Shown: positions 1 to 64,000 of the stretch, in pieces
Layout of the letters: each line of letters starts with the position of its first letter
Numbering within the stretch: the first letter of the stretch is position 1
Source of the DNA: Candidatus Latescibacterota bacterium
Lineage (GTDB): Bacteria > Latescibacterota > UBA2968 > UBA8231
Length of the DNA: 64,000 bases
NCBI GenBank assembly: GCA_965248265.1
Contig: CBDFJF010000002.1
Location: 3,904,001-3,968,000 of the forward strand
Direction of reading: 5' to 3'
Position numbers and translations under genes: made by a program
Notes under the pieces: model-generated
What the model was told of the DNA's origin: nothing
Database searches by the model: none
What the model saw: the letters and a program-made list of their open reading frames with translations, nothing else

Positions 1-2
1 TG

Positions 3-197
3 GGGGACGACATTGCGATTCTATATGATCCGAATGATCCTGAAAATGCGGAAGAGGACCGATTTATCAACCTGTGGGGTCCAGCAGTCATTTTTACAGG
101 ATTGGGATCGTTCTATTTCATCATGTTCTGGAGCGTAGCGTACTTTACCAAACGAAGGATGCAATCTGCGAACCAAGTACGAGAGGCGACGCCCTAG
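3..197 (+). CDS. 3' end of a membrane protein, DUF3592-like (5' part outside window)
   Basis: Own translation of frame 3: GDDIAILYDPNDPENAE...WGPAVIFTGLGSFYFIMFW, TAG at 195-197; 'V/IxYDPxxP' followed by a TM helix is typical of DUF3592. Confidence 0.6.
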   Translation, partial: GDDIAILYDPNDPENAEEDRFINLWGPAVIFTGLGSFYFIMFWSVAYFTKRRMQSANQVREATP

Positions 198-249
198 AAT
201 CGTGCCTCAGTGCTATCGTTAACCATCAACGATTTAAATTTTAGTTCTG

Positions 250-289
250 TTGGCACGATTTGGCACTTCTCATAAAAGCAGTTAAGCGT
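250..289 (+). other. Cassette left boundary (attI-like or degenerate attC R' core GTTAAGC)
   Basis: GTTAAGCGT (281-289) is the exact reverse complement of ACGCTTAAC (867-875); preceded by CATAAAAGCA and TTGGCAC direct repeats at 250-256 and 260-266. Confidence 0.5.
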
Positions 290-342
290 CATAAAGCTAA
301 TACACTCGTAGAATCCATATAGTCTTTGTTCCATAGGAAGGG

Positions 343-874
343 ATGATAGGATTGAGGCGCGGCGTGGTTACGCTCAGCTCGCACGATCCAGACTGGCTCG
401 GTTTGGGCGCAGATGCTTGCCGAGATGTCACGAAAGCCTGCGGCGACTTGATGGTTGTTGTTGAGCATGTTGGAAGCACTTCGGTACCTGGTCTGGTCGC
501 CAAACCCATTATTGATGTTGCTCTCGGCTTTCAGTCCAAGGAACTAGCTCCTGCTTTGATACATTCACTCACCAGTGCTGGGTTCATCTATCGCGGCGAA
601 GGCGAAGGAAGCGTCGGACTTGTGTTTGTTTGGGAGTCGGAGCCGGATGTGAGAACCATCCATGTGCATGCCGTGCTTCATGCCTCATCTCATTGGGCAG
701 GACTACATTGTTTTTCGGGATATTCTCCGAGCGGACGCAACAGTCCGCGAGGAGTACGCGCAGCTGAAGCTCATGAATGCCCAAGCGTTCGCCCATGACC
801 GCAAGGGGTACACCTCAGCGAAAGAGAAGTTTGTTCAGGGCGTACTGTCCCGAAGTGATCTTTACAACGCTTAA
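343..874 (+). pseudogene. GrpB family (UPF0157) nucleotidyltransferase-like gene, frameshifted near 697
   Basis: ORF 343-798 has EHVGSTSVPGLVAKPIID; the C-terminus DYIVFRDILR...EYAQLK...YTSAKEKFV lies in another frame (ORF 662-874); one extra G in CATTGGGCAG. Confidence 0.8.
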
Positions 875-959
875 CAGCACCGTTCGCGCTGCGCGCCTTT
901 CGGCGCTTGGCCTTCGGCAACCCGCATGCGCGGGTTCGCAAACCGGCAAAACGTTAAAT
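869..959 (+). other. attC site 1 (integron cassette recombination site)
   Basis: R'' GCTTAAC overlaps the stop codon, imperfect inverted repeat, R' GTTAAAT at 953-959. Confidence 0.85.
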
Positions 960-983
960 GACATGGGTTGAAGAGATCGCATT

Positions 984-1499
984 ATGCCATCAACTGTGCC
1001 GCGCACACGAAAGCAACTTTTGGACGTTGTAGAAACCGGATACGCAGAATTGCAAGCCGAGCTTGCCAAGGGCGACCCGAGACTTGGGAATGTAGTTTGC
1101 GTCGACGACTGGACCGTTAAGGAATTGCTTGCGGTGCGTTGTTGGTGGAGCGAAGCCGTCGTGTCGTGGGTCCGCACTGCACGCGACGGAGGAGAGTTGG
1201 ATCTTCCAGCTCCAGGTTTCAAATGGAACGAAACGCCCAAACTGAACGCCAGCATCGCCCGTCGGTCCAAGCGAGAGACATATCTTGGCGTCAAAAGGCG
1301 CCTTGACAAAGCCTATCAAGATGTGCTGGTGTTAATCGGTGAGTTGTCGGACCGGGAGCTGTGCAAGCCAGGCGTCCTTGGCTGGACAGTAAAATGCGCG
1401 GCATGTCAGTTGATTGCTCTAAACACGGCGCGGCAATACTGTACAGCTCGGACCTTCATTCGACGCACTCTTAAATCCATGCAGGACGCCGTGCACTGA
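984..1499 (+). CDS. ClbS/DfsB (DUF1706/DinB-like) four-helix bundle protein, cassette gene
   Basis: MP..PRTRKQLL, WTVKELLA, LPAPGFKWNETPKLN motifs. Confidence 0.75.
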   Translation: MPSTVPRTRKQLLDVVETGYAELQAELAKGDPRLGNVVCVDDWTVKELLAVRCWWSEAVVSWVRTARDGGELDLPAPGFKWNETPKLNASIARRSKRETYLGVKRRLDKAYQDVLVLIGELSDRELCKPGVLGWTVKCAACQLIALNTARQYCTARTFIRRTLKSMQDAVH

Positions 1500-1754
1500 A
1501 GAGACGCTTGGATTCCGGATTTATTGACTCTTCATGGACTTGAGAGACAAGGACTGGTGTTGGGTGTCAGGGAACAATGTCCGACGTCATTTAAAAGCAG
1601 ATAACCGTCATGGCTATGAGATGCTGATCACATTGATCGAGATGAACTTATTGGGTGAAACCGGTCTCTGGGCACATGCCCTTCCCCTTTTCGCCGCCGA
1701 TGACAACAGGCAGTAAAAATCATTGAGCGGCCCTCCGCAGGCGCTCAAAAATGA

Positions 1755-2363
1755 ATGGAGAGCTTGATGGCAACTACTGAGACAGCGCTACTACTGCTTG
1801 ACCTCCAAAACGAGATTGTCGATCCGAAAGGGAAAGCAGGTGCAGAAGGCCTCGCTGGTCCGGTCGCCGAACGGAAAATTCTTGAACGGACAGCCGACTT
1901 GTTGAAGGCGGTTCGGACGAGAGGAATAGCGGTAATTCATGTGGTGGTCTGTTATCGTCCAGGCCACCCCGAGTTGCCACAGGCGGTGCCATTGGCCGAA
2001 TGGTTCAGAGAGGATGAATTATTGGTTGAAGGGAGTTGGGGAGCCCAGATACATCCCTTGGTCGCACCTTTCCCGAACGAAATTGTTGTAACCAAACGAG
2101 GGATCAGCGCCTTTGCCAGTTCAGACCTAGATGTCGTCCTCAGATCGTTGGGGATTTCGACAATAGTTCTGGCTGGAGTCGCAACGCGCTTTGTCGTTGA
2201 AGGGACGGCGCGAGATGCCTTTGAGAAGGGGTTTTCGTACATAGTGCTGGAAGACTGCTGTGCGAGCAGTAGTCCAGCGATGCATGAATCAGCGATTTCT
2301 TTCATGTCTAATTTTGGGGAGATCACTACCTCAAAGGAATGGTTACAAACCCTCGAGATATAG
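1755..2363 (+). CDS. Isochorismatase-family cysteine hydrolase, cassette gene
   Basis: LLLLDLQNE, VTKRGISAF, VLAGVAT, VLEDCCAS motifs. Confidence 0.9.
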   Translation: MESLMATTETALLLLDLQNEIVDPKGKAGAEGLAGPVAERKILERTADLLKAVRTRGIAVIHVVVCYRPGHPELPQAVPLAEWFREDELLVEGSWGAQIHPLVAPFPNEIVVTKRGISAFASSDLDVVLRSLGISTIVLAGVATRFVVEGTARDAFEKGFSYIVLEDCCASSSPAMHESAISFMSNFGEITTSKEWLQTLEI

Positions 2364-2376
2364 GAGATTGCCCGTC

Positions 2377-2481
2377 GTCTAACAGCACGGTGATGCGCTG
2401 CGCCGCATGCGCGGCTTGGCCTTCGGCAACCACTCTTCGCTATGCGCTCAGAGCGGTCCGCAAACCGGCAAGGCGTTACGC
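2377..2481 (+). other. attC site 2
   Basis: GTCTAAC...GTTACGC; shares TAACAGCAC, GCTTGGCCTTCGGCAAC and CGCAAACCGGCAA with attC 1. Confidence 0.85.
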
Positions 2482-2614
2482 GCAAGCTGAATCACCCGGG
2501 TTTCTCCGGATGCTCGATTGTGTGAGTCACGAAGTCAGCGAGTACTGCGTCCCTGGCAACTGCACTGCGTCTGCTTAGTCCGCAGGGCACTTTCTCTAAG
2601 ATCAAGAGGCAAGA

Positions 2615-3025
2615 GTGACTGAAGACCTCGATGTCCTACGTCAGATACTGCTCGAGTTCTGCGACGCGGAGCGGGTCGAGTTCGATGTCGCCTCGATTGA
2701 GGAATATCCCTCTGCTAGGCCGCCATTCAAGGCTCGCTGGAACGACGATGAAATCGTAGCGATCGAGATTGCCGAAGTCAGTCCCGGAGGCGGTCTTCCA
2801 CCGGTGTACTATGAATACATGGAACTCCCACGTTCGGAGGCGCCCGTGGATTTGCTCCTCCACTGTGAGAGCTGCCCACAGCCTGAGCCGGAACCAGGCG
2901 CAGCCGATAGCTTGAGGCAGTTGGAAGTCGATCTGCTCCTGCGTGGAGGAAGCCGACGGCAACCTTTCAGGAGACTGTGGCTCTACGAGCGGTCGACGAA
3001 GCAAGTATTGGGTTGTTATTACTGA
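2615..3025 (+). CDS. Hypothetical protein (cassette)
   Basis: 136-aa ORF with GTG start after an AG-rich RBS-like stretch, located between attC sites. Confidence 0.6.
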   Translation: MTEDLDVLRQILLEFCDAERVEFDVASIEEYPSARPPFKARWNDDEIVAIEIAEVSPGGGLPPVYYEYMELPRSEAPVDLLLHCESCPQPEPEPGAADSLRQLEVDLLLRGGSRRQPFRRLWLYERSTKQVLGCYY

Positions 3026-3039
3026 GGCGGTAAAACACC

Positions 3040-3615
3040 TTGTCCAATAGAGGTTTACTAAACCTTCCCGAGGAATTCGAGGACATTTTAACCGCGCAGG
3101 TCTTGCCCGGTCAGGGCAGGCCTATCGACTGGCCGCCACACCTAGCAAAGCATGAGTTCCTAGAGTTTTTGGTCCGACGCAATTATTGTCTGCACGGCTC
3201 TACCCACAAGAGCCTAACCATTCTGGAACCAAGGACGGCAAGTAGTCCGGTTGCAGGACAAGCAGAGACTGCTGTGTATGTCACTACGGATACACTCATG
3301 GCCCTATTTTTTGCAATCTTAGATAGATCAAAGATTTCATTCTTCGCTACCCGCTCTGATCCATCCTTTTTCTTTCTTTCTCCAGGGGCACTCCACCTGA
3401 AGCCGTGGACCGATGGCATGGTCTATATCTTCAAGCGGGACGATTTTGAATTTGCTGGCGGGCATCATGTGAGCTACCAACCCGTATCACCCGATGCGAA
3501 ATTGCAGTTGTCACCGTGCGACTTTCCTCTCTTCAATAGGATTTACGAGATTGAGAGTCTTGAGGAGACAGACGAGAAGTTCGAGAAGCTCAAAACCGAA
3601 TTCTACAGCCGATAA
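3040..3615 (+). CDS. Hypothetical protein, possible ADP-ribosyltransferase-like fold
   Basis: YCLHGST...LEPR...AVYVTTD...ALFFAI pattern; stop codon overlaps the attC 3 R'' box. Confidence 0.6.
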   Translation: MSNRGLLNLPEEFEDILTAQVLPGQGRPIDWPPHLAKHEFLEFLVRRNYCLHGSTHKSLTILEPRTASSPVAGQAETAVYVTTDTLMALFFAILDRSKISFFATRSDPSFFFLSPGALHLKPWTDGMVYIFKRDDFEFAGGHHVSYQPVSPDAKLQLSPCDFPLFNRIYEIESLEETDEKFEKLKTEFYSR

Positions 3616-3690
3616 CAGCGGGTTGATGCTGCGCGCCATACGGCGCTTGGCCCTCCGGGCAACCCCTTCGGGGGTTCATCAACCCAGCGG
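3610..3690 (+). other. attC site 3, truncated (no GTT R' box)
   Basis: CGATAACAGCGGGTTGATG...CATCAACCC stem with the shared GCTGCGCGCC..CGGCGCTTGGCC core; GTTRRRY is absent. Confidence 0.7.
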
Positions 3691-3694
3691 GGAA

Positions 3695-5017
3695 TCAGTC
3701 GGTCCCGCCGATGCAGTACAGGTGGGTCCCGGTGCGGATGAACAGCTGGTCTCCGGCCACCGCCATCGACGACAGGGTGAGGCTGCCGTCGAGTTCGTTG
3801 ACGTCCAGCTGCTGCAGCTTCGGTCCGGCGGCGAGGACCGTGGTGACGCCGTCCTCATTGGTGACGTACAGCTTGCCGTCCGCGAGCACGGGAGAGGCGC
3901 TGACTGAGCCTTCGGATGTGCGGTGAGGTCCCCACGTGAGGCGGCCAGTGGCGGCGTCAAGGCAGGTCACCTTCCCGCGGTCATCGACCATGTAGAAGTA
4001 ACCCTTGTCCGCGACCGGCGTAGGCACGTCAGGGGCGCCGGCGCCGGTCCAGCTCCAGGCCAAATCGTCGCTCGATACCGTCTCCGAGGCGCCGAGACGG
4101 AAGGCCTGCAACGGTTTCTCCACGGTCGGCACGAACAGCATGTCGCCGGCCACGACGGGCGAACCGACGATCCGGCAGGCGCCCCACTTCTCCGGATTGA
4201 GGCCACCGACGCGCCACACCTCCACACCGGTCGCCGGGTCGTGGGCGGTCACGTAATCGGCCCCGGACACCACGATCTCGCGCCGACCGTCACGCTCGAT
4301 GAGCACGGGCGTGGTGTAGGCGTCCGGCGACTCGGCGACCGCATCCGTATGACGCTCTCGACGCCACAGCACCTCCCCCGTGGCCGTGTCCAGGGCGATG
4401 ACGTAAGAAGGGTTGCCCGCCTGCTCCCCGTGGAGGACTGCGAGGATGAGCCTGCTTTCCGTGAGCAAGGGCGACGATGCATACCCGAACTGCATCCCGA
4501 ACCGGCCGTATTGCTCCTGCAAGTCCCGTCGCCAGACCACGTTTCCACCCATGTCCAGGGCGGTCACGAGTCCGGCGCCAGTGACCGTCCATACGTGCCT
4601 GCCATCGGTGACCGGAGACGGCGAGGTGTTGTCGTGCTTCCTGTGCATCTGGTTGCCGGTATCGAGTGATCGGCGCCAGAGCTCCGCGCCATCCGCTCTG
4701 GCGAGACACAAGAGCAACAGCGCATCCTCACCCGGGTCGTGTCCGGTCTCCGACGACTGAGTTCCCTCCACGGGCCTGCTCGCGGAGGTGACCAACACCC
4801 GATCTCCCCACACCACCGGCGAGCCGCCGCTCCACGACGGCAGCGGTGCCGACCAGGCGATGTTCTCGGCGGCGCTCCAGCTTGTGGGCAAGCCCGTCGA
4901 CGCACTGACGCCATTTCCGTGAGGGCCGCGCCACTGCGGCCAGTTCACATCGGCTTCGGTGTGCACGCTCCAGATCAGTGCGATAAGTACCGCAGCGCTT
5001 GTGCCACGCATAACCAT
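3695..5017 (-). CDS. Secreted PQQ-binding-like beta-propeller (BamB-like) protein
   Basis: Signal peptide, NWPQWRGP, repeated SPV..G..v.a.D..TG..W blades; start chosen at MVMRG. Confidence 0.9.
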   Translation of the reverse strand: MVMRGTSAAVLIALIWSVHTEADVNWPQWRGPHGNGVSASTGLPTSWSAAENIAWSAPLPSWSGGSPVVWGDRVLVTSASRPVEGTQSSETGHDPGEDALLLLCLARADGAELWRRSLDTGNQMHRKHDNTSPSPVTDGRHVWTVTGAGLVTALDMGGNVVWRRDLQEQYGRFGMQFGYASSPLLTESRLILAVLHGEQAGNPSYVIALDTATGEVLWRRERHTDAVAESPDAYTTPVLIERDGRREIVVSGADYVTAHDPATGVEVWRVGGLNPEKWGACRIVGSPVVAGDMLFVPTVEKPLQAFRLGASETVSSDDLAWSWTGAGAPDVPTPVADKGYFYMVDDRGKVTCLDAATGRLTWGPHRTSEGSVSASPVLADGKLYVTNEDGVTTVLAAGPKLQQLDVNELDGSLTLSSMAVAGDQLFIRTGTHLYCIGGTD

Positions 5018-5177
5018 GGACTCCCGTGTTTTCTGGCGAATTCGGTTGACGACCACTCAGTGTCGCCCGGGTTGCCATGGGGTCGGGCGCCCGTTCCCGG
5101 ACCGTGAGTATGGCAGCCAGTCATGAATATCTCGCAAGGACGCCCATCAGTCTATCAGGACGATGCCCGCACGGCAT

Positions 5178-5357
5178 TTACGGAACCAACAACAGCTTGC
5201 TGGTATGCGCCGTCCGATTGCTGCTTCGTAGCCGCGACAGATATATGCCAGTGCCCAACATGCGGCCCCGGCTGTCTCGCCCGTTCCAGAAGACGTTGTA
5301 CGTTCCGGCGAGGCGGGGTCCGGACACCAGCGTCGTGACCTTCTGCCCCGCCAAGTC
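5178..5357 (-). pseudogene. Orphan FlgD-Ig/T9SS-CTD-like C-terminal domain remnant
   Basis: Own translation: DLAGQKVTTLVSGPRLAGTYNVFWNGRDSRGRMLGTGIYLSRL...KLLLVP*; out of frame with the upstream gene and has no start codon. Confidence 0.8.
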
Positions 5358-7102
5358 TACTGCCCCATCGGCGTGAGCCGCTCTACGAGCTGCGCCTCTG
5401 CTGGCACATCGAAGGCGAACAATCCTTTCGGCAGTTCTCCATCGATTTCGATGGCTACGTGCTTTTCCAACCGTCTCTTGACGATTTCCTCGCGCTGCCC
5501 AGCCGGGCTCTCAGTGAGTCCCGCGGCTGCGTCCACCCTTTGCTCGAACTCTACCTGACGGATCAGGTGATCATCCTGGCCCACCCACACTCGCATCGTG
5601 ATCGGATCATTTTCGGCGCCTGCGATTCTCGACATGTGCAGGGCCCTGGGGAAACGGTCTACCTCGAGCACGGTGGTCTGCGTCCCGTCCAGCTCGTCTG
5701 AGCCCACCATGCGCATGGCCGTCGTTCCGGTCATGAGCTCAGACAGCGGATCCTCGCTCAAGAGCAGTCGCAGCACGAGCCCGTCCAGAGGCATGCCCAT
5801 GGGTACCACGGCGTGCACGTCCGACCGCGAGAGTGTACCAGGCGCCTTCCGTTGCACATACTGCTTCCGGTCGAAAATCATACCCCGATCCAGGCCTGCG
5901 AAGAGCGTCTTGCCGTCGCTCACCACGACCAAGTCTCCACCTCGGGCTTCGTGATCCGTGACTCGGATTCGGTTCGGGCGTTCGAAGGCCAGCGTCGTGG
6001 GTCGGGCGCCATGCTGCTTCGCCATGCCATACCACACCGTTCTGATGTGAAGCGTCGTATCACGGTAGCTCCGCAGGCCGGCATACCGCGTCGCCACCTC
6101 GCGAAGCTCGTCCGGGATCGACAGCGGTGTCGCCACCAGCTCGACCTGCGCGTCACCAGACAAGGTGACATTGAGCGTCTCGCCCTCCCTGGCCCCGAAC
6201 CCCGGCAGTACCCCGATCGCATACCTGCCAGGCAGAAGATCCACGTGGAAGGCGCCATTTGCGTCCGTTCGAGCAGAGGCAGTGAGACGCCCTTCACGCA
6301 TGATACCGAGGACGAGCGCGTGGAAAGCCTCGCCCTCCAGTGTGCGCACCGTCCCCGTCAACGCTGCGGCTCGGCCCCGGGGAAGCGGCGCCACCGGCAC
6401 CAGCTCTCCGGTCGGGAACTGGCCTCCAGTCTGGACGGCCACTTTCGCCAACTCACCGGCTCTCCAGGAGATCCAGCTGCTCCGCGCCCCGCCATCTGCA
6501 TCAGCCACTGCGATGGCGAGTCCGACTGTGTCACCCGGGGTCGCCTCGAGCGGGATGGACCACTCGTAGACCGTCGTCGTCCCGAGCCGAACGACGGCGC
6601 CTTTGACATCGTAGCTCCCCGTACCGGGTGGAAATGACTGCGGTCCAGGATTCCGTTCGTGGCTGTCCCGACTCGGACCGACCCCCATGAAATAACGCTG
6701 CGCATCACCCGAGGTGCTGTGTTCGTCCACCCCGAGCACACAGCCGTCTTGGTCCTGGAACGGCAGGCCGAGTTCATCGTCCTCGACTACGACGGCCACG
6801 TACAGGTCGCCCGTGGCTTCGTCGTATCCCGTGTGAAAGCGCCCGGTGAAGTCCGCAGGACCATTGGGCGGTTCCCCTTGCAGGTGCGGAGAGGCCTCCC
6901 CGACTTCGGCGATAGGATGGGACACCATCCGCTCGGGCCAGTCTTCGAGCCTGCCATCGATGACGATGCCCCTCAGTGGGACTGCGTCTGCAAGGTACGG
7001 CTCATCACCTGCCGCCGACCAGGGCCGTCCTGCAACCGGGCAGAGGATCAGGAGCATCGTCCATCGAACTGTGCAAAGCGTCAGTGATCTGATATGGCTC
7101 AT
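5357..7102 (-). CDS. Secreted multidomain protein: CBM9/DOMON-like + carboxypeptidase-regulatory-like + LolA/DUF2092-like
   Basis: IDGRLEDW...LYVAVVVEDD; GTVRT..G...TDANGAF..LLPGRY; AFERPNRIRV...WVGQDDHLIRQ...FAFDVPAEA. Confidence 0.75.
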   Translation of the reverse strand: MSHIRSLTLCTVRWTMLLILCPVAGRPWSAAGDEPYLADAVPLRGIVIDGRLEDWPERMVSHPIAEVGEASPHLQGEPPNGPADFTGRFHTGYDEATGDLYVAVVVEDDELGLPFQDQDGCVLGVDEHSTSGDAQRYFMGVGPSRDSHERNPGPQSFPPGTGSYDVKGAVVRLGTTTVYEWSIPLEATPGDTVGLAIAVADADGGARSSWISWRAGELAKVAVQTGGQFPTGELVPVAPLPRGRAAALTGTVRTLEGEAFHALVLGIMREGRLTASARTDANGAFHVDLLPGRYAIGVLPGFGAREGETLNVTLSGDAQVELVATPLSIPDELREVATRYAGLRSYRDTTLHIRTVWYGMAKQHGARPTTLAFERPNRIRVTDHEARGGDLVVVSDGKTLFAGLDRGMIFDRKQYVQRKAPGTLSRSDVHAVVPMGMPLDGLVLRLLLSEDPLSELMTGTTAMRMVGSDELDGTQTTVLEVDRFPRALHMSRIAGAENDPITMRVWVGQDDHLIRQVEFEQRVDAAAGLTESPAGQREEIVKRRLEKHVAIEIDGELPKGLFAFDVPAEAQLVERLTPMGQ

Positions 7103-7178
7103 TGCTGTGGCTCCTGTCGAGTATGCCAACCGGACCCATACAGTTGTCCAACTGTTTGCACGATGCAAGCCGCCGACG

Positions 7179-7207
7179 TGACCTGCAGATAATGAGTCCG
7201 ATGGTCA
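7179..7207. repeat. 29-bp 11-7-11 palindromic site, copy 1
   Basis: TGACCTGCAGA-TAATGAG-TCCGATGGTCA; intergenic, just past the stop of 7224-7895. Confidence 0.65.
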
Positions 7208-7223
7208 ATACTAGCACTGCAGG

Positions 7224-7895
7224 TCAATACGCAGCTTTCACTTGCCCCCAACTCCGCGCTGCCACCACAGTGACCGGGTTCAACCGACGATACACCGTCT
7301 CGAAGCCATCCTCGTCCATGAGGACGAGCGTGTCGCCGTCAAGGCTGAACTCGGTACCTTCTATGAAATTGAGGGTGGTCTCAAAGAACTCCTCCAGGTT
7401 GATCCGCACGTTGACATGGGGTCCCTGGCCTAGGCCAGGCAGTTCGACCACTTCCCGTTCCAGAGCCGCCCAGAAGTTCTCTTCGTTGAGCCCGCTGTAG
7501 CTTACACTGAAATCTGTTGCAGAGAGGCTGAATTGTGTGCCCGTGACCTCCCAGCGGCCAGTCATGACGAATCTCACACGGAACCCCTCTGTGAAGAAGG
7601 GCGTATCCGGCAGTTCGGCCAACTCCCCGTTCGCAAGAGACACAGAGACAAAATCCGGCCCAAAGTGTGCCTCGATCGTCAGCTCCGCTGTGCCATCCTC
7701 TTTGACGGCGAGCCGATTGGACCCGTCCCCTTCCGCTATCAGGTGTACCCACGTGCTAACCAGCCCATCTTGGGCATGCACAGCGGAGGAGGCAATGCAG
7801 ATCGCGGCGAAAAGCGCACCAAATGATGTCACGAGTGCAGCCCCAAACCCTCTACGATTGCATGATGTATCCCGTTTCACCGTAGCAGCGAGCAT
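7224..7895 (-). CDS. Secreted protein with Tat-like signal and C-terminal SWGQVKA tail
   Basis: NRRGFG followed by a hydrophobic stretch and VHA; ends VTVVAARSWGQVKAAY. Confidence 0.75.
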   Translation of the reverse strand: MLAATVKRDTSCNRRGFGAALVTSFGALFAAICIASSAVHAQDGLVSTWVHLIAEGDGSNRLAVKEDGTAELTIEAHFGPDFVSVSLANGELAELPDTPFFTEGFRVRFVMTGRWEVTGTQFSLSATDFSVSYSGLNEENFWAALEREVVELPGLGQGPHVNVRINLEEFFETTLNFIEGTEFSLDGDTLVLMDEDGFETVYRRLNPVTVVAARSWGQVKAAY

Positions 7896-7899
7896 TTGA

Positions 7900-9168
7900 T
7901 CACCGACTGAACGAGGCTTTGATTCGGCCCCAGGTTTCACTTTCCGCCGCGGGTTCCAGTCTCTTACCCGCACAATCGCCTGACAACGGTTCGTCGATCC
8001 AGCGCGTGAGTCGCCACAGGCCGTCATCGCCCTGGCGCAGCTTGAAGTTCATGTTCTGGTCGACGCGGACGCCTTCGTCCGGGGCGGACAGCAGCAGTAT
8101 CTGCACGCGGCCGCGAAAGACCTCCCAGTCCTCGTCTGTATGGCCGTCGGGGTCCCCCTCGAAGGCGATGGGAAAATCCCGTCCCAGCTCGGTCCAGCGC
8201 TCGATCAGAACGAACTCGTACTCAATCGTTCTGAAAAAGTCGAAGAGGCCCTGGCGCGAGCCATCGCGCGGACTCATGATCTCGAGCTCCTCTTCCTTCC
8301 CGTTCGCGAACACGAGGTCGCCCAGGCAATCGCCCTCGGTGAACCAGAAGTCGTTATCGAGCAGGGTCTCGTAGAGCTCCTTGTCACGCTCGTTGAAGGC
8401 GCGCTCGAGATTGTCCATGGCAGTCTCTGAGGTGCTGGCTGGGCTCGGCTGAGACGCCACAACAAAATCCATTGTCGTGTCTTCTGTAATAAGAACGCCT
8501 GTTTGCTCGAACGGCTCGATGGATGGTCCGGTGATCGTAACCCGAAACCTGTGTGACTGGTCTTGCATTAATTTGGCGGCTATTCCAACAACGGTGGGAA
8601 GCCCAGGTTTGGGTGAGAGACCGACAGCCCCGTCAGTCAGGCTCATCTTGCGCGTGTCAACGAAGTGGCCTGAGATAAGCCTGTAGAAATACACCCCAGC
8701 AGCAACTCCACGTGCTGACTCATCGCGGGCGTCCCACTGTATTGAATGGTGGCCTGCATCCTGCCAATTATCAAGCAATGTGATCACACGATGTCCGAGA
8801 ATGTTGTAGATCTCTATTGTGGTATGACCGGCTGTTGCCAGACTGTAGGAGATAATCGTTGAGGGATTGAACGGGTTGGGATAGTTCTGGTTTAGGTTGG
8901 ACGAGGCTGGGGTCGGTTTGCTCTCGCTCTGTACGGCGGTGGCGATTCGTAGGTCAATCCGGTAGTGACCTTGTTCGTCAGTGACATCACTGAATCGCTC
9001 GTTTGGGCTGGCTTCATTTATGAAAGTTACTTCGACGCCTGTAACGTCCGAGCCGTCAGCACGGCTCACAGTGCCGGACACCTCCAAGCTCCACGAAGGT
9101 CCGCTCAGAAACAGGATGGCAAACAGACCGGTGAGAAGTCTCGCGCAAGCATTTTTTCGATGTCGCAT
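7900..9168 (-). CDS. Secreted protein: carboxypeptidase-regulatory-like + internal FlgD-Ig + NTF2-like, with TWGRIKA tail
   Basis: Signal peptide; NQNYPNPFNPST...WDARDESARGVAAGVYFYRL; ends ETWGRIKASFSR. Confidence 0.8.
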   Translation of the reverse strand: MRHRKNACARLLTGLFAILFLSGPSWSLEVSGTVSRADGSDVTGVEVTFINEASPNERFSDVTDEQGHYRIDLRIATAVQSESKPTPASSNLNQNYPNPFNPSTIISYSLATAGHTTIEIYNILGHRVITLLDNWQDAGHHSIQWDARDESARGVAAGVYFYRLISGHFVDTRKMSLTDGAVGLSPKPGLPTVVGIAAKLMQDQSHRFRVTITGPSIEPFEQTGVLITEDTTMDFVVASQPSPASTSETAMDNLERAFNERDKELYETLLDNDFWFTEGDCLGDLVFANGKEEELEIMSPRDGSRQGLFDFFRTIEYEFVLIERWTELGRDFPIAFEGDPDGHTDEDWEVFRGRVQILLLSAPDEGVRVDQNMNFKLRQGDDGLWRLTRWIDEPLSGDCAGKRLEPAAESETWGRIKASFSR

Positions 9169-9232
9169 TTGTCAGGCTATTACCTCCCTCGTGGTATGTC
9201 CGTCGTTGTCTCAATCCGAGGCGCGTGATTCG

Positions 9233-9706
9233 CTAACCGTATTGCTGTCGCAGAACCCCCGCCCACACAAGGTGGACCATCGACAGCGCCAGGGCTGCAG
9301 TACCAAGAGCGGTGGGTTTTTGCGTCAGGATTCTGATCGCTGAGACGTACCGGCCATCCGTGTCGATGCCAGCTTGCGCGGCCAGACGAACAACATCTCC
9401 CAACACGAGTAAAATGAGCAATCCGGAAACTGCGGCCGATGTCGCCATTTGCAGGTACATGTAAAGTTGCTGCACCTCACCGAGAGTCAACCCCCACAAC
9501 AATGGCGGAACGGCTATGGCAGCCATCGTGCCGTTGTTTATCCAGCCTGCGACCAGATTCGTGGCCGTGCTCAAACCCACGCCGATACAGACCCAAATAA
9601 TGCTCGTCCATTGCAGGTGGCGTTTTGTCCAGACAGCCGCTCCGATGAGCAGGACGCCAATCGCGAGCCAGATCGCCAGATTTACGGAACCCAGAGCTAT
9701 GATCAC
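9233..9706 (-). CDS. Hypothetical integral membrane protein
   Basis: 157 aa with 4-5 hydrophobic segments; GGGGGTGG RBS-like sequence upstream. Confidence 0.7.
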   Translation of the reverse strand: MIIALGSVNLAIWLAIGVLLIGAAVWTKRHLQWTSIIWVCIGVGLSTATNLVAGWINNGTMAAIAVPPLLWGLTLGEVQQLYMYLQMATSAAVSGLLILLVLGDVVRLAAQAGIDTDGRYVSAIRILTQKPTALGTAALALSMVHLVWAGVLRQQYG

Positions 9707-9735
9707 GTTCCACCCCCTGTTACTTTGAAGCCTGA

Positions 9736-9764
9736 CGACCCGCGGAGTCCTGATCCGATGGTCA
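9736..9764. repeat. 29-bp 11-7-11 palindromic site, copy 2
   Basis: CGACCCGCGGA-GTCCTGA-TCCGATGGTCA; 26/29 identical to copy 3. Confidence 0.85.
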
Positions 9765-9773
9765 CTCGGCTCA

Positions 9774-12700
9774 CTATCTCAACACGACCATCTTCTGAGA
9801 GACAGCCGCCCTGCCAGCGACGAGCACTCCCACGTAGACGCCCGAAGCCACCGACTGGCCGTCCGCGTTCCTGCCGTCCCAGATAGCGGCTTGCAGGGGT
9901 GCCGCGTAAAGGCCGGGCTCGCGGTCGCCGACATCGAGCTCCCTGACCAGCTGACCGAGGGTATCGTAGATCTTAATTTTAACCGAACTCTGTCTGAACA
10001 CGCGGAACGGCAGGTGCGTTCCCTGGTTGAACGGATTGGGGTAAATCGGCAGCAGCACGGCGTCCTTCGGTGTCACCGTCGTCAGTCCATCAGCGGAGCT
10101 CTCGTCCCATACTTGCCAGAATTGCAGCGTGCCGTTCCACGTTCCCGTCGTGAGTTGAGTTCCGTCCGGACTGAATGCGATCGCTCGTATGCCGCCGGCA
10201 TTCGTCAGTTTGACCACTGAGCTGAGGGAGGTATCGATCCTGCGCAGATAGATCGTCCCGTCAAGGCTCGCGGTTGCCAGGCCTAGTCCATCGGGAGTGA
10301 ACGCCGCTGCCTCGATCCAGTCGTCGTGTTCGCTGAGGACCTGACGAAGCGCTAAATAGATTCCTCCTCCAGTGCGAAGTCGCGCCGTCCTGTCGCGGCC
10401 CGCCGAAACGAATCTCGACCCGTCCGCATTGAAGGCGACGGACGCCACCTCGCCGCGGTGACTCTTCAGCACGGCGAGCAACGTGTGATCCGTCGTCTCC
10501 CACATCGCAACTGAGCCGTCACTGCTGCCGGCAGCCAGAACATTGCCGCCGACCGGGTCCATGGCCAGCGACATGACCGGCTGAGGTTCATCTCGCCTCA
10601 GTGTCGCCAGCTTCTGTCGCTCGTTCACATCCCACAGATCCAGACTACCGTCGAGACCTGCGGAGACGAGCGTCGGCCGCACAGAGCTGAAGACGAGGCC
10701 AGATATCCCCTCGCTTTCGTGCCCCTGAAACTCAGCAATCTGTTCGCGCGACCTCGCGTCCCACAGGCGAACCGTTCCGGCCGCATCCCCCGAAGCGAGG
10801 AACGGATCATTCGGGCTGAACGCCACCGCTGTCACCTCGTCCTCATGGCCGTTCAACACAGCCGTTCTCCGCAGTGAGACCGGATCGTACAGCTCGATGC
10901 TTGTGCCAGTAGCCACTGCCAGCTGGGCTCCCTTCGGGGAATACGCCAGATCGGCGACCGGCGCGGAGACAATGAGCTCAACGACCCCGCCGGGCAACGG
11001 TCCGGCTTGTCCACCTCCCATGTTCACGAGGTGCAGTGGCGTCTCGGTCACGTTCCCCGCCCCATCTGTCGCAATACCTTTGAGGAGATAGGTTTCCTCG
11101 GTGGCGTCTCGCCAGATCGCCTCGTACCGACCGGCCTTTTTCGCCAGAGCTATAGTCGCAATCTGAGTCGTGTCCCCGACGCTGTAGATTACACCCGTCG
11201 CCTCGAGCGGTCCCGCGTTCGTAACCCGACTCTCGGGCAGTACGATCGACAGCCCATCTGGCACACTCTGGGTCAGGAATGGCAGTACGCGCGGCGGCGT
11301 GCGGTCGCCACCTGCGGCCACCTCCAACTGCAGGGTATCGATGGATGTTTCATACCCGCTGTCGAAGTCGATCTCGAACTCCAGGACGGTGCCGGGGATC
11401 AAGTCGGATGCCAGCAGAAATTCCGGTGAACGAATCGCCCCGGCCCCGAGTGCATCGTCCTCGTCGAAACCGGAAAACGGGAACGGCACCGGCATCGCCT
11501 CCTCCTGCAGACTTCGAATCCTCACGGATGTGGCGTCCACCATCTCCGCTCGTCCTTCCACCTCCACGGCCAACCTGATGAACTCGCCGGCTTGCACCAA
11601 TCCGTCGCCGTTCCCGGCACTGTCCACGACGGCAATACGGGTGATTCGCGGGGGCTCCGAGGAGACCACTTCGAGGGGGAACTGCTCCATCCACAGCAGC
11701 TCTCGGCTTTTATCCCGGGGGTACACCGACAAATTCACCCGAAACGCGTGGATACCTACGAATCCTGGCTTCACCTCGAGTATGGGTATGCCGTTCGTCG
11801 ACTTCGATTCCGCGGCGTCATAGAACCGCATGCCGGCTTGGAGCTCGCCCTCAAAATCGTTCCAGCTGTTCGGAATTCGCTGCTCTGGTGTCCCCGCGTG
11901 AAAATCCACCACCGGATCTGTGATGGTGATCAGCGTGTCCTCACTTGTCACTTCCATTTGGAGCCACGGTGTAAGATTCGGCCAGGACGCGAGTCTGAAT
12001 TCGATCTGGGCGGTTTCTCCCACCACCAGAACACCGTCGCCGTTTTCGTCCCGGATCCGCACATCCATCTTCACGAGCGGCTCGATCTCGACCTGTGCCG
12101 TGGCGACACCACCCGCTTCGAACGCAATATCCTCGATGCGAACTCTCCACCAGCCGTCATTGCTGGCGGAGCTTGGATTGCTTTCGGGGGTGAAGGAGCG
12201 AAACCGATCGCCGTCGAACGGGTCCGTGTCGTCTCCGAGATTGCCGGCGTGATCTCGGGTGTACCTTTCGTCATGGGCCCAGAAGTCGAGGTTGTCCTTC
12301 CCAGTTTCGGGATTGGCCTCCGTTCCCTTCGGAAACCCGGACGAGCGCCACTTGCCGTCGGCGCATTCCAGATCAACCCGCTGCGCTCCGCGCCTCCTCG
12401 GATCGAAGTGCCAGATCAGCAGGCCCTCGGCAGGCATGTTGCGGTCGTAGTGCGCGCTGGACCGCTGGCGATTCGAGATGAGAAATCGCTCGTTATTCGG
12501 AAGCAGGATCTCGTAGATCTCACCACTCTCTTCCACCGGCGGCAGTCGCATGCTGCTGAGCCGCTGGGTTGGCCGCCGCCGCTCCAGCCATCCGAGTTGA
12601 CTTCGACTCCAGGCGCTGAACGGGTTTGGACCGTCTGCGCCACTCCAGCCAAGGGCGCCCCACCCCATCAGACCCCAGGCGCCGATGCCGGCAGAATCCT

Positions 12701-13520
12701 CAGCGGGTTCCAGGGGGACCTCACTGCGTAGGTACCCGACGTTGCGCAGGTCCGGCAACCCCAGGATGTGACCGTATTCATGGCTGATCGTTGCGGCGAG
12801 CACAGCATAGGATCGGCCGGCCTGAATCGTACCGTGTAGCACCTCGATCGGCTCACCCGATGCCCTTCGATCGGCCGTGACGAACGTCGGCTCGAGCCCG
12901 AGACTAGCCACTCCGGTGGCCGGTCCGAACAGGAAGTTCCGCGGCGCAGAACGCACAGCTATGAACACGACATCGACGAAGCCGTCGTCGTCGCCGGAGT
13001 CCGGCAAGCCGTCGGGACCATCGTTGTCGAATCGCGAGAAATCGACGTCCCGATCCGCCTTGCGAAGGATCTCCGACGCGAACACTCCGAAGTGGCCGCG
13101 CTCCGACGATGAATCGGAAAGGTATGCTGAGACTTCACTGTCGGATTCGTACCAGGTTGGTACCACCTCGCCGCGCAATGTGTGCACTCCAAACGACATC
13201 GTGTCGTAGAAGTGACTGACGCTGCCAGGTCGATCGGGATCGAAGAGGTCATCCGCCCAGTCGGGGATTGCCGTATCGGCAGGCAGTTCGTCCTTGAAAT
13301 GAGCGAAAAGAACAATCCCCGTACGAGTGGTAGCGACCTGAGCTTGAGTGGGCTTCGCTGGCCCATGGAGCTTCAGTGTAGCTGCATCCGTGGCCACATG
13401 GCCAACGCACACAAACTCATCGCCAGCCCAGACGTTCGTCGTGAGCACGGTACATAGCGGGATCAAGGCCTTGAGTGTAGCAGTTTTAGGCGATGGCAGC
13501 ACTCTGATTTCCTTCACCAA
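9774..13520 (-). CDS. M6 (immune inhibitor A-like) metalloprotease + WD40 repeats + C-terminal FlgD-Ig domain
   Basis: ISHEYGHILGLPDL zinc motif, GIGAWGLMGWG Met-turn; GHEDEVTAVAFSP...LWD repeats; IYPNPFN...WDGRNADGQSVASGVY. Confidence 0.9.
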   Translation of the reverse strand: MVKEIRVLPSPKTATLKALIPLCTVLTTNVWAGDEFVCVGHVATDAATLKLHGPAKPTQAQVATTRTGIVLFAHFKDELPADTAIPDWADDLFDPDRPGSVSHFYDTMSFGVHTLRGEVVPTWYESDSEVSAYLSDSSSERGHFGVFASEILRKADRDVDFSRFDNDGPDGLPDSGDDDGFVDVVFIAVRSAPRNFLFGPATGVASLGLEPTFVTADRRASGEPIEVLHGTIQAGRSYAVLAATISHEYGHILGLPDLRNVGYLRSEVPLEPAEDSAGIGAWGLMGWGALGWSGADGPNPFSAWSRSQLGWLERRRPTQRLSSMRLPPVEESGEIYEILLPNNERFLISNRQRSSAHYDRNMPAEGLLIWHFDPRRRGAQRVDLECADGKWRSSGFPKGTEANPETGKDNLDFWAHDERYTRDHAGNLGDDTDPFDGDRFRSFTPESNPSSASNDGWWRVRIEDIAFEAGGVATAQVEIEPLVKMDVRIRDENGDGVLVVGETAQIEFRLASWPNLTPWLQMEVTSEDTLITITDPVVDFHAGTPEQRIPNSWNDFEGELQAGMRFYDAAESKSTNGIPILEVKPGFVGIHAFRVNLSVYPRDKSRELLWMEQFPLEVVSSEPPRITRIAVVDSAGNGDGLVQAGEFIRLAVEVEGRAEMVDATSVRIRSLQEEAMPVPFPFSGFDEDDALGAGAIRSPEFLLASDLIPGTVLEFEIDFDSGYETSIDTLQLEVAAGGDRTPPRVLPFLTQSVPDGLSIVLPESRVTNAGPLEATGVIYSVGDTTQIATIALAKKAGRYEAIWRDATEETYLLKGIATDGAGNVTETPLHLVNMGGGQAGPLPGGVVELIVSAPVADLAYSPKGAQLAVATGTSIELYDPVSLRRTAVLNGHEDEVTAVAFSPNDPFLASGDAAGTVRLWDARSREQIAEFQGHESEGISGLVFSSVRPTLVSAGLDGSLDLWDVNERQKLATLRRDEPQPVMSLAMDPVGGNVLAAGSSDGSVAMWETTDHTLLAVLKSHRGEVASVAFNADGSRFVSAGRDRTARLRTGGGIYLALRQVLSEHDDWIEAAAFTPDGLGLATASLDGTIYLRRIDTSLSSVVKLTNAGGIRAIAFSPDGTQLTTGTWNGTLQFWQVWDESSADGLTTVTPKDAVLLPIYPNPFNQGTHLPFRVFRQSSVKIKIYDTLGQLVRELDVGDREPGLYAAPLQAAIWDGRNADGQSVASGVYVGVLVAGRAAVSQKMVVLR

Positions 13521-13551
13521 TGTTTCATTGCAAATGCATGCCTTCGTCCAA

Positions 13552-13580
13552 TGACCCTCGCAGTCCTGATCCGATGGTCA
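13552..13580. repeat. 29-bp 11-7-11 palindromic site, copy 3
   Basis: TGACCCTCGCA-GTCCTGA-TCCGATGGTCA; its last 3 bp are the original TGA stop of the phosphotransferase gene. Confidence 0.85.
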
Positions 13581-13642
13581 CCTGTTTCGTCGAGCTCGCT
13601 CAAGGTAGTATTTGAATCGCCCCGGGTTTTTCGGAGACTCGG

Positions 13643-14874
<1,232 letters not shown>

Positions 14875-14887
14875 GACTCCAATCCTC

Positions 14888-15856
14888 TCAAGAAATGGAG
14901 CCTCCGGCAACCCCGGGGCGATTCAATTCGTACTTCGCCTGCGTACTCTGGCTCCATTCACGAGTCACGACAGACAGGCGACGTCGGCTTTCCTGCTTTC
15001 CCTCAAGGACCTCCGCTATTCGCACCAGCCAACCCGCGATAGAAATAGACAAACAAGCGCGTATGCGATTCTCGACATCAGGGATATCAGTAACACTCGC
15101 GTAGCTCGATATGACCCACTCCCAGCGTGACTCCGATACATCCATGTAGGTAGCGTGTGTCATCATCTCGGCGATATCGAAGGCAGGATCGCCCCAACCG
15201 CTGTATTCCCAGTCTACTGACCTGATTGACCCATCGTGCCGGATGAAGTTACGTACGTTGTGATCAGCGCGGCAGAGGCCGGCGGGCACACGAGGACATC
15301 CGCCAAAGTTCAGTTCGGCAAGATTCCCAGTGACGTCAAGAACAGGCGTCGGTAGCCGCTTCTCCTGAGCAATTGCGTGTAATCTGCTCGCCTCTCGTGC
15401 GTATTCCTCTGCACCATTCGCATTGTTGTAGCACCCAAGAAGATCGACCGTGGCATGGCGGAGCGCATGGACTGTAGCCAGATACTCAAGCAGATCGGAC
15501 CATTCCTGGTCCTCGCGGGGTGCCGTCTGGATCATGTCGCCGGGCAGCCAAGTCTGGACGACTACCGGTTGCGGGTAGCTGTCCGTGTCCAACAGAATAG
15601 GCTCCGGTGCCAATGCACCACCTGCCTCTTTCAAGGCACAGAGGGCCCCATATTCACGGTTAGCGCGGTCTCGCTCATCACGAATCGTGAACTTGATGGC
15701 GAAATCACCGGAATCGCCACATGCCCTGAATAGCAGATTGTTTGCCCCGCCCGTAACCTGCCCTATATGCCAACCGTGCCAGATCTCTTCGGGACGATCA
15801 CTACCCGCGAGGTAGTCCAACAAGGCTCGAAGCTGTTGTTCGTACACTGCGCTCAT
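14888..15856 (-). CDS. Aminoglycoside/choline phosphotransferase-like kinase; the last ~9 codons are displaced by the IS3
   Basis: [31 protein letters not shown]; removing the IS restores ...KYEYYLERARRNR* ending at 13578. Confidence 0.8.
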
Positions 15857-16010
15857 CCTCAGCTGCCGTCGGTTGGAGTTGCTCTGCCAGGCTACTCTCT
15901 GACATTACTTTACGCAATTGGCCACAGCCAGCACTCCGTATTTCCACGAATATTCTTGTTATCCAGAACACAGTATATTGGTGGCTTGACCGTCTCAACG
16001 AGTGGTTTGC

Positions 16011-16187
16011 ATGCAGAAAATCAACCGTGAACACATCGAGAGAGCCGCCAGGCTCTATAATTCGAACAAGGAAGCTAGCGATGCTCTCGGGATCCACGTG
16101 AGTTCATTTGGGCGGGCCTGCCGGAACTACGGCATAGAAACGCCTGCTGCGAAGAAGCTCAGACAGAGAAGCCGGGCGTCGTTGTAG
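16011..16187 (+). CDS. Small Fis-like HTH protein
   Basis: IERAARLYNSNKEASDALGIHVSSFGRACRNYGI. Confidence 0.65.
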   Translation: MQKINREHIERAARLYNSNKEASDALGIHVSSFGRACRNYGIETPAAKKLRQRSRASL

Positions 16188-16423
16188 CAGTCTGCAGGTC
16201 AAGGGGATTTGCTCCCAATCCCCACAATCGAGGGGCGTTTTTTAGAGCCAGGGGTCGGCTCAGATTATCGGCGAAAACTCACAGCGTTTGCCGGACAGGA
16301 GAAACGAGCTAAAAGCTCGCAGAACAGTCGTGAAAGCCGCCAGGGGCCATGCCTGTCTGGGTGCGTCAAACGTCGGCTCCTCTTGAGCCGGGCACGCCGA
16401 TTCCCAGCAAGATCTTTTCGAGT

Positions 16424-16570
16424 TCAGCGAGGGATCGTATTTTCGTAGTCCGACACGATTCCCGAGTCGTTCGCTTTGCCGTCACGATTGAGCCACACCG
16501 AGGTCGCACCGACTCCGTTTGCACCAGCCACGTCGGTATGCAATGAGTCACCCACTCCGTGCACACAATT
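16424..16570 (-). pseudogene. HAD-family hydrolase C-terminal remnant
   Basis: VGDSLHTDVAGANGVGATSVWLNR (HAD motif IV) with no N-terminal part; ends approximate. Confidence 0.7.
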
Positions 16571-16795
16571 GTGTATTCTCTGGACCAATAACGTGATGCA
16601 GATTCGGGGCACGAATCAGCACTGTAGTGCGGCCGAGACCAGTGCTGTAATACAGATTCAGGTACGGAATCCGCACGATAGGCAAACTTTACGCCTGAGG
16701 CGTCACAGCCCTTCCGCCGCCACCGACGACGCGCCTCGAGGTGCAAATGACAGCGCGATCCAAGGCCACACCATGACCCAAATCGGGTGATCAGG

Positions 16796-17821
16796 ATGGA
16801 TGTCAGAGACGGCTTCATCGAGACCATCGGCAATACCCCGCTCATCAGACTTCGTCGGGTCTCGGAGCAGTCCGGCTGCGACATTCTGGCCAAGGCCGAG
16901 TCCCTCAATCCCGGCGGGTCGGTCAAGGATCGTGCTGCCTGGGCGATCGTCAAGGATGCCGAGACCAAGGGCCAGCTTCGCCCCGGAGGCATGATCGTCG
17001 AGGGCACGGCGGGCAACACAGGCATTGGCTTGGCGCTGGTAGCCCGCGCCCGCGGTTATCGCGTCACCATCGTGATTCCCGAGACCCAGTCGGCGGAAAA
17101 AAAAGACATGCTTCGGCTGTGCGGCGCCGATGTTCGCGAGGTTCCCGAAGCGCCCTACAGAAGTCCGGAGAACTACGTACACTTCTCTCGCCGGCTGGCA
17201 GACGAGTTGGCGAAGAGCGAGCCGAACGGTGCGCTGTGGGCCAATCAGTTCGACAACACCGCAAACCGGCAGGGGCACTTCGAAACCACCGGACAGGAGA
17301 TCTGGCGACAGACAGATGGCAAGGTGGACGGTTTCATCTGTGCAGTCGGCAGCGGAGGTACCCTGGGCGGGGTGTCCCTGGCGCTGAAGGAACACAACAG
17401 GAACATTTCAATCGGCCTGGCAGACCCGATGGGGGCCGCGTTGTACAGCTACTATTCGAAGGGCGATCTCAAGTCCGAAGGCGACTCGATCAGCGAAGGC
17501 ATCGGCCAGGGCCGGGTCACGGCCAACCTCGAGGACGTCGTGATCGACCGACCCTACCAGATCAGCGATGCGGAGGCGCTTCCCCAGGTCTTCGACTTGC
17601 TGGAACACGAGGGGTTCTGCGTTGGCCTGTCGAGCGGCATCAACGTTGCCGGCGCGCTCAGACTGGCAAAGGACCTCGGCCCCGGAAAGGTGATCGTAAC
17701 CGTGCTCTGCGACTCCGGCACTCGTTATCAGAGCACACTCTTCAACCCGGCGTTTTTACGCGAAGCAGGATTGCCGCATCCGCCTTGGCTGGAGAGATCC
17801 TCCCCCCTTGGGCTGATCTAG
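16796..17821 (+). CDS. cysK: Cysteine synthase (O-acetylserine sulfhydrylase)
   Basis: IGNTPLIRL, KAESLNPGGSVKDR (PLP lysine), EGTAGNTG, GSGGT. Confidence 0.92.
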   Translation: MDVRDGFIETIGNTPLIRLRRVSEQSGCDILAKAESLNPGGSVKDRAAWAIVKDAETKGQLRPGGMIVEGTAGNTGIGLALVARARGYRVTIVIPETQSAEKKDMLRLCGADVREVPEAPYRSPENYVHFSRRLADELAKSEPNGALWANQFDNTANRQGHFETTGQEIWRQTDGKVDGFICAVGSGGTLGGVSLALKEHNRNISIGLADPMGAALYSYYSKGDLKSEGDSISEGIGQGRVTANLEDVVIDRPYQISDAEALPQVFDLLEHEGFCVGLSSGINVAGALRLAKDLGPGKVIVTVLCDSGTRYQSTLFNPAFLREAGLPHPPWLERSSPLGLI

Positions 17822-18321
17822 CATGCGAGATGCTCAGGGCGCCGTTGCGACTAACTCAGTGTCATGGGTCGTTCCTACGCCGCCATTCTCTACCCTTACA
17901 GTTGGCGCGAGTCAGGATTCATTTTCATTTAGAGCCGGAAAGGATTCGAGGCACACCGGGAATCAGATTGGAAGTCCGATGCTCGGAGGGTCAGTCTTGC
18001 CATAGAGGCCACGACCACATGACGCGGACGAACGACACAATCTAACCCCAGCCGCTACTCTACTGCACCGGCTTGGCGCCTTTTCGCCAACGGATTGGGG
18101 GTCCGTTGTCCTCTCAAATTTGCCAATCTGTCCAGGAAACAGACGAACAGCCTCCATCTGTCCTGAAAGCTGGACTCAGGCCAATTTGAGCCGCTTCTCA
18201 GGTGATCCTCTCTGCCTCAATCCCCACAGCTACAATGAGTTAGCGCCGCCTGACGCCCGTGAGAGCGTTCTTGGCACATCCCTTGCAATGGTGTATGGTA
18301 GTGACCTCGGACAACTATGCC

Positions 18322-20454
18322 ATGAACTCCTACACCAAATCCATCTGCTTGCTGGCCGTGCTCCTGCTGGGAGCTTGCGGTCACGACGCCAAGCGGGATA
18401 ACCCCCTCGATCCCGCGCTGACGCCTCCAGTCGAGCTTGAAGTCGCGCTCAACGATACCCTCGGTACTGCTACGCTGACATGGACACCGTACTCGGGCGC
18501 CCAACCCTTCGCCGAGTACTGGGTGCTGCGCAAACAACCGGGGCTGGAGTCCGTCGATACCCTCTCCGTCATCATCGATGCCGCGATCACGACCTACACC
18601 GACACATCCCTCGGCCTGACGGCGAGCTACAGCTATCGCGTGTCAACGGTGAATGCTTCGGGGCTGGAGGCCCAATCCGGACCGGCGGAAGTTCCTCCCC
18701 GCAGCCCGCCACCCATCGAGATTCGCGAGCTGACATTTGACTCGAACACCGCCTCCGCAACGCTGACCTGGACCCGGTACGCCGGAACGGATTTCGGGGC
18801 CTATCGAGTAATACGGGCAAGCGGACTTGAAACGGAGGCCATCGCCGAGACCGAATCACGAGGCGATACCACGTTCACAGATGCTGATCTGCGGGGCAAC
18901 ACAGAGTATACCTACCATGTCGTCGTGCTCACCAAGGGGGGCGAGAGCATCTCCAACCCGGCCGCGACAGGTATGTTCCATCGACTCGTCGACAGCTGGC
19001 CCATCGATGTGGGGGACGGCGGCTACATACGCCTCTACAGGCAAGGCGCCGACCTCGTGGCGCTCGTGTCCGAGCCGCAGCGGATTCGACACATCACACT
19101 GGATAGCGACGGCATCGTCGATGAGCAGGTGCTGCTGGAGGATCGCTGGTTGGATATCGCACCGTTCGCCGTGGGTTGGACAATGGATCCCGATGGGACC
19201 CGGTATCTGGGGTTCGTCAGGAGAGAGACGGATGGAGACACACACACGGCGATGCTCCTGGCATTCGACAACCAGGGACAGCCACTGTACCAGACGGAAC
19301 ATGCGACACCCCCCCTGGACCTGCATGACTTCGCCGATCAAAATCCAGAATTTGATGTGGATGGGTTCCGGACTATCGGCGTGTCCCGCGCGAATGCGTT
19401 CGACAACCTGATCGTCAGCTCGAATGACCGTGAGTTACTCGCGGAGGACTTCTCTTCGGCGAATCTCGATGATTGGACCTCGGATTGTGGCCCCGTCACT
19501 GCCGCCGAGGCCAATGTCGAGGAAGGTGAGGTGGTCGTCGAGCCTATTCGATCAATTCGCCGGGTTTTGCAAACTGACGGCAACAATCTCGTTTTAGAAG
19601 TGGATCTCACCCCCTCCGGACGTTCCGTGTGGGCGTTTTTTAGCATCGACGGATGCGAGGGCTTTGATTTCGCCCAAGGCCTCAATGTCGGCGCTAGTTC
19701 TCAAATCTTATGGTTAGTCGCAGGTGTCCAAGATGCGAGGGGTGAGGTGCTCGGTTCGACACAAGTGCAGCAAGCCTTTCCGCGCGTGCCGGGTTTGGCC
19801 TATAAGCTTCGTCTGGGCCTCGAAGACGGGGTCGCCCGGGCGACGGTAACATCCCCGATGGTCTGGTCCCTATCGTTGGAGAGTGACGATCCACTCGGCG
19901 TCCCCGGTCTCGTCGCTCTGGAAGACTACCACGTGTTCGCGTTCTTAGGGGGAGCGTATGGGATTCCCGGCAGGTTCAATTTCACCACGCCTCGCTTACC
20001 CCTCGAAGGGAATGCAAGTGAGGTGCGGATCTGGGAAACTGAAGATGGGCAACGGCTGGGTGTGTGCCTCCCCGAACTGCATCAGATCAGCATCGGCGAA
20101 ACGGGCTTCTTCGACGCCGCAAACATTTCCTGGCCGTTCAGGGGACCTCCGGAAATCGCCATTGGCGCTTTGGTCGGTCAGGGAGCAGGTGAGTTCGTCT
20201 TTCCGCTCTCGATGGATCGCAGTCCGGATGGCCGGTATTACGTACTCGATGCCGGCAACAGCCGCATCCAATCCTTCGATGAAGTCGGCGCTTACATCAC
20301 CCAGTGGGGCGAACGCGGGAGCAGCGATACGGGCTTCAATTTCGGCGCAGGTAACGCCGCCGTGGACTTCGTCGGTAGCATCGCCGTAGACGACGACGGC
20401 TTCATCTACGTTGCCGACGTGGGCAACAAGCGGATACAGAAGTTCACGCCTTAA
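18322..20454 (+). CDS. Lipoprotein with FN3-like domains and C-terminal NHL repeats
   Basis: Lipobox LLGAC, RDNPLDP; LTW..Y...YTD..L...Y.Y twice; YVLDAGNSRIQSF and IYVADVGNKRIQKF. Confidence 0.85.
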   Translation: MNSYTKSICLLAVLLLGACGHDAKRDNPLDPALTPPVELEVALNDTLGTATLTWTPYSGAQPFAEYWVLRKQPGLESVDTLSVIIDAAITTYTDTSLGLTASYSYRVSTVNASGLEAQSGPAEVPPRSPPPIEIRELTFDSNTASATLTWTRYAGTDFGAYRVIRASGLETEAIAETESRGDTTFTDADLRGNTEYTYHVVVLTKGGESISNPAATGMFHRLVDSWPIDVGDGGYIRLYRQGADLVALVSEPQRIRHITLDSDGIVDEQVLLEDRWLDIAPFAVGWTMDPDGTRYLGFVRRETDGDTHTAMLLAFDNQGQPLYQTEHATPPLDLHDFADQNPEFDVDGFRTIGVSRANAFDNLIVSSNDRELLAEDFSSANLDDWTSDCGPVTAAEANVEEGEVVVEPIRSIRRVLQTDGNNLVLEVDLTPSGRSVWAFFSIDGCEGFDFAQGLNVGASSQILWLVAGVQDARGEVLGSTQVQQAFPRVPGLAYKLRLGLEDGVARATVTSPMVWSLSLESDDPLGVPGLVALEDYHVFAFLGGAYGIPGRFNFTTPRLPLEGNASEVRIWETEDGQRLGVCLPELHQISIGETGFFDAANISWPFRGPPEIAIGALVGQGAGEFVFPLSMDRSPDGRYYVLDAGNSRIQSFDEVGAYITQWGERGSSDTGFNFGAGNAAVDFVGSIAVDDDGFIYVADVGNKRIQKFTP

Positions 20455-20455
20455 C

Positions 20456-20605
20456 TCATCCCTGTAGTGCATCGATAGCCTCCATTATCTGCACCGGGTT
20501 CGCTTGTGCATAGCGAGCGAAGGGTCATCACTATCGTCTTGTGCCCAAGCAACTCCTTGATTCGATCCAGTGGCACTTCCTTGTCGCGAAAGCGACTGCG
20601 AAAGC
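20456..20605 (-). pseudogene. Tyrosine integrase C-terminal remnant, homologous to 26247-27098
   Basis: RFRDKEVPLDRIKELLGHKTIVMTLR/YAQANPVQIMEAIDAL; a 4-bp TCGC duplication shifts the frame just before the catalytic Tyr. Confidence 0.8.
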
Positions 20606-20660
20606 AATCTGATGGACTTTCGCCACCAATACGCGCAACGCTTAGGAACGATAAGGGCCC

Positions 20661-20980
20661 GTTATAAGTAGTCAAGATCGCTTGCGGCTTGGTGTCGAAT
20701 GAAAGCTTGAGGTTTTTCTGAGGGGCGGGATGGTATATAGGGCTTGCAGAGCTTGGCGAGGGTGGATTCAGGAGGCGGGCTGGTGTTTCATGGCGGTTTT
20801 CCAGACCCGGACGGGCGATTCAAGCGAATCGATCCCGTCGGATCTGGCAGTGCGGCGAATCAGGCCGCGTATTCGAACTCAGACTGCTGGGAAGTCCTTG
20901 CCGGTGCGATGGGCGGAGGCCGAGCGGGCAGGCCGACGCCCTCAAGGTAAGACCGAATGGAAGCGGGATCCGTCAGCGCT
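20661..20980 (-). mobile_element. IS91/ISCR-like remnant (transposase C-terminus plus possible oriIS end)
   Basis: Own translation of 20860-20980: ALTDPASIRSYLEGVGLPARPPPIAPAR...*; downstream TTGACTACTTATAAC resembles an oriIS end. Confidence 0.6.
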
Positions 20981-21333
20981 CAGGCGGCCTGTCCAATCAA
21001 CATACTCACCCAATTCCAGTTTCCTGGACAGATCCCCCCCGGCAGTCCTGTTTTCAGGAATCTTGACATCCAAACTTCGCCGCTTGCGGCACGGCGTCGG
21101 CCAGCTATCCCACTGTAAAAACAAACCTTACACTGAGTTCAACCGGTCCTGGTACAGGGATTGCCTGTCATGCAGCAGAGATTGGCAACTCATCGGGCAC
21201 CTTGTCGACTGGCTTCGTGCCCGATGAAACACGCGGCATGACAGACGACGCCGGCGTTCCGATGTCGAATGGTCCATGCCCTTTGCGGACTCAGGCCTGT
21301 AATGCTTGCACGCTGAGTCGGAGGAAACGACCC

Positions 21334-22485
21334 ATGACAGCTGTTCAGAAGTTGGCGCAACCATACAAGGAGGGTTCTGTTTTCTGGAAGGTGGGCAAGA
21401 TGCTCAGTCTGACCGCACCGCTCGTCGTTATCATCGCGCTCATCGTTTCATCCCCCTCCTGGTCTCAGGATAGCGAGGGGACGATAGAGATTGTCGAGTT
21501 CACAAGCTCCGCTCTGGAGTCCAACCTGATAGGTGACACGCCCACCCGTACCCTCATCGTCTACTTGCCACCTGGATACGAGACCAGCGGCCGGCGCTAT
21601 CCCGTGTACTACTTTCTTACCGCCTTCGGCATATCCTACTCGGTTGAGGGATGGCACGACCTCTTTCGCAACAATCTCCGGCCCCACCTTGATGGGCTGC
21701 TTGAGGATGGCAGGTCCCGGGAGATGATCACCGTCTTCATAGACGGGTTCAACCCCTTTGGTGGGAGCTTGTATGCCAGTTCGCCCGCCACCGGCGATTG
21801 GGAGTCCTTCGTAGTCCGTGAGCTGGTCGAGCACATCGATGCAACATACAGGACCATTTCACACAGGGACAGCCGAGGCATCGATGGCATCTCGATGGGG
21901 GGATTCGGCTCATTGCGCCTTGCGCTGAAGTACCCAGAGGTGTTCTGTGCGGTTGTGGCGCAGGGTGCCCCATTCGACTTGACAGCAGGGGGCTGGTGGG
22001 AAGGCGGTGCAACTCCCGAGGTTGACCCAGAAGACTGGGAAGATATGAACCTGCTCTCGGCCTTCGACCGCTTCTGGTTTGCTATGGCGGCTGCCTTTGC
22101 GCCCAATCCGGATCGCCCTCCCTTCTACCTCGACAGGCCGTACGAGCTCGTCGATGGGCAGGCGAGACCGGTACCCGAGGTGTTTGAGCGGATCTCGGAC
22201 ATGGACGTGTATGGTGAGCTGGACCGCTATGTTGCCCAGCCGACGAGGCTCAAGTCGATCATGATCCACCATGGTAGTGCAGACGAGGTCGTCCCTGTCA
22301 GCCAGGCACACGCCCTCGTTGCGCGCCTCACAGAGCTGGGGCTCGACCATGTCTACGAGGAGCACTCCGGGGGACACATCGCAATTCATGGACCCTCCAG
22401 GATCTTCTTCTCAGAGAACCTCTCATTCGAGAGCCCAACTGCGATCGCCAGTGACACATGGGGCGAGGTTAAGGCCCGCCACTGA
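21334..22485 (+). CDS. Secreted alpha/beta-hydrolase esterase with TWGEVKA tail
   Basis: GGAGG RBS; VYLPPGY, GISMGG nucleophile elbow, HGSADEVV, GGH; ends PTAIASDTWGEVKARH. Confidence 0.88.
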   Translation: MTAVQKLAQPYKEGSVFWKVGKMLSLTAPLVVIIALIVSSPSWSQDSEGTIEIVEFTSSALESNLIGDTPTRTLIVYLPPGYETSGRRYPVYYFLTAFGISYSVEGWHDLFRNNLRPHLDGLLEDGRSREMITVFIDGFNPFGGSLYASSPATGDWESFVVRELVEHIDATYRTISHRDSRGIDGISMGGFGSLRLALKYPEVFCAVVAQGAPFDLTAGGWWEGGATPEVDPEDWEDMNLLSAFDRFWFAMAAAFAPNPDRPPFYLDRPYELVDGQARPVPEVFERISDMDVYGELDRYVAQPTRLKSIMIHHGSADEVVPVSQAHALVARLTELGLDHVYEEHSGGHIAIHGPSRIFFSENLSFESPTAIASDTWGEVKARH

Positions 22486-22628
22486 CGTTGCTGGATGATG
22501 CAGGATACAACCGGATGACCGAGGTTATGGATGCTGCCGTGCGGTCAACGATTGTGGATGCAGAAGGCGGCAGCAGCATCGACCGATCCCAGACCCGGTC
22601 GATGCTGCTGCAATAGAGGCAACGCACC

Positions 22629-22706
22629 ATGAGCGAATCGCAGATCGGACTGAAAGGGTCACGCATCCTGCTGGTGGACGACCAGCCACGCCTGTTGGCG
22701 TCTTGA
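22629..22706 (+). pseudogene. Response-regulator receiver N-terminal stub
   Basis: MSESQIGLKGSRILLVDDQP followed by an early stop. Confidence 0.5.
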
Positions 22707-22906
22707 TCCTGCAACTCTTGGCGATCAATACGGGCAGTTTTCAGGTGATCATATGCGGGGCAGAGAAGCCAGGTGGGATTTAGATGGAGAGATTATGGAG
22801 AGAGCCCCCGAGACATGCACGCAACGTGGCGTCCAGAACGGACGAATGGGTTTCGAACTTGCCCCTGCAGGGCTCACAACCGCCTTTTCTACATTGACTT
22901 ACGGGG

Positions 22907-22974
22907 TGGCGGGAACGTGTGGGAATCGAACCCACCCAGCGCCGCTGTCGCGACACCGCAACGGATTTGAAGTC
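22907..22974 (-). pseudogene. selC: 3' fragment of tRNA-Sec (selC), att-like scar
   Basis: Reverse strand GACTTCAAATCC (TCA anticodon), long variable arm, GGTTCGATTCC, ACGTTCCCGCCA; 5' acceptor strand and D-arm are absent. Confidence 0.85.
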
Positions 22975-23204
22975 TGACGCTTTGTGTAACCCTCTTTGGA
23001 TTGTTGATCCAATGCAGCGGCCCGGTGGACTTATGCTCTAGTGGAGTCGTGGAAACGGGCAGAGACTGCAGCCGCTTCGTGAGCGAGGCCCAACGACCCA
23101 GTTCTGCTAAGCCAGCGAGAATCAGTCAAACCTGTGGTGCTCTGCGGGCATCTCAGTGATATAACGAAGCGCGGATCGGCCGTTCGGGCTCGAGTCCACT
23201 TGTA

Positions 23205-24413
23205 TTAGTGCAGCTGGTCCCAGTTGCGTCTAAGCAAAGGGCCTCTATTCTGGACGAGGGCGGCCAGAGCTCCGTTGTTGACCGCGACAATGTCACCAAA
23301 GTCCCTCTTATTTCCATGTATTCCGGCAGTGTGCAGCACTGCAAGTACCTGCTCGGCGTCCGCAAGTGCTTGCTGATGCTCCTCCACTGCGGAATCAAAA
23401 CTGACCGAGGCTGTGTCTGTGATCTGCTCGCGCAAGCAGTGCAGATAGTGTCGAAAAGCCTGTTGCTCTCCCAATCCTATGGATGAGGGTTGTGCACCGG
23501 TAAAAAGCGGAGAGACAAATTCGGACTCCATTGATGCTGGGGGTTGCATGGTCGCCAGCACTTGTGTGTTTTGGGCAAGATCTAGGAAGGGTATTGTGAA
23601 TTCAGACAGTGCCTGGGGACAGTAATACCAGGTAGTCCGCTGCCTGATTTCATCTTCATGCACCTGTTGGAACTTCTCGGGAGGAAACGAACGCACGTTC
23701 ATCCAGGTTCCGGAGCAAATTGCGTTTACTCCGGCAGCTGATGCGATGAGCATCTGGTGGTTGCAATACCCAATCACAACCTCAGAGTTTCTCAACCGCA
23801 ATCCCGCACACACGTCAAGAAGATTAGCAAGCCAATTCGGATCTGTCGTAAGGTAGTCTCCCCTCGGATGCTCCCAAACCAAATAGAAACCTGTGTCAGT
23901 CCATGCCTCTGATCGATCCATCAGCAATGCAATCTGCTCATTGTTACGTGCTGCATCAGCAGATAGAGCAATCGTCATGAGAATCGGTATGTCTCTCGAT
24001 TGAGCTCGGGCTTCCTCGAGTATTAGGCTGTGTATTGCAATCCAATCCTCATTCACTTCGTTAGCGAGTACACCCGGCAGGATGAATCTGTCTGTGGCCA
24101 AACGACGGTTTTCGCTCAATAGCTCACTTATCAGGAGAGCCAACCTTGGACCGTCCCAAAAAGTGCCGGTATCGTATTCATCGGGCCAGTAGAAATGAGA
24201 CCGAAGCCTCTCGTGAGAGGCGTGCGGGAGATAGAACTGTGGGTCAAGGAGCACGCGTCCGTTTGGGTGTTTCGTGATATCATCTGCCAACCTGTCTAGT
24301 TGGCCGGAATCGAGATCTCGAGGACTCAAAACTACTGTCCCACCTTCCCACCGCGCGACTAATTCGCGGCAATGTCCCATCATGCCGTGGCCAAACTGTA
24401 GGTATAACTCCAC
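23205..24413 (-). CDS. Hypothetical alpha/beta protein (possibly beta-protein/sce7725-like), third gene of the kinase operon
   Basis: 402-aa ORF; VVLSPRD, LLDPQFY motifs; AGGAG RBS overlaps the kinase stop; family guess is low confidence. Confidence 0.7.
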   Translation of the reverse strand: MELYLQFGHGMMGHCRELVARWEGGTVVLSPRDLDSGQLDRLADDITKHPNGRVLLDPQFYLPHASHERLRSHFYWPDEYDTGTFWDGPRLALLISELLSENRRLATDRFILPGVLANEVNEDWIAIHSLILEEARAQSRDIPILMTIALSADAARNNEQIALLMDRSEAWTDTGFYLVWEHPRGDYLTTDPNWLANLLDVCAGLRLRNSEVVIGYCNHQMLIASAAGVNAICSGTWMNVRSFPPEKFQQVHEDEIRQRTTWYYCPQALSEFTIPFLDLAQNTQVLATMQPPASMESEFVSPLFTGAQPSSIGLGEQQAFRHYLHCLREQITDTASVSFDSAVEEHQQALADAEQVLAVLHTAGIHGNKRDFGDIVAVNNGALAALVQNRGPLLRRNWDQLH

Positions 24414-24424
24414 CTTCTGTACTC

Positions 24425-25285
24425 CTATTCCTCGATGCCTTCCGCGGCACAGATTTCCTTGACCCAGACGAAAACGCCTTCGGCAGTAGTTGGCCGTTGA
24501 TCTCTGCGTATCTGCGTCAGAGACTGAACTAAGTCACCGAAACTATCCTCTTGCTCCATATCCACGGTGACCCTTGGCAGTCGTTGAGTCTCAACGCGCT
24601 TCAGGACGTCTAGATCATTTCTGGCGCCCAGCCTGAATGGATTCGTGCCAGTCGCACACTCGTAGATGGTTACACCAAGGGCGAAAAGATCTGCTCGGAT
24701 ATCGATGTCCGCTTTCACGTTCCGAAACTGCTCTGGGGGGGCATAGCCGGGAGTGAATTTCCCAAAAGGGTTGCCAGACGGTGTGTGCGAGGTGAGCTCC
24801 AGATGACGCGAGATTCCGAAATCAAGCAACCAGAAATCGCCAACGTCATCATGAATGATGTTTCCTGGTTTAATGTCTCGATGAACGATCTCGTTCTCCT
24901 CGGCAGCAACAAGGGCCTCCAACATTTGGCGAGATAGACGAAGTAGTGCGAGAGCCTGCATTGGGCCAGATGCCGACAGCTCTGCGCTAACCGGGGAACC
25001 AGGGATCCGTTGCTCTAAGAGAAAAGAGCACAGGCCAAACGGGGCGCTGATTTGACCGTACTCGAGAATTGGTGGGACCCGACTTGAACTGACACGCTGA
25101 ACCGCCCGAATCTCCCGCGCCACAGATTCGGCATCCTGTGTCGGCTTGATGATCTTGAGTACGATGTCGCCGTGATCAGGATGAGTTGCCGAAAACACCC
25201 ACTTTTGCCCCCCAGGCGTCAGAGCTGTCACGTTGTCAAGAGAGGGAAACTCGTTCCTCACCCACCCGGCGGACAGCTGCATCAC
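24425..25285 (-). CDS. Stand-alone Hanks-type Ser/Thr protein kinase
   Basis: GGQKWV, VLK, HRDIKPGN, DFG, TPGYAPPEQ, DLFALG. Confidence 0.93.
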   Translation of the reverse strand: MMQLSAGWVRNEFPSLDNVTALTPGGQKWVFSATHPDHGDIVLKIIKPTQDAESVAREIRAVQRVSSSRVPPILEYGQISAPFGLCSFLLEQRIPGSPVSAELSASGPMQALALLRLSRQMLEALVAAEENEIVHRDIKPGNIIHDDVGDFWLLDFGISRHLELTSHTPSGNPFGKFTPGYAPPEQFRNVKADIDIRADLFALGVTIYECATGTNPFRLGARNDLDVLKRVETQRLPRVTVDMEQEDSFGDLVQSLTQIRRDQRPTTAEGVFVWVKEICAAEGIEE

Positions 25286-25950
25286 AATCTTCCGCTATAC
25301 AGAGCTGCGCGCCAGGAGGACTCGTTAAACACCCAAGAGGCGTGAGAACGAGGGGAGCCAATCCGAGGACTTTTGGATATATCAATTACTCCCGTGCCTG
25401 GACAGATGATGCCGACTCCGTGTGCTTCAGCGACATCCGCAGCTCGCGAAGCGACGGGCGAAGGAACCAAAATGTAGGAGCTGGTGGCGAACCATGTATT
25501 CAAGAACGCCTGTCTTACAGCCGATCGCCAGTCCCCGATCTTGGCCTCAAAAGCCACAATCTGTCTGATGGCGTAGTTGTGGGAAATGCTTCGCGGCTTG
25601 ATAAGACCGCCCGAGATTTGGATTGTGTCTGCGTACAACAGGTGCTCCAGAATCCTGTCGAGGCTTGTTGGAAAAACTGAACGCAATCCCTCGTACCTGC
25701 ATGCCCCACGGCCTGTCAGATAGTGTAACACACGAAGTGTTGACGGATTCAGGATCGCCCGCAGGGCCGACCACCGGCGGGTAACTCCTGGTGACCATAC
25801 AACCACTACCACATCTGGGTAGCCCGAGTCGATCCGCGGTTCACAGAATACAGTCGTTTCGCAGTCTCGCGGAATTCGAACTCGCTGTTCGGCAAGAAAC
25901 CATCGTACCATCTCGGTCTCCGGCCCCTCCCGAGGGCGTCGGAACGCCAT
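25282..25950 (-). CDS. PD-(D/E)XK nuclease-like protein with inserted winged helix
   Basis: E...PDVVVV...AFEAKIGDWRSAVRQA...SYILVP...GVGII; stop overlaps the kinase start; the start could lie further upstream (up to 26019). Confidence 0.7.
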   Translation of the reverse strand: MAFRRPREGPETEMVRWFLAEQRVRIPRDCETTVFCEPRIDSGYPDVVVVVWSPGVTRRWSALRAILNPSTLRVLHYLTGRGACRYEGLRSVFPTSLDRILEHLLYADTIQISGGLIKPRSISHNYAIRQIVAFEAKIGDWRSAVRQAFLNTWFATSSYILVPSPVASRAADVAEAHGVGIICPGTGVIDISKSPRIGSPRSHASWVFNESSWRAALYSGRL

Positions 25951-26246
25951 CCCAAACTCTTCTCCATGCTCGTAGTCAATAATCCATGGCTTCGTTGCCG
26001 AATCCATCACTTGGACCAAAACCCGACTCCCCTTCTACATAGTGAGAGCTGCTGTGTACCTCGAATATACCCCGGCTCGTGTTTCCTTGACAATGAAATA
26101 CAAACTGCTCGTACCAGCGCAGATCGCCACTTCTGGCCGACCGTCAGTCGAACATCCGATGCTCGGCGAGCATCGTTGTCTTGCAACGACAATCCGTCAC
26201 ACTGGGGAGGGCAGGTCGATTCGATTGACAGGCGCGTGACGACGGC

Positions 26247-27098
26247 TCAGAAGCCGCCAGATGCTCGGGGTGCGGCGATCGGGTGATTTGCATTGAGAGC
26301 TGCGATCGCTTCTACAAGCTGCTGAGGACGTGCGTGAGCATATCGCAACGACATTTCCATTGTCCGGTGTCCCATCACTTGCATGATGCGATCTATGGGT
26401 ACACCTCGGTCTCGTAGGCGGGTAGCTAGGGTATGGCGTAGCATGTGTAGGTGGACGTGACCGACGTTAGCCCGCATTCCGGCACTGTGCAATGACCTCT
26501 TGATGTCCCCGAACACGATGACACGTTGTTCGGGTTCCGTCAGCTCGGGCTTCAACCTCATCAACATCGATCGGACCCGATCCGTCATAGGGATCACTCT
26601 GTAGTCCTTATTCTTGGACTGTCGCACGGTCACGGTGCCGGTCTCGAAATTTACATCGCGCCAGGACAGTCGTTGGAGCTCGGAGCGCCTCATTCCCGTG
26701 TCCGCTGCCATAATCACAACCTGCCGGGTACGCTCCGGACATTCGGCGATCAGCGCATCTAGCTCATGATCGCTCAGTGCGTCCGGCACACGGCTCTGTT
26801 CCTTGAGCATAGAGAGCCTTGTCGTGGGGTTGTCTGATATATAGTCCCAGTTGCAGGCTGTCTTGAACAGCGTCTTCAGGGTCGCCAGATAGCGATTGGC
26901 TGTGGCCGTGGTGATTCCGTCAGTGTTGCGCCGGCGCGTCAGGTATCGCTCGATCTGGCGTGTGGTGATGGAATCCAGAGAATGGCCCCCGAACTCCTCA
27001 TCGAGCTTCCTGAGCATTCCGGACAGGCCTCGCCAGGTATTGGGGCTCCAACCTCCGAAATCAGTGCGAAACTCGCTAAGGAACTCACCGAATGTCAT
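26247..27098 (-). CDS. Tyrosine recombinase/integrase, no evident N-terminal arm-binding domain
   Basis: Catalytic set intact: TGMRRSE, K, HMLRH, MGH, RY. Confidence 0.92.
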   Translation of the reverse strand: MTFGEFLSEFRTDFGGWSPNTWRGLSGMLRKLDEEFGGHSLDSITTRQIERYLTRRRNTDGITTATANRYLATLKTLFKTACNWDYISDNPTTRLSMLKEQSRVPDALSDHELDALIAECPERTRQVVIMAADTGMRRSELQRLSWRDVNFETGTVTVRQSKNKDYRVIPMTDRVRSMLMRLKPELTEPEQRVIVFGDIKRSLHSAGMRANVGHVHLHMLRHTLATRLRDRGVPIDRIMQVMGHRTMEMSLRYAHARPQQLVEAIAALNANHPIAAPRASGGF

Positions 27099-27251
27099 GC
27101 GGATCCGCGTCTATTGAGGGAATCTGGCCGGACAGGAGTCGTGACCTCCGATCCGGCCAGAACAGAAAAACGGGCGCCATAACCGGTGGTCACGACACCC
27201 GCATTCAGTGCTGCTACTGTCATCTAAAACTAGAGATCCGCGGCGACAGCG

Positions 27252-27839
27252 TCAATGATTTCGGCTGGATTTTGCGTACCTCATCGCCGTGCCCGGCGCG
27301 ATGCCCAGTTGCTTGGCGATGTCACGGTATGACAGCCCGCCAGAGCGTAAGGCTCGGACCTTGGACTGCTTGGTCAGCGGGATCTGCTTCCGTCCTACAT
27401 GCTTGCCCCTTGCCTTGGCAGCCGCCATTCCAGTCTTCACCCGCTCGCGGATCATTTCCCGCTCGAACTCGGCGATTCCGGCCAGAATGGTGAACGTCAA
27501 TTTCCCAGCCGCCGTGGACGTGTCGATCTGCTGTCGGAAGCTGATGAAGTCCACCCCAAGCTGCTGAAACTCTTCGAGCGTGTTCACTAGGTGAGACGTG
27601 CTGCGGGCGAAGCGATCGAACGCCCATACGAGCACGAGATCCACCTTGCCTGTCCGAACTTGCTCCAGCATCTGATCGAGCTCTGGACGCTGTCTGGCGG
27701 TTCCTGAGGCCTTATCAATGTATTCCCCGACAACCTCGAACCCACGGTGGTTGGCGTATTCCCGCAGCTCGTCCACCTGGCCGTCCACGTCTTGATCGGT
27801 GGTCGAGACTCTGTAGTAGATCGCGGCGCGCTTGGCCAT
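27252..27839 (-). CDS. Serine resolvase/invertase with C-terminal HTH
   Basis: YYRVST.DQ, SG...RPEL, DRFARS, AEFEREMIRER. Confidence 0.95.
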   Translation of the reverse strand: MAKRAAIYYRVSTTDQDVDGQVDELREYANHRGFEVVGEYIDKASGTARQRPELDQMLEQVRTGKVDLVLVWAFDRFARSTSHLVNTLEEFQQLGVDFISFRQQIDTSTAAGKLTFTILAGIAEFEREMIRERVKTGMAAAKARGKHVGRKQIPLTKQSKVRALRSGGLSYRDIAKQLGIAPGTAMRYAKSSRNH

Positions 27840-27858
27840 GATCTGCCCCCTTCGTAAG

Positions 27859-27887
27859 GTGTATGAAAAGGTATAGGTTTCTAGACG
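27859..27887. promoter_or_regulatory. Possible res site I upstream of the resolvase
   Basis: GTGTATGAAAAGG-TATA-GGTTTCTAGACG, an imperfect dyad around TATA. Confidence 0.35.
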
Positions 27888-27976
27888 ATCAAATCAAAGA
27901 AAAACCGCGTTGCGCCACAAGGCGCTGAAGCGGTCGCTGCTGCTACCCTTTTTGAACGCGAAAGACAGGAGCCCTT

Positions 27977-28318
27977 CTAAGGCTCGTCGATGCGCTTGAA
28001 CAGTCGGCGCACGATATCCCTCGCGAATCGGACATCCTCCGCGCTTCGCACTCTCAGGATGTCAACGAGCTCCTGAAGCTCCTGCTCCACGGTTGAGCCT
28101 GGAGCCGCTGCAGGGGTAATCAGATCCGCCACGGTCACATTCAGCACTTGCGCGAGCTGTTCCAGGGTCTCGAATGACGCCGTTGATTTTTCCCGTTCAA
28201 TTGCCCAAACGCTGTCCACGCTGATCTGGGATTCCTCGGCAAGTTGTGCCTGGGTCAGACCTCTGGCCTTTCGGTATCTCTTCAGTTGATGGCCGATTGT
28301 CTGTCTGATTTGGCTCAT
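27977..28318 (-). CDS. XRE-family HTH regulator
   Basis: LKRYRKARGLTQAQLAE...IERE...TLEQLAQVLNV. Confidence 0.9.
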   Translation of the reverse strand: MSQIRQTIGHQLKRYRKARGLTQAQLAEESQISVDSVWAIEREKSTASFETLEQLAQVLNVTVADLITPAAAPGSTVEQELQELVDILRVRSAEDVRFARDIVRRLFKRIDEP

Positions 28319-28457
28319 CCCTCAAGCTCCCATTCGTCCCGCATGGAACGAAGTTAGGGTGCGCTGATGAGCCCAGGCAGATGATCATGCTACGTATTTT
28401 GTTTATGAAATACTTGATTAGACTCAGGGTGCAAGTGTTTATTACCGGACACAACTA

Positions 28458-29201
28458 ATGTCGAACGTGAGAGGTTGCGTGTCAGAGATCACTAAGCATA
28501 TAGGGATTGCGATCAACGATGCAGATGCTGGCAGAATCACCTATCAGCATCTACTAAAGATCTTCCAAGAGGCAATTGATAATGGTGACATTCTCCTCGA
28601 AGAAAACGAGCTGTACGTAGTAGGTACTGTCTTGCCCCTTTTGGATCGGGATGTTCTAAAGAGATCTCCCTACGTTGACGATTTCGAGGCAAGGATGAAT
28701 GCCACTTTGCAGGGGTGGATTCGCAATCGTCAGGACGCAACTGCTGGTATGGGTTCCAATTCAGACGTCACCGTCTCGTCCGAACCGACCGAGGTGGCTC
28801 CATTGGAATCTGAACCAGACGTTGCTCACCAAGTTGTGAAACGCAAACGGACGCTGTTGCTGAATGTACTCATCGTCGCAGCACATATCGCCATAGCAGC
28901 GTTGACAGGAAGTCCCTGGGTGATGTTCAGTGGGTTTCTCCTGCTTGCGGTGGGGATTCGCTGTGCAACGCTCTGCTGGTTGAGGTTCACGCGTGCAGAG
29001 TCAGAGAGGCCATCCCTCGTGTTCATTCTTGCCAATTTGGTTCTTGGAATACTTTTCGCCTCAGTTCTTCTCTGGTTCCTTTGGTGGCTCGGCCGCTTCT
29101 GGCTACCCGGCATCAAGATACTTGCCCCCGCTATAGCGGTTTTCGTGGCGTACAAGTCAACCTTCCCGTTAGGACCATCCAGACAGGACACACAAACATG
29201 A
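28458..29201 (+). CDS. Hypothetical protein with C-terminal 4-TM region
   Basis: Soluble N-terminus followed by four hydrophobic segments; divergent from the XRE gene. Confidence 0.65.
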   Translation: MSNVRGCVSEITKHIGIAINDADAGRITYQHLLKIFQEAIDNGDILLEENELYVVGTVLPLLDRDVLKRSPYVDDFEARMNATLQGWIRNRQDATAGMGSNSDVTVSSEPTEVAPLESEPDVAHQVVKRKRTLLLNVLIVAAHIAIAALTGSPWVMFSGFLLLAVGIRCATLCWLRFTRAESERPSLVFILANLVLGILFASVLLWFLWWLGRFWLPGIKILAPAIAVFVAYKSTFPLGPSRQDTQT

Positions 29202-29271
29202 GTCCGCTACCGCCCTGAAAACACCATCCGGACATCGAAGGCCCGACGAAGTCACATCGATCACCACAAAC

Positions 29272-29883
29272 TCATTCGTGTTTGGTCCTCAACAGCTCCA
29301 CCACTTCCTCGACCGTGGCCAGCCTGTGCTTCATCGAGAATTCCTCCAACCAGGCCGCAGCCTGCAGGCTGTGCTGGTAAGCCTCATCAGGACTGATCTG
29401 TTCCTCGATTTGCTTCAGCGCAGCAGGACCAACGATCCCGTGAAACTTCGCCAGGCGCTCGATCGACGGGTGCCGGTTGTGGAACTTGATCGACACGCCG
29501 TCCTTCGTGTCCGTCACACTGGAGATACACCTGCGGATCTCCACTGGCACTGATTCGAGATCCTTCACCACGACACCCCTGGAGCTGAACGAGAGCACTT
29601 CGAGGGGGTCCAGAGAAGCCTGGTCCGAGTCTAGCTTCAGCACTTCTGCCCTACTCAGATGCGTCTCCTGCTCGACCTTCTCAGCCACCTGTGCCTGCAG
29701 ATATTGAAGTCGGGCCTGGATGATGTCATTTGATTTCAGGCGAGAGGCATTCCCTCGATTGTCCTTGAACCCCGCGAGCCGGTAGGCCTCGTCGGCTGAT
29801 TTGCCTTCCAGGAGGTGGAGACAGAATTGTTCGCGTCTCTGGTTGGGTAGGGGCTTTGAGGGGGTAGGGACAAGATCAGTCAT
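29272..29883 (-). CDS. Terminase small subunit-like protein
   Basis: LPNQRREQFCLHLLEGKSADEAYRLAGF...ASRL...IQARL; IKFHNR...LAKFHG. Confidence 0.8.
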   Translation of the reverse strand: MTDLVPTPSKPLPNQRREQFCLHLLEGKSADEAYRLAGFKDNRGNASRLKSNDIIQARLQYLQAQVAEKVEQETHLSRAEVLKLDSDQASLDPLEVLSFSSRGVVVKDLESVPVEIRRCISSVTDTKDGVSIKFHNRHPSIERLAKFHGIVGPAALKQIEEQISPDEAYQHSLQAAAWLEEFSMKHRLATVEEVVELLRTKHE

Positions 29884-29949
29884 GACGGCCTTCTCCGTGG
29901 CGACAAGCGCGCGTAGTGAACTCTACTACTAAGATACAGGCCGTGCCTG

Positions 29950-31998
29950 TTGTGGGCTAGCCTCCATGCTCAGGAGCGTGTCAGCCATGCTCTCAGCCAT
30001 CTGCCGCCTCGCTCACGGGCTTCCCAAGCCATGTTGTGTTATAGTTCTGTTGCTCCAGATGATGCCCTGCTCACCTGGCCCCCCGCGCGCTCGGCCTTGG
30101 CCCCGCTTCTTCCTCTCAGCGCGGGCCTCGTATGCCGGAACAACAGCATGGATCTTGGCCCCACCACCTTCGATGATCCGCACATAAAGACTGCGATCCT
30201 CGGGGCGATACGCGAAGGTGAAGACCTTCCCTTTACTTCCGAGTTGGATCAAGCCCTCTCCACAAACTGGCGAGGATTTGAGAGTTCGACCAAGCCCCTG
30301 GCTGCCCTGCAGAGCATGCTTCGACATGAGGATGTTCCGCGCCTGCTAGAGCATTCCCAAGGACCTCCCCTGAAAGCGTTCCGGGCCTTGTGGCACTCCG
30401 GCCTCTTCCGCAAGGCTCGAGAGCTCGCTCAGGACTCAGAGCTGGGCATCGGGGTGCCTTCCACTCCCACTTCGACCGTGCGTTCTGCTGGGCCACATAT
30501 ATACACTCAGCCTCAGGAGGAAGGATTCGCTGATGCAGAAACCCTGTCGGAGTGGGGAATCTGGGGCATTTCGGCGGAGGCGCTAAGACTCATGAGGGAC
30601 GTGCTCATTCGGGGGTCGCTACCGTGGGTTCTACGATCGAACATACTGCTCACCGGACCCGAAGGCACGGACAAACTGAACGTCGCTCGAGCCCTGCACG
30701 CCCTCAGAAAACGGGGACACTTCGAGATACTCGACTGCCGGTGTATCGAGTCAGACCCAAGCGAGCTGATCCAGGCGTGTGTAGCGGGTGGGACCGTTTT
30801 CCTTAGGGGCCTTGAGTTAGTGCCTGCGCAGTGGGGAGCAGCCGTTTACGAGGCCGTGGCGCCAACGCACAAACTAAGAGGAAAAGAAGCTTCTATTCGT
30901 GAAGACGAAGCGATTCACATCGCTGACACTCTATTCATCGTGGACGTAAGCAATCGATATGCACACGGGGTAGCGGGCGCGCTCTGCCGCCAAGGTCACT
31001 GGGACGAGGTGGGAATGCCGCCCCTCTCGCAGCGTACGGCAGACATTCCACTCCTGGTGAACCAAGCTCTACTGAGACACGGAGTGCCAAGCCCGATAGA
31101 CGAGAGCCGCCATCGTTTCGCCGTTGCGTTGTGGGAGTTCTACGAGGAACATGAGCCACCAGGCGACAGTGCTTGGCTGGAGAGCGAGATAAAACGATGG
31201 CTGGGGTTTCTGGCGCCCGCGACATTGCCGGCACAGAGCGATCCCGTAAGTGAATCCACGGACACACTTATGGACGAACAATCAGAGTGCGTTTTCAGAC
31301 ACGCAGACAACCGATGGGAATTCGTGTTTGAGGGCATGAGACGCGATGTGGCCGTGGCCCTAGATGGATTCCGTTATATACGGTATTTACTGAAAACAGG
31401 GGGCTGGGAAGGGGGAGTGTCGGCTACTGACGTCCGAGCCTGTAAGATCAGCCGCGAGGTGGCGGGCTACGAGGACGAAGCAACGCGCCAAACGGACAGA
31501 GCCATCAGTGAAGGTAAGATGCAGAGTGACAGGACCCAGGTCGCTCGCCATATCACCGGGATGGTGCCCGACGACCCAGAGGACGACTCCTCATTGAGTG
31601 AGGGTGAATTGGATGAGGGTGATAACGACGGGAAAAGGGTAGATCGTGGCGAAATTACGGATCCTCAGACAGTAAATGTCGTCACAAAGGGGATTGCGGA
31701 CATCGAAGAGGAACTAAGGATAGAGGAAATGGATCGAGAGAAGCGAGAACAACTGGAAGAAAAGAGAATCCAGCTCAAACGCTATCTCAGTGAGAGCACT
31801 GGCCTTGGTGGTCATCCGCGCAAATTTTCGGAACAACAGAAGAAAGATCGGGATGCTGTGAGGAATGCGATCGGGCGAGCGAAGAAGCTTCTAGATATGC
31901 ACCATCCGATTCTTGCAGGACACATCCACAGCTACGTGCACTACTCGGGGGGTACCTGGCACTATACGCCCCCCAAGCCCCTCGACTGGCACACCTAA
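29950..31998 (+). CDS. Degenerate sigma54-activator-like AAA domain fused to a C-terminal putative DNA-binding domain
   Basis: ILLTGPEGTDKLNVARALH, GGTVFL, MPPLSQRTADIPLL; C-terminal GLGGHPR...RDAVRNAIGRA...HPILAGHI; the true start may be ~30148. Confidence 0.65.
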   Translation: MWASLHAQERVSHALSHLPPRSRASQAMLCYSSVAPDDALLTWPPARSALAPLLPLSAGLVCRNNSMDLGPTTFDDPHIKTAILGAIREGEDLPFTSELDQALSTNWRGFESSTKPLAALQSMLRHEDVPRLLEHSQGPPLKAFRALWHSGLFRKARELAQDSELGIGVPSTPTSTVRSAGPHIYTQPQEEGFADAETLSEWGIWGISAEALRLMRDVLIRGSLPWVLRSNILLTGPEGTDKLNVARALHALRKRGHFEILDCRCIESDPSELIQACVAGGTVFLRGLELVPAQWGAAVYEAVAPTHKLRGKEASIREDEAIHIADTLFIVDVSNRYAHGVAGALCRQGHWDEVGMPPLSQRTADIPLLVNQALLRHGVPSPIDESRHRFAVALWEFYEEHEPPGDSAWLESEIKRWLGFLAPATLPAQSDPVSESTDTLMDEQSECVFRHADNRWEFVFEGMRRDVAVALDGFRYIRYLLKTGGWEGGVSATDVRACKISREVAGYEDEATRQTDRAISEGKMQSDRTQVARHITGMVPDDPEDDSSLSEGELDEGDNDGKRVDRGEITDPQTVNVVTKGIADIEEELRIEEMDREKREQLEEKRIQLKRYLSESTGLGGHPRKFSEQQKKDRDAVRNAIGRAKKLLDMHHPILAGHIHSYVHYSGGTWHYTPPKPLDWHT

Positions 31999-32050
31999 CC
32001 CCGACCCAACCTCCCCGAACCACAGACTCCGACAGTCGTCTGATCCTGGG

Positions 32051-32093
32051 CGCGACGCCTCACGTAGCGCCCCGCGACGCACCACGTAGCGCC
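32051..32093 (+). repeat. Two 21-bp direct repeats with a 22-bp period
   Basis: CGCGACGCctCACGTAGCGCC / CGCGACGCacCACGTAGCGCC. Confidence 0.8.
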
Positions 32094-32422
32094 TACAAAG
32101 GGAGAGTCGAATGACCCTGGCGACGCGCGAGGTGCTTCTGCTTACCCAAGTGCTGGCAGATCGCACGCGCCGCGAGCCACGTGGTGAATCCAACTACAGA
32201 TGCATTGACGAACGGAGGCTGAGATGGTGAAGGACGGAAGAAACGGTATCGGCATCGATCTGGACAAAGATGATCGGTTCGAGCGATTCGATCGTGGCTT
32301 GGATCACCTGAGATGCCACAGAAGAGATCTTTCATGCGACAGCGCTGTGTTGATCGTCGAGGAGCGCTGTTTCAAAGCTCGAAAATCCCAGCGGTCCGGC
32401 TGTAACAGGTTCAGAGAACCTA

Positions 32423-32929
32423 ATGACTGAACATCACGACACAGACCCCAGCCCGACTTTCACCCCACACTGGGCCGACGACCTTTTCGGCCACATTGAC
32501 GAGGTGTTGGACGTGATAGGGCAAGCTACCCGGGAATGCCCCATCCGGTCAGTGGAACTCGCCAAGAAACTTGACCTCGGCTGGGAGGAAATTTGGGCCA
32601 TCGTGTGTCACTTGCAGTCGGTTGCGGTCCCAGTCCGCAATGACGGTTATGGATTCTGGTTGGGCGAGACGATGGCGGACAACGGTGAATCACTCATGGA
32701 GAGGGATGCACTTCACGCTACAGGAGGAATGGAGGTGGATCAACGGATCGAGAACAGGCACGGCAGGCGGCGGTACGTCAACCACTCGGAGAGCGCAGCC
32801 TACCTGAAGACCACCGAAGGGCGGGTTGTGGCAGCGCCTGCGCCGCGGCGAGCTACCCTACTCAAGCTCGGGAAACGGTCCTCCTGGATCTCAATGAGAT
32901 TGACAATGTGCTCCAACGTCACCGCATAG
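32423..32929 (+). pseudogene. wHTH ORF running into a frameshifted excisionase-like HTH_17 gene
   Basis: PIRSVELAKKLDL...GYGFWL, then RRYVNHSESAAYL + LWQRLRRGELPY + KLGKR + LLDLNEID, which require three indels to join. Confidence 0.55.
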
Positions 32930-32980
32930 AACGGTCGAACGACCGGGGACTTTCACCCACACGAAGATGGAGAATGCAAG

Positions 32981-33577
32981 ATGTCCAAGCAGGAAGCACA
33001 AAAAAGCACAGAAGACAAGGACACGGAGGTAGCTCAGTTCGACCTGAACGCAATTCGCATCAACCCCGAAAACCTGAACGGTGAGGTGGCGCGGAAGCTG
33101 CTCACGACCGTCCCTGTCCAGAAACCAGGCAAGCACGTGTATGTCCGCGTGCACCCAGACCCAACGTATCGGATTGACACGGCTGTCTTCCAGTTCGATA
33201 ACGACCGCGAGTACTACCTAGTTCTGCCAGCAGCGCAGAGCTACTTCCCCACGGATATCCAGTTTGTCACGCTGTACACGGCGATCACCAGGTCTGGGGA
33301 CGTCTTCTTGTGGCCGGTTAGGTTTCCAGATGAGAGTCGCCGTGGCGGCGGTAGGGATTGGCATCAGACCGCCAGGCTCGCCGCCGAGCATGCGCAGTCC
33401 TTCTGGATCAGGGTCCAGGCGAATATGAATGTGGGGCGGTACGACATCCACGAGGCGATCGATCAGCTGGCAGATCCGGTGTGGCCGGACTGCTCTTTCG
33501 AGCGCCTCGTTCAACTTGCATTTAACGACGATCGGATTGTCAACCGTGAGGACCACATGGTCATTCGGATGCTATAA
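32981..33577 (+). CDS. Hypothetical PolA-associated protein
   Basis: LTTVPVQKP...VRVHPD...FLWPV...W...W.RV...P.WPD; lies immediately 5' of the polymerase gene. Confidence 0.75.
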   Translation: MSKQEAQKSTEDKDTEVAQFDLNAIRINPENLNGEVARKLLTTVPVQKPGKHVYVRVHPDPTYRIDTAVFQFDNDREYYLVLPAAQSYFPTDIQFVTLYTAITRSGDVFLWPVRFPDESRRGGGRDWHQTARLAAEHAQSFWIRVQANMNVGRYDIHEAIDQLADPVWPDCSFERLVQLAFNDDRIVNREDHMVIRML

Positions 33578-33590
33578 GGGCGATTGTAGC

Positions 33591-35357
33591 ATGCAGTCGC
33601 ACCTGTCACAGTTCGAGGAAGTCTGGCTGGCAGACTTCGAATTCCAAGCGCCGCCAGGAGGCAAGCAGGTCCCTATCTGTTTGGTGGCGCGCGAGTTCTT
33701 TTCGGGCATGGTGATCAGGATCTGGGAAGACGAGCTACATCGACTCGCCGATGCGCCCTTCCGTACGGATCCACGCTCACTGTTCGTGGCCTACTTCGTC
33801 AGCGCAGAGCTGAGATGTTTTCTGGCGCTGGGATGGAAGGTGCCGACGCGCATTCTCGATCTGTATGCAGAATTTCGTGCCGCCACCAACGGCCGCAGGG
33901 TGCTCCCCGCTGGTAGGGGGCTTTTGGGCGCACTGGTCTACCACGGACTGGACTCTATCGAGGCCAACGAAAAAGATGCAATGCGCGCACTGGCGCTACG
34001 GGGTGGTCCCTGGACGGAATGTGAACGGACCGCACTGCTGGAGTATTGCGAATCAGATGTTTGGTCGCTCGACCGCTTGTTGCAAGCGATGGGGGCCGAG
34101 ATAGACCTCCCGCGGGCGCTCTACCGGGGCCGATACATGGCTGCAGTTGCCCGCATGGAGTCTAATGGGATTCCTATAGATGTGGAGGCGCTTGCCACCC
34201 TCCAGGCAGATTGGGAGAAGATACAAGTTGAATTGATCAGTGAGGTTGACAAGAAGTATGGGGTGTATAGGGGCACATCGTTCAGCCACGCGCGCTTTAA
34301 GGCTTGGCTTGAACGGCAGGGCATTCCCTGGCCCCGGACTGATTCCGGCCGCCTTTCTGTTAGCGATGAGGCGTTCCGGTCAATGGCTCGCGCCTACCCA
34401 GAGATCGCCGCGCTGCGGGAACTGCGGACGACGCTGGGGCAGTTGCGCCTGATGGACCTAGCCATTGGCGTTGACGGTCGAAACCGTGCCCTGCTCTCGC
34501 CCTTCAACACCCGCACCGGTCGCAATTCCCCCAGCACGACCAAGTTCATCTTCGGCCCGGCTGTGTGGCTCCGGTCCTTGATCCGGCCCGAGCCTGGCTT
34601 CGGGCTGGCCTATGTGGATTGGAGCCAACAGGAATTCGCCATCGCGGCGGCTCTATCTGGGGATGAGAACATGCGTGAGGCATACCGCAGTGGAGACCCG
34701 TACCTCAGCTTCGGGAAACAGGCAAGAACCATTCCCTTGGACGCCACGAAGGAGTCCCACAAGGAAGAGCGCAACCTGTGCAAAGCCTGCGTACTGGGCG
34801 TGCAGTACGGCATGGGATCTCGAACGCTGGCGGCATCTCTTGGCCGAGGGGCTAACGGCGTGGGAGTTTCCCGGCTGCAAGCCCACCAGCTGCTCTCTCT
34901 CCATCGTACCACTTACAAGCGGTTCTGGGAGTGGGTCGAAGGTCGGCGGGATGCCGCCATGCTGCACGGACGTCTAGATACGTGCTTCGGCTGGCCGCTC
35001 TTTGTCGGTTCCGATGCCAACCCCCGAGCGCTGATCAACCATCCCATGCAGTCCCATGGTGCTGAGATGATGCGCGTTGCGGCGATCCTGGCGACAGAGA
35101 GGGGGATTCGGATCTGTGCTCCTGTCCATGACGCTTTCCTGATTGAGGCACCGCTGGCGCAATTCGAAGGCGTAACGGCATCCATGAGTCAGGTCATGCG
35201 GGAGGCTGGCAACATTGTCCTCGACGGCTTCGATGTGCGATGTGACGTTGAGCCGGTGCGGCATCCGGAGCGATACCGCGATCCACGAGGTGAAGAGATG
35301 TGGCAGGCAATCTGGCGAATTGTATCACGTCTTCACAGGTCAACTGACCGCACCTGA
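33591..35357 (+). CDS. Family A DNA polymerase (3'-5' exonuclease + polymerase, no 5' nuclease), element-encoded
   Basis: ExoI ADFEF, ExoIII YCESD, TRTGR, motif A VDWSQQE, motif B RNLCKACVLGVQYG, motif C VHDA. Confidence 0.9.
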   Translation: MQSHLSQFEEVWLADFEFQAPPGGKQVPICLVAREFFSGMVIRIWEDELHRLADAPFRTDPRSLFVAYFVSAELRCFLALGWKVPTRILDLYAEFRAATNGRRVLPAGRGLLGALVYHGLDSIEANEKDAMRALALRGGPWTECERTALLEYCESDVWSLDRLLQAMGAEIDLPRALYRGRYMAAVARMESNGIPIDVEALATLQADWEKIQVELISEVDKKYGVYRGTSFSHARFKAWLERQGIPWPRTDSGRLSVSDEAFRSMARAYPEIAALRELRTTLGQLRLMDLAIGVDGRNRALLSPFNTRTGRNSPSTTKFIFGPAVWLRSLIRPEPGFGLAYVDWSQQEFAIAAALSGDENMREAYRSGDPYLSFGKQARTIPLDATKESHKEERNLCKACVLGVQYGMGSRTLAASLGRGANGVGVSRLQAHQLLSLHRTTYKRFWEWVEGRRDAAMLHGRLDTCFGWPLFVGSDANPRALINHPMQSHGAEMMRVAAILATERGIRICAPVHDAFLIEAPLAQFEGVTASMSQVMREAGNIVLDGFDVRCDVEPVRHPERYRDPRGEEMWQAIWRIVSRLHRSTDRT

Positions 35358-35423
35358 TTTGGGGGCGGACCACACCTGGTTCGGTGGCCCCCCATTCTTA
35401 ATACTGAGTCTTGTATGAGGTAA

Positions 35424-35819
35424 GTGAGAATCATGGCACGGATGAACGAGAAAGTGTTAGCAACACGCTGGACCGCGGATATGGCATCCCAGCAACGCGA
35501 ACGGGTTAGGGCCAAAGAGGTCGGCGCAACGGCACGGAGACCGGATACGCCACGCGGGGGATACATCGCCAACACGCCGATTCCGTGGATAACCCAGGCC
35601 GCTGGGACCACCTTGATGGGACTACGGATGGCGCTAGCCCTGCTCCATCTGCGGGGCATGAGAAAGAGAGACTCTTTCATCCTCGCGGTTCCAAAGCAAT
35701 GGGCGACCGTCATGCCCCGCGCCCACCGATACAAAGGACTCAGGGCTCTAGAGAAAGCAGGGTTGGTGCAAGTGGAGCGCAGGATGGGGATGCGCCCAAC
35801 CGTCACGCTATTGATCTGA
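35424..35819 (+). CDS. Small wHTH-like hypothetical protein
   Basis: RYKGLRALEKAGLVQVERRMG.RP.V C-terminal wing. Confidence 0.65.
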   Translation: MRIMARMNEKVLATRWTADMASQQRERVRAKEVGATARRPDTPRGGYIANTPIPWITQAAGTTLMGLRMALALLHLRGMRKRDSFILAVPKQWATVMPRAHRYKGLRALEKAGLVQVERRMGMRPTVTLLI

Positions 35820-35875
35820 GACGACGGGGACGAAATAGGCATCCCGCGCCCTATGCGCAGCTTTGAAGGTGAGAA

Positions 35876-36067
35876 ATGAGAATCCAGGATTGCAGAGTAG
35901 GCCAAGTCGTAAGTATGAAGGACGGCGAGGACTATTTGGTAGGTGACGTCGTCGGGCTCAGCCCCGAGCGCGTTCGCGTCAAATTCAGGAACCGGAAGAA
36001 ACCCAAACCCATCAGTGTTGACCCCCGCCGTATCTGGTCGATGGAGGACCAGCTCAGTCTATTCTGA
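35876..36067 (+). CDS. Small SH3-like hypothetical protein
   Basis: 63 aa, GAAGGTG RBS, VGQVV...GDVV...VRVKF. Confidence 0.55.
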   Translation: MRIQDCRVGQVVSMKDGEDYLVGDVVGLSPERVRVKFRNRKKPKPISVDPRRIWSMEDQLSLF

Positions 36068-36073
36068 CTGTCG

Positions 36074-36295
36074 ATGATAGAGAGTAAACGTGTGAGTGAT
36101 CAACTGATGACATACCAGGAAGCAGCAAACTACTTGGCGGTGGGCAAAAGCACCTTGTACGCGATGGTGTCCCGCGGGGACGTACCCATCGTAGAGTTTG
36201 GCGGCACTGGCAAAGGATGCACGCGTTTCCTTAGAGCGGACTTGGAGGCTTTCGTGCAGTCTCGACGCCACCGTCGCAATCGTCCTATCGTTTAG
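36074..36295 (+). CDS. Excisionase-like HTH_17 protein
   Basis: LMTYQEAANYLAVGKSTLYAMVSRGDVP...RFLRADLEAFV. Confidence 0.88.
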   Translation: MIESKRVSDQLMTYQEAANYLAVGKSTLYAMVSRGDVPIVEFGGTGKGCTRFLRADLEAFVQSRRHRRNRPIV

Positions 36296-36324
36296 GGTAT
36301 AATTAGGGAAAACCGTAAAATAGT

Positions 36325-36361
36325 AATGGGTTACGAGATCACAATTGTCTCGTAACCCATT
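36325..36361. repeat. 14-bp perfect inverted repeat just 3' of tRNA-Thr (terminator or att arm)
   Basis: AATGGGTTACGAGA-N9-TCTCGTAACCCATT. Confidence 0.75.
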
Positions 36362-36369
36362 GTTTTTAT

Positions 36370-36445
<76 letters not shown>

Positions 36446-36523
36446 AAAGCGGCTATATCGTGTGTTTGTCTAGCTTAGATGGCCTCTGAATCGGTGTCAA
36501 GAAAATCCGTTGTCTCGCAATAC

Positions 36524-37078
36524 TCACTCCCGTTCATCGGGAGCTTCTTCTCGTGCGGGAGTGGTTGTCTCAGCCTCAGTGGCTGATCCCGGCATTGGCA
36601 CAGCTTCACCAGAATCCGCGACAGCTCCATCTTCAACTGCAGACTCTATTGCTGGCTCTTCTGCTCCTTCACTTTCCTCATCGCTCGCGGTCACGCCCAC
36701 TTCAGCCTCCCCATCTTCTGTATCATCAGCAGTTGCCATGTTCTCGGTATCAACCCCGGTGCCATTCTCGCCCTCCTCCTCTTCATCCTCATCCGCAAAC
36801 TGCTCAGCGTAAGCCTCCAAATCCCGCTCCATATCCATGAGCCGCTGGGTCGCCTCCGACAACCGGCGCTCCCAAAACTCAAGGGTCCCCTTCGCCGACG
36901 TGCGCGCGAGTTGCACTTTCTTAAGGCGGCCGACAATGTCTCGACGCTCGTAGTCAAGTTTGCCCCAGCTTTTTTTTGCCCGCTGGATGAGATTGGAAGT
37001 CACCAGTTTGCCCGTAATCGCCACCAGTGTCAGGATAGCTGCCGCAAGAACGGCTGTGTCTGCGTGTTCGGGATTCAT
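36524..37078 (-). CDS. Hypothetical membrane-anchored coiled-coil protein with acidic tail
   Basis: N-terminal TM helix, heptad region, E/D-rich C-terminus. Confidence 0.7.
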   Translation of the reverse strand: MNPEHADTAVLAAAILTLVAITGKLVTSNLIQRAKKSWGKLDYERRDIVGRLKKVQLARTSAKGTLEFWERRLSEATQRLMDMERDLEAYAEQFADEDEEEEGENGTGVDTENMATADDTEDGEAEVGVTASDEESEGAEEPAIESAVEDGAVADSGEAVPMPGSATEAETTTPAREEAPDERE

Positions 37079-37214
37079 ACTGGTTGGATCGATCGGGGTT
37101 GATGCGTGGGTGCTGTACGCGTTCGGGGGGTGCCGGTGGTTTCAGTCCAATATAACATAGTCAAGCGAGATTGACCCGTTTGGACCAAGCAGAGCCACCT
37201 CGCGGCCGATCTCC

Positions 37215-37478
37215 TCAGCCGTTGTTCAGGTTCCAGCCCTGGGGCCCGATAACTTCAGCGCGCGCGGCCAGGGCGAGAATCTCTTCCTGAAGAGCGGACG
37301 GCAACTTTTCCATTGGCATGGCCATCGTCGTTTCAGGTAACTCCCCTGGTTCGCAGATCCACTGATCCTGCTGCCGCTTCCAGACCATGCACGAGGGACC
37401 TGCGATGCCCGTGGCGTAGAAGGCTGGCTGCTGGTCTTGTGGAATCTCGGGATCCTCTACCAATACTTGAATTGCCAT
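37215..37478 (-). CDS. Hypothetical protein
   Basis: 87-aa ORF from MAIQVLVED that fills the gap between neighbours. Confidence 0.55.
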   Translation of the reverse strand: MAIQVLVEDPEIPQDQQPAFYATGIAGPSCMVWKRQQDQWICEPGELPETTMAMPMEKLPSALQEEILALAARAEVIGPQGWNLNNG

Positions 37479-37576
37479 GACGGTGAAAATACACCCACCG
37501 CAAAAGGACCTCAAGCCTGGAAAGCTGCTGGCTGCCCGTCTTGTTGGACTTTCGGGTGCGGTCTAATTTTCCATCC

Positions 37577-39262
37577 ATGACTGCAATCGCGGATCAATCA
37601 CGCCTCGGAATCCTCACGCCTCAGCATGAGGCCATCCTGTCCCAACTACAGCAGAATCAGATCGTCCGGCGCATCTGGCAGCGCGACCATACAGTGTGGA
37701 ACCCGGACCCGACCGAGATCGCCAATCGGCTCGGTTGGCTTGACAGTCCGGTTGCCATGCAGAGCCAGGTCGCCGTCATTGACCAGTTTGTTGCGGCGGT
37801 CCGAGCTGAGGGCTATACCCACGCCCTGCTGTTGGGGATGGGCGGATCCAGTCTTGCGCCGGAGGTCTTCCGCAAGGTCTTCGGTGTCCGCTCCGGCTTT
37901 CTCGACCTCGCCGTTCTTGATACGACTGACCCGGCCGCGATTCGTGCCCACGCCGAGCGTTCGGATTATTCCAGGGCTCTGTTCATCCCGGCCACCAAAT
38001 CCGGTGGTACGGTCGAGACCATGTCCCTGCTCAAGTATTTCTACAATCGAACCCGGGACGCCCTCGGCGACGATTCCGTCGGGCAGCATTTCGTCGCCAT
38101 CACGGATCCCGGCAGCGGTCTGGCCGAACTGGCAGCGGATCTCGAATTCCGTCACACCTTTCTCAATGACCCCGATATCGGCGGGCGCTACTCTGCCCTT
38201 TCCTTTTTCGGACTGGTCCCCGCCCATTTGATCGGCGTCGACACATCTCGATTGTTGCAGCGTGCTCGCGTGGTTGCTGACGAATGCCGCGATGATGGTC
38301 TTAACTCCGGGCTTTACCTCGGGGCCGCACTGGCCAGCGGAGCGCTGGCTGGCCGCGACAAGCTGACGTTGCTGGCCGATGGCCCGTTGTCCTCCATCGG
38401 CGCCTGGATCGAACAATTGGTCGCAGAGAGCACGGGCAAGGATGGCAAAGGCATCCTGCCCATTGATGGTGAGCCCATCGCATCAACGGACAACTATGGC
38501 AACGACCGCCTCTTCGCCTACCTGCGCCGCTCCGGCGACCTGGATGACCTCGCAGAGGAACTCGTACGTGTCGGCCACCCGGTCATGCGGCTGGACATTG
38601 ATGACGACGACGACTTCGGCGGCGAGTTCTTCCGCTGGGAGATGGCAACAGCCGTCGCCAGTCATTGCCTTGCCATCAATCCATTCGACCAGCCGAATGT
38701 GGAATCAGCGAAGGTGGTCGCCCGCTCGTTGACGGAAGCCTACGTGCGCGATGGTGAGCTGCCACAGGAAAGCGCCCTGTGGTCTGATGGCGAGCTCTCC
38801 TGTTACGGTGATGTCGTTGGAGATAGTCTCTCAGACATACTTCGAGGGTTGCTTACCGGCGGTGACACATCCCCGTCATACCTGTCCGTCCATGCCTATC
38901 TCACACCCGGCGACCATTTCGATAAGGCCCTGGCTAGCATCCGGGATGCGGCACGTGGAGGGACTCGCCTGCCAACGACGACCGGGTACGGTCCCAGATT
39001 CCTGCACTCGACCGGACAGTTGCACAAAGGGGATGCAGGCAGAGGGTGCTTCCTGCAACTCACTTGCGATGATACCGAAGACGCGCCCATACCGGACAAC
39101 CCCGGAGACAGCGCGTCGGCTATCTCGTTTTCCGTTTTAAAGGCGGCACAGGCTTCTGGTGATTTTCAGGCATTGAAGGCTTCGGGGCGCCGGGTCGTCC
39201 GCGTCCATCTGGGCGCCGACACGCGCTCCGGCCTGGAACGCGTGGCAGCAGCCCTGTCGTAG
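37577..39262 (+). CDS. pgi: Glucose-6-phosphate isomerase (Tal-Pgi type SIS domains)
   Basis: GMGGSSL, KSGGTVET, IGGRYS, QLVAESTGK, NPFDQPNVESAK. Confidence 0.9.
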   Translation: MTAIADQSRLGILTPQHEAILSQLQQNQIVRRIWQRDHTVWNPDPTEIANRLGWLDSPVAMQSQVAVIDQFVAAVRAEGYTHALLLGMGGSSLAPEVFRKVFGVRSGFLDLAVLDTTDPAAIRAHAERSDYSRALFIPATKSGGTVETMSLLKYFYNRTRDALGDDSVGQHFVAITDPGSGLAELAADLEFRHTFLNDPDIGGRYSALSFFGLVPAHLIGVDTSRLLQRARVVADECRDDGLNSGLYLGAALASGALAGRDKLTLLADGPLSSIGAWIEQLVAESTGKDGKGILPIDGEPIASTDNYGNDRLFAYLRRSGDLDDLAEELVRVGHPVMRLDIDDDDDFGGEFFRWEMATAVASHCLAINPFDQPNVESAKVVARSLTEAYVRDGELPQESALWSDGELSCYGDVVGDSLSDILRGLLTGGDTSPSYLSVHAYLTPGDHFDKALASIRDAARGGTRLPTTTGYGPRFLHSTGQLHKGDAGRGCFLQLTCDDTEDAPIPDNPGDSASAISFSVLKAAQASGDFQALKASGRRVVRVHLGADTRSGLERVAAALS

Positions 39263-39270
39263 CAGTACTA

Positions 39271-40170
39271 TCATAGAGCGCGCCCACCCAACGACTCCTT
39301 CAGCAACCCCACGAACGCGGCAGCGGCCGGCGAACGCCGACGACCGCGGTGCTCGACCAGGCCGATCGGCCTGGGACTCAGCCCACGAACGGCCATAGAG
39401 TGCAAACGACCGTTCGCAACCTCCTGCCCGATCGCGATCTTCGGAACAATGGCGACTCCGAAACCAATCTCGACGAAGCGCTTGATGACCTCGATGCTTC
39501 CCAGGTTCATGCTGACTCGTGGTTTGAGATCCGCCTGACGGAAGGACTGGTCCAGCAGGTAGCGCGTCGTGCTCCCCGGCTCCAGCGCCAACAACGGCAG
39601 CTCTGCCACGGCCTTCAATGCGATCTGCTTGCGCGAAGCCAGGGCATGGTCGGCAGGGCAGATGAGAACGTCCTGCCGGGTAAACAACGCCTGACTCTCC
39701 CCGAGACGTTCGCGGTCTCTTATTGGCATTGTCGCCAGGCCGAGGTCCACTTCATCATCGACGACGAGCCGTCCGACCTCCGTCGACATCTTGTTGCGGA
39801 TATCAACCTCAACTAACGGATAACTCTCGCGGTATGAGCGCAGTACGTCAGGTAAGACGTAGGTAGAATTGGTATCGCTGGTTCCGATCACCAGGCGACC
39901 GCGCAACTCCTGCCTGAGGCTGGCAATCTCGGCATGGGCCGAGTCCAGTTCGGCCAATACCGCTCGGGTGCGGCGCAGGAGAATCTCGCCGGCGGGAGTC
40001 AGACGGATGCGCTTGTGCCCGCGTTCCAGCAAGGCTTCACCTACCTCTTCTTCCAGGGCCTTGAGCTGCAGACTGATCGCCGGCTGAGTCAGGAACAGCC
40101 TGTCAGCCGCCTTGGTGAAGCTGCCCTGACGCGCGATTTCGTGGAAGCCACGCAACTGATGAAGTTCCAT
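39271..40170 (-). CDS. LysR-family transcriptional regulator
   Basis: SFTKAADRLFLTQPAISLQLKALE. Confidence 0.95.
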   Translation of the reverse strand: MELHQLRGFHEIARQGSFTKAADRLFLTQPAISLQLKALEEEVGEALLERGHKRIRLTPAGEILLRRTRAVLAELDSAHAEIASLRQELRGRLVIGTSDTNSTYVLPDVLRSYRESYPLVEVDIRNKMSTEVGRLVVDDEVDLGLATMPIRDRERLGESQALFTRQDVLICPADHALASRKQIALKAVAELPLLALEPGSTTRYLLDQSFRQADLKPRVSMNLGSIEVIKRFVEIGFGVAIVPKIAIGQEVANGRLHSMAVRGLSPRPIGLVEHRGRRRSPAAAAFVGLLKESLGGRAL

Positions 40171-40240
40171 ACCTCGAACCCCTCCCGCCCTCACAGAGCG
40201 CCAGCACACATTGATATGACTTATTCAAAATAAATATAAC

Positions 40241-40255
40241 ATAAATTTTGCTTAT
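40241..40255. promoter_or_regulatory. LysR box (T-N11-A) upstream of the LysR gene
   Basis: ATAA-N7-TTAT in an AT-rich spacer. Confidence 0.5.
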
Positions 40256-40258
40256 TTC

Positions 40259-41110
40259 CTATTCCCGGGTCTTATCCCCGGCCTTGTCCCATTCAGTGAT
40301 GAGTTCGCCCATGCGCTCGACGAGTTCTGTGTTGCCCCTTTTCTGGGCGCCCCCTCGCACGATTCGAGCTTTCTTCAGCAACACCCGTATGGCTTCGTCC
40401 CGGTCCTGCTCGCTCAATGGCGCCGTGGAGTCACGCAAGATGCGGTCGAGGGAGGTGACCCGAAACCGATCCATGGCAGGATGGACCTGCGACAGCTGAT
40501 CGTCATGGCCACCGTACTTGATGGTCAGTTTCTGCTCCAGGTACAGGACCTCGAAGCGACAGGTGAGCCGGAGAAAGAGATCGTAGTCCTCACATGCGGG
40601 CAGGCTCTCGTCAAAAAGACCGATGGTCTCGAAGACATCGCGATGCAGCACCAGAGAGGAGGGAGACATCGCGCACAGCGGTAGAGCCCGCTGAAAAATC
40701 CACCCGCCATACTTCTTATGATGGCTGTGTGGGTTTACCCTGACTCCGTTGCGGATCCAGATTTCATCGGTGTGGCAGACCAGCAATCCCGAATCCGCCA
40801 GGCCGCGCAGCTGTTGCTCGAGCTTCTCGCGGCACCACTCATCGTCCGAATCCAGAAAGGCGATCCACTCACCCTGTGCCACCTCGATGCCGTGGTTGCG
40901 AGCAGCCGAGACGCCCTTGTTTTGCGGCAGACGCAGCAGCGTGACCCCGTCTCCGTACTCGGACTGCACCCGATCGGCGGTACCGTCCACGGAACCGTCG
41001 TCGACGACGATGAGCTCGAAGTCTGGATGGCTCTGCATGCGGACGGATTCAATCGCGCGCCCGACCAGGTCGACTCGGTCACGTACCGGGATGATTACGG
41101 AGATATGCAC
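40259..41110 (-). CDS. Glycosyltransferase family 2
   Basis: ISVIIP, VVDDGS.DGT, G.SAARN.G, FLDSDD, EDYDL. Confidence 0.93.
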   Translation of the reverse strand: MHISVIIPVRDRVDLVGRAIESVRMQSHPDFELIVVDDGSVDGTADRVQSEYGDGVTLLRLPQNKGVSAARNHGIEVAQGEWIAFLDSDDEWCREKLEQQLRGLADSGLLVCHTDEIWIRNGVRVNPHSHHKKYGGWIFQRALPLCAMSPSSLVLHRDVFETIGLFDESLPACEDYDLFLRLTCRFEVLYLEQKLTIKYGGHDDQLSQVHPAMDRFRVTSLDRILRDSTAPLSEQDRDEAIRVLLKKARIVRGGAQKRGNTELVERMGELITEWDKAGDKTRE

Positions 41111-41136
41111 GGGATTAGCACACGATATCAGCCCGG

Positions 41137-42138
41137 CTAGGTATCCGCGTAGAGGTCGCGGCCGGCGACCAGGGCCTCGATCTTGCGATCGGCCACACTG
41201 CGTTTGAGCATCCAGAAACCGCAGTCGGGATTGACGTAGGCGATGCGCTCGGCGCCAAGATGACCGGCCGCCTCGTCGATGCGCGAGGCGATCAGGTCAG
41301 GTGTCTCCACCACGTTGCTCTTGATGTCGACGACGCCGAGACCGAAACGGATATCGGTGTCAACCTCTTTGAGGTAGGCCAGCTCCGCACTACCCCGATG
41401 GGCCATTTCCAACAGCACGTGGTCGCAGTGAAGACCCGAGAGATAGGCCACCAGACGTTCCCAACTCCCCTGTTGAATGGTCTGTCCGCCGTAGTTGCCG
41501 AAACACAGGTGCACGGCGGCCGCTCCACGAACAACATCCAGGATGCGGTTGATACCCTCCAGCGCCCAGTCCGCCTCCTCGGGATGTCCCGGCAGATTGG
41601 CCTCGTCCACCTGAACGACGTCGGCGTCGATCTGAGCTACCTGAGACGCCAGGATGTCAGCCAGAGCGAAAGACAACTCGGGCAGTGAACGATAATGGTG
41701 ATCGAGCAGTGCCTTGGCCAACATGTGAGGCCCGGTCAGGGTGAACTTGAGTGGACAGGTGGTCAGGCTCCGCGCCTTGGCGAAATCGCCGGGCAGGTCC
41801 ATGGATCCTTCGCCGAGCGTCCCTTCCACAACCGCGCTCGGTTTGCGCCGGTACGACATGCCCGCGTCCTTGCTGAACTCCGCCGCATCGTCGCGTGTGA
41901 TCTGCGAGCGCGAGTTGCTCAGCGGCCGGACGAAGTAGTCGATCATGCCATTGGTCTCCGGATGATTGACATCGAACCTGGACAACTCACCGTCGGCGAC
42001 CAGATCGATACCGGCCTTCTCCTGCGTCTTGAGGACGACGGCCATGGCGTCCTCGAGTGTCTGCTCCGACGGCAACGCCGCCAGCCAATCAGGAATCGGA
42101 TAGCTGCCGACGACGGTCGTTTTGATGCTTGCGCTCAT
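41137..42138 (-). CDS. Cobalamin-independent methionine synthase II family (MetE C-terminal-like)
   Basis: TTVVGSYP, DGE, VHLCFGN, NPDCG. Confidence 0.88.
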   Translation of the reverse strand: MSASIKTTVVGSYPIPDWLAALPSEQTLEDAMAVVLKTQEKAGIDLVADGELSRFDVNHPETNGMIDYFVRPLSNSRSQITRDDAAEFSKDAGMSYRRKPSAVVEGTLGEGSMDLPGDFAKARSLTTCPLKFTLTGPHMLAKALLDHHYRSLPELSFALADILASQVAQIDADVVQVDEANLPGHPEEADWALEGINRILDVVRGAAAVHLCFGNYGGQTIQQGSWERLVAYLSGLHCDHVLLEMAHRGSAELAYLKEVDTDIRFGLGVVDIKSNVVETPDLIASRIDEAAGHLGAERIAYVNPDCGFWMLKRSVADRKIEALVAGRDLYADT

Positions 42139-42148
42139 TCAGAAAACC

Positions 42149-44377
42149 TCATGAAGATGGATCGCCAGCCGCCAAATTCGGGAGGCTCAGCCTGGCTGCT
42201 TCGTCCAGTTGTTGAAGTACGATACTGGTCGTGATCAATTCAGGTAACACCAGCGGGTGATCGACGCGGCCGGCTGGGAAAATGACGTAGAACGGCACCC
42301 CCGAGCGCCCGAAGGATCGCAAGAAAGCCGTGATCTCGGGATTCCGATTGGTCCAGTCGGCCCGGACCCTCTGTACTCCGAGCTCGTCGAACCGATCCTG
42401 GACGGCCTCCCCATCCAGGACCGTGCGCTTGTTCACCTTACAGGTCCAACACCACTCCGCGGTGAAATCGATGAAGACGTGATTCCCGCCCGAGACCAGT
42501 TCCTCCACTCTTTCGATCGAAAACGATTGCCAGCTATCCACCTGCGTGGGAAGACCCGAATTCAGTTGCCGCTCCTGTTGCAAGAACGGATGCAGAAACA
42601 GCAGGTAGCCCCCGGCGATGACGACGAGGGCCGCACTCCATGCTCCAGTTCGCTGCCGGCTGCTGCTGCGAAGATCCGTCCACTTGCCCGGGATCCACAA
42701 CGCGAGTGCCAGACACAGCAGAAAAGCGGCCGTCCAGATCACCGCCTCCACTCCGAGCTGCTTGCCCAAAACCCAGAGCAACCACAGCACCGTCGCCATG
42801 AGCAGGAAACCCATCCCCTGCTTGAAGTGCTCCATCCAGGGACCCGGTTTGGGAATGGAGCGCATCCAGCCGGGCTCAGCCGCAAGCACCAGGTACGGCA
42901 GGGCCATGCCCATGCCAGTGGCAACGAAGATGGCCAGGATGACGCCTCCCGGTTGGGTGAAGGCGAACCCCAGAGAGCTGCCTAGAAAAGGCGCCGTACA
43001 CGGCGTTGCCAGAATAGTCGCCAACACACCATTGAAGAAACTGCCCGTCAACCCATGGCTGTCCGCCAGGCCGCCCAGATTGGTGCGGGTTCCGGGCAAC
43101 GTGATCGTCAGCAACCCGAACAGGCTCAGGGCCAATACGAAAATGAGACCCGTGAGGGCGAGCACGAACACGGGAGACTGGAACTGAAAACCCCAGCCAA
43201 TCTGCTCACCGCCAGCCTTGATGGCGATGACGACACCGGCGAGGACGGCGAATGAGGCAACGATGCCGGCGGCAAATGCCGCGCCCAGTTGCCGCACCCT
43301 GCGCCGCTCCTGCTGGGCATGCGAGACAAACCCGAGCACCTTGAGCGAGATCACGGGAAGCACGCAAGGCATCACGTTCAGGATGAGGCCCCCCAACGCG
43401 GCGAATAATATGTAGAGCAACAGGGATTGCGATTCAGGCCGCGTGAAATCGGCTCCGGCCAGGACCGACATCGGCAATGCTGACGCCGAACCGGCATCCT
43501 CCAGATCGAGTTCGAGCGAGCGATAGGCGCGCTTGCCATCTTCGTCCAGGTAAGAGAGCACGCCGCCCAGCCGTGAGGGAACCTCGTCGTATGGCTGAAC
43601 CTCCATGGTGAGCCCGACTCCATCAGCAGACGGCGGAGACATCATGTGTGCGGAAAAAAGGTCAAACTCGGGGCCGTCGAGTATTCTGAAGGGAAAGAAA
43701 TCCGGCTCCAGTTCGGCGATGGTCCGACCGCCGTCCCGGACCGAAAGCTGGACCTGGACGATGAGGCCACTGGTTGTCGGACCAGCGTGGGCAGTCACCG
43801 ACAGTGGATCAGCCGCGGAGTAGGCCACGGGGAGTTGCGCACGGTAGTCTTCGAACAGCTGGCGATGGCCCGCTTCCCTTCCCGCCTGCTGAATGGGCAA
43901 AGACAGGGTCAGCGTTGTGTCTCCTGGTATGCACAGATCGCTGCACACAAACCAGGAAACAGCAGCCTTCAATTCTATCTCCGACCCCGGCGGCAGATGC
44001 TGTGGCGCCCGGATCTCCGCCATCAGCATGGTGGCCTGCTCGTACCCGTAGGTGACGAACTCGTCCTGCCCTATGTAGTCGGTGTATTTGTGGGGCGCTG
44101 GCCATTGCAGATCTGTGGATTCAGAGCCCGCCGGTAGGATCCATTCTACCCTGGTGGGACCACCGGAATCGCCGCTGTTGCGCCAGTAGACGTGCCAGTC
44201 CTCTTCCATCTCCAGCAGGACCCCGAGCCCGAACGCCGCTCCGGGCGAGATGGCTGCAACGTCGGCGACGAGGTGAGCCTCGACAGGGTGCTCGTCAGCA
44301 CCGACAGTCTCAGGACCCGCAAGCGGGGCAGTCAGCCCAAGAACCAGGCCCGCCACGATGCCATCGATGAATCTCAC
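42149..44377 (-). CDS. dsbD: Protein-disulfide reductase, DsbD family
   Basis: WHVYWRNSGDSG, C...C.P, LNVMPCVLPV, ATPCTAPF, FTAEWCWTC. Confidence 0.88.
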   Translation of the reverse strand: MRFIDGIVAGLVLGLTAPLAGPETVGADEHPVEAHLVADVAAISPGAAFGLGVLLEMEEDWHVYWRNSGDSGGPTRVEWILPAGSESTDLQWPAPHKYTDYIGQDEFVTYGYEQATMLMAEIRAPQHLPPGSEIELKAAVSWFVCSDLCIPGDTTLTLSLPIQQAGREAGHRQLFEDYRAQLPVAYSAADPLSVTAHAGPTTSGLIVQVQLSVRDGGRTIAELEPDFFPFRILDGPEFDLFSAHMMSPPSADGVGLTMEVQPYDEVPSRLGGVLSYLDEDGKRAYRSLELDLEDAGSASALPMSVLAGADFTRPESQSLLLYILFAALGGLILNVMPCVLPVISLKVLGFVSHAQQERRRVRQLGAAFAAGIVASFAVLAGVVIAIKAGGEQIGWGFQFQSPVFVLALTGLIFVLALSLFGLLTITLPGTRTNLGGLADSHGLTGSFFNGVLATILATPCTAPFLGSSLGFAFTQPGGVILAIFVATGMGMALPYLVLAAEPGWMRSIPKPGPWMEHFKQGMGFLLMATVLWLLWVLGKQLGVEAVIWTAAFLLCLALALWIPGKWTDLRSSSRQRTGAWSAALVVIAGGYLLFLHPFLQQERQLNSGLPTQVDSWQSFSIERVEELVSGGNHVFIDFTAEWCWTCKVNKRTVLDGEAVQDRFDELGVQRVRADWTNRNPEITAFLRSFGRSGVPFYVIFPAGRVDHPLVLPELITTSIVLQQLDEAARLSLPNLAAGDPSS

Positions 44378-45678
44378 GCGTGCTCTCCGATGCGGGCACC
44401 CAGTTGTGTCAGGTCATCGTAGAAGCCGGGATAGGATTTGGACACCGTCTCAGCGTCATTGAGGACGATTCCGTTGCGACAACGCAGGCCCATGATCGTC
44501 AGCATCTGGGCAACGCGATGATCGTCATGGGTGCCGAGTTCGATGCCACCTTCGTAGCCGGCAGGACAGCCACGGATGATGATCTCGTCCTCCTTTTCCT
44601 CGCAGTCGACGCCCAGACGCCCGAGTTCTCGAACTGGAACGGCGATTCGATCGCATTCCTTCAAGCGCAGATTGCCAATGCCGAAGAACCGGCTCTCCCC
44701 ACTCGCCAGAGCCGCCAGCGGCAACATCACCAGAATCATGTCCGTTGCGGCGTCACCATCGAACTCGATTCCGCGCAGGCCCCCGTGGCCCTTCACCTCA
44801 ACTTGCGAGCCATCGTAGGTGAGTTGCGCTCCCATGCGCTGCAGCAAGTCGATGACGGCGCGCTCCCCTTGGCGGTCTTGGTACAACCGTCTGACCGTGA
44901 CGTCGCCGCCCGTAACCACGGCCGCCGACAGTAAGGCAGCTGCGGAAGGATAGTCGCCGTTGACGCTGTATTCAGCCGGTTGGTATGACTGCCCTCCCGC
45001 GATCTTGAAATGCATCAGATCCTCTGCGGCCTCGACTTCAATGCCGGCCATCGCCAGCACTTCCAGGGTCGTCGCCACCAGTGGCTTGGAAACCAGCCTG
45101 TCGGTGATCAGGATCTCAACCTCTTCGCCGATCAAGGGCGCCAGGAACAACAACGAGGTGAGGAACTGTGAGCTGCGAGCGCCGCTCAGTCGAACAAGGC
45201 CACCATGGAGACAGCCTCCGCGGATTACCAGGGGAAAACATCCACCCTCGGTCGATTCGGTCGCCGCGCCCAACTGTTGCAGTGCATCCAGCAGCTCTGC
45301 GTGTGGACGCTGGCCCAGCGAATCGGCATAGTCGGTTTCGAAACGGACTTCGGACAACAGTGCCGCCGTGCCCATCAAGAACCGGGATACGGCTCCTGCG
45401 TTGCCCGGATTGAGGGTCCCGGGAGGCTTGGGCGTCCGGCCGAAACCCGTTACCCGAAGGCATCGGGCACCATCGTCTTCCTCTTCCTTGATAACGGCAC
45501 CAAGATCACGCAGGCAACGAATCAGGGCATCTGCATCGTCACTGCGAGCCGGACGTCGCACCAGACTCTCTCCGTCCGCCAGAGCGGCGGCCAGCAGGTA
45601 CCGTGTCGTGTAGTTCTTGGAACTGGGCGGATCCAGCGTACCCTCGAGGTGCTCGGAGTAGCCTACGTCAATTCTCAT
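44374..45678 (-). CDS. aroA: 3-phosphoshikimate 1-carboxyvinyltransferase
   Basis: PSSKNYT.R, GNAG, SSQF, LRLKECDR, DHRVA, KSYP. Confidence 0.93.
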   Translation of the reverse strand: MRIDVGYSEHLEGTLDPPSSKNYTTRYLLAAALADGESLVRRPARSDDADALIRCLRDLGAVIKEEEDDGARCLRVTGFGRTPKPPGTLNPGNAGAVSRFLMGTAALLSEVRFETDYADSLGQRPHAELLDALQQLGAATESTEGGCFPLVIRGGCLHGGLVRLSGARSSQFLTSLLFLAPLIGEEVEILITDRLVSKPLVATTLEVLAMAGIEVEAAEDLMHFKIAGGQSYQPAEYSVNGDYPSAAALLSAAVVTGGDVTVRRLYQDRQGERAVIDLLQRMGAQLTYDGSQVEVKGHGGLRGIEFDGDAATDMILVMLPLAALASGESRFFGIGNLRLKECDRIAVPVRELGRLGVDCEEKEDEIIIRGCPAGYEGGIELGTHDDHRVAQMLTIMGLRCRNGIVLNDAETVSKSYPGFYDDLTQLGARIGEHA

Positions 45679-45795
45679 ATTCTTAAGTTCGCCAGCGCCA
45701 CGCACAGGGGCAAACGGCGTCACTTTGTCGCGGTGGTGCAGAACGTTACTTTCCACTCACGTATTTGATCATCCAACAACCGGCGAGACAGCTCG

Positions 45796-48045
45796 GTGTC
45801 AGAACAACGACAAAAACCTGCTCGTTCCCTCGACCTGTTCGAGGAAGGCCGCAAAGACCAGATAGAGCAGGAGCAACCGTTAGCCGCCAGATTGCGCCCA
45901 AGGGTCCTCGACGACTTCGTCGGACAGGATCACATTCTGGGGCCAGGCAGGCTGCTGCGCCGGGCGATCCAGGCCGACCAGCTTTCCTCCCTCATTTTCT
46001 ATGGCCCGCCCGGTACCGGCAAGACGACACTCGCCCACGTCATCGCCAACACCACCAGTTCGAACTTCATCACCATCAACGCCGTCCTCGCCGGCGTCGC
46101 CGACATCCGCTCTGGCATCCACGAGGCGCAGGAACGCCGTAACCTGCACAACGAGCGCACCATCCTCTTCGTCGACGAGGTCCACCGCTTCAACAAGGCT
46201 CAACAGGATGCCCTGCTGCCCTGGGTCGAAAACGGCACCGTCATCCTGATCGGCGCGACCACGGAGAATCCTTACTTCTCGGTCAATCGACCGTTGGTAT
46301 CGCGCAGCCGCGTCTTCCAACTCCGCTCATTGACGAGCGAGGAACTCTACCGTGTCGCCCGGCATGCATTGAGCGATGTCAGAGGCTATCGACATCTGCG
46401 AGTTGAGATCGACGCCGAAGCCCTGGACCATCTCGTCGACATCGCCAATGGCGACGCGCGCGCCCTCTTGAACGCGATCGAACTCGCCGTTGAAACGACC
46501 CCCGCAGGCGAGGGGGGCATCATCCATATCGACCTGGCGGTAGCCGAGGAATCCATCCAGAAACGAGCCGTCCTGTACGATAAGGAAGGCGACTATCACT
46601 TCGATGCCATCAGCGCTTTTATCAAATCCCTGCGCGGCTCCGACCCGGATGCCACCATGTACTGGCTCGCCAAAATGGTCTATGCCGGCGAGGACCCGCA
46701 GTACATCTTCCGGCGCATGCTCGTGTTCGCCAGCGAAGACGTGGGAGCGGCCGATCCCCAGGCCCTGGCACTGGTCTCAGCCGCTGCCGAGACCTTCGAT
46801 CGTGTCGGCCTGCCAGAGGGACGGTTTTCGTTGGCGCAGGCAGCCCTCCACCTTGCTACTGCTCCAAAGAGCAACTCGGTGTTCGCGTTCTTTGATGCCT
46901 TGGCCGCGGTCGAGCGCGAACGCGACGAAGAAGTACCCAACCACCTCAAGGATGCCAGCCGGGATGGCGAAAGCCTCGGACACGGAGCCAATTACCTCTA
47001 CCCCCACGCCTATCGCGACCACTGGGTGGCTCAACAATACCTGCCGGATGGTCTGCAGGGCCGCGTGTTCTATCAGCCATCCCAACAGGGCGCCGAAGGG
47101 CAGATTGCTGAAACCGTGGCCCGACGCCGCGAAATACAGCTGGCAGCGATGCTGGAAGCAGAACAGGTCGCTCCCGAAAGTCTCACGATTCAACCCAGTG
47201 ACAAGGATCGCAACGACTGGGTGCGTCGCGCCCAGGGTGACACCAGCGAGTTGCTGGGCCGCGTGCGCGAACGGGTGTTCGCGCGCGCAAGGTGGCAGCG
47301 GCACCACAGAGTCATCGACCTCAATGGGGCCACGGGGCTGTTGACTTGGGAGGCCTTGCGCCGAGCCGCTGACGGAGGCGTATGGTCCCTGTGCCATGAC
47401 AAGACCAGCGCCGTCGCACTCAGGGAGATGGCCACCCACCTCACCGAACTCGATCGTCCTCACGTGCTCGAAGGGGACGTGGCGAAACTCCCTTCTCTAT
47501 TGGTGGACGAGAACGACGGCGTGCGCTTCGACGTCGCTGTCGGGCGCAACGCCCTGGGATCATCATCTGGTCATCAACAATTGCCGGCCGTTTTTGAAGT
47601 CATGGCAGAAGGGGGCCAGCTATCACTGGCCGAGGTCTTCCCCCGTCGGGCGCAACGACTCTGCGATCTGGTTCGCCTGGACGAGTTGGAGGCTGATCTG
47701 CGGGACCGGGTGCTGCGCGCTGAAGAGGAGATTTACGAAGACGGGAGCAACCCACGTGTCAGCTGGGATGTGGAAGACTTGAATAATGCGCTCGAGGTTG
47801 CCGGGTTTGCCTCGGTCGAACACCGCGTCGAGCGTCTCGTCATCCCGCGCCGCATCAACCTGCACCATCTGGGCAACTGGTTCAGTCCCGGCGGCGACAA
47901 GCATCCTACCTTCGCCAAGCTGCTGCGCCGTCACGTCGAAGCCGACGAATTGGCACAGATCAAAAAACTGTTCGAACTGCAGCTGGCGCACAAAGACGTG
48001 AACTGGTCGACGACCTACATCTTTGCCACTGGTCTAAAAGAGTGA
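45796..48045 (+). CDS. rarA: Replication-associated recombination protein RarA/MgsA with a C-terminal methyltransferase-like extension
   Basis: PLAARLRP, GPPGTGKTT, DEVHRFNKAQQDALLP, SAFIKSLRGSD; ~290 extra aa containing VIDLNGATGLL. Confidence 0.9.
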   Translation: MSEQRQKPARSLDLFEEGRKDQIEQEQPLAARLRPRVLDDFVGQDHILGPGRLLRRAIQADQLSSLIFYGPPGTGKTTLAHVIANTTSSNFITINAVLAGVADIRSGIHEAQERRNLHNERTILFVDEVHRFNKAQQDALLPWVENGTVILIGATTENPYFSVNRPLVSRSRVFQLRSLTSEELYRVARHALSDVRGYRHLRVEIDAEALDHLVDIANGDARALLNAIELAVETTPAGEGGIIHIDLAVAEESIQKRAVLYDKEGDYHFDAISAFIKSLRGSDPDATMYWLAKMVYAGEDPQYIFRRMLVFASEDVGAADPQALALVSAAAETFDRVGLPEGRFSLAQAALHLATAPKSNSVFAFFDALAAVERERDEEVPNHLKDASRDGESLGHGANYLYPHAYRDHWVAQQYLPDGLQGRVFYQPSQQGAEGQIAETVARRREIQLAAMLEAEQVAPESLTIQPSDKDRNDWVRRAQGDTSELLGRVRERVFARARWQRHHRVIDLNGATGLLTWEALRRAADGGVWSLCHDKTSAVALREMATHLTELDRPHVLEGDVAKLPSLLVDENDGVRFDVAVGRNALGSSSGHQQLPAVFEVMAEGGQLSLAEVFPRRAQRLCDLVRLDELEADLRDRVLRAEEEIYEDGSNPRVSWDVEDLNNALEVAGFASVEHRVERLVIPRRINLHHLGNWFSPGGDKHPTFAKLLRRHVEADELAQIKKLFELQLAHKDVNWSTTYIFATGLKE

Positions 48046-48585
48046 TTCTGCCCGTTTTTCGATCTGTTCACCGATCGCCTCGGGAGAAATCATACCACCA
48101 TAACGCTCCAGCGCCGCGGCGAAATCCTCGGGCAGCAGGGGCTCCAGTCGTTCGAGCAGATCGATCAGCAGCGGGCCCGACCTGCTCGCCTGCAGGAAAT
48201 GCCCGCCGTCGGGGAAGTACCTGCTGACCAGAAGCATCGCAATCAACAGCACCTGAAGTCCGATGAGCACACCAAAGACGGCACCCAGTAGGCGGTCCAA
48301 TCCACCGAGGAAGAGGGCGTGGATGGCGGCGCGCAGCACGCGCCCGAGAAGGCGCACGCTGATGGCGATTCCACCGAAAACGAGTGCAAAACTCGCGGCC
48401 AGTTTAATCTCCGGCTGCGAAATCGCCGGCAGCAGCGGAACCGCCGCCTGATGCAAGTATAGGCCCCCGAGGATCCCCAATCCGACAGCCACAAAGGTAG
48501 AAAGCTGCTCTATCAGCCCCCGTTGATAGCCCCTCAGACAGAGGAGAATCAACAGCGCCGCAACGGCCCAGTCGACCCAATTCAC
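48034..48585 (-). CDS. cvpA: CvpA family membrane protein
   Basis: MNWVD...GYQRGLI...LDRLLGAVFG. Confidence 0.88.
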   Translation of the reverse strand: MNWVDWAVAALLILLCLRGYQRGLIEQLSTFVAVGLGILGGLYLHQAAVPLLPAISQPEIKLAASFALVFGGIAISVRLLGRVLRAAIHALFLGGLDRLLGAVFGVLIGLQVLLIAMLLVSRYFPDGGHFLQASRSGPLLIDLLERLEPLLPEDFAAALERYGGMISPEAIGEQIEKRAESLF

Positions 48586-48775
48586 ATTGCCGTCCCCTGG
48601 ATAGTGATTTCAGCACACTTCATACTCTGCAAAAGTACCGCTTTTGTCCCTATCCCGGAAGCTGGCGTACGTCTTGCGCCCCTGGTCTGAGGCATCTTAC
48701 ATTACGGGCCGTTTTTACTACTAGTGGTATTTAGTTCAGTAGTCATCTGCCCTTCTCGAGGAGAGTCCACACCGC

Positions 48776-50050
48776 ATGCGGAATTCTCGCTTCATCTTCC
48801 CGGGCAATAGCCTACCCTCGTCAGCCCTCCAACGCCCTACAACCATCGTCGCATTGATGGTAGCGCTGACCGGCGGACTCGGGTGCAGCACCACGGAGCA
48901 GGAAGTCCAGGAGCAAATCGAGATACTCGCTGCCAACGACATCGGTTCCGAGTCCTGGAAGGGGGCCACGGATGAACTCACCCTCATCGGTCGTCCGGCC
49001 GCGCGTCAGCTCGTGGCGCTACTCAATCCGGCACTCTACAAGGGCAAGGCCTACCGCGAATTCCCGAGCGAAATGGAGAAAACGCGAACGGGGGCCGCGC
49101 TGGTACTCGGCCGCATTCGACACAAGGCAGCGGCGGCCGGTCTGTCGGCTTGCATCACCAACGTCTACACATTTGGTGAGCGTGTAGCCGCGCTCGAGGC
49201 CGTTGGCGAGTTGGGATTCAACGCCGATGCCGTCAAGGCACTGAAGAAGCAGTTTGACATCGAAACCGATCCCGTGATACAGCTACACATCGGGATCGCT
49301 CTGATAAAAATGGATGATGACGCGGGCGCATCAGCGCTCAAAAAGGCGATCTCTGGCGACGATGACGACCTTGCTGCCACGGCCATAACAGGCCTGCAGG
49401 CGGCCAACTACTTCGGCGTGGATTTGATGGTGGAACTCGCTAACCGTGGCATCCGCGAGGAAGCCCTGCGAACCGCCATCGCCGGTACCCGGGAAAAGCT
49501 GGTGAGCCAGCTGGAATCCGAAGATCCGGACGTGCGCATGCATTCGGCTCGCGCCCTAGGTCTGGCCGGAGATCCTGGCGTCAACACCTCGCTGACCGTG
49601 CTTCTCGATGACAAGAGCAACCAGGTCCGCTTCAGCGCGGCGTCTTCATTGACGACTCTCGGCGACCCGACTGGAACCGAGTTTCTTTTTGCCTCCATGC
49701 GCAGCGACGACTCGATACAACGTCTGAACGCGATAAAATCGCTGGTGGAAGTGCAGGAGCATTCCGGAACCGTCGAAAAGCAATTGATCGATGGACTCAT
49801 GTCGTCCGAGCCGATGGCGCGCTCCGGTTGCGCTCAAATCCTCGGCGAGGCCGGCGTCAGCGACGCCGTGCCTGATCTGATACGGACCACTGAGGACCCC
49901 GTCGCAGAGGTCCGTTGGAGTGCAATCATTGCGCTGGGCCGCCTGGCGGCTGTCGATGGCCGTGCTCAACTCGAGAAGTTGCGCGGGGATGAGGACGCCA
50001 CGGTGGCGTACTACGCCAAATGGGCGCTGCGTCAGCTCGGAGCGGGGTAG
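48776..50050 (+). CDS. HEAT-repeat lipoprotein
   Basis: GLGC lipobox-like motif; D..VR..A..ALG repeats. Confidence 0.8.
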   Translation: MRNSRFIFPGNSLPSSALQRPTTIVALMVALTGGLGCSTTEQEVQEQIEILAANDIGSESWKGATDELTLIGRPAARQLVALLNPALYKGKAYREFPSEMEKTRTGAALVLGRIRHKAAAAGLSACITNVYTFGERVAALEAVGELGFNADAVKALKKQFDIETDPVIQLHIGIALIKMDDDAGASALKKAISGDDDDLAATAITGLQAANYFGVDLMVELANRGIREEALRTAIAGTREKLVSQLESEDPDVRMHSARALGLAGDPGVNTSLTVLLDDKSNQVRFSAASSLTTLGDPTGTEFLFASMRSDDSIQRLNAIKSLVEVQEHSGTVEKQLIDGLMSSEPMARSGCAQILGEAGVSDAVPDLIRTTEDPVAEVRWSAIIALGRLAAVDGRAQLEKLRGDEDATVAYYAKWALRQLGAG

Positions 50051-50106
50051 TTCCCAGCTGCCTCCCCCCTACAAACCAACCATTCACTCACGTGGTTAGA
50101 TTCCCG

Positions 50107-51030
50107 ATGCCCAGACTCGCACTCCTATTCCTCGCATTGACTGTCACATCGTCCCCGTTCTGGGTTGAAACGGCTGGAGCCGCCGAGACTGCCGAAACGG
50201 TGTTGATCCGCCAGACCCTCGACAAAGACCGGGTTGGCCGACGCCGTGGGGACGTCGATCTGATTCGATCTTCCTACGACGAGAACTTCGTCGCCTACAG
50301 CGGCAACGGCTTCGCAGACCCGGTAGGATGGACGGTCCTGTACGAGGATCCTGATACCTACACCGAGGCCTTGGCAGCAGATCTGGCCGCCCATCGCTAT
50401 GACACCGTCCGCAGTGTGCTTTTTCTGACGGTGCTCGAGAACATGGCGATCGGTGCGATCGTCGACTCGGGTGATGTAATCGATCGGAGCTCTCAAACCA
50501 GCCTGCCCTTCAGGGACAAATCGCTGTGGTCGTTTAGAAAAATCGAAGATCGATGGCTGGCACAATCGGTGGTCCAGGCTCTGGGAGATAGTGCTGCAGG
50601 TCCGTTTTCCGGCCCGCGTTCCCCGTCTCCTGAGATTGTGCAATTCCTCGCGGATGATGCCGCTGCTTGGAATGACGGCAATGCTGGCACCATAGCCGGA
50701 TCATTCGACTTGGAATCCCGCATCATCGACGCCAAGAAAAAGTTCGACCCCGCCGGCTGGATCATCCTCTTTACCGGGGTACCCGAGTACAGCGATTGGC
50801 TGGACAGCCGGCTACAGGTCGTTGACTACGAGCTCGAGCGTGAAATCCTCCATGCCAGCGTCGGCGCGGGCGGAACAGAAGCGCTGGCCGTGGCTCATGA
50901 AAAGCTCACTGCCCGACATCAGCTCGGCACAGCAGTTCATAGTACGGAACGCTTCGTCGTATGGACCCTCAGCAAGCGGACCGGCGACTGGCTCGTTACC
51001 AACTTGCTATTAAACTCCCGGCGTCCATAG
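50107..51030 (+). CDS. Secreted protein with two NTF2/SnoaL-like domains
   Basis: Signal peptide; internal duplication (DPVGWTVL / DPAGWIIL; RKIEDRWL / KRTGDWL). Confidence 0.7.
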   Translation: MPRLALLFLALTVTSSPFWVETAGAAETAETVLIRQTLDKDRVGRRRGDVDLIRSSYDENFVAYSGNGFADPVGWTVLYEDPDTYTEALAADLAAHRYDTVRSVLFLTVLENMAIGAIVDSGDVIDRSSQTSLPFRDKSLWSFRKIEDRWLAQSVVQALGDSAAGPFSGPRSPSPEIVQFLADDAAAWNDGNAGTIAGSFDLESRIIDAKKKFDPAGWIILFTGVPEYSDWLDSRLQVVDYELEREILHASVGAGGTEALAVAHEKLTARHQLGTAVHSTERFVVWTLSKRTGDWLVTNLLLNSRRP

Positions 51031-51071
51031 CGCTAACCCTTCACGGAAGACCTTCACGGAAGCGGACACAC

Positions 51072-52316
51072 TTGGCAGAACATCTGAACAACTTCGAAAA
51101 CACCAATCGGCTGTTCGACAAGGCAGCCGATGTTCTCAATCTCGATCAGGAGCTGCGGCTGTTGTTGAAGACGCCCTTCCGGGAACTCAGAGTCGAGTTG
51201 CCGTTGAAGCGCGACGATGGGCAGCTGGAGGTCTTCATCGGCTATCGCGTCCAACACAACGGTGCGCGCGGGCCGATGAAGGGCGGCCTGCGTTTCCACC
51301 CGGAGGTGGATTTCGATGAGGCCCGATCGCTGGCCTCACTGATGACCTGGAAGACGGCCCTCGTCGACGTGCCCTTCGGTGGGGCCAAGGGCGGAATCAC
51401 CTGCAACCCGCATGAGATGTCCGAGAAGGAGGTGGAGCGCCTGACCCGCACATTCACTTCGCGCATCGGCTTTGCTCTGGGCGTTCAGCGTGACATCCCC
51501 GCTCCCGACGTCAATACGAACCCACAGATCATGGCCTGGATCATGGATCAGTATGGCAATCGCTACGGTCATACTCCCGGAATCGTTACCGGAAAACCGG
51601 TAGAGCTCGGAGGCTCCCCGGGCCGCGAGGCAGCCACCGGCAGAGGGGTCAGCGTGATCACGGCCGAGGCCGCCAAGGATGTCGGCATCGAGATGCAAGG
51701 GGCACGCGTTGTGCTGCAGGGGTTCGGGAATGTCGGGTCGTTCACGGCCCAGCTTCTCGCTGACCAGGGCGCCAGCATAGTCGCCGTCAGCGATGCTTCA
51801 GGGGCAGTCTTTAACGGGGACGGCCTGGATGTCGCCGACCTGCTGGAATACACCGCGGGCAGAAACGAGCTGAAAAGCTATGGCTCGGGCGAGAAGTTGA
51901 CGAACGATGAACTTCTGGAACTGGACTGCGACATCCTCATACCCGCTGCTCTGGGCAGCGTTATCACCAAGGAGAACGCGCACCAGATCAAAACCCGTAT
52001 GGTCGTCGAGGCCGCCAACTCTCCGGTGACGACCATCGCCGACGCCATCCTTGAGGAGCGTGAGATAACCGTCGTACCCGACATCCTCGCCAATGCGGGC
52101 GGCGTCACCGGATCGTATTTCGAGTGGGTGCAGAACATCCAGGTGTTTAGCTGGGAAGAAGAAGAGTTCAATCAGAGACTCGATCGCATGATGGGCACGG
52201 CCTACCGCGACGTGGTGGTACTGATGAAACAGCACGAAGTCCCGATGCGAACGGCAGCCTACATGATCGCCATGGACCGGGTCGGCAAGGCTGAGCGGTT
52301 GAGGGGTGGATGGTAG
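51072..52316 (+). CDS. gdhA: Glu/Leu/Phe/Val dehydrogenase (glutamate dehydrogenase)
   Basis: GPMKGGLRFHP, FGGAKGG, PAPDVNT, QGFGNVG, ANAGGV..SYFEW; TTG start inferred. Confidence 0.92.
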   Translation: MAEHLNNFENTNRLFDKAADVLNLDQELRLLLKTPFRELRVELPLKRDDGQLEVFIGYRVQHNGARGPMKGGLRFHPEVDFDEARSLASLMTWKTALVDVPFGGAKGGITCNPHEMSEKEVERLTRTFTSRIGFALGVQRDIPAPDVNTNPQIMAWIMDQYGNRYGHTPGIVTGKPVELGGSPGREAATGRGVSVITAEAAKDVGIEMQGARVVLQGFGNVGSFTAQLLADQGASIVAVSDASGAVFNGDGLDVADLLEYTAGRNELKSYGSGEKLTNDELLELDCDILIPAALGSVITKENAHQIKTRMVVEAANSPVTTIADAILEEREITVVPDILANAGGVTGSYFEWVQNIQVFSWEEEEFNQRLDRMMGTAYRDVVVLMKQHEVPMRTAAYMIAMDRVGKAERLRGGW

Positions 52317-52319
52317 GAC

Positions 52320-54212
52320 GTGGACAAGCTTTCCTGGCTCCTCGTCTTCATCCTCGGGTACTGGGCCTATTGTATTTTCTGGGGCCTGAAGGGAGCACGC
52401 CAGGCGCGTACGGCGAGTGACTATTTTATCGCCGGTCGATCGATCAGTCTTTGGGTCTTCGTCCTGGCCGCCACGGCGACCTCCTTCAGCGGCTGGACCT
52501 TCGTCGGTCATCCGGGCACCATCTATAACGTCGGACTGCCCTACGCCTTCGCCTCCTTCTACGCCATCACCATACCCCTGACAGGCGTAATTTTTCTCAA
52601 GCGTCAGTGGTTGCTGGGCAAACGCTTCGGCTACATCACCCCTGGTGAAATGTTCAGCGACTACTATCGCACCGACTGGATGCGGCTGCTGACGGTCGTC
52701 GTCGCCATGATCTTCAGCATCCCCTACCTGGGCATCCAGCTACGCGCCTCCGGCCTTCTGTTCAACCGCCTCCTTGCCGGCACCGCGCTGGCCGACAGCT
52801 TTGTCGGCACCGTCGAAGGGGGCGCCATTCTGCTGTCGGTCGTCGTCTTCCTGTACGTCGCCTCCGGGGGCCTGCGCTCCGTCGCCTACGTCGACTGCGC
52901 CCAGTGTATCCTGCTGGCGCTGGGGATTGTCGTCCTCGGGTTTGTTGCACTCGACTTCGTGGGCGGATGGGAGAGTTTCAAGATGGGGCTGGCCGGTCTT
53001 GCCCGGGAGAGCAAAGACATGGTGGCGATACCCACGAGGCCCGAATCAACCTCCTTCTTAGAGCGTACCGGCGTCATGTTCTGGGACGCTGCTGGCGGCC
53101 CCTGGACGGGCATGATGATCCTGACCTACATGTTCGCACTCATGGGCATCCAGTCGGCGCCCGCCTTTTCCATGTGGGCCTTCGCCAACAAGGACCCTCG
53201 GCCCTTTCCTCTGCAGCAAGTCTTCGCCTCGTCGCTGGTGATCGGAGGCATCATGTTTTTTTTCACTGCCTTTCAAGGATTGGCCGGCACCATCAGCGAT
53301 CGTGGTATCCTGTCGGGTGTTGCCAAACTGGGCCTTCCGCTGAACAGCGAGGGCAAGCCGATCTCTGACTATCTGGTGCCCTATCTCATCGACAGCTTGT
53401 CCTCGGGATTTCCCTGGCTGGTCGGTCTGTTGGCCGTGTGCGCCCTGGCGGCGATGCAATCGACAGGGGCAGCCTACATGTCGACGGCCAGCGGCATAAT
53501 TACCCGCGACCTCTACAAGCACTTCTTCAACAAGGAAGCATCCCACCGTGCGCAGGTCACCGTCGGCCGTGTCAGCGTCGCCCTGATCGTGTCCGCGGCC
53601 CTGATGGTGGGTCTGTCGAGCGGCGATCTGCTGGTGTTGCTGGGAGGAGCAGCAGTCTCCTATGGCTTTCAGATGTGGCCGGCACTGCTGGGCATCTGCT
53701 ACATCCGCTTCTTCACTCCGGCTGGTGTGGTTTGTGGATTAATTGCCGGGGTTACGGCCGTCACCTTCACCTACGCCACCCAGCTCGGCGACCTGATCGG
53801 TATTGGCCGCTATCCGCTTACCATCCACAGTGCCGGCTGGGGCATCCTGTTCAATCTTGGCTTCACCGTAATCGTCTCCGCGTTTACCCAACCTCGCGAC
53901 CGTGAATCCATCTCCCGGCGTGACGGCTATCACGATTTCATCCACGGCCATACTCAACTCTCACCTCAAAAACGCCGATGGCGTAAACCAATTTGGACCC
54001 TGACGATCGTCTGGTTCCTGTTCGCCATCGGCCCCTTCGCCGTCCTGGGCAATGAAGCCGACCCCAATGCCTGGTCGTTCGGCATCCCCAGCTTGTGGAT
54101 CTGGCAGATCGTATGGTGGCTTGTTGGCTGCATCGTCATGTACCTCTTGGCCTTCAAGCTCGAGATGTCTACGGCGCCAAAGGACGAAGTCATGGCGGCC
54201 GCTGCCGAATAA
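52320..54212 (+). CDS. Sodium:solute symporter
   Basis: DYFIAGRS, SGWTFVGHPG, GGLRSVAY.D, AAMQST. Confidence 0.92.
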   Translation: MDKLSWLLVFILGYWAYCIFWGLKGARQARTASDYFIAGRSISLWVFVLAATATSFSGWTFVGHPGTIYNVGLPYAFASFYAITIPLTGVIFLKRQWLLGKRFGYITPGEMFSDYYRTDWMRLLTVVVAMIFSIPYLGIQLRASGLLFNRLLAGTALADSFVGTVEGGAILLSVVVFLYVASGGLRSVAYVDCAQCILLALGIVVLGFVALDFVGGWESFKMGLAGLARESKDMVAIPTRPESTSFLERTGVMFWDAAGGPWTGMMILTYMFALMGIQSAPAFSMWAFANKDPRPFPLQQVFASSLVIGGIMFFFTAFQGLAGTISDRGILSGVAKLGLPLNSEGKPISDYLVPYLIDSLSSGFPWLVGLLAVCALAAMQSTGAAYMSTASGIITRDLYKHFFNKEASHRAQVTVGRVSVALIVSAALMVGLSSGDLLVLLGGAAVSYGFQMWPALLGICYIRFFTPAGVVCGLIAGVTAVTFTYATQLGDLIGIGRYPLTIHSAGWGILFNLGFTVIVSAFTQPRDRESISRRDGYHDFIHGHTQLSPQKRRWRKPIWTLTIVWFLFAIGPFAVLGNEADPNAWSFGIPSLWIWQIVWWLVGCIVMYLLAFKLEMSTAPKDEVMAAAAE

Positions 54213-54227
54213 AAGCAGGCACTCATC

Positions 54228-55922
54228 GTGGCGGCCCGTTCAGTACGCTTCCTTCTTGCCCTCCTGATCAGCTGCGGCATCTCCGTTTCGCTGCCGGAAC
54301 TCGACGGTGTCAGCGGCTGGGCGCTGTTCCCCCCGTTGACTGCCGTTCTCGTGGCCGTATTCACGGGCAGGCTGATACTGGGCCTTTCCACGGCGGTGGT
54401 GGGCACGGCGGCAGTCAGTCTGGTCTCGACCATACCGCCGCTGCAGCTGCCGGCGGCCGTCGTGCACCGTGCGTTCGCCGAGTTTATCTGGCAGCCTCTG
54501 AATTCCAGCTTCCAGCCGTTCGTCCTGTTCTTCACGGTAAGCCTCATCGGCATGGTCCGTGTCGTGTCTCTGGCCGGGGGTACCCAGGGAATTGCTCAGG
54601 CGCTGGCGCGCCGGGCTGAAGGCGCGCGGTCGACACGTCTGGCCACCTTCGCCATGGGACTGGCCATCTTTTTCGATGACTACGCCAACACCATGGTGGT
54701 CGGAACGACGATGAGACCGGTTGCCGAGCGCTTCCACATTTCGCGCGAGAAGATCGCCTACATCGTCGATTCCACGGCAGCACCTGTGGCTGGGGTTGCC
54801 CTGATCAGCACATGGATTGGCTACGAAGTCGGTTTGTTCGGCGAGGCCATGGCTGGCACGGGGTCAGCGGTTTCCGGCTATGAGTTATTTTTGAGAGCGC
54901 TGCCGTCCCGCTTCTACTGTCTGCTGACCCTCCTGTTTGTCGCCTCCTCCATTCTGCTGCGGCGCGATTTCGGACCGATGTTGCGGGCGGAACGTCGGGC
55001 TCACTCCGGTGACTCCATGACGGGCGTGAACACGACCGACGAGAGCGCTCAAATCGAGGGCCTCTCTGCCCAACCCGGCGTCGACCCACACTGGGCGTAC
55101 GCCGTAGTGCCGGTTGCCTGTGTCATCGCTGGTGTCATCGCGGGGATGCATCTGGATAGCTGGCACGCTGCGGCAGTGGAAGAGGCGCGCCGGCATCACG
55201 CCTTCTGGAGCCGGGATTACTGGACCATCGTTTTCGGAAATGCTGAGGGAGCCAAGGTCATGTTCCTGGCATCCCTGGCAGGCACGGCGTTGGCCTTCGC
55301 CATCGCCCTGACTCGCCGAGCGTCCGATGGGCACCGGCCCATCACCCCCATGATGGCCTTGAAAAGCTGGGGCGGTGGGAGAAGCGGCGCTCTACACATG
55401 GTGACCATCCTGGCGATCCTCACGCTGGCCTGGGCCATAAAGGAAGCCTGTAACGCAGTGAGCACCTCCGCTTACCTTGTTAGTGCCGTGGGCGCTGAGA
55501 TTCCACCCACCACCCTGCCCCTGCTGGTGTTCCTGTTGGCTTCGGTTGTCTCTTTCGCCATCGGCACCTCATGGACGACGATGGCCATCCTGATTCCTAC
55601 CATGATTCCGCTCGCTCACGAGTTGGGGGGGCTTCCCATCGTTGTACTGGTCGCAGCCGCCGTACTGGATGGGGCCATCTTTGGTGACCATTGCTCGCCG
55701 ATCAGCGACACCACCGTGCTCGCGAGCGCGGCCACATCTTGCGATCACCTCAATCACGTACGGACGCAGATACCCTATGCCGTCTGCACCATGGGGATCG
55801 CCGCCCTGTGCGGCTACCTCGGCTCGGCGCTCTGGTCGGCCTATACCGGGCTTGGTTTGGGGGCCGTCTGTGTGTTGGTGTTGTTACTCGTACTGGGTCG
55901 CAATCCGGACGCCGTGGACTGA
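54228..55922 (+). CDS. NhaC-family Na+/H+ antiporter-like transporter
   Basis: IFFDDYAN, SREKIAYIVDSTAAP, GTSW, GAIFGDHCSPISDTT. Confidence 0.9.
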   Translation: MAARSVRFLLALLISCGISVSLPELDGVSGWALFPPLTAVLVAVFTGRLILGLSTAVVGTAAVSLVSTIPPLQLPAAVVHRAFAEFIWQPLNSSFQPFVLFFTVSLIGMVRVVSLAGGTQGIAQALARRAEGARSTRLATFAMGLAIFFDDYANTMVVGTTMRPVAERFHISREKIAYIVDSTAAPVAGVALISTWIGYEVGLFGEAMAGTGSAVSGYELFLRALPSRFYCLLTLLFVASSILLRRDFGPMLRAERRAHSGDSMTGVNTTDESAQIEGLSAQPGVDPHWAYAVVPVACVIAGVIAGMHLDSWHAAAVEEARRHHAFWSRDYWTIVFGNAEGAKVMFLASLAGTALAFAIALTRRASDGHRPITPMMALKSWGGGRSGALHMVTILAILTLAWAIKEACNAVSTSAYLVSAVGAEIPPTTLPLLVFLLASVVSFAIGTSWTTMAILIPTMIPLAHELGGLPIVVLVAAAVLDGAIFGDHCSPISDTTVLASAATSCDHLNHVRTQIPYAVCTMGIAALCGYLGSALWSAYTGLGLGAVCVLVLLLVLGRNPDAVD

Positions 55923-55925
55923 TCG

Positions 55926-56471
55926 CTACCAGCTGGCCGTCATGCGGTCGACGATTTCCTCGATGATCATGCCTAATGCTGCCTCGATTGCCGGATCCCT
56001 GCCATCCTCATCGGGCAACCCCTCGTCATAGGTCCCCCAACCCGATAGCTCCTCGAGCTCAAGCAGCACGCTCTGATCCGAACTCCTCGTCAAGGCGGCG
56101 GTAACGAAGAGCTGAATGCGGTACTGTTCAGTCTGCTCAGCCGCCGTGTAGGTAAACGGTCGATCGACGATGCGCCGCAACTGCAGGCCGAGCACCGCAT
56201 CGGCGCTTCCCTCGTCCACAACCCTCAACCTGCCATCTTCAGCAAAACCGTCCGTCGTCCTTTCACTCAGCAGGTCGGCGATGCGCTCTTCGGCGGTGTC
56301 GTTCTCAGCCAGGGGGATCGCCACGCTTCGTATGCCACCGATCAACCCGGAACTGGTCGAGTACCGGGCACATCCGAGCAAGCAGCACAGAATCACGCAA
56401 AGAGCGAGCGGCAGCAGGCCTCCCCTCCCCGAACACACGTCAACGCGCATGCGGTGCATGCGAGAAATCAC
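55926..56471 (-). CDS. lptE: LptE-like lipoprotein
   Basis: LLGC lipobox, IRSVAIP..EN.T, ADAVL, terminal W; the start may lie further downstream. Confidence 0.7.
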   Translation of the reverse strand: MISRMHRMRVDVCSGRGGLLPLALCVILCCLLGCARYSTSSGLIGGIRSVAIPLAENDTAEERIADLLSERTTDGFAEDGRLRVVDEGSADAVLGLQLRRIVDRPFTYTAAEQTEQYRIQLFVTAALTRSSDQSVLLELEELSGWGTYDEGLPDEDGRDPAIEAALGMIIEEIVDRMTASW

Positions 56472-57046
56472 GCGGAAGATGATTGATTATCTGCGGGTGG
56501 TTGAGTCTCAGCTTCGACCTTGCTCTCGCCGGACTCCTGCAAAGTGTCGTAGGTCGTCGACGGCAGGTCCTGCGCGCTGCCGCCGGTTTCCGGCTTGTCA
56601 GTAGCTGGTTGTTCGGCTGACTCCATGAGGTCAGCCAGTTCCACACGACGCGCAAGATCGCCAACCTCTATCGGCTTTACGGCTGGGCGACCGGCCATGC
56701 CACTGGTACGGACGTCGAGTGCGTTGCGGTTGCCCTCGCGTTCGCCGTAGAGACCGAATGAATGGCGCACCATGAGCGTGCTCAAGGTGCCGGAGGTTTC
56801 GGCCTGAGCCGTCAATGACGACCGCACCGTGCTCATCCTCTCCTGCACATGCGTTACCACGACGCGCGCCTTCGCCACCTCCCACTGCCCCAGGCTGTCG
56901 CCGGTATCCGGATCGGTGATTTCCTGGTGTTGGGCAACGACATCGAACAGCATGCCCTCTTTAACCCCCATCTGGCTCCCGGCATTCAACACCAAGGTCG
57001 TATCATCCATGACGGCCGCGACCTTGGCGACGATGGTGTCAGTCAT
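56468..57046 (-). CDS. Hypothetical protein (FlgT C-terminal-like)
   Basis: LVLNAGSQMGVKEGM.F.V...ITDPDTG.SLG. Confidence 0.65.
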   Translation of the reverse strand: MTDTIVAKVAAVMDDTTLVLNAGSQMGVKEGMLFDVVAQHQEITDPDTGDSLGQWEVAKARVVVTHVQERMSTVRSSLTAQAETSGTLSTLMVRHSFGLYGEREGNRNALDVRTSGMAGRPAVKPIEVGDLARRVELADLMESAEQPATDKPETGGSAQDLPSTTYDTLQESGESKVEAETQPPADNQSSSA

Positions 57047-57138
57047 CCGTGTGTCCCTCTTCTACTACAACAAAAGCCGGCTCGCGAAAGAATCGCCAGC
57101 CGGCCAGGTGAAGTCGCTGCAAACTATTCGTTCCCCAC

Positions 57139-58173
57139 TCACTCCCCGGTGTTGGCTGCCATCCAATTCGTTATCGTATCGTCGCTCTCCCAGTCGAGAA
57201 GGTGAAGCGAGGGATCGACATACCCCCCGTCAGCGCTGCGAAGTCGCTTCTGAAGCCGGACTGCGTAATGCAGGTGGGGACCCGTGGAGCGACCGCTGTT
57301 GCCCATGGTCCCGATCACATCTCCGCGCTTGACACGGTCGCCCTTTTCTACATGCCGATGCTCGAGATGACCGTATTCGGTGCGCCACTTACCGGGAACC
57401 GTAAAGAACTCGCCATCGTCGTTGACCCCTTGGGCATCATGACGGACGACAATGGCGTTGCCCAGTTTAGTCTTGTTGTCGCGAGAATAGACCACCACAC
57501 CGTCCGCCGTGGCGTAGATGGGGGTCCCCTTGCGCCCCGCGAAGTCTATGCCGTTGTGGCGCATTGGAAGCCCGGTGAACGGATCTTCGCGCTTGCCGAA
57601 CTCGGAGGAAACCCAGGTCCAATCCCTGGGAACCGGCGCGATGCTCGGCAGGGTCGTCCTGTTCTTCTCACTCTTCAGGAAGTTCGCACGGATTACCTCG
57701 AAACTGCTTTCCTGGAGTTTTGTCTCGATCTGAAGCCGGTTGATACGCGAACTGATGTCCTCAAGCAGGCGCCGTTTGGCCGGAGACAATTGAGTGTAGT
57801 CGTCGGGCAGGTCTTCCAGCCCTCCTCCCCTACCACCCATGCGATCATCTTCCGTGAGGACATCCATGTCGTGCAGATTGCGCAGGATCTGGTCGTCCAC
57901 GGCAAGCGCCTTCATCGCCTGAACCATCTCATCGATCTCTTTTTCGTTCCGCTCCAAACCGTCGACAAGGACCGCGTTTTGTTCCTGTAAAGACGCGATG
58001 ATGCCCTGCTCCTCGGTGTGTGCGTAGTACCCGAGTGAGTAGTAGCATAGGGCGCCGACGAAGGCGAGGCAGAAAACGCCTAGCAACAACAACAGTTTCG
58101 TCGAGAACTTGAACTCGTGAACCTGCCCGTCATTTGGCGGAATTACTATGAAAGTAACACGTTTTCTCGGCAT
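57139..58173 (-). CDS. M23 family peptidase with N-terminal TM and coiled coil
   Basis: HNGIDF, YGHL, STGPHLHY. Confidence 0.92.
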   Translation of the reverse strand: MPRKRVTFIVIPPNDGQVHEFKFSTKLLLLLGVFCLAFVGALCYYSLGYYAHTEEQGIIASLQEQNAVLVDGLERNEKEIDEMVQAMKALAVDDQILRNLHDMDVLTEDDRMGGRGGGLEDLPDDYTQLSPAKRRLLEDISSRINRLQIETKLQESSFEVIRANFLKSEKNRTTLPSIAPVPRDWTWVSSEFGKREDPFTGLPMRHNGIDFAGRKGTPIYATADGVVVYSRDNKTKLGNAIVVRHDAQGVNDDGEFFTVPGKWRTEYGHLEHRHVEKGDRVKRGDVIGTMGNSGRSTGPHLHYAVRLQKRLRSADGGYVDPSLHLLDWESDDTITNWMAANTGE

Positions 58174-58540
58174 GGTGCGGAGGGTCTACCTGAGCGCAGG
58201 GAAGGGTGATTCTGTCTCGAAAAATTCCATAATAGTACTGGCCGCCAATTTAGCCTCTCATTTAGTAAATGTCAATACATACACGACTTGCGCTGAATCC
58301 TTGCAACAGCAGTTGCTCTCTCGGTATCGGCACCTGCGCCCCTTCACTGCAGGCGCCGCTGACCAGCCATCGGTTGATCCAACCGTTCCGGGCGCGTTGC
58401 CGAGCCCCGTTGCGGCTGTAGACACAGATACCTAAGTTTGTGTTTTATGGTCACTTCCGTTCCCAAAACCAGCTGGCAGCAGCAGTCAACGACTACTCCG
58501 TGGTGATCCGGTTATCCACCAATCAACAACAATACAGGGG

Positions 58541-60433
58541 GTGAGGATGAAAGGCGGTATGGCCACGGTGTTGTGTCTGGTAGCCGTGCTCTCGGGTGAC
58601 AACCGAGTCGACGCGTCAGGCTCCACGAAGGATGAGTTCAAGACCTATCTGATACCAGTGGTCCAACACATACGCGACTATTACATAGACGAGGTCTCTC
58701 CTGACACCCTGATGCAGGCTGGAGTTAGGGGGATTTTCCACACCCTTGATCCTGCTTCCGATTACGACATTACCTCCGACGCCGTTGACTGGAACACCAA
58801 CATGTCGATCCTGCAGGCGATCACAAGTGAGGTGGACACCAAGGCGTTCTACTCCGTTGGGCCTGACACGCTCATCCGCGCGGGCATCGGTGGCATGATG
58901 TCCGTCCTCGACCCGGACACCGTGTTCCTGGAGAAACTCAACCTGGACAACTTCCTCATCAACACCCGGGGAAAGTACGGCGGCCTTGGCTTCCGTATTC
59001 AGGTCGTATACCCTGACAGTGCCATCGCGGTGTCCTCCTTATTGCACGATGAAACCCCTGCCGCCAGGGCAGGGGTTCGCTCCGGCGACCTCATAACGGC
59101 CATCGACGACAGTGTCACCACCCACATGACGGCGAGTGACGCCGCCAAGTTGATGCGTGGCGACGAAAACACACCGGTCACGTTGACGATCGAGCGGGCG
59201 GGTCACGATGAACCGCTGTACATCACCATCGTGCGCGAGGTAATACAGATCAAGTCCGTCCCCTACTATGGCCTGCTGGCTGATTCCACCGGGTACATCA
59301 AACTCAGCGCCTTTCAGAAAAACTCTGCAAACGAGGTTCGAAAGGCTTTGAAGAGCGTGCTGGCCGCAGGCGGCAGGAGCTTGATCTTCGACTTGCGACA
59401 AAACGGCGGTGGGTATCTCGATGAGGCGGTCAAGACGGCCGATTTGTTCCTGCCCAAGGATAGACTGGTCGTGTTCACGGCCGGCCGGGCCTTCAAGGAC
59501 ACGACCAAATACGTGACCCGAAACGAAGCGATGCTAGAGGATGACTTCCCCCTGATCATCCTTGTCGATGGACACTCCGCGAGCGCATCCGAGATTGTCT
59601 CGGGAGCCGTTCAGGACTGGGATCGAGGCCTCATCATTGGCGGACCGACGGTGGGCAAGGGGTCCGTCCAACAGACCGTCCCGATCGGTGACAGAGCCGA
59701 ACTCAAACTGACGATGGCGGCCTATTTCTTGCCCAGCGGACGATCGATTGACAAGCGCATGCGCAAAGATTCCACCCTGGTCGCACTCGCTGACAGAGAG
59801 TTCCGTACCAAAATCCTCGGCCGCATCGCCCATGGGGCCGGTGGCGTCACCCCGGATATTCCCATGGATCGACGTCGACGGACCCCGCTCTATTCGCAGC
59901 TGGATGGCTGGCGCACTTGGGACAGCAAATTCTTTCGGTACACCAGACAGTACCACGTGGACCACCCCGAAATCACGGAAGACTTCGTTGCCGACAAGTC
60001 AACGCTCGATGATTTCAAGGACTTCACGGAGGAGCGGGAATTCGAGTACGTGAGCGAGGTCGAGAAACGCCTGGAGGGGTTGAGTCAACACCTGGAAGAA
60101 GAAGAGGCGTTGGATGACCTGAAGAAGCCGATGCGCCGACTCCGTGAGGAGATCGAGGAGATCGAGGAGAACCACTGGGAAGCGAATGAGGAACTGATCG
60201 AATGGAGACTGACATACGACATTCTCGAGAAGAACCTCGGTATCTGGAGTGCTCACCGCTACGATGTCACCATGGACCCTCAAATCCAACGCGCCGTCGA
60301 GATACTCTCCTCTCCCCACGACTACGAGAGCTACCTCAGCCGCCGTGAAATCGGTGTCGATGACGACGATGAGTCCGTCGATGACGACGATGAGTCCGTC
60401 GCGGCCACAGCGGATTCGGTGACATCTCAGTGA
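58541..60433 (+). CDS. ctpA: S41 carboxy-terminal processing protease (PDZ)
   Basis: YGGLG, DLRQNGGG, SASASEIV, GKGSVQ. Confidence 0.9.
   Translation: MRMKGGMATVLCLVAVLSGDNRVDASGSTKDEFKTYLIPVVQHIRDYYIDEVSPDTLMQAGVRGIFHTLDPASDYDITSDAVDWNTNMSILQAITSEVDTKAFYSVGPDTLIRAGIGGMMSVLDPDTVFLEKLNLDNFLINTRGKYGGLGFRIQVVYPDSAIAVSSLLHDETPAARAGVRSGDLITAIDDSVTTHMTASDAAKLMRGDENTPVTLTIERAGHDEPLYITIVREVIQIKSVPYYGLLADSTGYIKLSAFQKNSANEVRKALKSVLAAGGRSLIFDLRQNGGGYLDEAVKTADLFLPKDRLVVFTAGRAFKDTTKYVTRNEAMLEDDFPLIILVDGHSASASEIVSGAVQDWDRGLIIGGPTVGKGSVQQTVPIGDRAELKLTMAAYFLPSGRSIDKRMRKDSTLVALADREFRTKILGRIAHGAGGVTPDIPMDRRRRTPLYSQLDGWRTWDSKFFRYTRQYHVDHPEITEDFVADKSTLDDFKDFTEEREFEYVSEVEKRLEGLSQHLEEEEALDDLKKPMRRLREEIEEIEENHWEANEELIEWRLTYDILEKNLGIWSAHRYDVTMDPQIQRAVEILSSPHDYESYLSRREIGVDDDDESVDDDDESVAATADSVTSQ
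60356..60401 (+). repeat. 21-bp in-frame tandem repeat (VDDDDES x2)
   Basis: GTCGATGACGACGATGAGTCC twice, then GTCG. Confidence 0.9.
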
Positions 60434-60642
60434 CTGATCCGTCGTACGTCCGTCTCACAAAAGCTTAACCCTTTGTAATTAAACAAGATAGGAAACCGCA
60501 CTCCATCCATTCAGCCATTGCTGCCTTGAATCGCTGGTGAGCGCTAGTTAGTTTTGGCGCTGTCGATTGCTGCTATATCATCGATATCGCGTTGCTGCTG
60601 GATCGGGAAAACAATTCGCAAGGTAAATGTTATCAACACGTT

Positions 60643-61548
60643 ATGAATAACAACCCCAAAAGACCGTTTCCTGAATGGCTGAAGGTAAAGGCGCCCGGAT
60701 CGAGGAATTACCTCGAGCTCAAGCGTTTGATGCGGTCATTGAATCTCAACACGGTTTGTGAGAGCGCCCATTGTCCGAACATGGGCGAATGCTGGGACAG
60801 CCGCACCGCAACCTTCATGATTCTTGGCGATGTGTGCACCCGGAGCTGTGGTTTTTGTGCGGTCAAAACGGGGAGGCCGACATGGCTTGACGAAGGAGAG
60901 CCTGAACGCGTCGCCGAGGCGATAGCCAAATTAGATCTTCGGCACGCCGTCATAACCTCCGTCAACAGAGATGAGCTGGAGGATGGCGGGGCTGGGATAT
61001 TCGCTCACACCCTGGAGGCGGTTCACCGACTCTGCCCGGAGACCACGATCGAGGTCTTGATCCCGGATTTTCAGGGAAACTGGGACGCCCTGAACGTCGT
61101 CCTCGCGGCAGCTCCCGACATTCTCAATCACAACATAGAGACGGTGCCCCGGCTCTATACCTCGATGAGGCCGCAGGCGAAATATCAGCGCTCACTGGAT
61201 CTGTTGGAACGAGCGCGGATCGACGGCAGCGCTCCTACCAAGTCTGGAATAATGCTCGGAGCTGGAGAGACGATGGAGGAGGCTGAGCAGACAATCACCG
61301 ACCTGGCGCAAGTCGGGTGTAGCATCCTCACCGTTGGCCAGTATCTGAGCCCGTCAGCCAAGCACGTGCCGATCGCCCGCTTCGTCCATCCGGACGAATT
61401 CGACGAGCTGGGCGCTTTTGCCCGCCGCATCGGCTTCGGCCACGTAGAATCGGGGCCACTGGTGCGCAGTTCCTACCATGCGGCCCAGCAAGTCGACACC
61501 TTCGAACGCACACTCGCTGAACCTCTCATAAACCTGAACTCCTTGTAG
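60643..61548 (+). CDS. lipA: Lipoyl synthase
   Basis: CESAHCPNMGEC, CTRSCGFC, RSSYHA. Confidence 0.96.
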   Translation: MNNNPKRPFPEWLKVKAPGSRNYLELKRLMRSLNLNTVCESAHCPNMGECWDSRTATFMILGDVCTRSCGFCAVKTGRPTWLDEGEPERVAEAIAKLDLRHAVITSVNRDELEDGGAGIFAHTLEAVHRLCPETTIEVLIPDFQGNWDALNVVLAAAPDILNHNIETVPRLYTSMRPQAKYQRSLDLLERARIDGSAPTKSGIMLGAGETMEEAEQTITDLAQVGCSILTVGQYLSPSAKHVPIARFVHPDEFDELGAFARRIGFGHVESGPLVRSSYHAAQQVDTFERTLAEPLINLNSL

Positions 61549-61557
61549 AATCCGATT

Positions 61558-62565
61558 ATGAATCTAGACAAGAAATCCGTACCTCCCTACCTGCGGCGCA
61601 AGAAGATCATCGTCCAGGGCGAGCATGTCACCGATGTCCAGCCCGTGGGTGACGGAGTCAAGAACATCATCTATAGAGTCGTAACCACGCAGAAGCGGCT
61701 CATCGTCAAGCAGGCACGTTCCCGCGCCAACACCAGAGGCAGGATGTTTCTGGATCGCAAGCGGGTGTTCCAGGAGAAAAGCTGCATTGAGGTGCTGTCT
61801 CAGATTCTGCCTCCGGACATCATTCCGGAAGTGCATCTCGAGGACCGCACCAATTTTGTGCTCGTGTCCGACGCTCCTCCACGCGAAGCGGCACTTTGGG
61901 AGGACGAACTCGCTACCGGAAAGATCGACCTGCAGATCGCAGCTCAGTGCGGGGAACTGCTGGCCACCGTGCACAACCACACCAAGAGGGCAAAAGCCCT
62001 CAAGACCCAGTTCAAATCGACGAAGCCTTTCGAACAGTTGCGGATAGAGCCTCTCTACAAGGCCATGATCCCCGACTACCCGGAGCAGCAGAAATTAATC
62101 GAGGCCCAGGCACGTGCCTTGACCAAGGAGGCCGTTGTACTCGTCCTCGGAGACCTTCGGCCGCGAAACGTCTGGGTCAATTCGGGCCAGGTGTTCCTCG
62201 TCGACTTCGCCACGGCTCACTACGGCCATCCCTCCTTCGACGCGGCGTTTTACGCCAGTGATCTGTGCCTGAAGGCGATCCTCAACGCCCCGCAGAAGGC
62301 GGCATACCTGGAAGGCATCAATGTCTTCTGGATGTCCTACTTCAGACTCATCACCTACGCCAAGAAGGCGGAAGTCGAACGCAACTCGGTCAGGGATTTT
62401 GGCTGCCTCTTGCTCAGTGCAGCTGCCGGGCACATGCCGGAATTCGAACTGGAAGAGGAGATCCAGGATCTGACGACCCGAATCGGTCAGAGCTTGCTCT
62501 TCACCGAACTCGACAAAATCGAGGACATCACGGAGTTCATCAACAGAACCCTGATTGATGGATGA
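61558..62565 (+). CDS. Phosphotransferase, methylthioribose-kinase-like
   Basis: VGDG.KN..YRV, LIVKQA, GDLRPRN, VDF...YG.P.FD. Confidence 0.75.
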   Translation: MNLDKKSVPPYLRRKKIIVQGEHVTDVQPVGDGVKNIIYRVVTTQKRLIVKQARSRANTRGRMFLDRKRVFQEKSCIEVLSQILPPDIIPEVHLEDRTNFVLVSDAPPREAALWEDELATGKIDLQIAAQCGELLATVHNHTKRAKALKTQFKSTKPFEQLRIEPLYKAMIPDYPEQQKLIEAQARALTKEAVVLVLGDLRPRNVWVNSGQVFLVDFATAHYGHPSFDAAFYASDLCLKAILNAPQKAAYLEGINVFWMSYFRLITYAKKAEVERNSVRDFGCLLLSAAAGHMPEFELEEEIQDLTTRIGQSLLFTELDKIEDITEFINRTLIDG

Positions 62566-62600
62566 GAGCATCCTGACATCCTCCCTGATCGTCAGAAATT

Positions 62601-63347
62601 CTATATGTGGGCGCGCAGATCCTTGCTGCTCGAGAGGATGTGGTCCGCCATGGCCTCACGAGCCACTTCCGCCTCCCGGGCGACCAGCGCCTTGAGGATG
62701 GCTCGATGCTCCTCGACGGACAGCCTCGCGCGGTCAACGGCATTTCCTGAGGGCGTCTTCAAACTTCCCTTTATCCATTCCTGCAGGTAGCCTCTGGTCG
62801 TGCTGACCAGTCGCTGCAGAATCGGATTCTGGGTGGCACTGGCTATTTCGAGATGGAAGCGCAGGTCACACGAGAGAAAAAGCTCTGAACTGAGAACGCT
62901 TCCCTCCATCCCCTGGAGGTGGGTCGCGATCGCTTCCAGGTCTTCTTCCCGAGCGCGCGTCGCGGCCCAGAACGCGGTGTTGGATTCGAGCATCAGCCGG
63001 GTCTCGACAAGGTTCTCGACATCGTTGCCATCAAGCAACATCCCCCACTGCAGGGTTCGCCCGAGGTGTTGCCGGTTGTCAGCTACGAACGTGCCCTCTC
63101 CAACCCTGCCATCAACGATGCCCATCGTTGTCAGCGAACGGAGTGCCTCGCGCACGGAGGTCCGCCCCACGCCGAATCGTTTACACAACTCTCGCTCAGA
63201 CGGAAGGCGGTCACCGGACTTGAGCAACGATCGCGAAATCAGGCTGATGATCTGTTCCACGATGGCATCGCTGACCGAGCTGCGCTCGATCGGCTGCAGT
63301 TGCTCGGCTGCGCTTTCGATCCTGGTATTGGTACCTAAGTCATTCAT
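62601..63347 (-). CDS. FadR/GntR-family regulator
   Basis: GDRLPSERELCKRFGVGRTSVREAL, FCD domain D..FH..IA.A..N. Confidence 0.93.
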   Translation of the reverse strand: MNDLGTNTRIESAAEQLQPIERSSVSDAIVEQIISLISRSLLKSGDRLPSERELCKRFGVGRTSVREALRSLTTMGIVDGRVGEGTFVADNRQHLGRTLQWGMLLDGNDVENLVETRLMLESNTAFWAATRAREEDLEAIATHLQGMEGSVLSSELFLSCDLRFHLEIASATQNPILQRLVSTTRGYLQEWIKGSLKTPSGNAVDRARLSVEEHRAILKALVAREAEVAREAMADHILSSSKDLRAHI

Positions 63348-63412
63348 TAATATGACAGTTATAACAAATAGTAACAAAACCTCAGTAGTCGACTGACAAT
63401 TTCCGTTGCGAA

Positions 63413-63423
63413 AGGTCTGACCA
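63413..63423. promoter_or_regulatory. Putative FadR-subfamily operator
   Basis: aGGTCTGACCa palindrome in the divergent promoter region. Confidence 0.55.
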
Positions 63424-63496
63424 TCAGTCATATTACCATTATTATTCAGGCATTGTCAAGGGATATTCGAATACCCCAGAATCGAGAGGTTTCGTC

Positions 63497-64000
63497 ATGG
63501 GACAGATCACCGACATCGGAATGAGAATCGAACTGGTCTCGATGGACCAGCATTTTGAAGACATATCAATCGCGTTGTATGAGCAACAGACAGAGCACGG
63601 ACCTCGTTTCCTCGTCAAGACCTACAGCCAAAGAGAAGGCTCGGACGAACGCATGAGATTTCTCGTCGAGACCATGGTCTGTCTCGGTGGGATGGAAACG
63701 ACGGCGGATCCTGCTGGCCATTTGGTATGGTTCCCATGTGGCACCAGACATTTCGCCGCCATCAGACGGGTGTTCTTGGAGAGTTGCAAGATCCCGACTG
63801 AGCAGGAGCCCGTGCCCAAACCCATGAAGACGTTCGACAAGAAGGCTGACGCCGAAATCACCGTAGTGAGTGAAGGCAACGGACAGTACCGGGTCACGGC
63901 GGCGGAATCCAACGAGAAAGTAGAGCGCAGGATCAACGCGATAGCCGGCGGCCTGGTGAAACTCAGCGAAATGGAAGCCACGGACGACAACAGCATGCGT
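63497..64000 (+). CDS. Hypothetical protein, runs off the window
   Basis: GAGAGG RBS; open frame from MGQITDIGMRIELVSMD... to the window end. Confidence 0.7.
   Translation, partial: MGQITDIGMRIELVSMDQHFEDISIALYEQQTEHGPRFLVKTYSQREGSDERMRFLVETMVCLGGMETTADPAGHLVWFPCGTRHFAAIRRVFLESCKIPTEQEPVPKPMKTFDKKADAEITVVSEGNGQYRVTAAESNEKVERRINAIAGGLVKLSEMEATDDNSMR

What the first reader, a model, noticed from the sequence alone, without database searches (positions are those of the whole stretch)
7179..13580. Gene modules delimited by 29-bp 11-7-11 palindromic sites: candidate non-integron cassette system
Seen: three intergenic sites at 7179, 9736 and 13552 share an invariant right arm TCCGATGGTCA, a left arm matching its reverse complement TGACCATCGGA at 8-9/11, and an exactly 7-bp spacer. 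Each sits at or just past the stop of one minus-strand gene and 30-77 bp before the next start. Sites 2 and 3 share the spacer GTCCTGA in direct orientation and bracket exactly one gene, the M6 protease (3816-bp unit). Established: inverted ~11-13-bp arms around a 6-8-bp spacer is the core-site architecture of tyrosine recombinases (dif, loxP, lambda att), and spacer identity dictates partner choice. Inference: secreted-protein genes here move as excisable or shufflable modules, analogous to pdif modules but with a different site, next to a decaying attC array.
Basis: partly seen in the sequence, partly recalled or inferred. Interest (0 to 1): 0.85.

Follow-up and report, generated by a model that had tools for sequence, protein, structure and literature searches.

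The report
Chromosomal array of lox-like recombination sites
The three palindromes are real and belong to about seventy same-facing 29-bp recombinase-type sites that divide two accessory regions of this marine bacterium's chromosome into swappable gene modules, apparently run by their own Xer-like recombinases and distinct from the integron cassettes that lie among them.

Summary
A half-site profile finds 63 sites with an exactly 7-bp spacer in the 7.3-Mb genome. 57 of them lie in 5.8% of it: C1:0.65-1.01 Mb and the window's neighbourhood.

Spacers fall into about 25 recurring classes. Identical spacers always face the same way (67 direct pairs, 0 inverted), whatever the direction of the flanking genes. 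The two arms show no compensatory pairing, so they look like protein half-sites rather than hairpins.

Four paralogous XerA-like tyrosine recombinases (80-83% identical, one at window 26247-27098) sit in or beside the arrays. Each has a composite 11-6-11 + 11-7-11 site just 3' of its stop codon.

Homology between loci starts or stops at the spacers. The clearest case is a swap: window 3684-5178 and 9195-9556 are 98% identical to a C1 locus, but the 4-kb interior between sites 5141 and 9197 is replaced there by unrelated genes. A genome of another genus shares about 97%-identical DNA that begins exactly at a GACAGAA spacer.

My best reading (0.7) is a non-integron module-exchange system that uses heterospecific spacers. 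Recombination itself is inferred, and no excision product was seen. A group II intron homes into the sites, and true attC arrays lie among them.

The parts
5141..5169 (+). 11-7-11 site, spacer CTATCAG. It forms the left breakpoint of the replaced module.
   Evidence: Profile score 19.5. The 98.4% homology with C1:762434-763929 runs through the left arm, the spacer and 4 nt more, then stops.
7179..7207 (+). It lies inside the window's version of the replaced module.
   Evidence: score 25.4. The same spacer, facing the same way, occurs at C1:175241, 786739 and 870086.
9197..9225 (+). 11-7-11 site, spacer GTCTCAA. It forms the right breakpoint of the replaced module.
   Evidence: Score 17.4. The 98.3% homology with C1:767386-767747 begins 5 nt before the spacer.
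9736..9764 (+).
   Evidence: score 26.2.
13552..13580 (+).
   Evidence: score 27.8, family D8 (spacing 3816).
16173..16201 (+). Weak 11-7-11 site, spacer GTAGCAG.
   Evidence: Score 15.0. Its left flank (window 16011-16190) is homologous to the left flank of the GTAGCAG site at C1:680380.
17957..17985 (+). 11-7-11 site, spacer TTGGAAG.
   Evidence: Score 18.3. The same spacer occurs at C1:844325 and 878169.
23116..23173 (+). Composite double site: 11-6-11 (spacer CAAACC), 1 nt, then 11-7-11 (spacer GTGATAT).
   Evidence: The same composite occurs at C1:685264, C1:177613, C2:1145210 and, inverted, at C2:3040653.
26138..26195 (+). Composite double site: 11-6-11 (spacer CGAACA, score 27.0), 1 nt, then 11-7-11 (spacer GTCTTGC). 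It lies 52-109 nt 3' of the recombinase stop codon.
   Evidence: Homologous composites follow the three other recombinase paralogs.
26247..27098 (-). XerA-like tyrosine recombinase, 283 aa, one of four paralogs. Candidate enzyme for the sites.
   Evidence: Pfam Phage_integrase 96 bits. The best NCBIfam match is XerA/integron-integrase, below its cut-off. It is 80-82% identical to C1:685700-686638, C1:703263-704105 and C2:3033502-3034371. R137, H218, R221, H244 and Y253 are invariant in the family alignment.
5179..9194 (-). Replaced interior between sites 5141 and 9197. It holds two minus-strand genes: 5357-7168 (DUF2092/CBM9/CarboxypepD_reg) and 7900-9168 (CarboxypepD_reg, Por_Secre_tail-like).
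   Evidence: It shows no DNA or protein similarity to the 3456 bp at the same place in C1 (763930-767385, Peptidase_S15/PepX_C plus a DUF4185-like gene).
3684..5178 (-). Module with a PQQ_2/BamB-like gene (3695-5056), duplicated at 98.4% identity at C1:762434-763929.
9774..13520 (-). Peptidase_M6 + WD40 gene, the only gene between the two GTCCTGA sites.
13612..14925 (-). IS3-type insertion sequence, inserted 32 nt to the right of site 13552.
   Evidence: The rve/HTH_21 transposase is at 13643-14557. The element is 100% identical to at least 10 other copies in the genome.
886..3684 (+). attC-like repeats (886-956, 2395-2478, 3626-3684) forming an integron-type cassette array without an integrase. 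It continues upstream to C2:3899229.
   Evidence: (families D1, D2, D13).

Best explanation
The 29-bp elements are core sites for conservative site-specific recombination by a dedicated family of XerA-like tyrosine recombinases.

**Proposed mechanism.**
- Two recombinase monomers bind the inverted 11-bp arms. The consensus is T-S-Y-G-A-T-G-G-T-C-R, with G4, G7 and C10 invariant in both arms.
- Cleavage and strand exchange take place at the edges of the asymmetric 7-bp spacer.
- Only sites with the same spacer are productive partners, so the roughly 25 spacer classes work as mutually exclusive addresses.
- All sites of a class face the same way. Two of them on the chromosome would therefore excise the DNA between them as a circle carrying one site, and that circle could re-enter at any site of its class.
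- A segment flanked by two different classes could be swapped in one step by a double crossover.

**Result.** Two accessory chromosome regions (about 360 kb in C1 and about 41 kb here) are built of exchangeable modules of one to several genes.

**Shown.** The site family, its clustering and polarity, its position next to the recombinase genes, and homology breakpoints at the spacers.

**Inferred.** That these recombinases bind and cut the sites, the rule that spacers must match, and the circular intermediates.
For: 1. **Family and clustering.** 63 sites score at least 18 with a 7-bp spacer, against 4 in the reversed-sequence control and at most 10 for any other spacer length from 2 to 12. 57 of the 63 lie in 425 kb, giving 134 per Mb there against 0.9 per Mb elsewhere.
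2. **Spacers are discrete and polar.** Among the 57 clustered sites, 67 pairs have identical spacers in direct orientation and 0 in inverted orientation. Allowing one mismatch gives 114 against 0. Arms of same-class sites are hardly more alike than arms of different classes: 7.3 and 8.4 of 11 against 6.75 and 7.8. The spacer is therefore held constant while the arms drift.
3. **Not hairpins.** Left and right arms of one site pair no better than arms of different sites: 7.26 against 7.05 of 11, with 739 of 10000 permutations reaching the observed value.
4. **Not tied to genes.** Flanking gene orientations are ++15, +-15, -+14 and --13. 50 of 57 sites are intergenic, although 76% of the regions is coding.
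5. **Recombinases.**
   - Four paralogs are 80-83% identical, and there is one fragment.
   - Three paralogs and the fragment lie inside the two arrays.
   - The fourth is on the opposite strand at C2:3.03 Mb. The sites 3' of it carry reverse-complement spacers (ATATCAC, CTCTGTG), so gene and sites keep their relative orientation.
   - All 4 have a composite 11-6-11 + 11-7-11 site starting about 50-450 nt 3' of the stop codon.
   - Of 17 metagenome loci scanned, 4 have an 11-7-11 match 20 or 46 nt after the recombinase gene. These are two contig pairs, encoding relatives 45% and 53% identical.
6. **Breakpoints.**
   - Window 3684-5178 and 9195-9556 are 98.4% and 98.3% identical to C1:762434-763929 and C1:767386-767747.
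   - The interiors between (4016 bp and 3456 bp) are unrelated.
   - Identity ends 4 nt past spacer CTATCAG and begins 5 nt before spacer GTCTCAA.
7. **Cross-genus junction.** G026 belongs to another genus, with core DNA about 65-75% identical to G000. It shares about 97%-identical DNA with G000 that starts at the GACAGAA spacer of C1:711715, and the left flanks are unrelated.
8. **Older junctions.** Homology also ends at the site edge for 651961/705180, 680380/876902, 177643/C2:1145240, 715056/848626 and 700336/C2:3044283.
9. **Repeated class pair.** The pair TGCCCAC...CAGGTAA flanks two unrelated inserts of about 0.9 kb.
10. **Accessory cargo.** The PurH-like and UppS-like genes in the array are second, weaker-scoring copies, and FliG_C has 12 matches in the genome.
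Against: - No biochemical or population evidence of recombination exists.
- The link between recombinase and site is positional only.
- Many same-class direct repeats persist tens of kb apart, for example 8 GACAGAA sites over 178 kb within the C1 array. An efficient excision system should delete between them, so activity must be rare or controlled.
- Left arms are often weak, with scores down to 3.5. In the C1 copy of the replaced module, the arms facing the interior are degenerate.
- Of 71 low-copy duplication rows in the arrays, only 8 have an end within 60 nt of a site, and one of those 8 is an integron cassette. The case rests on a few sharp junctions, not on a general rule.
- No comparable array was found in the 75 other genomes of the family: 0-6 pattern matches each, against 48 in this genome.
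- 13 of the 17 metagenome loci with recombinase relatives showed no site 3' of the gene.
- Gene positions come from my own crude ORF/GC3 caller.
Confidence: 0.7

Rival explanations
1. The sites are recombination sites, but they are used by another enzyme in the genome. Candidates are the integron-integrase-like protein at C1:1754213-1755118 or another Xer-like recombinase such as C2:769733-770650. In that case the four paralogs merely ride in the arrays as cargo.
For: The genome has 18 Phage_integrase matches. The C1:1754213 protein scores 239.6 bits on the integron-integrase model, whose cut-off is 265. attC arrays are interleaved with the 11-7-11 sites, and one attC cassette ends 2 nt from site C1:781953. 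Acinetobacter dif modules use the host XerC/D (abstracts listed).
Against: All 4 paralogs carry the arm motif as a composite site next to their own stop codon, and two metagenome lineages of the same family do likewise. The one paralog on the opposite strand has sites of the opposite polarity. The sites have no attC features. Only one spacer-7 site scoring at least 15 (15.0) lies within 100 kb of the skew-inferred terminus at C2:~3.5 Mb, where a host dif would be expected.
Confidence: 0.12
2. The sites are binding sites for a dimeric DNA-binding protein, such as a regulator or a nucleoid or partition-type protein. On this reading no strand exchange occurs, and the module boundaries merely coincide with intergenic operators.
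For: Inverted 11-bp half-sites without covariation are what a dimeric binding protein would leave. A ParB-HTH protein is encoded upstream of recombinase copy B, in a stretch also conserved upstream of copy A and of the fragment. The sites are intergenic.
Against: A binding protein does not explain invariant, asymmetric spacers in about 25 classes that all face one way (67 against 0). It also does not explain a polarity independent of gene direction, homology that breaks at the spacer in recent duplications and across genera, or the confinement of 57 of 63 sites to 5.8% of the genome, next to recombinase genes.
Confidence: 0.06
3. The sites act as single-stranded hairpins, either as REP-like elements moved by a RAYT-type transposase or as attC-like folded sites. 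Alternatively, they are conserved only because they are homing sites of the group II intron.
For: They are imperfect palindromes in intergenic DNA. A group II intron inserts into them, as group IIC-attC introns do into attC sites (abstract of PMC3001079).
Against: The arms of one site show no compensatory pairing. Sites with only 6-7 of 11 complementary positions are common. The genome holds 6 full intron copies against about 70 sites, and the intron target is 4 nt inside one arm, so it does not explain the spacer classes. I did not search for a RAYT gene.
Confidence: 0.04

Closest known systems
dif (pdif) modules of Acinetobacter plasmids, recombined by XerC/XerD
   Same: Short inverted 11-bp arms lie around a short spacer, and many copies delimit gene modules of one to a few genes. 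Modules occur in different contexts. A mobile element specifically targets the sites: there it is the IS1202 family (abstract of PMC10132070), here a group II intron.
   Different: From recall of that literature, together with the abstracts listed, pdif sites are 11-6-11, have distinct XerC and XerD arms, alternate in orientation along the plasmid and use the host dimer-resolution enzymes. Here the spacer is 7 bp and falls into about 25 discrete classes, all sites face the same way, the arrays are chromosomal and up to 360 kb long, and a dedicated four-copy recombinase family sits beside its own sites.
Integrons (IntI with attI/attC cassettes)
   Same: A tyrosine recombinase gene lies at the edge of a one-directional array of sites that separate promoter-poor accessory genes. 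Arrays also occur without a nearby recombinase. Group II introns home into the sites.
   Different: attC sites are 57-141 nt (recalled), are recombined as folded single strands and carry RYYYAAC/GTTRRRY cores. Here the sites are 29 bp and lack those cores and any arm covariation. The recombinase scores 74 bits on the integron-integrase model, whose cut-off is 265. Typical modules are about 4 kb (median spacing 4.3 kb). A genuine integron system coexists in the same genome and uses different sites.
Heterospecific lox/FRT variants and recombinase-mediated cassette exchange (an engineered use of Cre and Flp; recalled)
   Same: Palindromic arms flank an asymmetric spacer whose identity decides which sites can pair. 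A segment flanked by two incompatible sites can be exchanged by a double crossover. That is the pattern seen between sites 5141 and 9197.
   Different: Those systems are laboratory constructs with 13-8-13 sites. A natural genome-scale set of about 25 spacer codes has, as far as my searches show, not been described.
Single-recombinase Xer systems (XerA/dif, XerS/difSL, XerH/difH)
   Same: The closest solved relative is the Pyrococcus XerA-like protein 4a8e (E 3e-17), and the best NCBIfam model is XerA. An 11-6-11 site lies next to the recombinase gene, as difSL lies next to xerS (recalled; review PMC5357621 seen only as a listing).
   Different: Those systems have one site per replicon, at the terminus, and serve dimer resolution. 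Here there are about 70 sites lying 0.4-1.6 Mb from the skew-inferred terminus, and most have 7-bp spacers.
Shufflon of plasmid R64 (Rci recombinase, sfx sites; recalled)
   Same: It has a 7-bp spacer, one well conserved arm and one poorly conserved arm.
   Different: sfx sites share one spacer, lie in inverted orientation and invert segments inside one gene. Here the spacers differ, the orientation is direct and whole genes lie between the sites.

Membership tests
Integron | IntI-type integrase that reaches the family model threshold and has the extra domain | tested here: not met
   The window recombinase scores 74.3 bits on TIGR02249 (cut-off 265) and 31.9 on NF011946 (cut-off 435). It is 283 aa long.
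Integron | attC sites: 57-141 nt, RYYYAAC...GTTRRRY cores, with paired arms conserved as structure rather than as sequence | tested here: not met
   The sites are 29 bp with the conserved sequence TSYGATGGTCR. Pairing within a site is 7.26 of 11 against 7.05 between sites. True attC-like repeats in the same genome look quite different.
dif/pdif modules (XerC/XerD) | 28-bp site with a 6-bp central region | tested here: not met
   At score 18 or more there are 63 sites with spacer 7 and 10 with spacer 6. The best spacer-6 sites are the ones next to the recombinase genes.
dif/pdif modules (XerC/XerD) | Alternating orientation of successive sites (feature recalled from the dif-module literature) | tested here: not met
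   There are 67 direct and 0 inverted identical-spacer pairs. The asymmetry between right and left arms is the same across classes.
dif/pdif modules (XerC/XerD) | Recombination by the host XerC and XerD | not testable with these tools
   Only position can be used here. The arm motif lies next to the four paralogs.
Chromosome dimer resolution site (dif) of a single-Xer system | One site per replicon, at the replication terminus | tested here: not met
   There are 63 or more sites. The arrays lie about 0.4 Mb and 1.3-1.65 Mb from the cumulative-skew maximum at C2:~3.5 Mb.
Tyrosine recombinase core site (general: two inverted binding arms around a 6-8 bp overlap region) | Inverted arms of about 11-13 bp with a fixed spacer of 6-8 bp | tested here: met
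   spacer-length scan; arm position counts.
Tyrosine recombinase core site (general) | Crossover inside the spacer, so that recombinant junctions change partner at the spacer | tested here: met
   Identity ends 4 nt past one spacer or starts 5 nt before the other in the 98% duplicates. It starts at the spacer in the G026/G000 junction. This is sequence inference only, not a mapped cleavage.
Tyrosine recombinase core site (general) | Binding and cleavage by a cognate recombinase with the R-K-H-R-H/W-Y catalytic residues | tested here: inconclusive
   R137, H218, R221, H244 and Y253 are invariant and K162 is nearly invariant in 23 family members. Binding was not tested.
REP elements / RAYT | Hairpin-forming palindromes spread over the whole genome, with an associated IS200/IS605-like RAYT gene | tested here: not met
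   57 of 63 sites lie in 5.8% of the genome, and the arms show no covariation. I did not search for a RAYT gene.
Shufflon (Rci/sfx) | Inverted sites with one shared spacer inside a single gene's 3' segments | tested here: not met
   Orientation is direct only, there are about 25 spacers, and the sites are intergenic.

The most novel reading that the evidence does not exclude
This would be a natural, genome-scale cassette-exchange system. About 25 mutually incompatible 7-bp spacer 'addresses' on a common lox/dif-like arm scaffold would be read by a dedicated multi-copy XerA-like recombinase. They would let a bacterium store, excise, re-insert and swap multi-gene modules at defined slots. On this reading the system is a double-stranded, address-coded counterpart of the integron. 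It coexists and interleaves with a true integron, exchanges modules across genera, and has its own site-specific group II intron parasite.
Probability: 0.5. Interest if true: 0.9.

Novelty: new variant of a known kind. Interest (0 to 1): 0.8.

Why it matters
Integrons and Acinetobacter dif modules are the two known ways bacteria file accessory genes behind short recombination sites. A third system would show that modular gene storage by site-specific recombination has arisen more than once, and in a form nobody has looked for. This one would have duplex 29-bp sites, its own recombinase and many orthogonal spacer codes.

It would explain a 360-kb patchwork region with almost no replication skew in this genome. 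It would also offer a search rule for other genomes: look for recombinase paralogs followed by a composite site.

It might further supply a ready-made set of natural heterospecific sites and a compact recombinase for genome engineering.

Finally, a group II intron specialised on these sites repeats the attC-intron and pdif-IS stories. This suggests that multi-copy recombination sites are a general safe harbour for selfish elements.

Tried and rejected
**Promoter or operator reading.** Rejected. Site polarity is independent of the flanking gene strands (++15, +-15, -+14, --13). Distances to gene starts are not fixed (median 226 nt to starts and 114 nt to stops).

**RNA or DNA hairpin reading.** Rejected, because the arms do not covary.

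**Reads.**
- The look-up of sequencing runs gave 4 runs of one sample that hold the stretch and 2 marine metagenome runs with small shares. All are kept as Logan contigs.
- Read laying on window 1-20000 with X1, X2, X3 and X5 listed no joint between 9736 and 13552. One contig in each of X3 and X5 spans 9527-13602.
- Contigs cannot show rare variants, so this says nothing about whether excision occurs.
- In X5 the contigs break at 5133-5162, on site 5141. In X3 they do not. I make nothing of this.
- A low-likeness joint in X2 (6151 to 8864) carries a site-like 34-nt insert. It falls under the tool's own warning, and I set it aside.

**Relatives.**
- No genome of the same genus is held.
- The pattern count is at background in 75 family genomes.
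- No recombinase match at E <= 1e-75 occurs in the 167 other genomes of the phylum held here; the 76 genomes of the order were searched at E <= 1e-70, where only G012 (45% identical) matches.
- The genome-contig scan found only distant relatives.
- The 80 metagenome loci showed no site arrays. Their contigs are short.
- Ten loci around isolated pattern matches in relatives held single sites only.
- Five relatives show no synteny with window 1-20000.
- tblastn of the recombinase against the plasmid collection found nothing.
I did not call it.

**Duplication C1:779833-781951 = C1:1755317-1756120.** I first counted it as a site-bounded module. It is in fact an integron cassette bounded by attC cores, so I withdrew it as evidence.

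**Other leads.**
- The serine resolvase upstream of the window recombinase is not conserved next to the other paralogs.
- The third GTCCTGA site, at C1:789820, shares no flank with the window pair, so it is not an empty-site allele.
- My first attC regular expression found nothing useful. A fuzzy motif replaced it.

**Literature.** Four full-text searches returned nothing describing this system. I saw only listings and abstract starts, and I opened no paper. Supplements were not consulted.

Full report
**The observation**

The three sites are in the sequence exactly as reported. The palindrome TGACCATCGGA-N7-TCCGATGGTCA with up to 3 mismatches matches only at 7179, 9736 and 13552. None of 100 dinucleotide-preserving shuffles gave a match. 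The right arm is identical in all three. Sites 9736 and 13552 share the spacer GTCCTGA in direct orientation, 3816 bp apart. Between them lies one ORF, 9774-13520(-). It has a Peptidase_M6 domain in its N-terminal part and WD40 repeats at the C-terminus.

**The family**

The window is G000:C2:3904001-3968000 of a 7.32-Mb, two-contig genome. I built a half-site profile iteratively and applied it to both arms.

- With a spacer of exactly 7 bp it finds 63 sites scoring at least 18, against 4 in the reversed, non-complemented sequence. Every other spacer length from 2 to 12 gives at most 10.
- 57 of the 63 lie in C1:640-1030 kb or C2:3.88-3.935 Mb, which together make 5.8% of the genome. That is 134 per Mb there against 0.9 per Mb elsewhere.
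- In the window the family also includes 5141, 9197, 16173 (weak) and 17957. Three more sites lie just upstream of the window.
- The arm consensus is T-S-Y-G-A-T-G-G-T-C-R. G4, G7 and C10 are invariant in both arms of all 57 clustered sites. The right arm is better conserved than the left: T at position 6 occurs in 49 of 57 right arms and 26 of 57 left arms.

**Spacers**

- The 57 spacers fall into 26 different sequences. Fourteen occur 2-8 times, for example GACAGAA x8, TCCTATG x5 and TCCTATA x4.
- 67 pairs of sites have identical spacers in direct orientation and none in inverted orientation. Allowing one mismatch gives 114 against 0.
- Arms of same-class sites are barely more alike than arms of different classes, and the flanks of same-class sites are mostly unrelated. 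The spacer is therefore kept while everything around it changes.
- Spacers also share a weak asymmetric consensus: no A at position 1, A at position 6 in 42 of 57, and a purine at position 7 in 51 of 57.

**What the sites are not**

- They are not tied to genes. By my own crude ORF/GC3 gene calls, flanking gene orientations are evenly mixed (15, 15, 14, 13). 50 of 57 sites are intergenic in regions that are 76% coding.
- Sites lie somewhat nearer to stop codons than to starts, with medians of 114 and 226 nt.
- The two arms of one site are no more complementary to each other than to arms of other sites: 7.26 against 7.05 of 11, with 739 of 10000 permutations reaching the observed value. This argues against hairpin-type elements such as REP, attC or RNA structures, and for two protein half-sites.

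**The recombinases**

- The genome has 18 Phage_integrase matches. Four of them form a tight paralog group, 80-83% identical: C1:685700-686638(-), C1:703263-704105(-), C2:3033502-3034371(+) and the window's 26247-27098(-). A fragment lies at C1:731073-731336.
- They are XerA-like simple tyrosine recombinases. The best NCBIfam model is XerA, below its cut-off. The closest solved structure is 4a8e. The catalytic residues are conserved across 23 family members.
- The family is rare: 96 proteins at E <= 1e-20 among 5.8 billion. No match at E <= 1e-75 occurs in the 167 other genomes of the phylum held here.
- Three copies and the fragment lie inside the arrays.
- The fourth copy is on the other strand and the other replichore. 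The sites 3' of it (C2:3040653 and 3061199) carry reverse-complement spacers, so the relative polarity of gene and sites is kept.
- Each of the four genes is followed by a composite element that starts about 50-450 nt beyond its stop codon. The composite is an 11-6-11 site (spacer CRAAYR), one base, then an 11-7-11 site (spacer GTCTTGC or GTGATAT). The window copy is 26138-26195, and a second composite lies at 23116-23173.
- In metagenome contigs, 4 of 17 loci scanned have an 11-7-11 match 20 or 46 nt after the recombinase gene. These are two contig pairs, encoding relatives 45% and 53% identical. The other 13 have none.

**Breakpoints**

The strongest evidence is a replacement.

- Window 3684-5178 is 98.4% identical to C1:762434-763929, and window 9195-9556 is 98.3% identical to C1:767386-767747.
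- The DNA between them is 4016 bp in the window and 3456 bp in C1. The two interiors share nothing by blastn, tblastx or blastp and encode unrelated proteins.
- At base level, identity runs through the left arm and spacer CTATCAG of site 5141 plus 4 nt, then stops. It resumes 5 nt before spacer GTCTCAA of site 9197.
- This is the footprint expected if a segment carrying 'right arm ... left arm' was exchanged by crossovers in two different spacers.

A second, independent case crosses genera.

- G026 has core DNA only about 65-75% identical to G000. It carries a site, TGACCATCACC-GACAGAA-TCCGATGGGCG.
- From that spacer rightwards it is about 97% identical to G000 C1:711715 onward, over about 1.8 kb. 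The left arms and left flanks differ.

Older junctions behave the same way.

- One-sided homology of 60-387 bp ends at the site edge for 651961/705180, 680380/876902, 177643/C2:1145240, 715056/848626 and 700336/C2:3044283.
- The class pair TGCCCAC...CAGGTAA occurs twice, each time around a different insert of about 0.9 kb.

Against this, a general survey is modest. Of 71 low-copy duplication rows in the arrays, 8 have an end within 60 nt of a site, and one of those turned out to be an integron cassette.

**Cargo and setting**

- The 81 genes flanking C1 sites are very mixed, covering 85 Pfam families with none in more than 4 genes.
- The housekeeping-looking genes are extra copies. PurH-like and UppS-like genes each have a better-scoring copy elsewhere, and FliG_C has 12 matches in the genome.
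- Five relatives show no synteny with window 1-20000.
- By cumulative GC skew, the origin lies near C1:3.0 Mb and the terminus near C2:3.5 Mb. Both arrays lie on one replichore. C1:0.5-1.1 Mb has almost no skew, as expected of a patchwork.

**Mechanism proposed**

- Recombinase dimers bind the arms.
- Sites with identical spacers synapse.
- Cleavage occurs at the spacer edges, and exchange through a Holliday junction requires spacer identity, as is established for Cre, Flp, lambda Int and Xer. I state that from general knowledge.
- Direct orientation gives excision and integration. Two different flanking classes give cassette exchange.
- The persistence of many same-class direct repeats implies that activity is rare or controlled.
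- None of these steps has been observed directly.

**Comparison with known systems**

The system works like dif modules and integrons but fails the defining tests of both; the membership rows give the details. My four literature searches, which returned listings and abstract starts only, found no description of it. I therefore rate it a new variant of a known kind. It has been seen in a single genome plus one cross-genus junction.

**Other elements found**

- The 2.04-kb repeat in the arrays is a group II intron (RVT_1; RF02005 and RF00029). Five of its 6 full copies sit in 11-7-11 sites at the same point, TCCG^ATGG, 4 nt from the spacer. The sites belong to three spacer classes, and all five copies are on the minus strand. 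This mirrors group IIC-attC introns in integrons (abstract of PMC3001079).
An integron-integrase-like gene lies at C1:1754213-1755118.

**Limits**

- Only contigs, not raw reads, were available for the runs.
- Gene positions outside the window come from my own caller.
- No same-genus genome could be compared.

Noticed in passing
C1:725092-727145, 695942-697995, 647276-649331, 655008-657063; C2:3891539-3893597 (about 10.4-12.5 kb upstream of the window); C2:783713-785763: A 2.04-kb group II intron is present in 6 full copies of two subfamilies (RVT_1 reverse transcriptase; Rfam D1-D4 and domain V/VI). Five copies are inserted into 11-7-11 sites at the same point (TCCG^ATGG, 4 nt from the spacer) in three spacer classes, all on the minus strand. 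The sixth sits in a half-site-like sequence. This is a site-specific parasite of the recombination sites, analogous to IIC-attC introns.
   Followed up: yes
window 886-956, 2395-2478, 3626-3684; C2:3899229-3902124; C1:779803, 781891, 783348; C1:1754213-1758900: attC-like repeats of about 110 nt form integrase-less cassette arrays embedded in the 11-7-11 arrays. An integron-integrase-like gene (239.6 bits on TIGR02249, cut-off 265), followed by attC cassettes, lies at C1:1.754 Mb. One cassette is duplicated at 99.7% identity between the two places, and its attC ends 2 nt from site C1:781953.
   Followed up: partly
L122 (G026:C10:1888957-1908956) against G000: A genome of another genus, with core DNA about 65-75% identical, shares several segments at 98-99.6% identity with G000, for example 7.6 kb with C2:1878445-1886042. 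This suggests recent horizontal exchange between the two lineages. Many of the segments belong to a multi-copy family of 2-2.6 kb.
   Followed up: partly
window 13612-14925: An IS3-type element (rve transposase), 100% identical to at least 10 other copies, lies 32 nt to the right of site 13552. A diverged copy (89%) lies between two attC sites at C1:780014-781325.
   Followed up: partly
window 27252-27839(-) and 29272-29883(-): A serine resolvase/invertase lies directly upstream of the tyrosine recombinase, and a terminase small subunit lies a little further on. This looks like the edge of a prophage-like or other mobile region. The resolvase is not found next to the other three recombinase paralogs.
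   Followed up: partly
C1:704087-704518(-) and homologous stretches C1:688332-688888 and 731489-771: A small ParB-HTH domain protein is encoded just upstream of, and facing the same way as, recombinase copy B. The stretch is conserved upstream of copy A and of the fragment, but not of the window copy. It may be an accessory DNA-binding factor.
   Followed up: no
C1:500-1100 kb: GC skew is near zero across the large array and its surroundings, while the rest of the replichore is clearly negative. C1:300-500 kb has the opposite sign, which suggests an inversion.
   Followed up: no
C1:715056, 777401, 800859, 848626, 889662; C2:3894166: In 6 of the 8 GACAGAA-class sites a further motif, CTTGTGAYTGTTC-like, follows 5-25 nt to the right of the right arm. 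I have no explanation for it.
   Followed up: no
window 5133-5162 (run X5) and window 6151/8864 (run X2): Logan contigs of one run break exactly on site 5141. A marine-metagenome contig joins relatives of two window genes through a 34-nt insert that looks like an 11-7-11 site. Both are weak hints only.
   Followed up: no
window 3688-3716: The duplicated BamB-like module begins, in both copies, with a degenerate site-like sequence (GGGGAATCAGT-CGGTCCC-GCCGATGCAGT). In the window it directly follows an attC-like repeat.
   Followed up: no

Follow-up and report, generated by a model that had tools for sequence, protein, structure and literature searches.

A mobile trio of genes for a PD-(D/E)xK nuclease-like protein, a bare Hanks-type kinase and a TGT-fold protein in a Latescibacterota genome: a candidate anti-phage system

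Hanks-type kinases are found within the defence loci of Pgl/BREX type 2 (PglW), MADS (Mad6), TerY-P and Stk2, presumably as switches or effectors; these kinases are large multidomain proteins, and PglW presumably acts as an on/off switch in Pgl/BREX type 2. PD-T4-6, by comparison, is a one-gene system. A PD-T4-6 protein of S. thermophilus is described as having further modules after the kinase domain (PMC11514479). Enzymes of the TGT fold have also been recruited to immunity. TGT homologues mark DNA in Dpd systems, and a like role has been proposed for BREX-related BRC systems (PMC10164549, PMC12839542); in Cap10, a remodelled TGT fold serves immunity through protein modification (10.1101/2025.04.06.647259). 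The window, a stretch of 64,000 nucleotides from a Candidatus Latescibacterota bacterium, contains a trio of genes (Table 1) that resembles these systems in part, and that is read here, with a probability of about 0.68, as one self-contained, horizontally mobile anti-phage (anti-invader) system, apparently unnamed in the family libraries searched. What the analysis shows is the gene unit, the modelled folds of its products, catalytic motifs that are intact, a setting in defence islands and a predicted interface between the kinase and g3.

Table 1. Positions of the trio and adjacent features in the window
Feature	Position	Strand	Length	Description
g1	25282..26019	-	245 aa	nuclease-like PD-(D/E)xK core, interrupted at about residues 88-150 by a winged helix (wHTH)
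Kinase	24425..25285	-	286 aa	bare Hanks-type Ser/Thr kinase, PF00069
g3	23205..24413	-	402 aa	TIM-barrel enzyme with TGT-like fold and helical C-terminal region (predicted structure)
Promoter-like site	26064..26093	-		TTGTCA / 18 nt / TATATT, ending roughly 45 nt ahead of the g1 start
Tyrosine integrase of the carrying element	26247..27098	-		PF00589, 2.3e-27
Serine recombinase/resolvase	27252..27839	-		PF00239, 3.2e-50; next after the integrase
tRNA-Sec 3' fragment	22911..22991	-		just downstream of g3; Rfam RF01852, 31.9 bits

All three genes were found as ORFs on the minus strand, in keeping with the initial annotation, which had described them as co-oriented. The tight spacing that it reported was also found: the g1 stop codon (TGA 25284-25282) overlaps the GTG start of the kinase gene (25285-25283) by 4 bp, and the kinase stop codon (TAG) lies within the sequence TAGGAG, a ribosome-binding site overlapping a stop, 8 nt ahead of the GTG start of g3 (24413). 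The start of g1 had been placed near 25950; the ORF is real, but TTG 26019 is most likely its start, with GGGGAG located 8 nt upstream and residues 15-36 conserved in homologues, and the call of 209 aa in the source annotation (P0121) is too short. The trio had been described as visibly more AT-rich than its surroundings, and its GC content is indeed lower (0.50-0.56 over positions 23500-25999, versus 0.57-0.62 in most flanking windows of 500 nt), but the difference is modest. The promoter-like site upstream of g1 constitutes weak evidence, since it was the sole site found, versus 2.2 expected in shuffles. All three are real genes, and hundreds of homologues exist for each of g1, the kinase and g3.

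The division of PD...ExK motifs by a wHTH, as first noted for g1, is borne out by the confident AF2 model (pLDDT 93.5) and by its fold matches. The signature of PD-(D/E)xK nucleases, E...(P)D...(D/E)xK, is present as E34, D69 and E158-A159-K160, of which E34, D69, E158 and K160 are invariant. Among 73 sequences, conservation is at least 97% at E34, D69, V71, E158, A159, K160 and Q170, and P68 does not vary in a 41-sequence alignment (A2). This catalytic signature (E...D...ExK) is shared with Can2/Card1/Cdn1 and NucS, and their PD-(D/E)xK domains can be aligned with the core of g1 (Z 7.9-8.4, 95-117 residues). The matches to Cdn1 (8z4i; Z 8.4, 117 residues aligned), NucS (2vld; Z 8.4, 95 residues aligned, 22% identity), VC1899 (Z 8.1) and Can2 (Z 7.9) are all near background and may reflect a common arrangement only. 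The best Foldseek matches were Cdn1 (3.3e-3) and then VC1899 (3.9e-3), with none at E 1e-3 or better. In contrast to Can2/Card1/Cdn1, g1 lacks a CARF domain and any other domain for ligand sensing, and it differs from these nucleases and from NucS by the placement of a winged helix inside the nuclease fold. Fold comparison of the model relates this insert to winged helices of the MarR/RPA32 type (Z 8-9.3). For g1, no family match was obtained in Pfam, NCBIfam, PHROGs or PADLOC, and comparison of the g1 profile with PDB sequences gave only weak wHTH matches. There are 487 g1 protein clusters at E 1e-30 or better, and the clusters retrieved from the ESM Atlas were all unnamed ('hypothetical protein').

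The second gene had been described as a bare Hanks kinase, and its Pkinase domain (PF00069, 1.6e-25, 90.5 bits, cut-off 31.7) does span residues 29-269 of 286 with no other domain present. The catalytic Lys, alphaC Glu, HRD, DFG and APE motifs are all represented (K44, E58, H135-R136-D137, D155-(F)-G157 and E185), and the kinase is, judged by these motifs, catalytically intact. Among 73 sequences, conservation is at least 97% at K44, E58, H135-R136-D137, K139, N142, D155, G157, T168 (a residue of the activation loop) and E185.

PADLOC, which had been suggested as a check, matched no named multi-gene system to the trio, but the kinase alone resembles PD-T4-6 (best model PDLC04042, 4e-36, residues 22-278 versus 17-272 of the 292-residue profile), and PADLOC, run automatically, would be likely to assign it to that system. 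Altogether 35 PADLOC kinase families match this protein, and it also matches the mad6, MkoA, PglW and PknB models; the PD-T4-6 match therefore mirrors the Hanks fold and not one particular family. PD-T4-6 is moreover a single gene, whereas in 69 of the 71 loci that have room (defined below) the trio kinase lies between g1 and g3. The trio kinase is also bare, whereas the described PD-T4-6 protein of S. thermophilus carries extra modules (PMC11514479). The large defence kinases differ from it in the same respect, as the trio kinase consists of a kinase domain only. It also scores far below the family cut-offs of PglW (64.7 bits versus 990, NCBIfam) and Mad6 (88.2 bits versus 460, NCBIfam; 4.3e-30 in PADLOC), and the trio as a unit lacks the methyltransferase, PglZ, vWA/TerY and PP2C phosphatase of Pgl/BREX, MADS and TerY-P. 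TerY-P was rejected as an identity for the locus: g1 and g3 have no Pfam match and are of other folds than vWA and PP2C.

The third protein, g3, was initially described as an unassigned alpha/beta protein; more exactly, its AF2 model (pLDDT 85.6, pTM 0.88) is a TIM barrel whose fold resembles that of TGT. The VIA-align matches are ArcTGT (1iq8; Z 19.5, 308 residues aligned, rmsd 3.7), TGT (3unt; Z 18.5), QTRT2 (6fv5; Z 15.8), DpdA (7ui4; Z 15.1) and Cap10 (9ntn_B; Z 14.3); TGT-family matches align over 267-308 residues, versus Z of at most 13.4 for unrelated TIM barrels, and the best Foldseek matches are TGTs as well. In its predicted structure, g3 is thus a TIM barrel nearest in fold to TGT, DpdA and Cap10, and the link to TGT is one of fold only. 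No family match was found for g3 in Pfam, NCBIfam, PHROGs or PADLOC, including the PADLOC DpdA model; TGT (PF01702) was detected in 0 of 27 g3 relatives at E up to 5; hhalign of g3 against an alignment of 23 TGTs gave a probability of 0.4% in local mode and nothing in global mode; and comparison of the g3 profile with PDB sequences gave chance matches only. No CxCxxC motif (the Zn site of TGT) is visible in the g3 alignment.

A polar face of the g3 barrel is invariant. Residues Q6, G8, S30-P31-R32-D33, D57-P58-Q59, Y177, Y216, G235, N239, R241, F243, E271, D278, H322, R370 and W398 are at least 97% conserved among 73 sequences, and D33 and D57 are invariant. There are more than 1,000 g3 protein clusters; no fused form was seen among proteins of 705-2010 aa, which is weak evidence, and no match to g3 was found in the phages collection. 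Compared with DpdA and Cap10, the resemblance of g3 is one of a predicted model, above the level of generic TIM barrels, with no sequence or profile homology to either. Nor is there a DpdB, DpdC, Cap9/QueC-like or CD-NTase partner conserved beside g3 as in Dpd or type IV CBASS; g3 is partnered by a kinase and a nuclease instead.

A suggestion in the initial annotation that the first and third genes recall the sce7726/sce7725 pair was not borne out. The models NF033831 and NF033832 have no match in g1, g3 or the whole genome; none of 27 relatives of g3 or 41 relatives of g1 gave a match at E up to 10; and no members of either family were found in 401 genomes of the phylum of genome G001. By these profile searches, the likeness comes down to an uncharacterised pair with one mid-sized and one small protein.

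The kinase was modelled as a partner of g1 and g3 in a three-chain job with custom alignments, a set-up that differs from the one used for calibration, in which 116 of 157 solved complexes reached the mark, as did 2 of 215 mismatched pairs. The kinase-g3 score was 0.82, versus 0.34 for the best of three controls, with a partner pLDDT of at least 82 and at least 96% of contacts shared between runs. The predicted contacts join g3 residues 162-169, 200, 204 and 388-396 to kinase residues 235, 250-265 and 274, and the interface takes in the conserved residues R390 of g3 and R264 and W274 of the kinase. The model supports binding of the kinase to g3. It lists no contacts between the kinase and g1, and a step from kinase to nuclease is purely our inference.

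A restriction-modification-like function, in which a DpdA-like g3 would mark host DNA with 7-deazaguanine or another base, g1 would cut unmarked DNA and the kinase would be an on/off switch, is considered unlikely. Several features favour it: the TGT family, to which g3 is nearest in fold, includes the DNA preQ0 insertase DpdA; g1 has a predicted DNA-binding wHTH; the genome of the window encodes Tgt and two QueC genes; and g3 is the most conserved (mean distance 0.53) and g1 the least conserved (0.66) of the three proteins, as a modification partner is usually more conserved than a restriction partner. The marking of DNA by TGT homologues also has precedent in Dpd and is proposed for BRC systems (PMC10164549, PMC12839542). 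Weighing against it are the lack of sequence-level homology between g3 and TGT or DpdA, the lack of a DpdB-, DpdC- or QueC-like gene conserved beside the trio, and the predicted tight kinase-g3 complex, which is foreign to known Dpd systems. Full-length QueC was found in only six of nine trio genomes, and a closed 8.8-Mb chromosome (G432) with Tgt lacks it; three of the genomes are MAGs and the base might be salvaged, which limits this census.

The reading of the trio as an anti-phage system draws on its conservation as a unit and on its neighbours. Conservation of the neighbourhood had been flagged initially as a point to check: the trio is complete, and its genes keep their order and orientation, in 69 of the 71 public loci that have room (genome contig loci extending at least about 1.9 kb beyond g3 on its upstream side), and the two exceptions have truncated g3 remnants only. 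The trio is also whole in four of four plasmid matches (g3 identity 26-32%), one of them a haloarchaeal plasmid, and in four of four IMG/VR contigs. Pairwise distance matrices of g1, the kinase and g3 correlate across 66 loci (r 0.83-0.84, Mantel p 0.001), which may partly reflect shared descent. A conserved fourth gene was not found, as 484 flanking ORFs fell into 453 clusters; the flanks are variable and mostly chromosomal. A pattern search of one genome per species (185,579 species) found 116 relatives, and carriers include Acidobacteriota, Planctomycetota, Myxococcota, Desulfobacterota, Pseudomonadota, Actinomycetota, Bacillota, Chloroflexota and others, with g3 identities of 35-60% that follow no taxonomic order. 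The view that the trio is not a named system was upheld by the searches of Pfam, NCBIfam, PHROGs and PADLOC, which gave no named multi-gene match. No paper on a g1-kinase-g3 trio was found among open-licence PMC and bioRxiv main texts, and passages of PMC12839542 and 10.1101/2025.10.29.685425 do not describe it.

The association with defence islands that the initial annotation had anticipated was observed: 26 of 144 immediate neighbours match PADLOC at E 1e-5 or better, spread over 21 loci, versus 5 of 123 controls (Fisher odds ratio 5.2, p 4e-4; the control set is small and consists of ORFs from the window and from housekeeping tgt loci from genomes other than those of the trio loci). Among second neighbours, 19 of 135 match PADLOC at E 1e-10 or better. 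The neighbours include AbiEi/AbiEii, type I, II and III restriction-modification, TIR proteins, HEC-01, PLD-helicase, Cas10 and CBASS-type phospholipases, and at two loci (L073 and L075) the trio lies inside a BREX operon, in the order PglX, trio, BrxHI, PglZ. The remaining 118 immediate neighbours have no PADLOC match, and some of the matches involve generic domains, methyltransferases and helicases for example.

In the window, the trio is located as cargo behind an integrase, as first described, with the tyrosine integrase 227 nt upstream of g1 on the same strand. The tRNA-Sec fragment scores below the RF01852 gathering score of 47 and its 5' half is unpaired, but 70 nt of it are 100% identical to the 3' part of an intact tRNA-Sec on another contig, and by sequence comparison it is probably an attachment-site remnant at one end of the island. 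No direct repeat at the island ends was found within 20-40 kb, and no joint skipping the island over positions 21500-37500 was found in contigs of four sequencing runs (one sample, one study). No RNA run was listed among those that carry the sequence.

Such a setting could also suit an addiction or stabilisation (toxin-antitoxin-like) module or a regulatory cassette of the mobile element, with a nuclease toxin curbed by the kinase and g3 so that the island or plasmid is retained. This is rated as quite improbable. The occurrence of the trio on an integrative element, plasmids and IMG/VR contigs speaks for it, as do the tight translational coupling and the recombinases that adjoin the trio in two unrelated hosts (on a Bacillus mycoides plasmid, the trio adjoins a recombinase and an integrase); yet a relative of the window's integrase is located within 6 kb of the trio in only 4 of 80 genome contig loci, the flanks are mostly chromosomal and variable, and it is defence genes that are enriched nearby, with the trio even placed within BREX operons. 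Addiction is also a property of many defence systems, and to that extent this explanation overlaps with defence. That the trio is instead a housekeeping or stress-signalling operon unconnected with conflict, for example one with a kinase-regulated enzyme modifying tRNA or nucleotides, is very improbable: TGT-fold enzymes mostly modify tRNA and Hanks kinases regulate many cell processes, but the trio is patchy, rare at the count of relatives given above and taxonomically incoherent, it is present in single copy in a genome with a canonical tgt elsewhere, an intact nuclease is always attached, and its context is that of mobile elements and defence islands.

If the trio is an anti-phage system, it might work as follows. 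The sensor-less, bare kinase would form a stable complex with g3, its C-lobe meeting the conserved 'RGPxLRRxW' helix at the C-terminus of g3. The g3 protein would provide a sensing or enzymatic pocket, whose ligand, by analogy with TGT-fold enzymes, would probably be a nucleobase or a nucleic acid. Infection would switch on the kinase, and phosphorylation would license g1, as a winged-helix-guided PD-(D/E)xK nuclease, to cut DNA, either that of the phage or, in abortive infection, that of the cell itself. Protection from phage, the substrate of g3, the target of the kinase and the cleavage target of g1 are parts of this scheme that we infer, and the same applies to the phosphorylation-controlled nuclease or abortive-infection module that the initial annotation envisaged. 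More tentatively, a kinase-bound and kinase-controlled g3 might itself carry out nucleobase chemistry as the immune act, with the nuclease finishing the response; such chemistry might excise or exchange bases in invading DNA or, in the manner of Cap10, conjugate a nucleobase to a protein. This version is doubtful. A TGT-like protein paired with a kinase and a nuclease was not found described in the open-licence PMC and bioRxiv main texts.

Two of the three protein families, g1 and g3, are wholly unannotated, and their invariant residues, together with the predicted kinase-g3 interface, offer hypotheses open to mutagenesis. Should g3 prove to act by kinase-controlled nucleobase chemistry, protein phosphorylation and transglycosylase chemistry would be joined in immunity, a combination for which no description was found in the literature searched. 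If the proposed working is correct, a bare kinase would gain its function with a sensor in trans, and the recent recruitment of TGT-fold enzymes to immunity, as in DpdA and Cap10, would be extended. If the trio protects from phage, a widespread three-gene system would be added to prokaryotic immunity.

The nuclease-like gene g1, the kinase gene and g3, which together form the trio, are translationally coupled, as the initial annotation had stated: the TGA stop codon of g1 overlaps the GTG start codon of the kinase gene by 4 bp, and the TAG stop codon of the kinase gene lies within TAGGAG, with the GTG start codon of g3 8 nt further on. The higher AT content claimed for the trio is real but modest (GC content 0.50-0.56, versus 0.57-0.62 in most flanking windows). 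The previously proposed boundary at 25950 is probably too short for g1, because the TTG codon at 26019 is preceded by GGGGAG 8 nt upstream and because homologues conserve g1 residues 15-36; the gene call of the source annotation (P0121, 209 aa) is shorter still. There is a promoter-like site ahead of g1 (26093-26064, minus strand), the count of such sites being no higher than expected by chance.

Coordinates in the window of the trio and of features of the surrounding island
Feature	Coordinates	Strand	Description
g1	25282-26019	minus	ORF, 245 aa
kinase	24425-25285	minus	ORF, 286 aa
g3	23205-24413	minus	ORF, 402 aa
tRNA-Sec 3' fragment	22911-22991	minus	81-nt Rfam match just downstream of g3
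tyrosine integrase	26247-27098	minus	same strand as trio, 227 nt upstream of it
serine resolvase	27252-27839	minus	next after tyrosine integrase
small-terminase-like gene	29272-29883	minus	PF03592; phrog_51, 1.3e-18
family-A DNA-polymerase-like gene	33429-35357	plus	PF00476, 1.4e-22
two tRNA-Thr genes	36225-36445	facing each other	CGT and TGT anticodons; far end of island

The trio is a unit. Scanning one genome for each species with a pattern yielded 116 relatives of g3, of which 80 loci were kept. Among these, phmmer recovered g1 in 69 loci and the kinase in 73; where found, they invariably precede g3, the arrangement being g1, kinase, g3, all on one strand, with neighbouring genes either separated by a short gap or overlapping briefly. 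The upstream sequence is too short for a full trio in nine loci; the trio is complete in 69 of the 71 loci with room for it, and the two exceptions (L071 and L079) are C-terminal g3 remnants only. Across 66 loci, the three proteins have correlated pairwise distances (r 0.83-0.84, Mantel p 0.001). No fourth conserved gene was found among 484 flanking ORFs, which fell into 453 clusters, nor was any fused, longer g3 found, which is weak evidence. Relatives of g3 number more than 1,000 in a database of 90% clusters (53-60% identity among the matches listed). The g1 gene appeared rare in a word-indexed search (6 matches), and a full HMMER scan found it in 487 representative clusters at E<=1e-30 and 1,022 at E<=1e-10. 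The whole trio is also present, in order and with g3 identity of only 26-32%, on four plasmid records (two of Bacillus, pPNAP03 of Polaromonas, and one of the haloarchaeon Natribaculum breve), where the RefSeq labels of the genes are hypothetical, serine/threonine-protein kinase and hypothetical, and four IMG/VR contigs carry it as well. Cultivated, non-pathogenic carriers of the trio include Desulfosarcina widdelii PP31 (L017), Nannocystis punicea FL3 (L025), Ralstonia sp. A12 (L051) and Bacillus mycoides SIN2.2, which has it on a plasmid (L112).

Some copies look decayed: approximately 1.9 kb separates the kinase gene from an N-terminally truncated g3 at L063 (3086-6879), g3 is split into two ORFs on the Bacillus bombysepticus plasmid (L113, 5995-7182), and L055 and L070 have shortened ORFs for both the kinase and g3.

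Neither g1 nor g3 matched any family in searches of Pfam, NCBIfam, PHROGs and PADLOC. The AF2 model of g1 is confident (pLDDT 93.5) and places a winged helix at residues ~88-150 (Z 8-9.3 to MarR/RPA32-type domains). The remainder aligns with the PD-(D/E)xK nuclease domain of Cdn1 (Z 8.4, 117 aligned) and with the nuclease domains of NucS (Z 8.4, 95 aligned, 22% identity), VC1899 (Z 8.1) and Can2 (Z 7.9), values that are near background, and Foldseek gave no match to the model at E 1e-3 or better. The signature E34...D69...E158-A-K160...Q170 is at least 97% conserved across 73 sequences, down to systems of 26% identity; the earlier description of PD...ExK motifs split by a wHTH is accepted. A conserved motif at the C terminus of g1 (P223, S225, S228, W229) is, along with T168 of the kinase and the g3 loop at 234-243, a candidate substrate of the kinase. 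The kinase is bare, as had been noted, with PF00069 (90.5 bits) spanning residues 29-269 of 286. In 73 sequences, conservation is at least 97% at its residues K44, E58, HRD 135-137, K139, N142, D155, G157, T168 (in the activation loop) and E185. In PADLOC it matches a PD-T4-6 model best (4e-36), and models of mad6, MkoA, PglW and PknB are also matched, far below their cut-offs; these matches reflect generic Hanks-fold similarity.

The model of g3 (pLDDT 85.6, pTM 0.88) shows a (beta/alpha)8 barrel and a C-terminal region made of helices. The five best chains from an all-against-representatives structural search with this model all belong to the tRNA-guanine transglycosylase (TGT) family: archaeosine TGT (Z 19.5, 308 aligned), bacterial TGT (Z 18.5), QTRT2 (Z 15.8), the DNA preQ0 insertase DpdA (Z 15.1) and Cap10 of CBASS (Z 14.3), compared with Z 13.4 for the best unrelated TIM barrel. 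The top Foldseek matches are likewise TGTs. At the sequence level, g3 proteins gave no match to PF01702 (TGT) or DpdA, a PDB sequence search returned chance matches only, and hhalign against 23 TGTs of the phylum of the window gave a probability of 0.4%. Conserved residues (Q6-x-G8, S30-P-R-D33, D57-P-Q59, Y177, Y216 and G235...N239-x-R241-x-F243) gather at the C-terminal ends of the barrel strands in the model, as expected of an enzyme pocket; E271, D278, H322 and R370 are conserved also. The motif of highest conservation, SGTWMNVRSFPP (residues 234-245), is probably in a mobile loop, because model confidence there is low (pLDDT <50 at 236-253).

A single complex prediction, in which three chains were supplied as alignments and the kinase was set as partner, supports binding of the kinase to g3. 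The score was 0.82 (runs 0.87, 0.82 and 0.82), versus 0.34 for the best of three controls; among solved complexes 116 of 157 reach the score mark, and among mismatched pairs 2 of 215, in a calibration from which the alignments and three-chain set-up used here differ. Contact agreement between runs was at least 96% and partner pLDDT at least 82. The contacts listed all join g3 (162-169, 200, 204, 388-396) to the kinase (235, 250-265, 274), with none between kinase and g1, and the predicted interface takes in the conserved residues R390 of g3 and R264 and W274 of the kinase. Judged by their position after the APE motif, the kinase residues would belong to the final helices of the C-lobe and be remote from the catalytic cleft.

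The island that carries the trio lies between the tRNA-Sec fragment and the tRNA-Thr genes. ARAGORN called both tRNA-Thr genes, with only the minus-strand one found by Rfam at gathering score. The island contains the integrase and resolvase followed by an XRE-type HTH regulator gene, the polymerase-like and small-terminase-like genes, an ORF of 247 aa without a Pfam match and a protein of 682 aa with a weak AAA+ match; it is therefore fair to see the trio, as the initial annotation did, as cargo that an integrative or satellite-like element carries behind its integrase. The island ORFs scanned included no capsid or tail genes, which, with the polymerase-like and small-terminase-like genes, suggests a phage satellite or degraded prophage. 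The tRNA-Sec fragment (31.9 bits versus an Rfam gathering score of 47, its 5' half unpaired) looks like an attachment-site remnant; over 70 nt it is identical to the 3' portion of the intact tRNA-Sec gene, which is on the genome's other contig (L002, 1470-1568). The location of remnant and intact target gene on different contigs hints at an assembly problem, a rearrangement or integration at a secondary site. No direct repeats bounding the island were found, and no contig bypassed it in four runs of one sample. In all four runs the trio-carrying assembly contig breaks at ~22935-22945 and ~26189-26439, and in most of them the depth of the integrase segment is raised. There is also a T>C variant at 26400. 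These features suggest strain or copy variation where trio and integrase meet (22945-26274). Approximately 9 kb from the island, an rve-family transposase ORF (13643-14596, minus strand) shares sequence with an ALIL pseudoknot (RF01497, 101 bits); this is an IS3-type element carrying a signal for programmed frameshifting.

Relatives of the integrase in the window occur within 6 kb in only 4 of the 80 genome loci. On a Bacillus mycoides plasmid (NZ_CP128131.1, 4494-9141; L112), a distant trio (g3 identity 32%) has a small serine recombinase and a site-specific integrase immediately after it; in the window, these two recombinase types flank the trio on the opposite side. In some lineages, a small cassette that carries recombinases may be the vehicle of the trio.

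Genes next to the trio resemble components of defence systems more often than control ORFs do. Among immediate neighbours, 26 of 144 (in 21 loci) matched PADLOC models at E<=1e-5 and 118 had no PADLOC match, compared with 5 of 123 control ORFs, all five matching generic domains (Fisher odds ratio 5.2, p 4e-4). The controls, called in the same way, were drawn from housekeeping tgt loci and from parts of the window beyond the island; they form a small set from other genomes than the trio loci. Matches at E<=1e-10 were found for 19 of 135 second neighbours. The models matched by nearby genes include AbiEi/AbiEii pairs (L010, L015), type I (L029, L072) and type II (L035) restriction-modification systems, the latter as a pair, type III methyltransferases (L068, L081), TIR proteins (L005, L016, L020, L033, L036), HEC-01A/B (L053), a PLD-helicase with a PDC-S02/type IV nuclease (L074), Cas10 (L071) and CBASS-type phospholipases (L059, L068). 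At L073 and L075 the order is PglX, g1, kinase, g3, BrxHI, PglZ, and therefore the trio is embedded in a BREX operon; at L054 the second gene downstream is BrxHI. Two matches to a PADLOC HEAT-ARM repeat model in the window outside the island (9774-13520, minus strand, 7.8e-21; 48776-50050, plus strand, 7.4e-12) are probably generic repeat matches.

The trio is read here as a defence unit, with a probability of roughly two in three. With lower confidence, the kinase and g3 would act as a sensor/regulator pair and g1 as a DNA-cutting effector. The main alternative is that the trio follows a restriction-modification-like logic, in which g3 would mark DNA in the manner of DpdA and g1 would be the restriction nuclease. 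This reading draws on the TGT fold of g3, its stronger conservation than that of g1, and the kinase precedent of Pgl, but is considered unlikely, g3 being without homology to DpdA and the trio without a DpdB, DpdC or QueC partner. Full-length QueC was found in only six of nine carriers tested, and one closed chromosome has Tgt and no QueC; base salvage is possible. An addiction module, which fits the data less well than defence, is improbable, and a housekeeping role, which also fits less well, is more improbable still.

The likeness to the sce7725/sce7726 pair seen in the initial annotation failed every HMM test, and this identity was rejected. The closest named item is PD-T4-6, for the kinase only; PD-T4-6 is a single-gene system, unlike the trio. 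TGT-family proteins belong to the Dpd system (PMC10164549) and, as Cap10, to type IV CBASS (10.1101/2025.04.06.647259), and have been proposed in BREX-related BRC systems (PMC12839542); in none of the three is a TGT-like protein described together with a kinase and a nuclease. A search of PMC and bioRxiv papers found no published description of the trio. Allowing that it may have been named recently, the trio is rated as a kinase-containing defence system with a new set of partners and two unannotated protein families.
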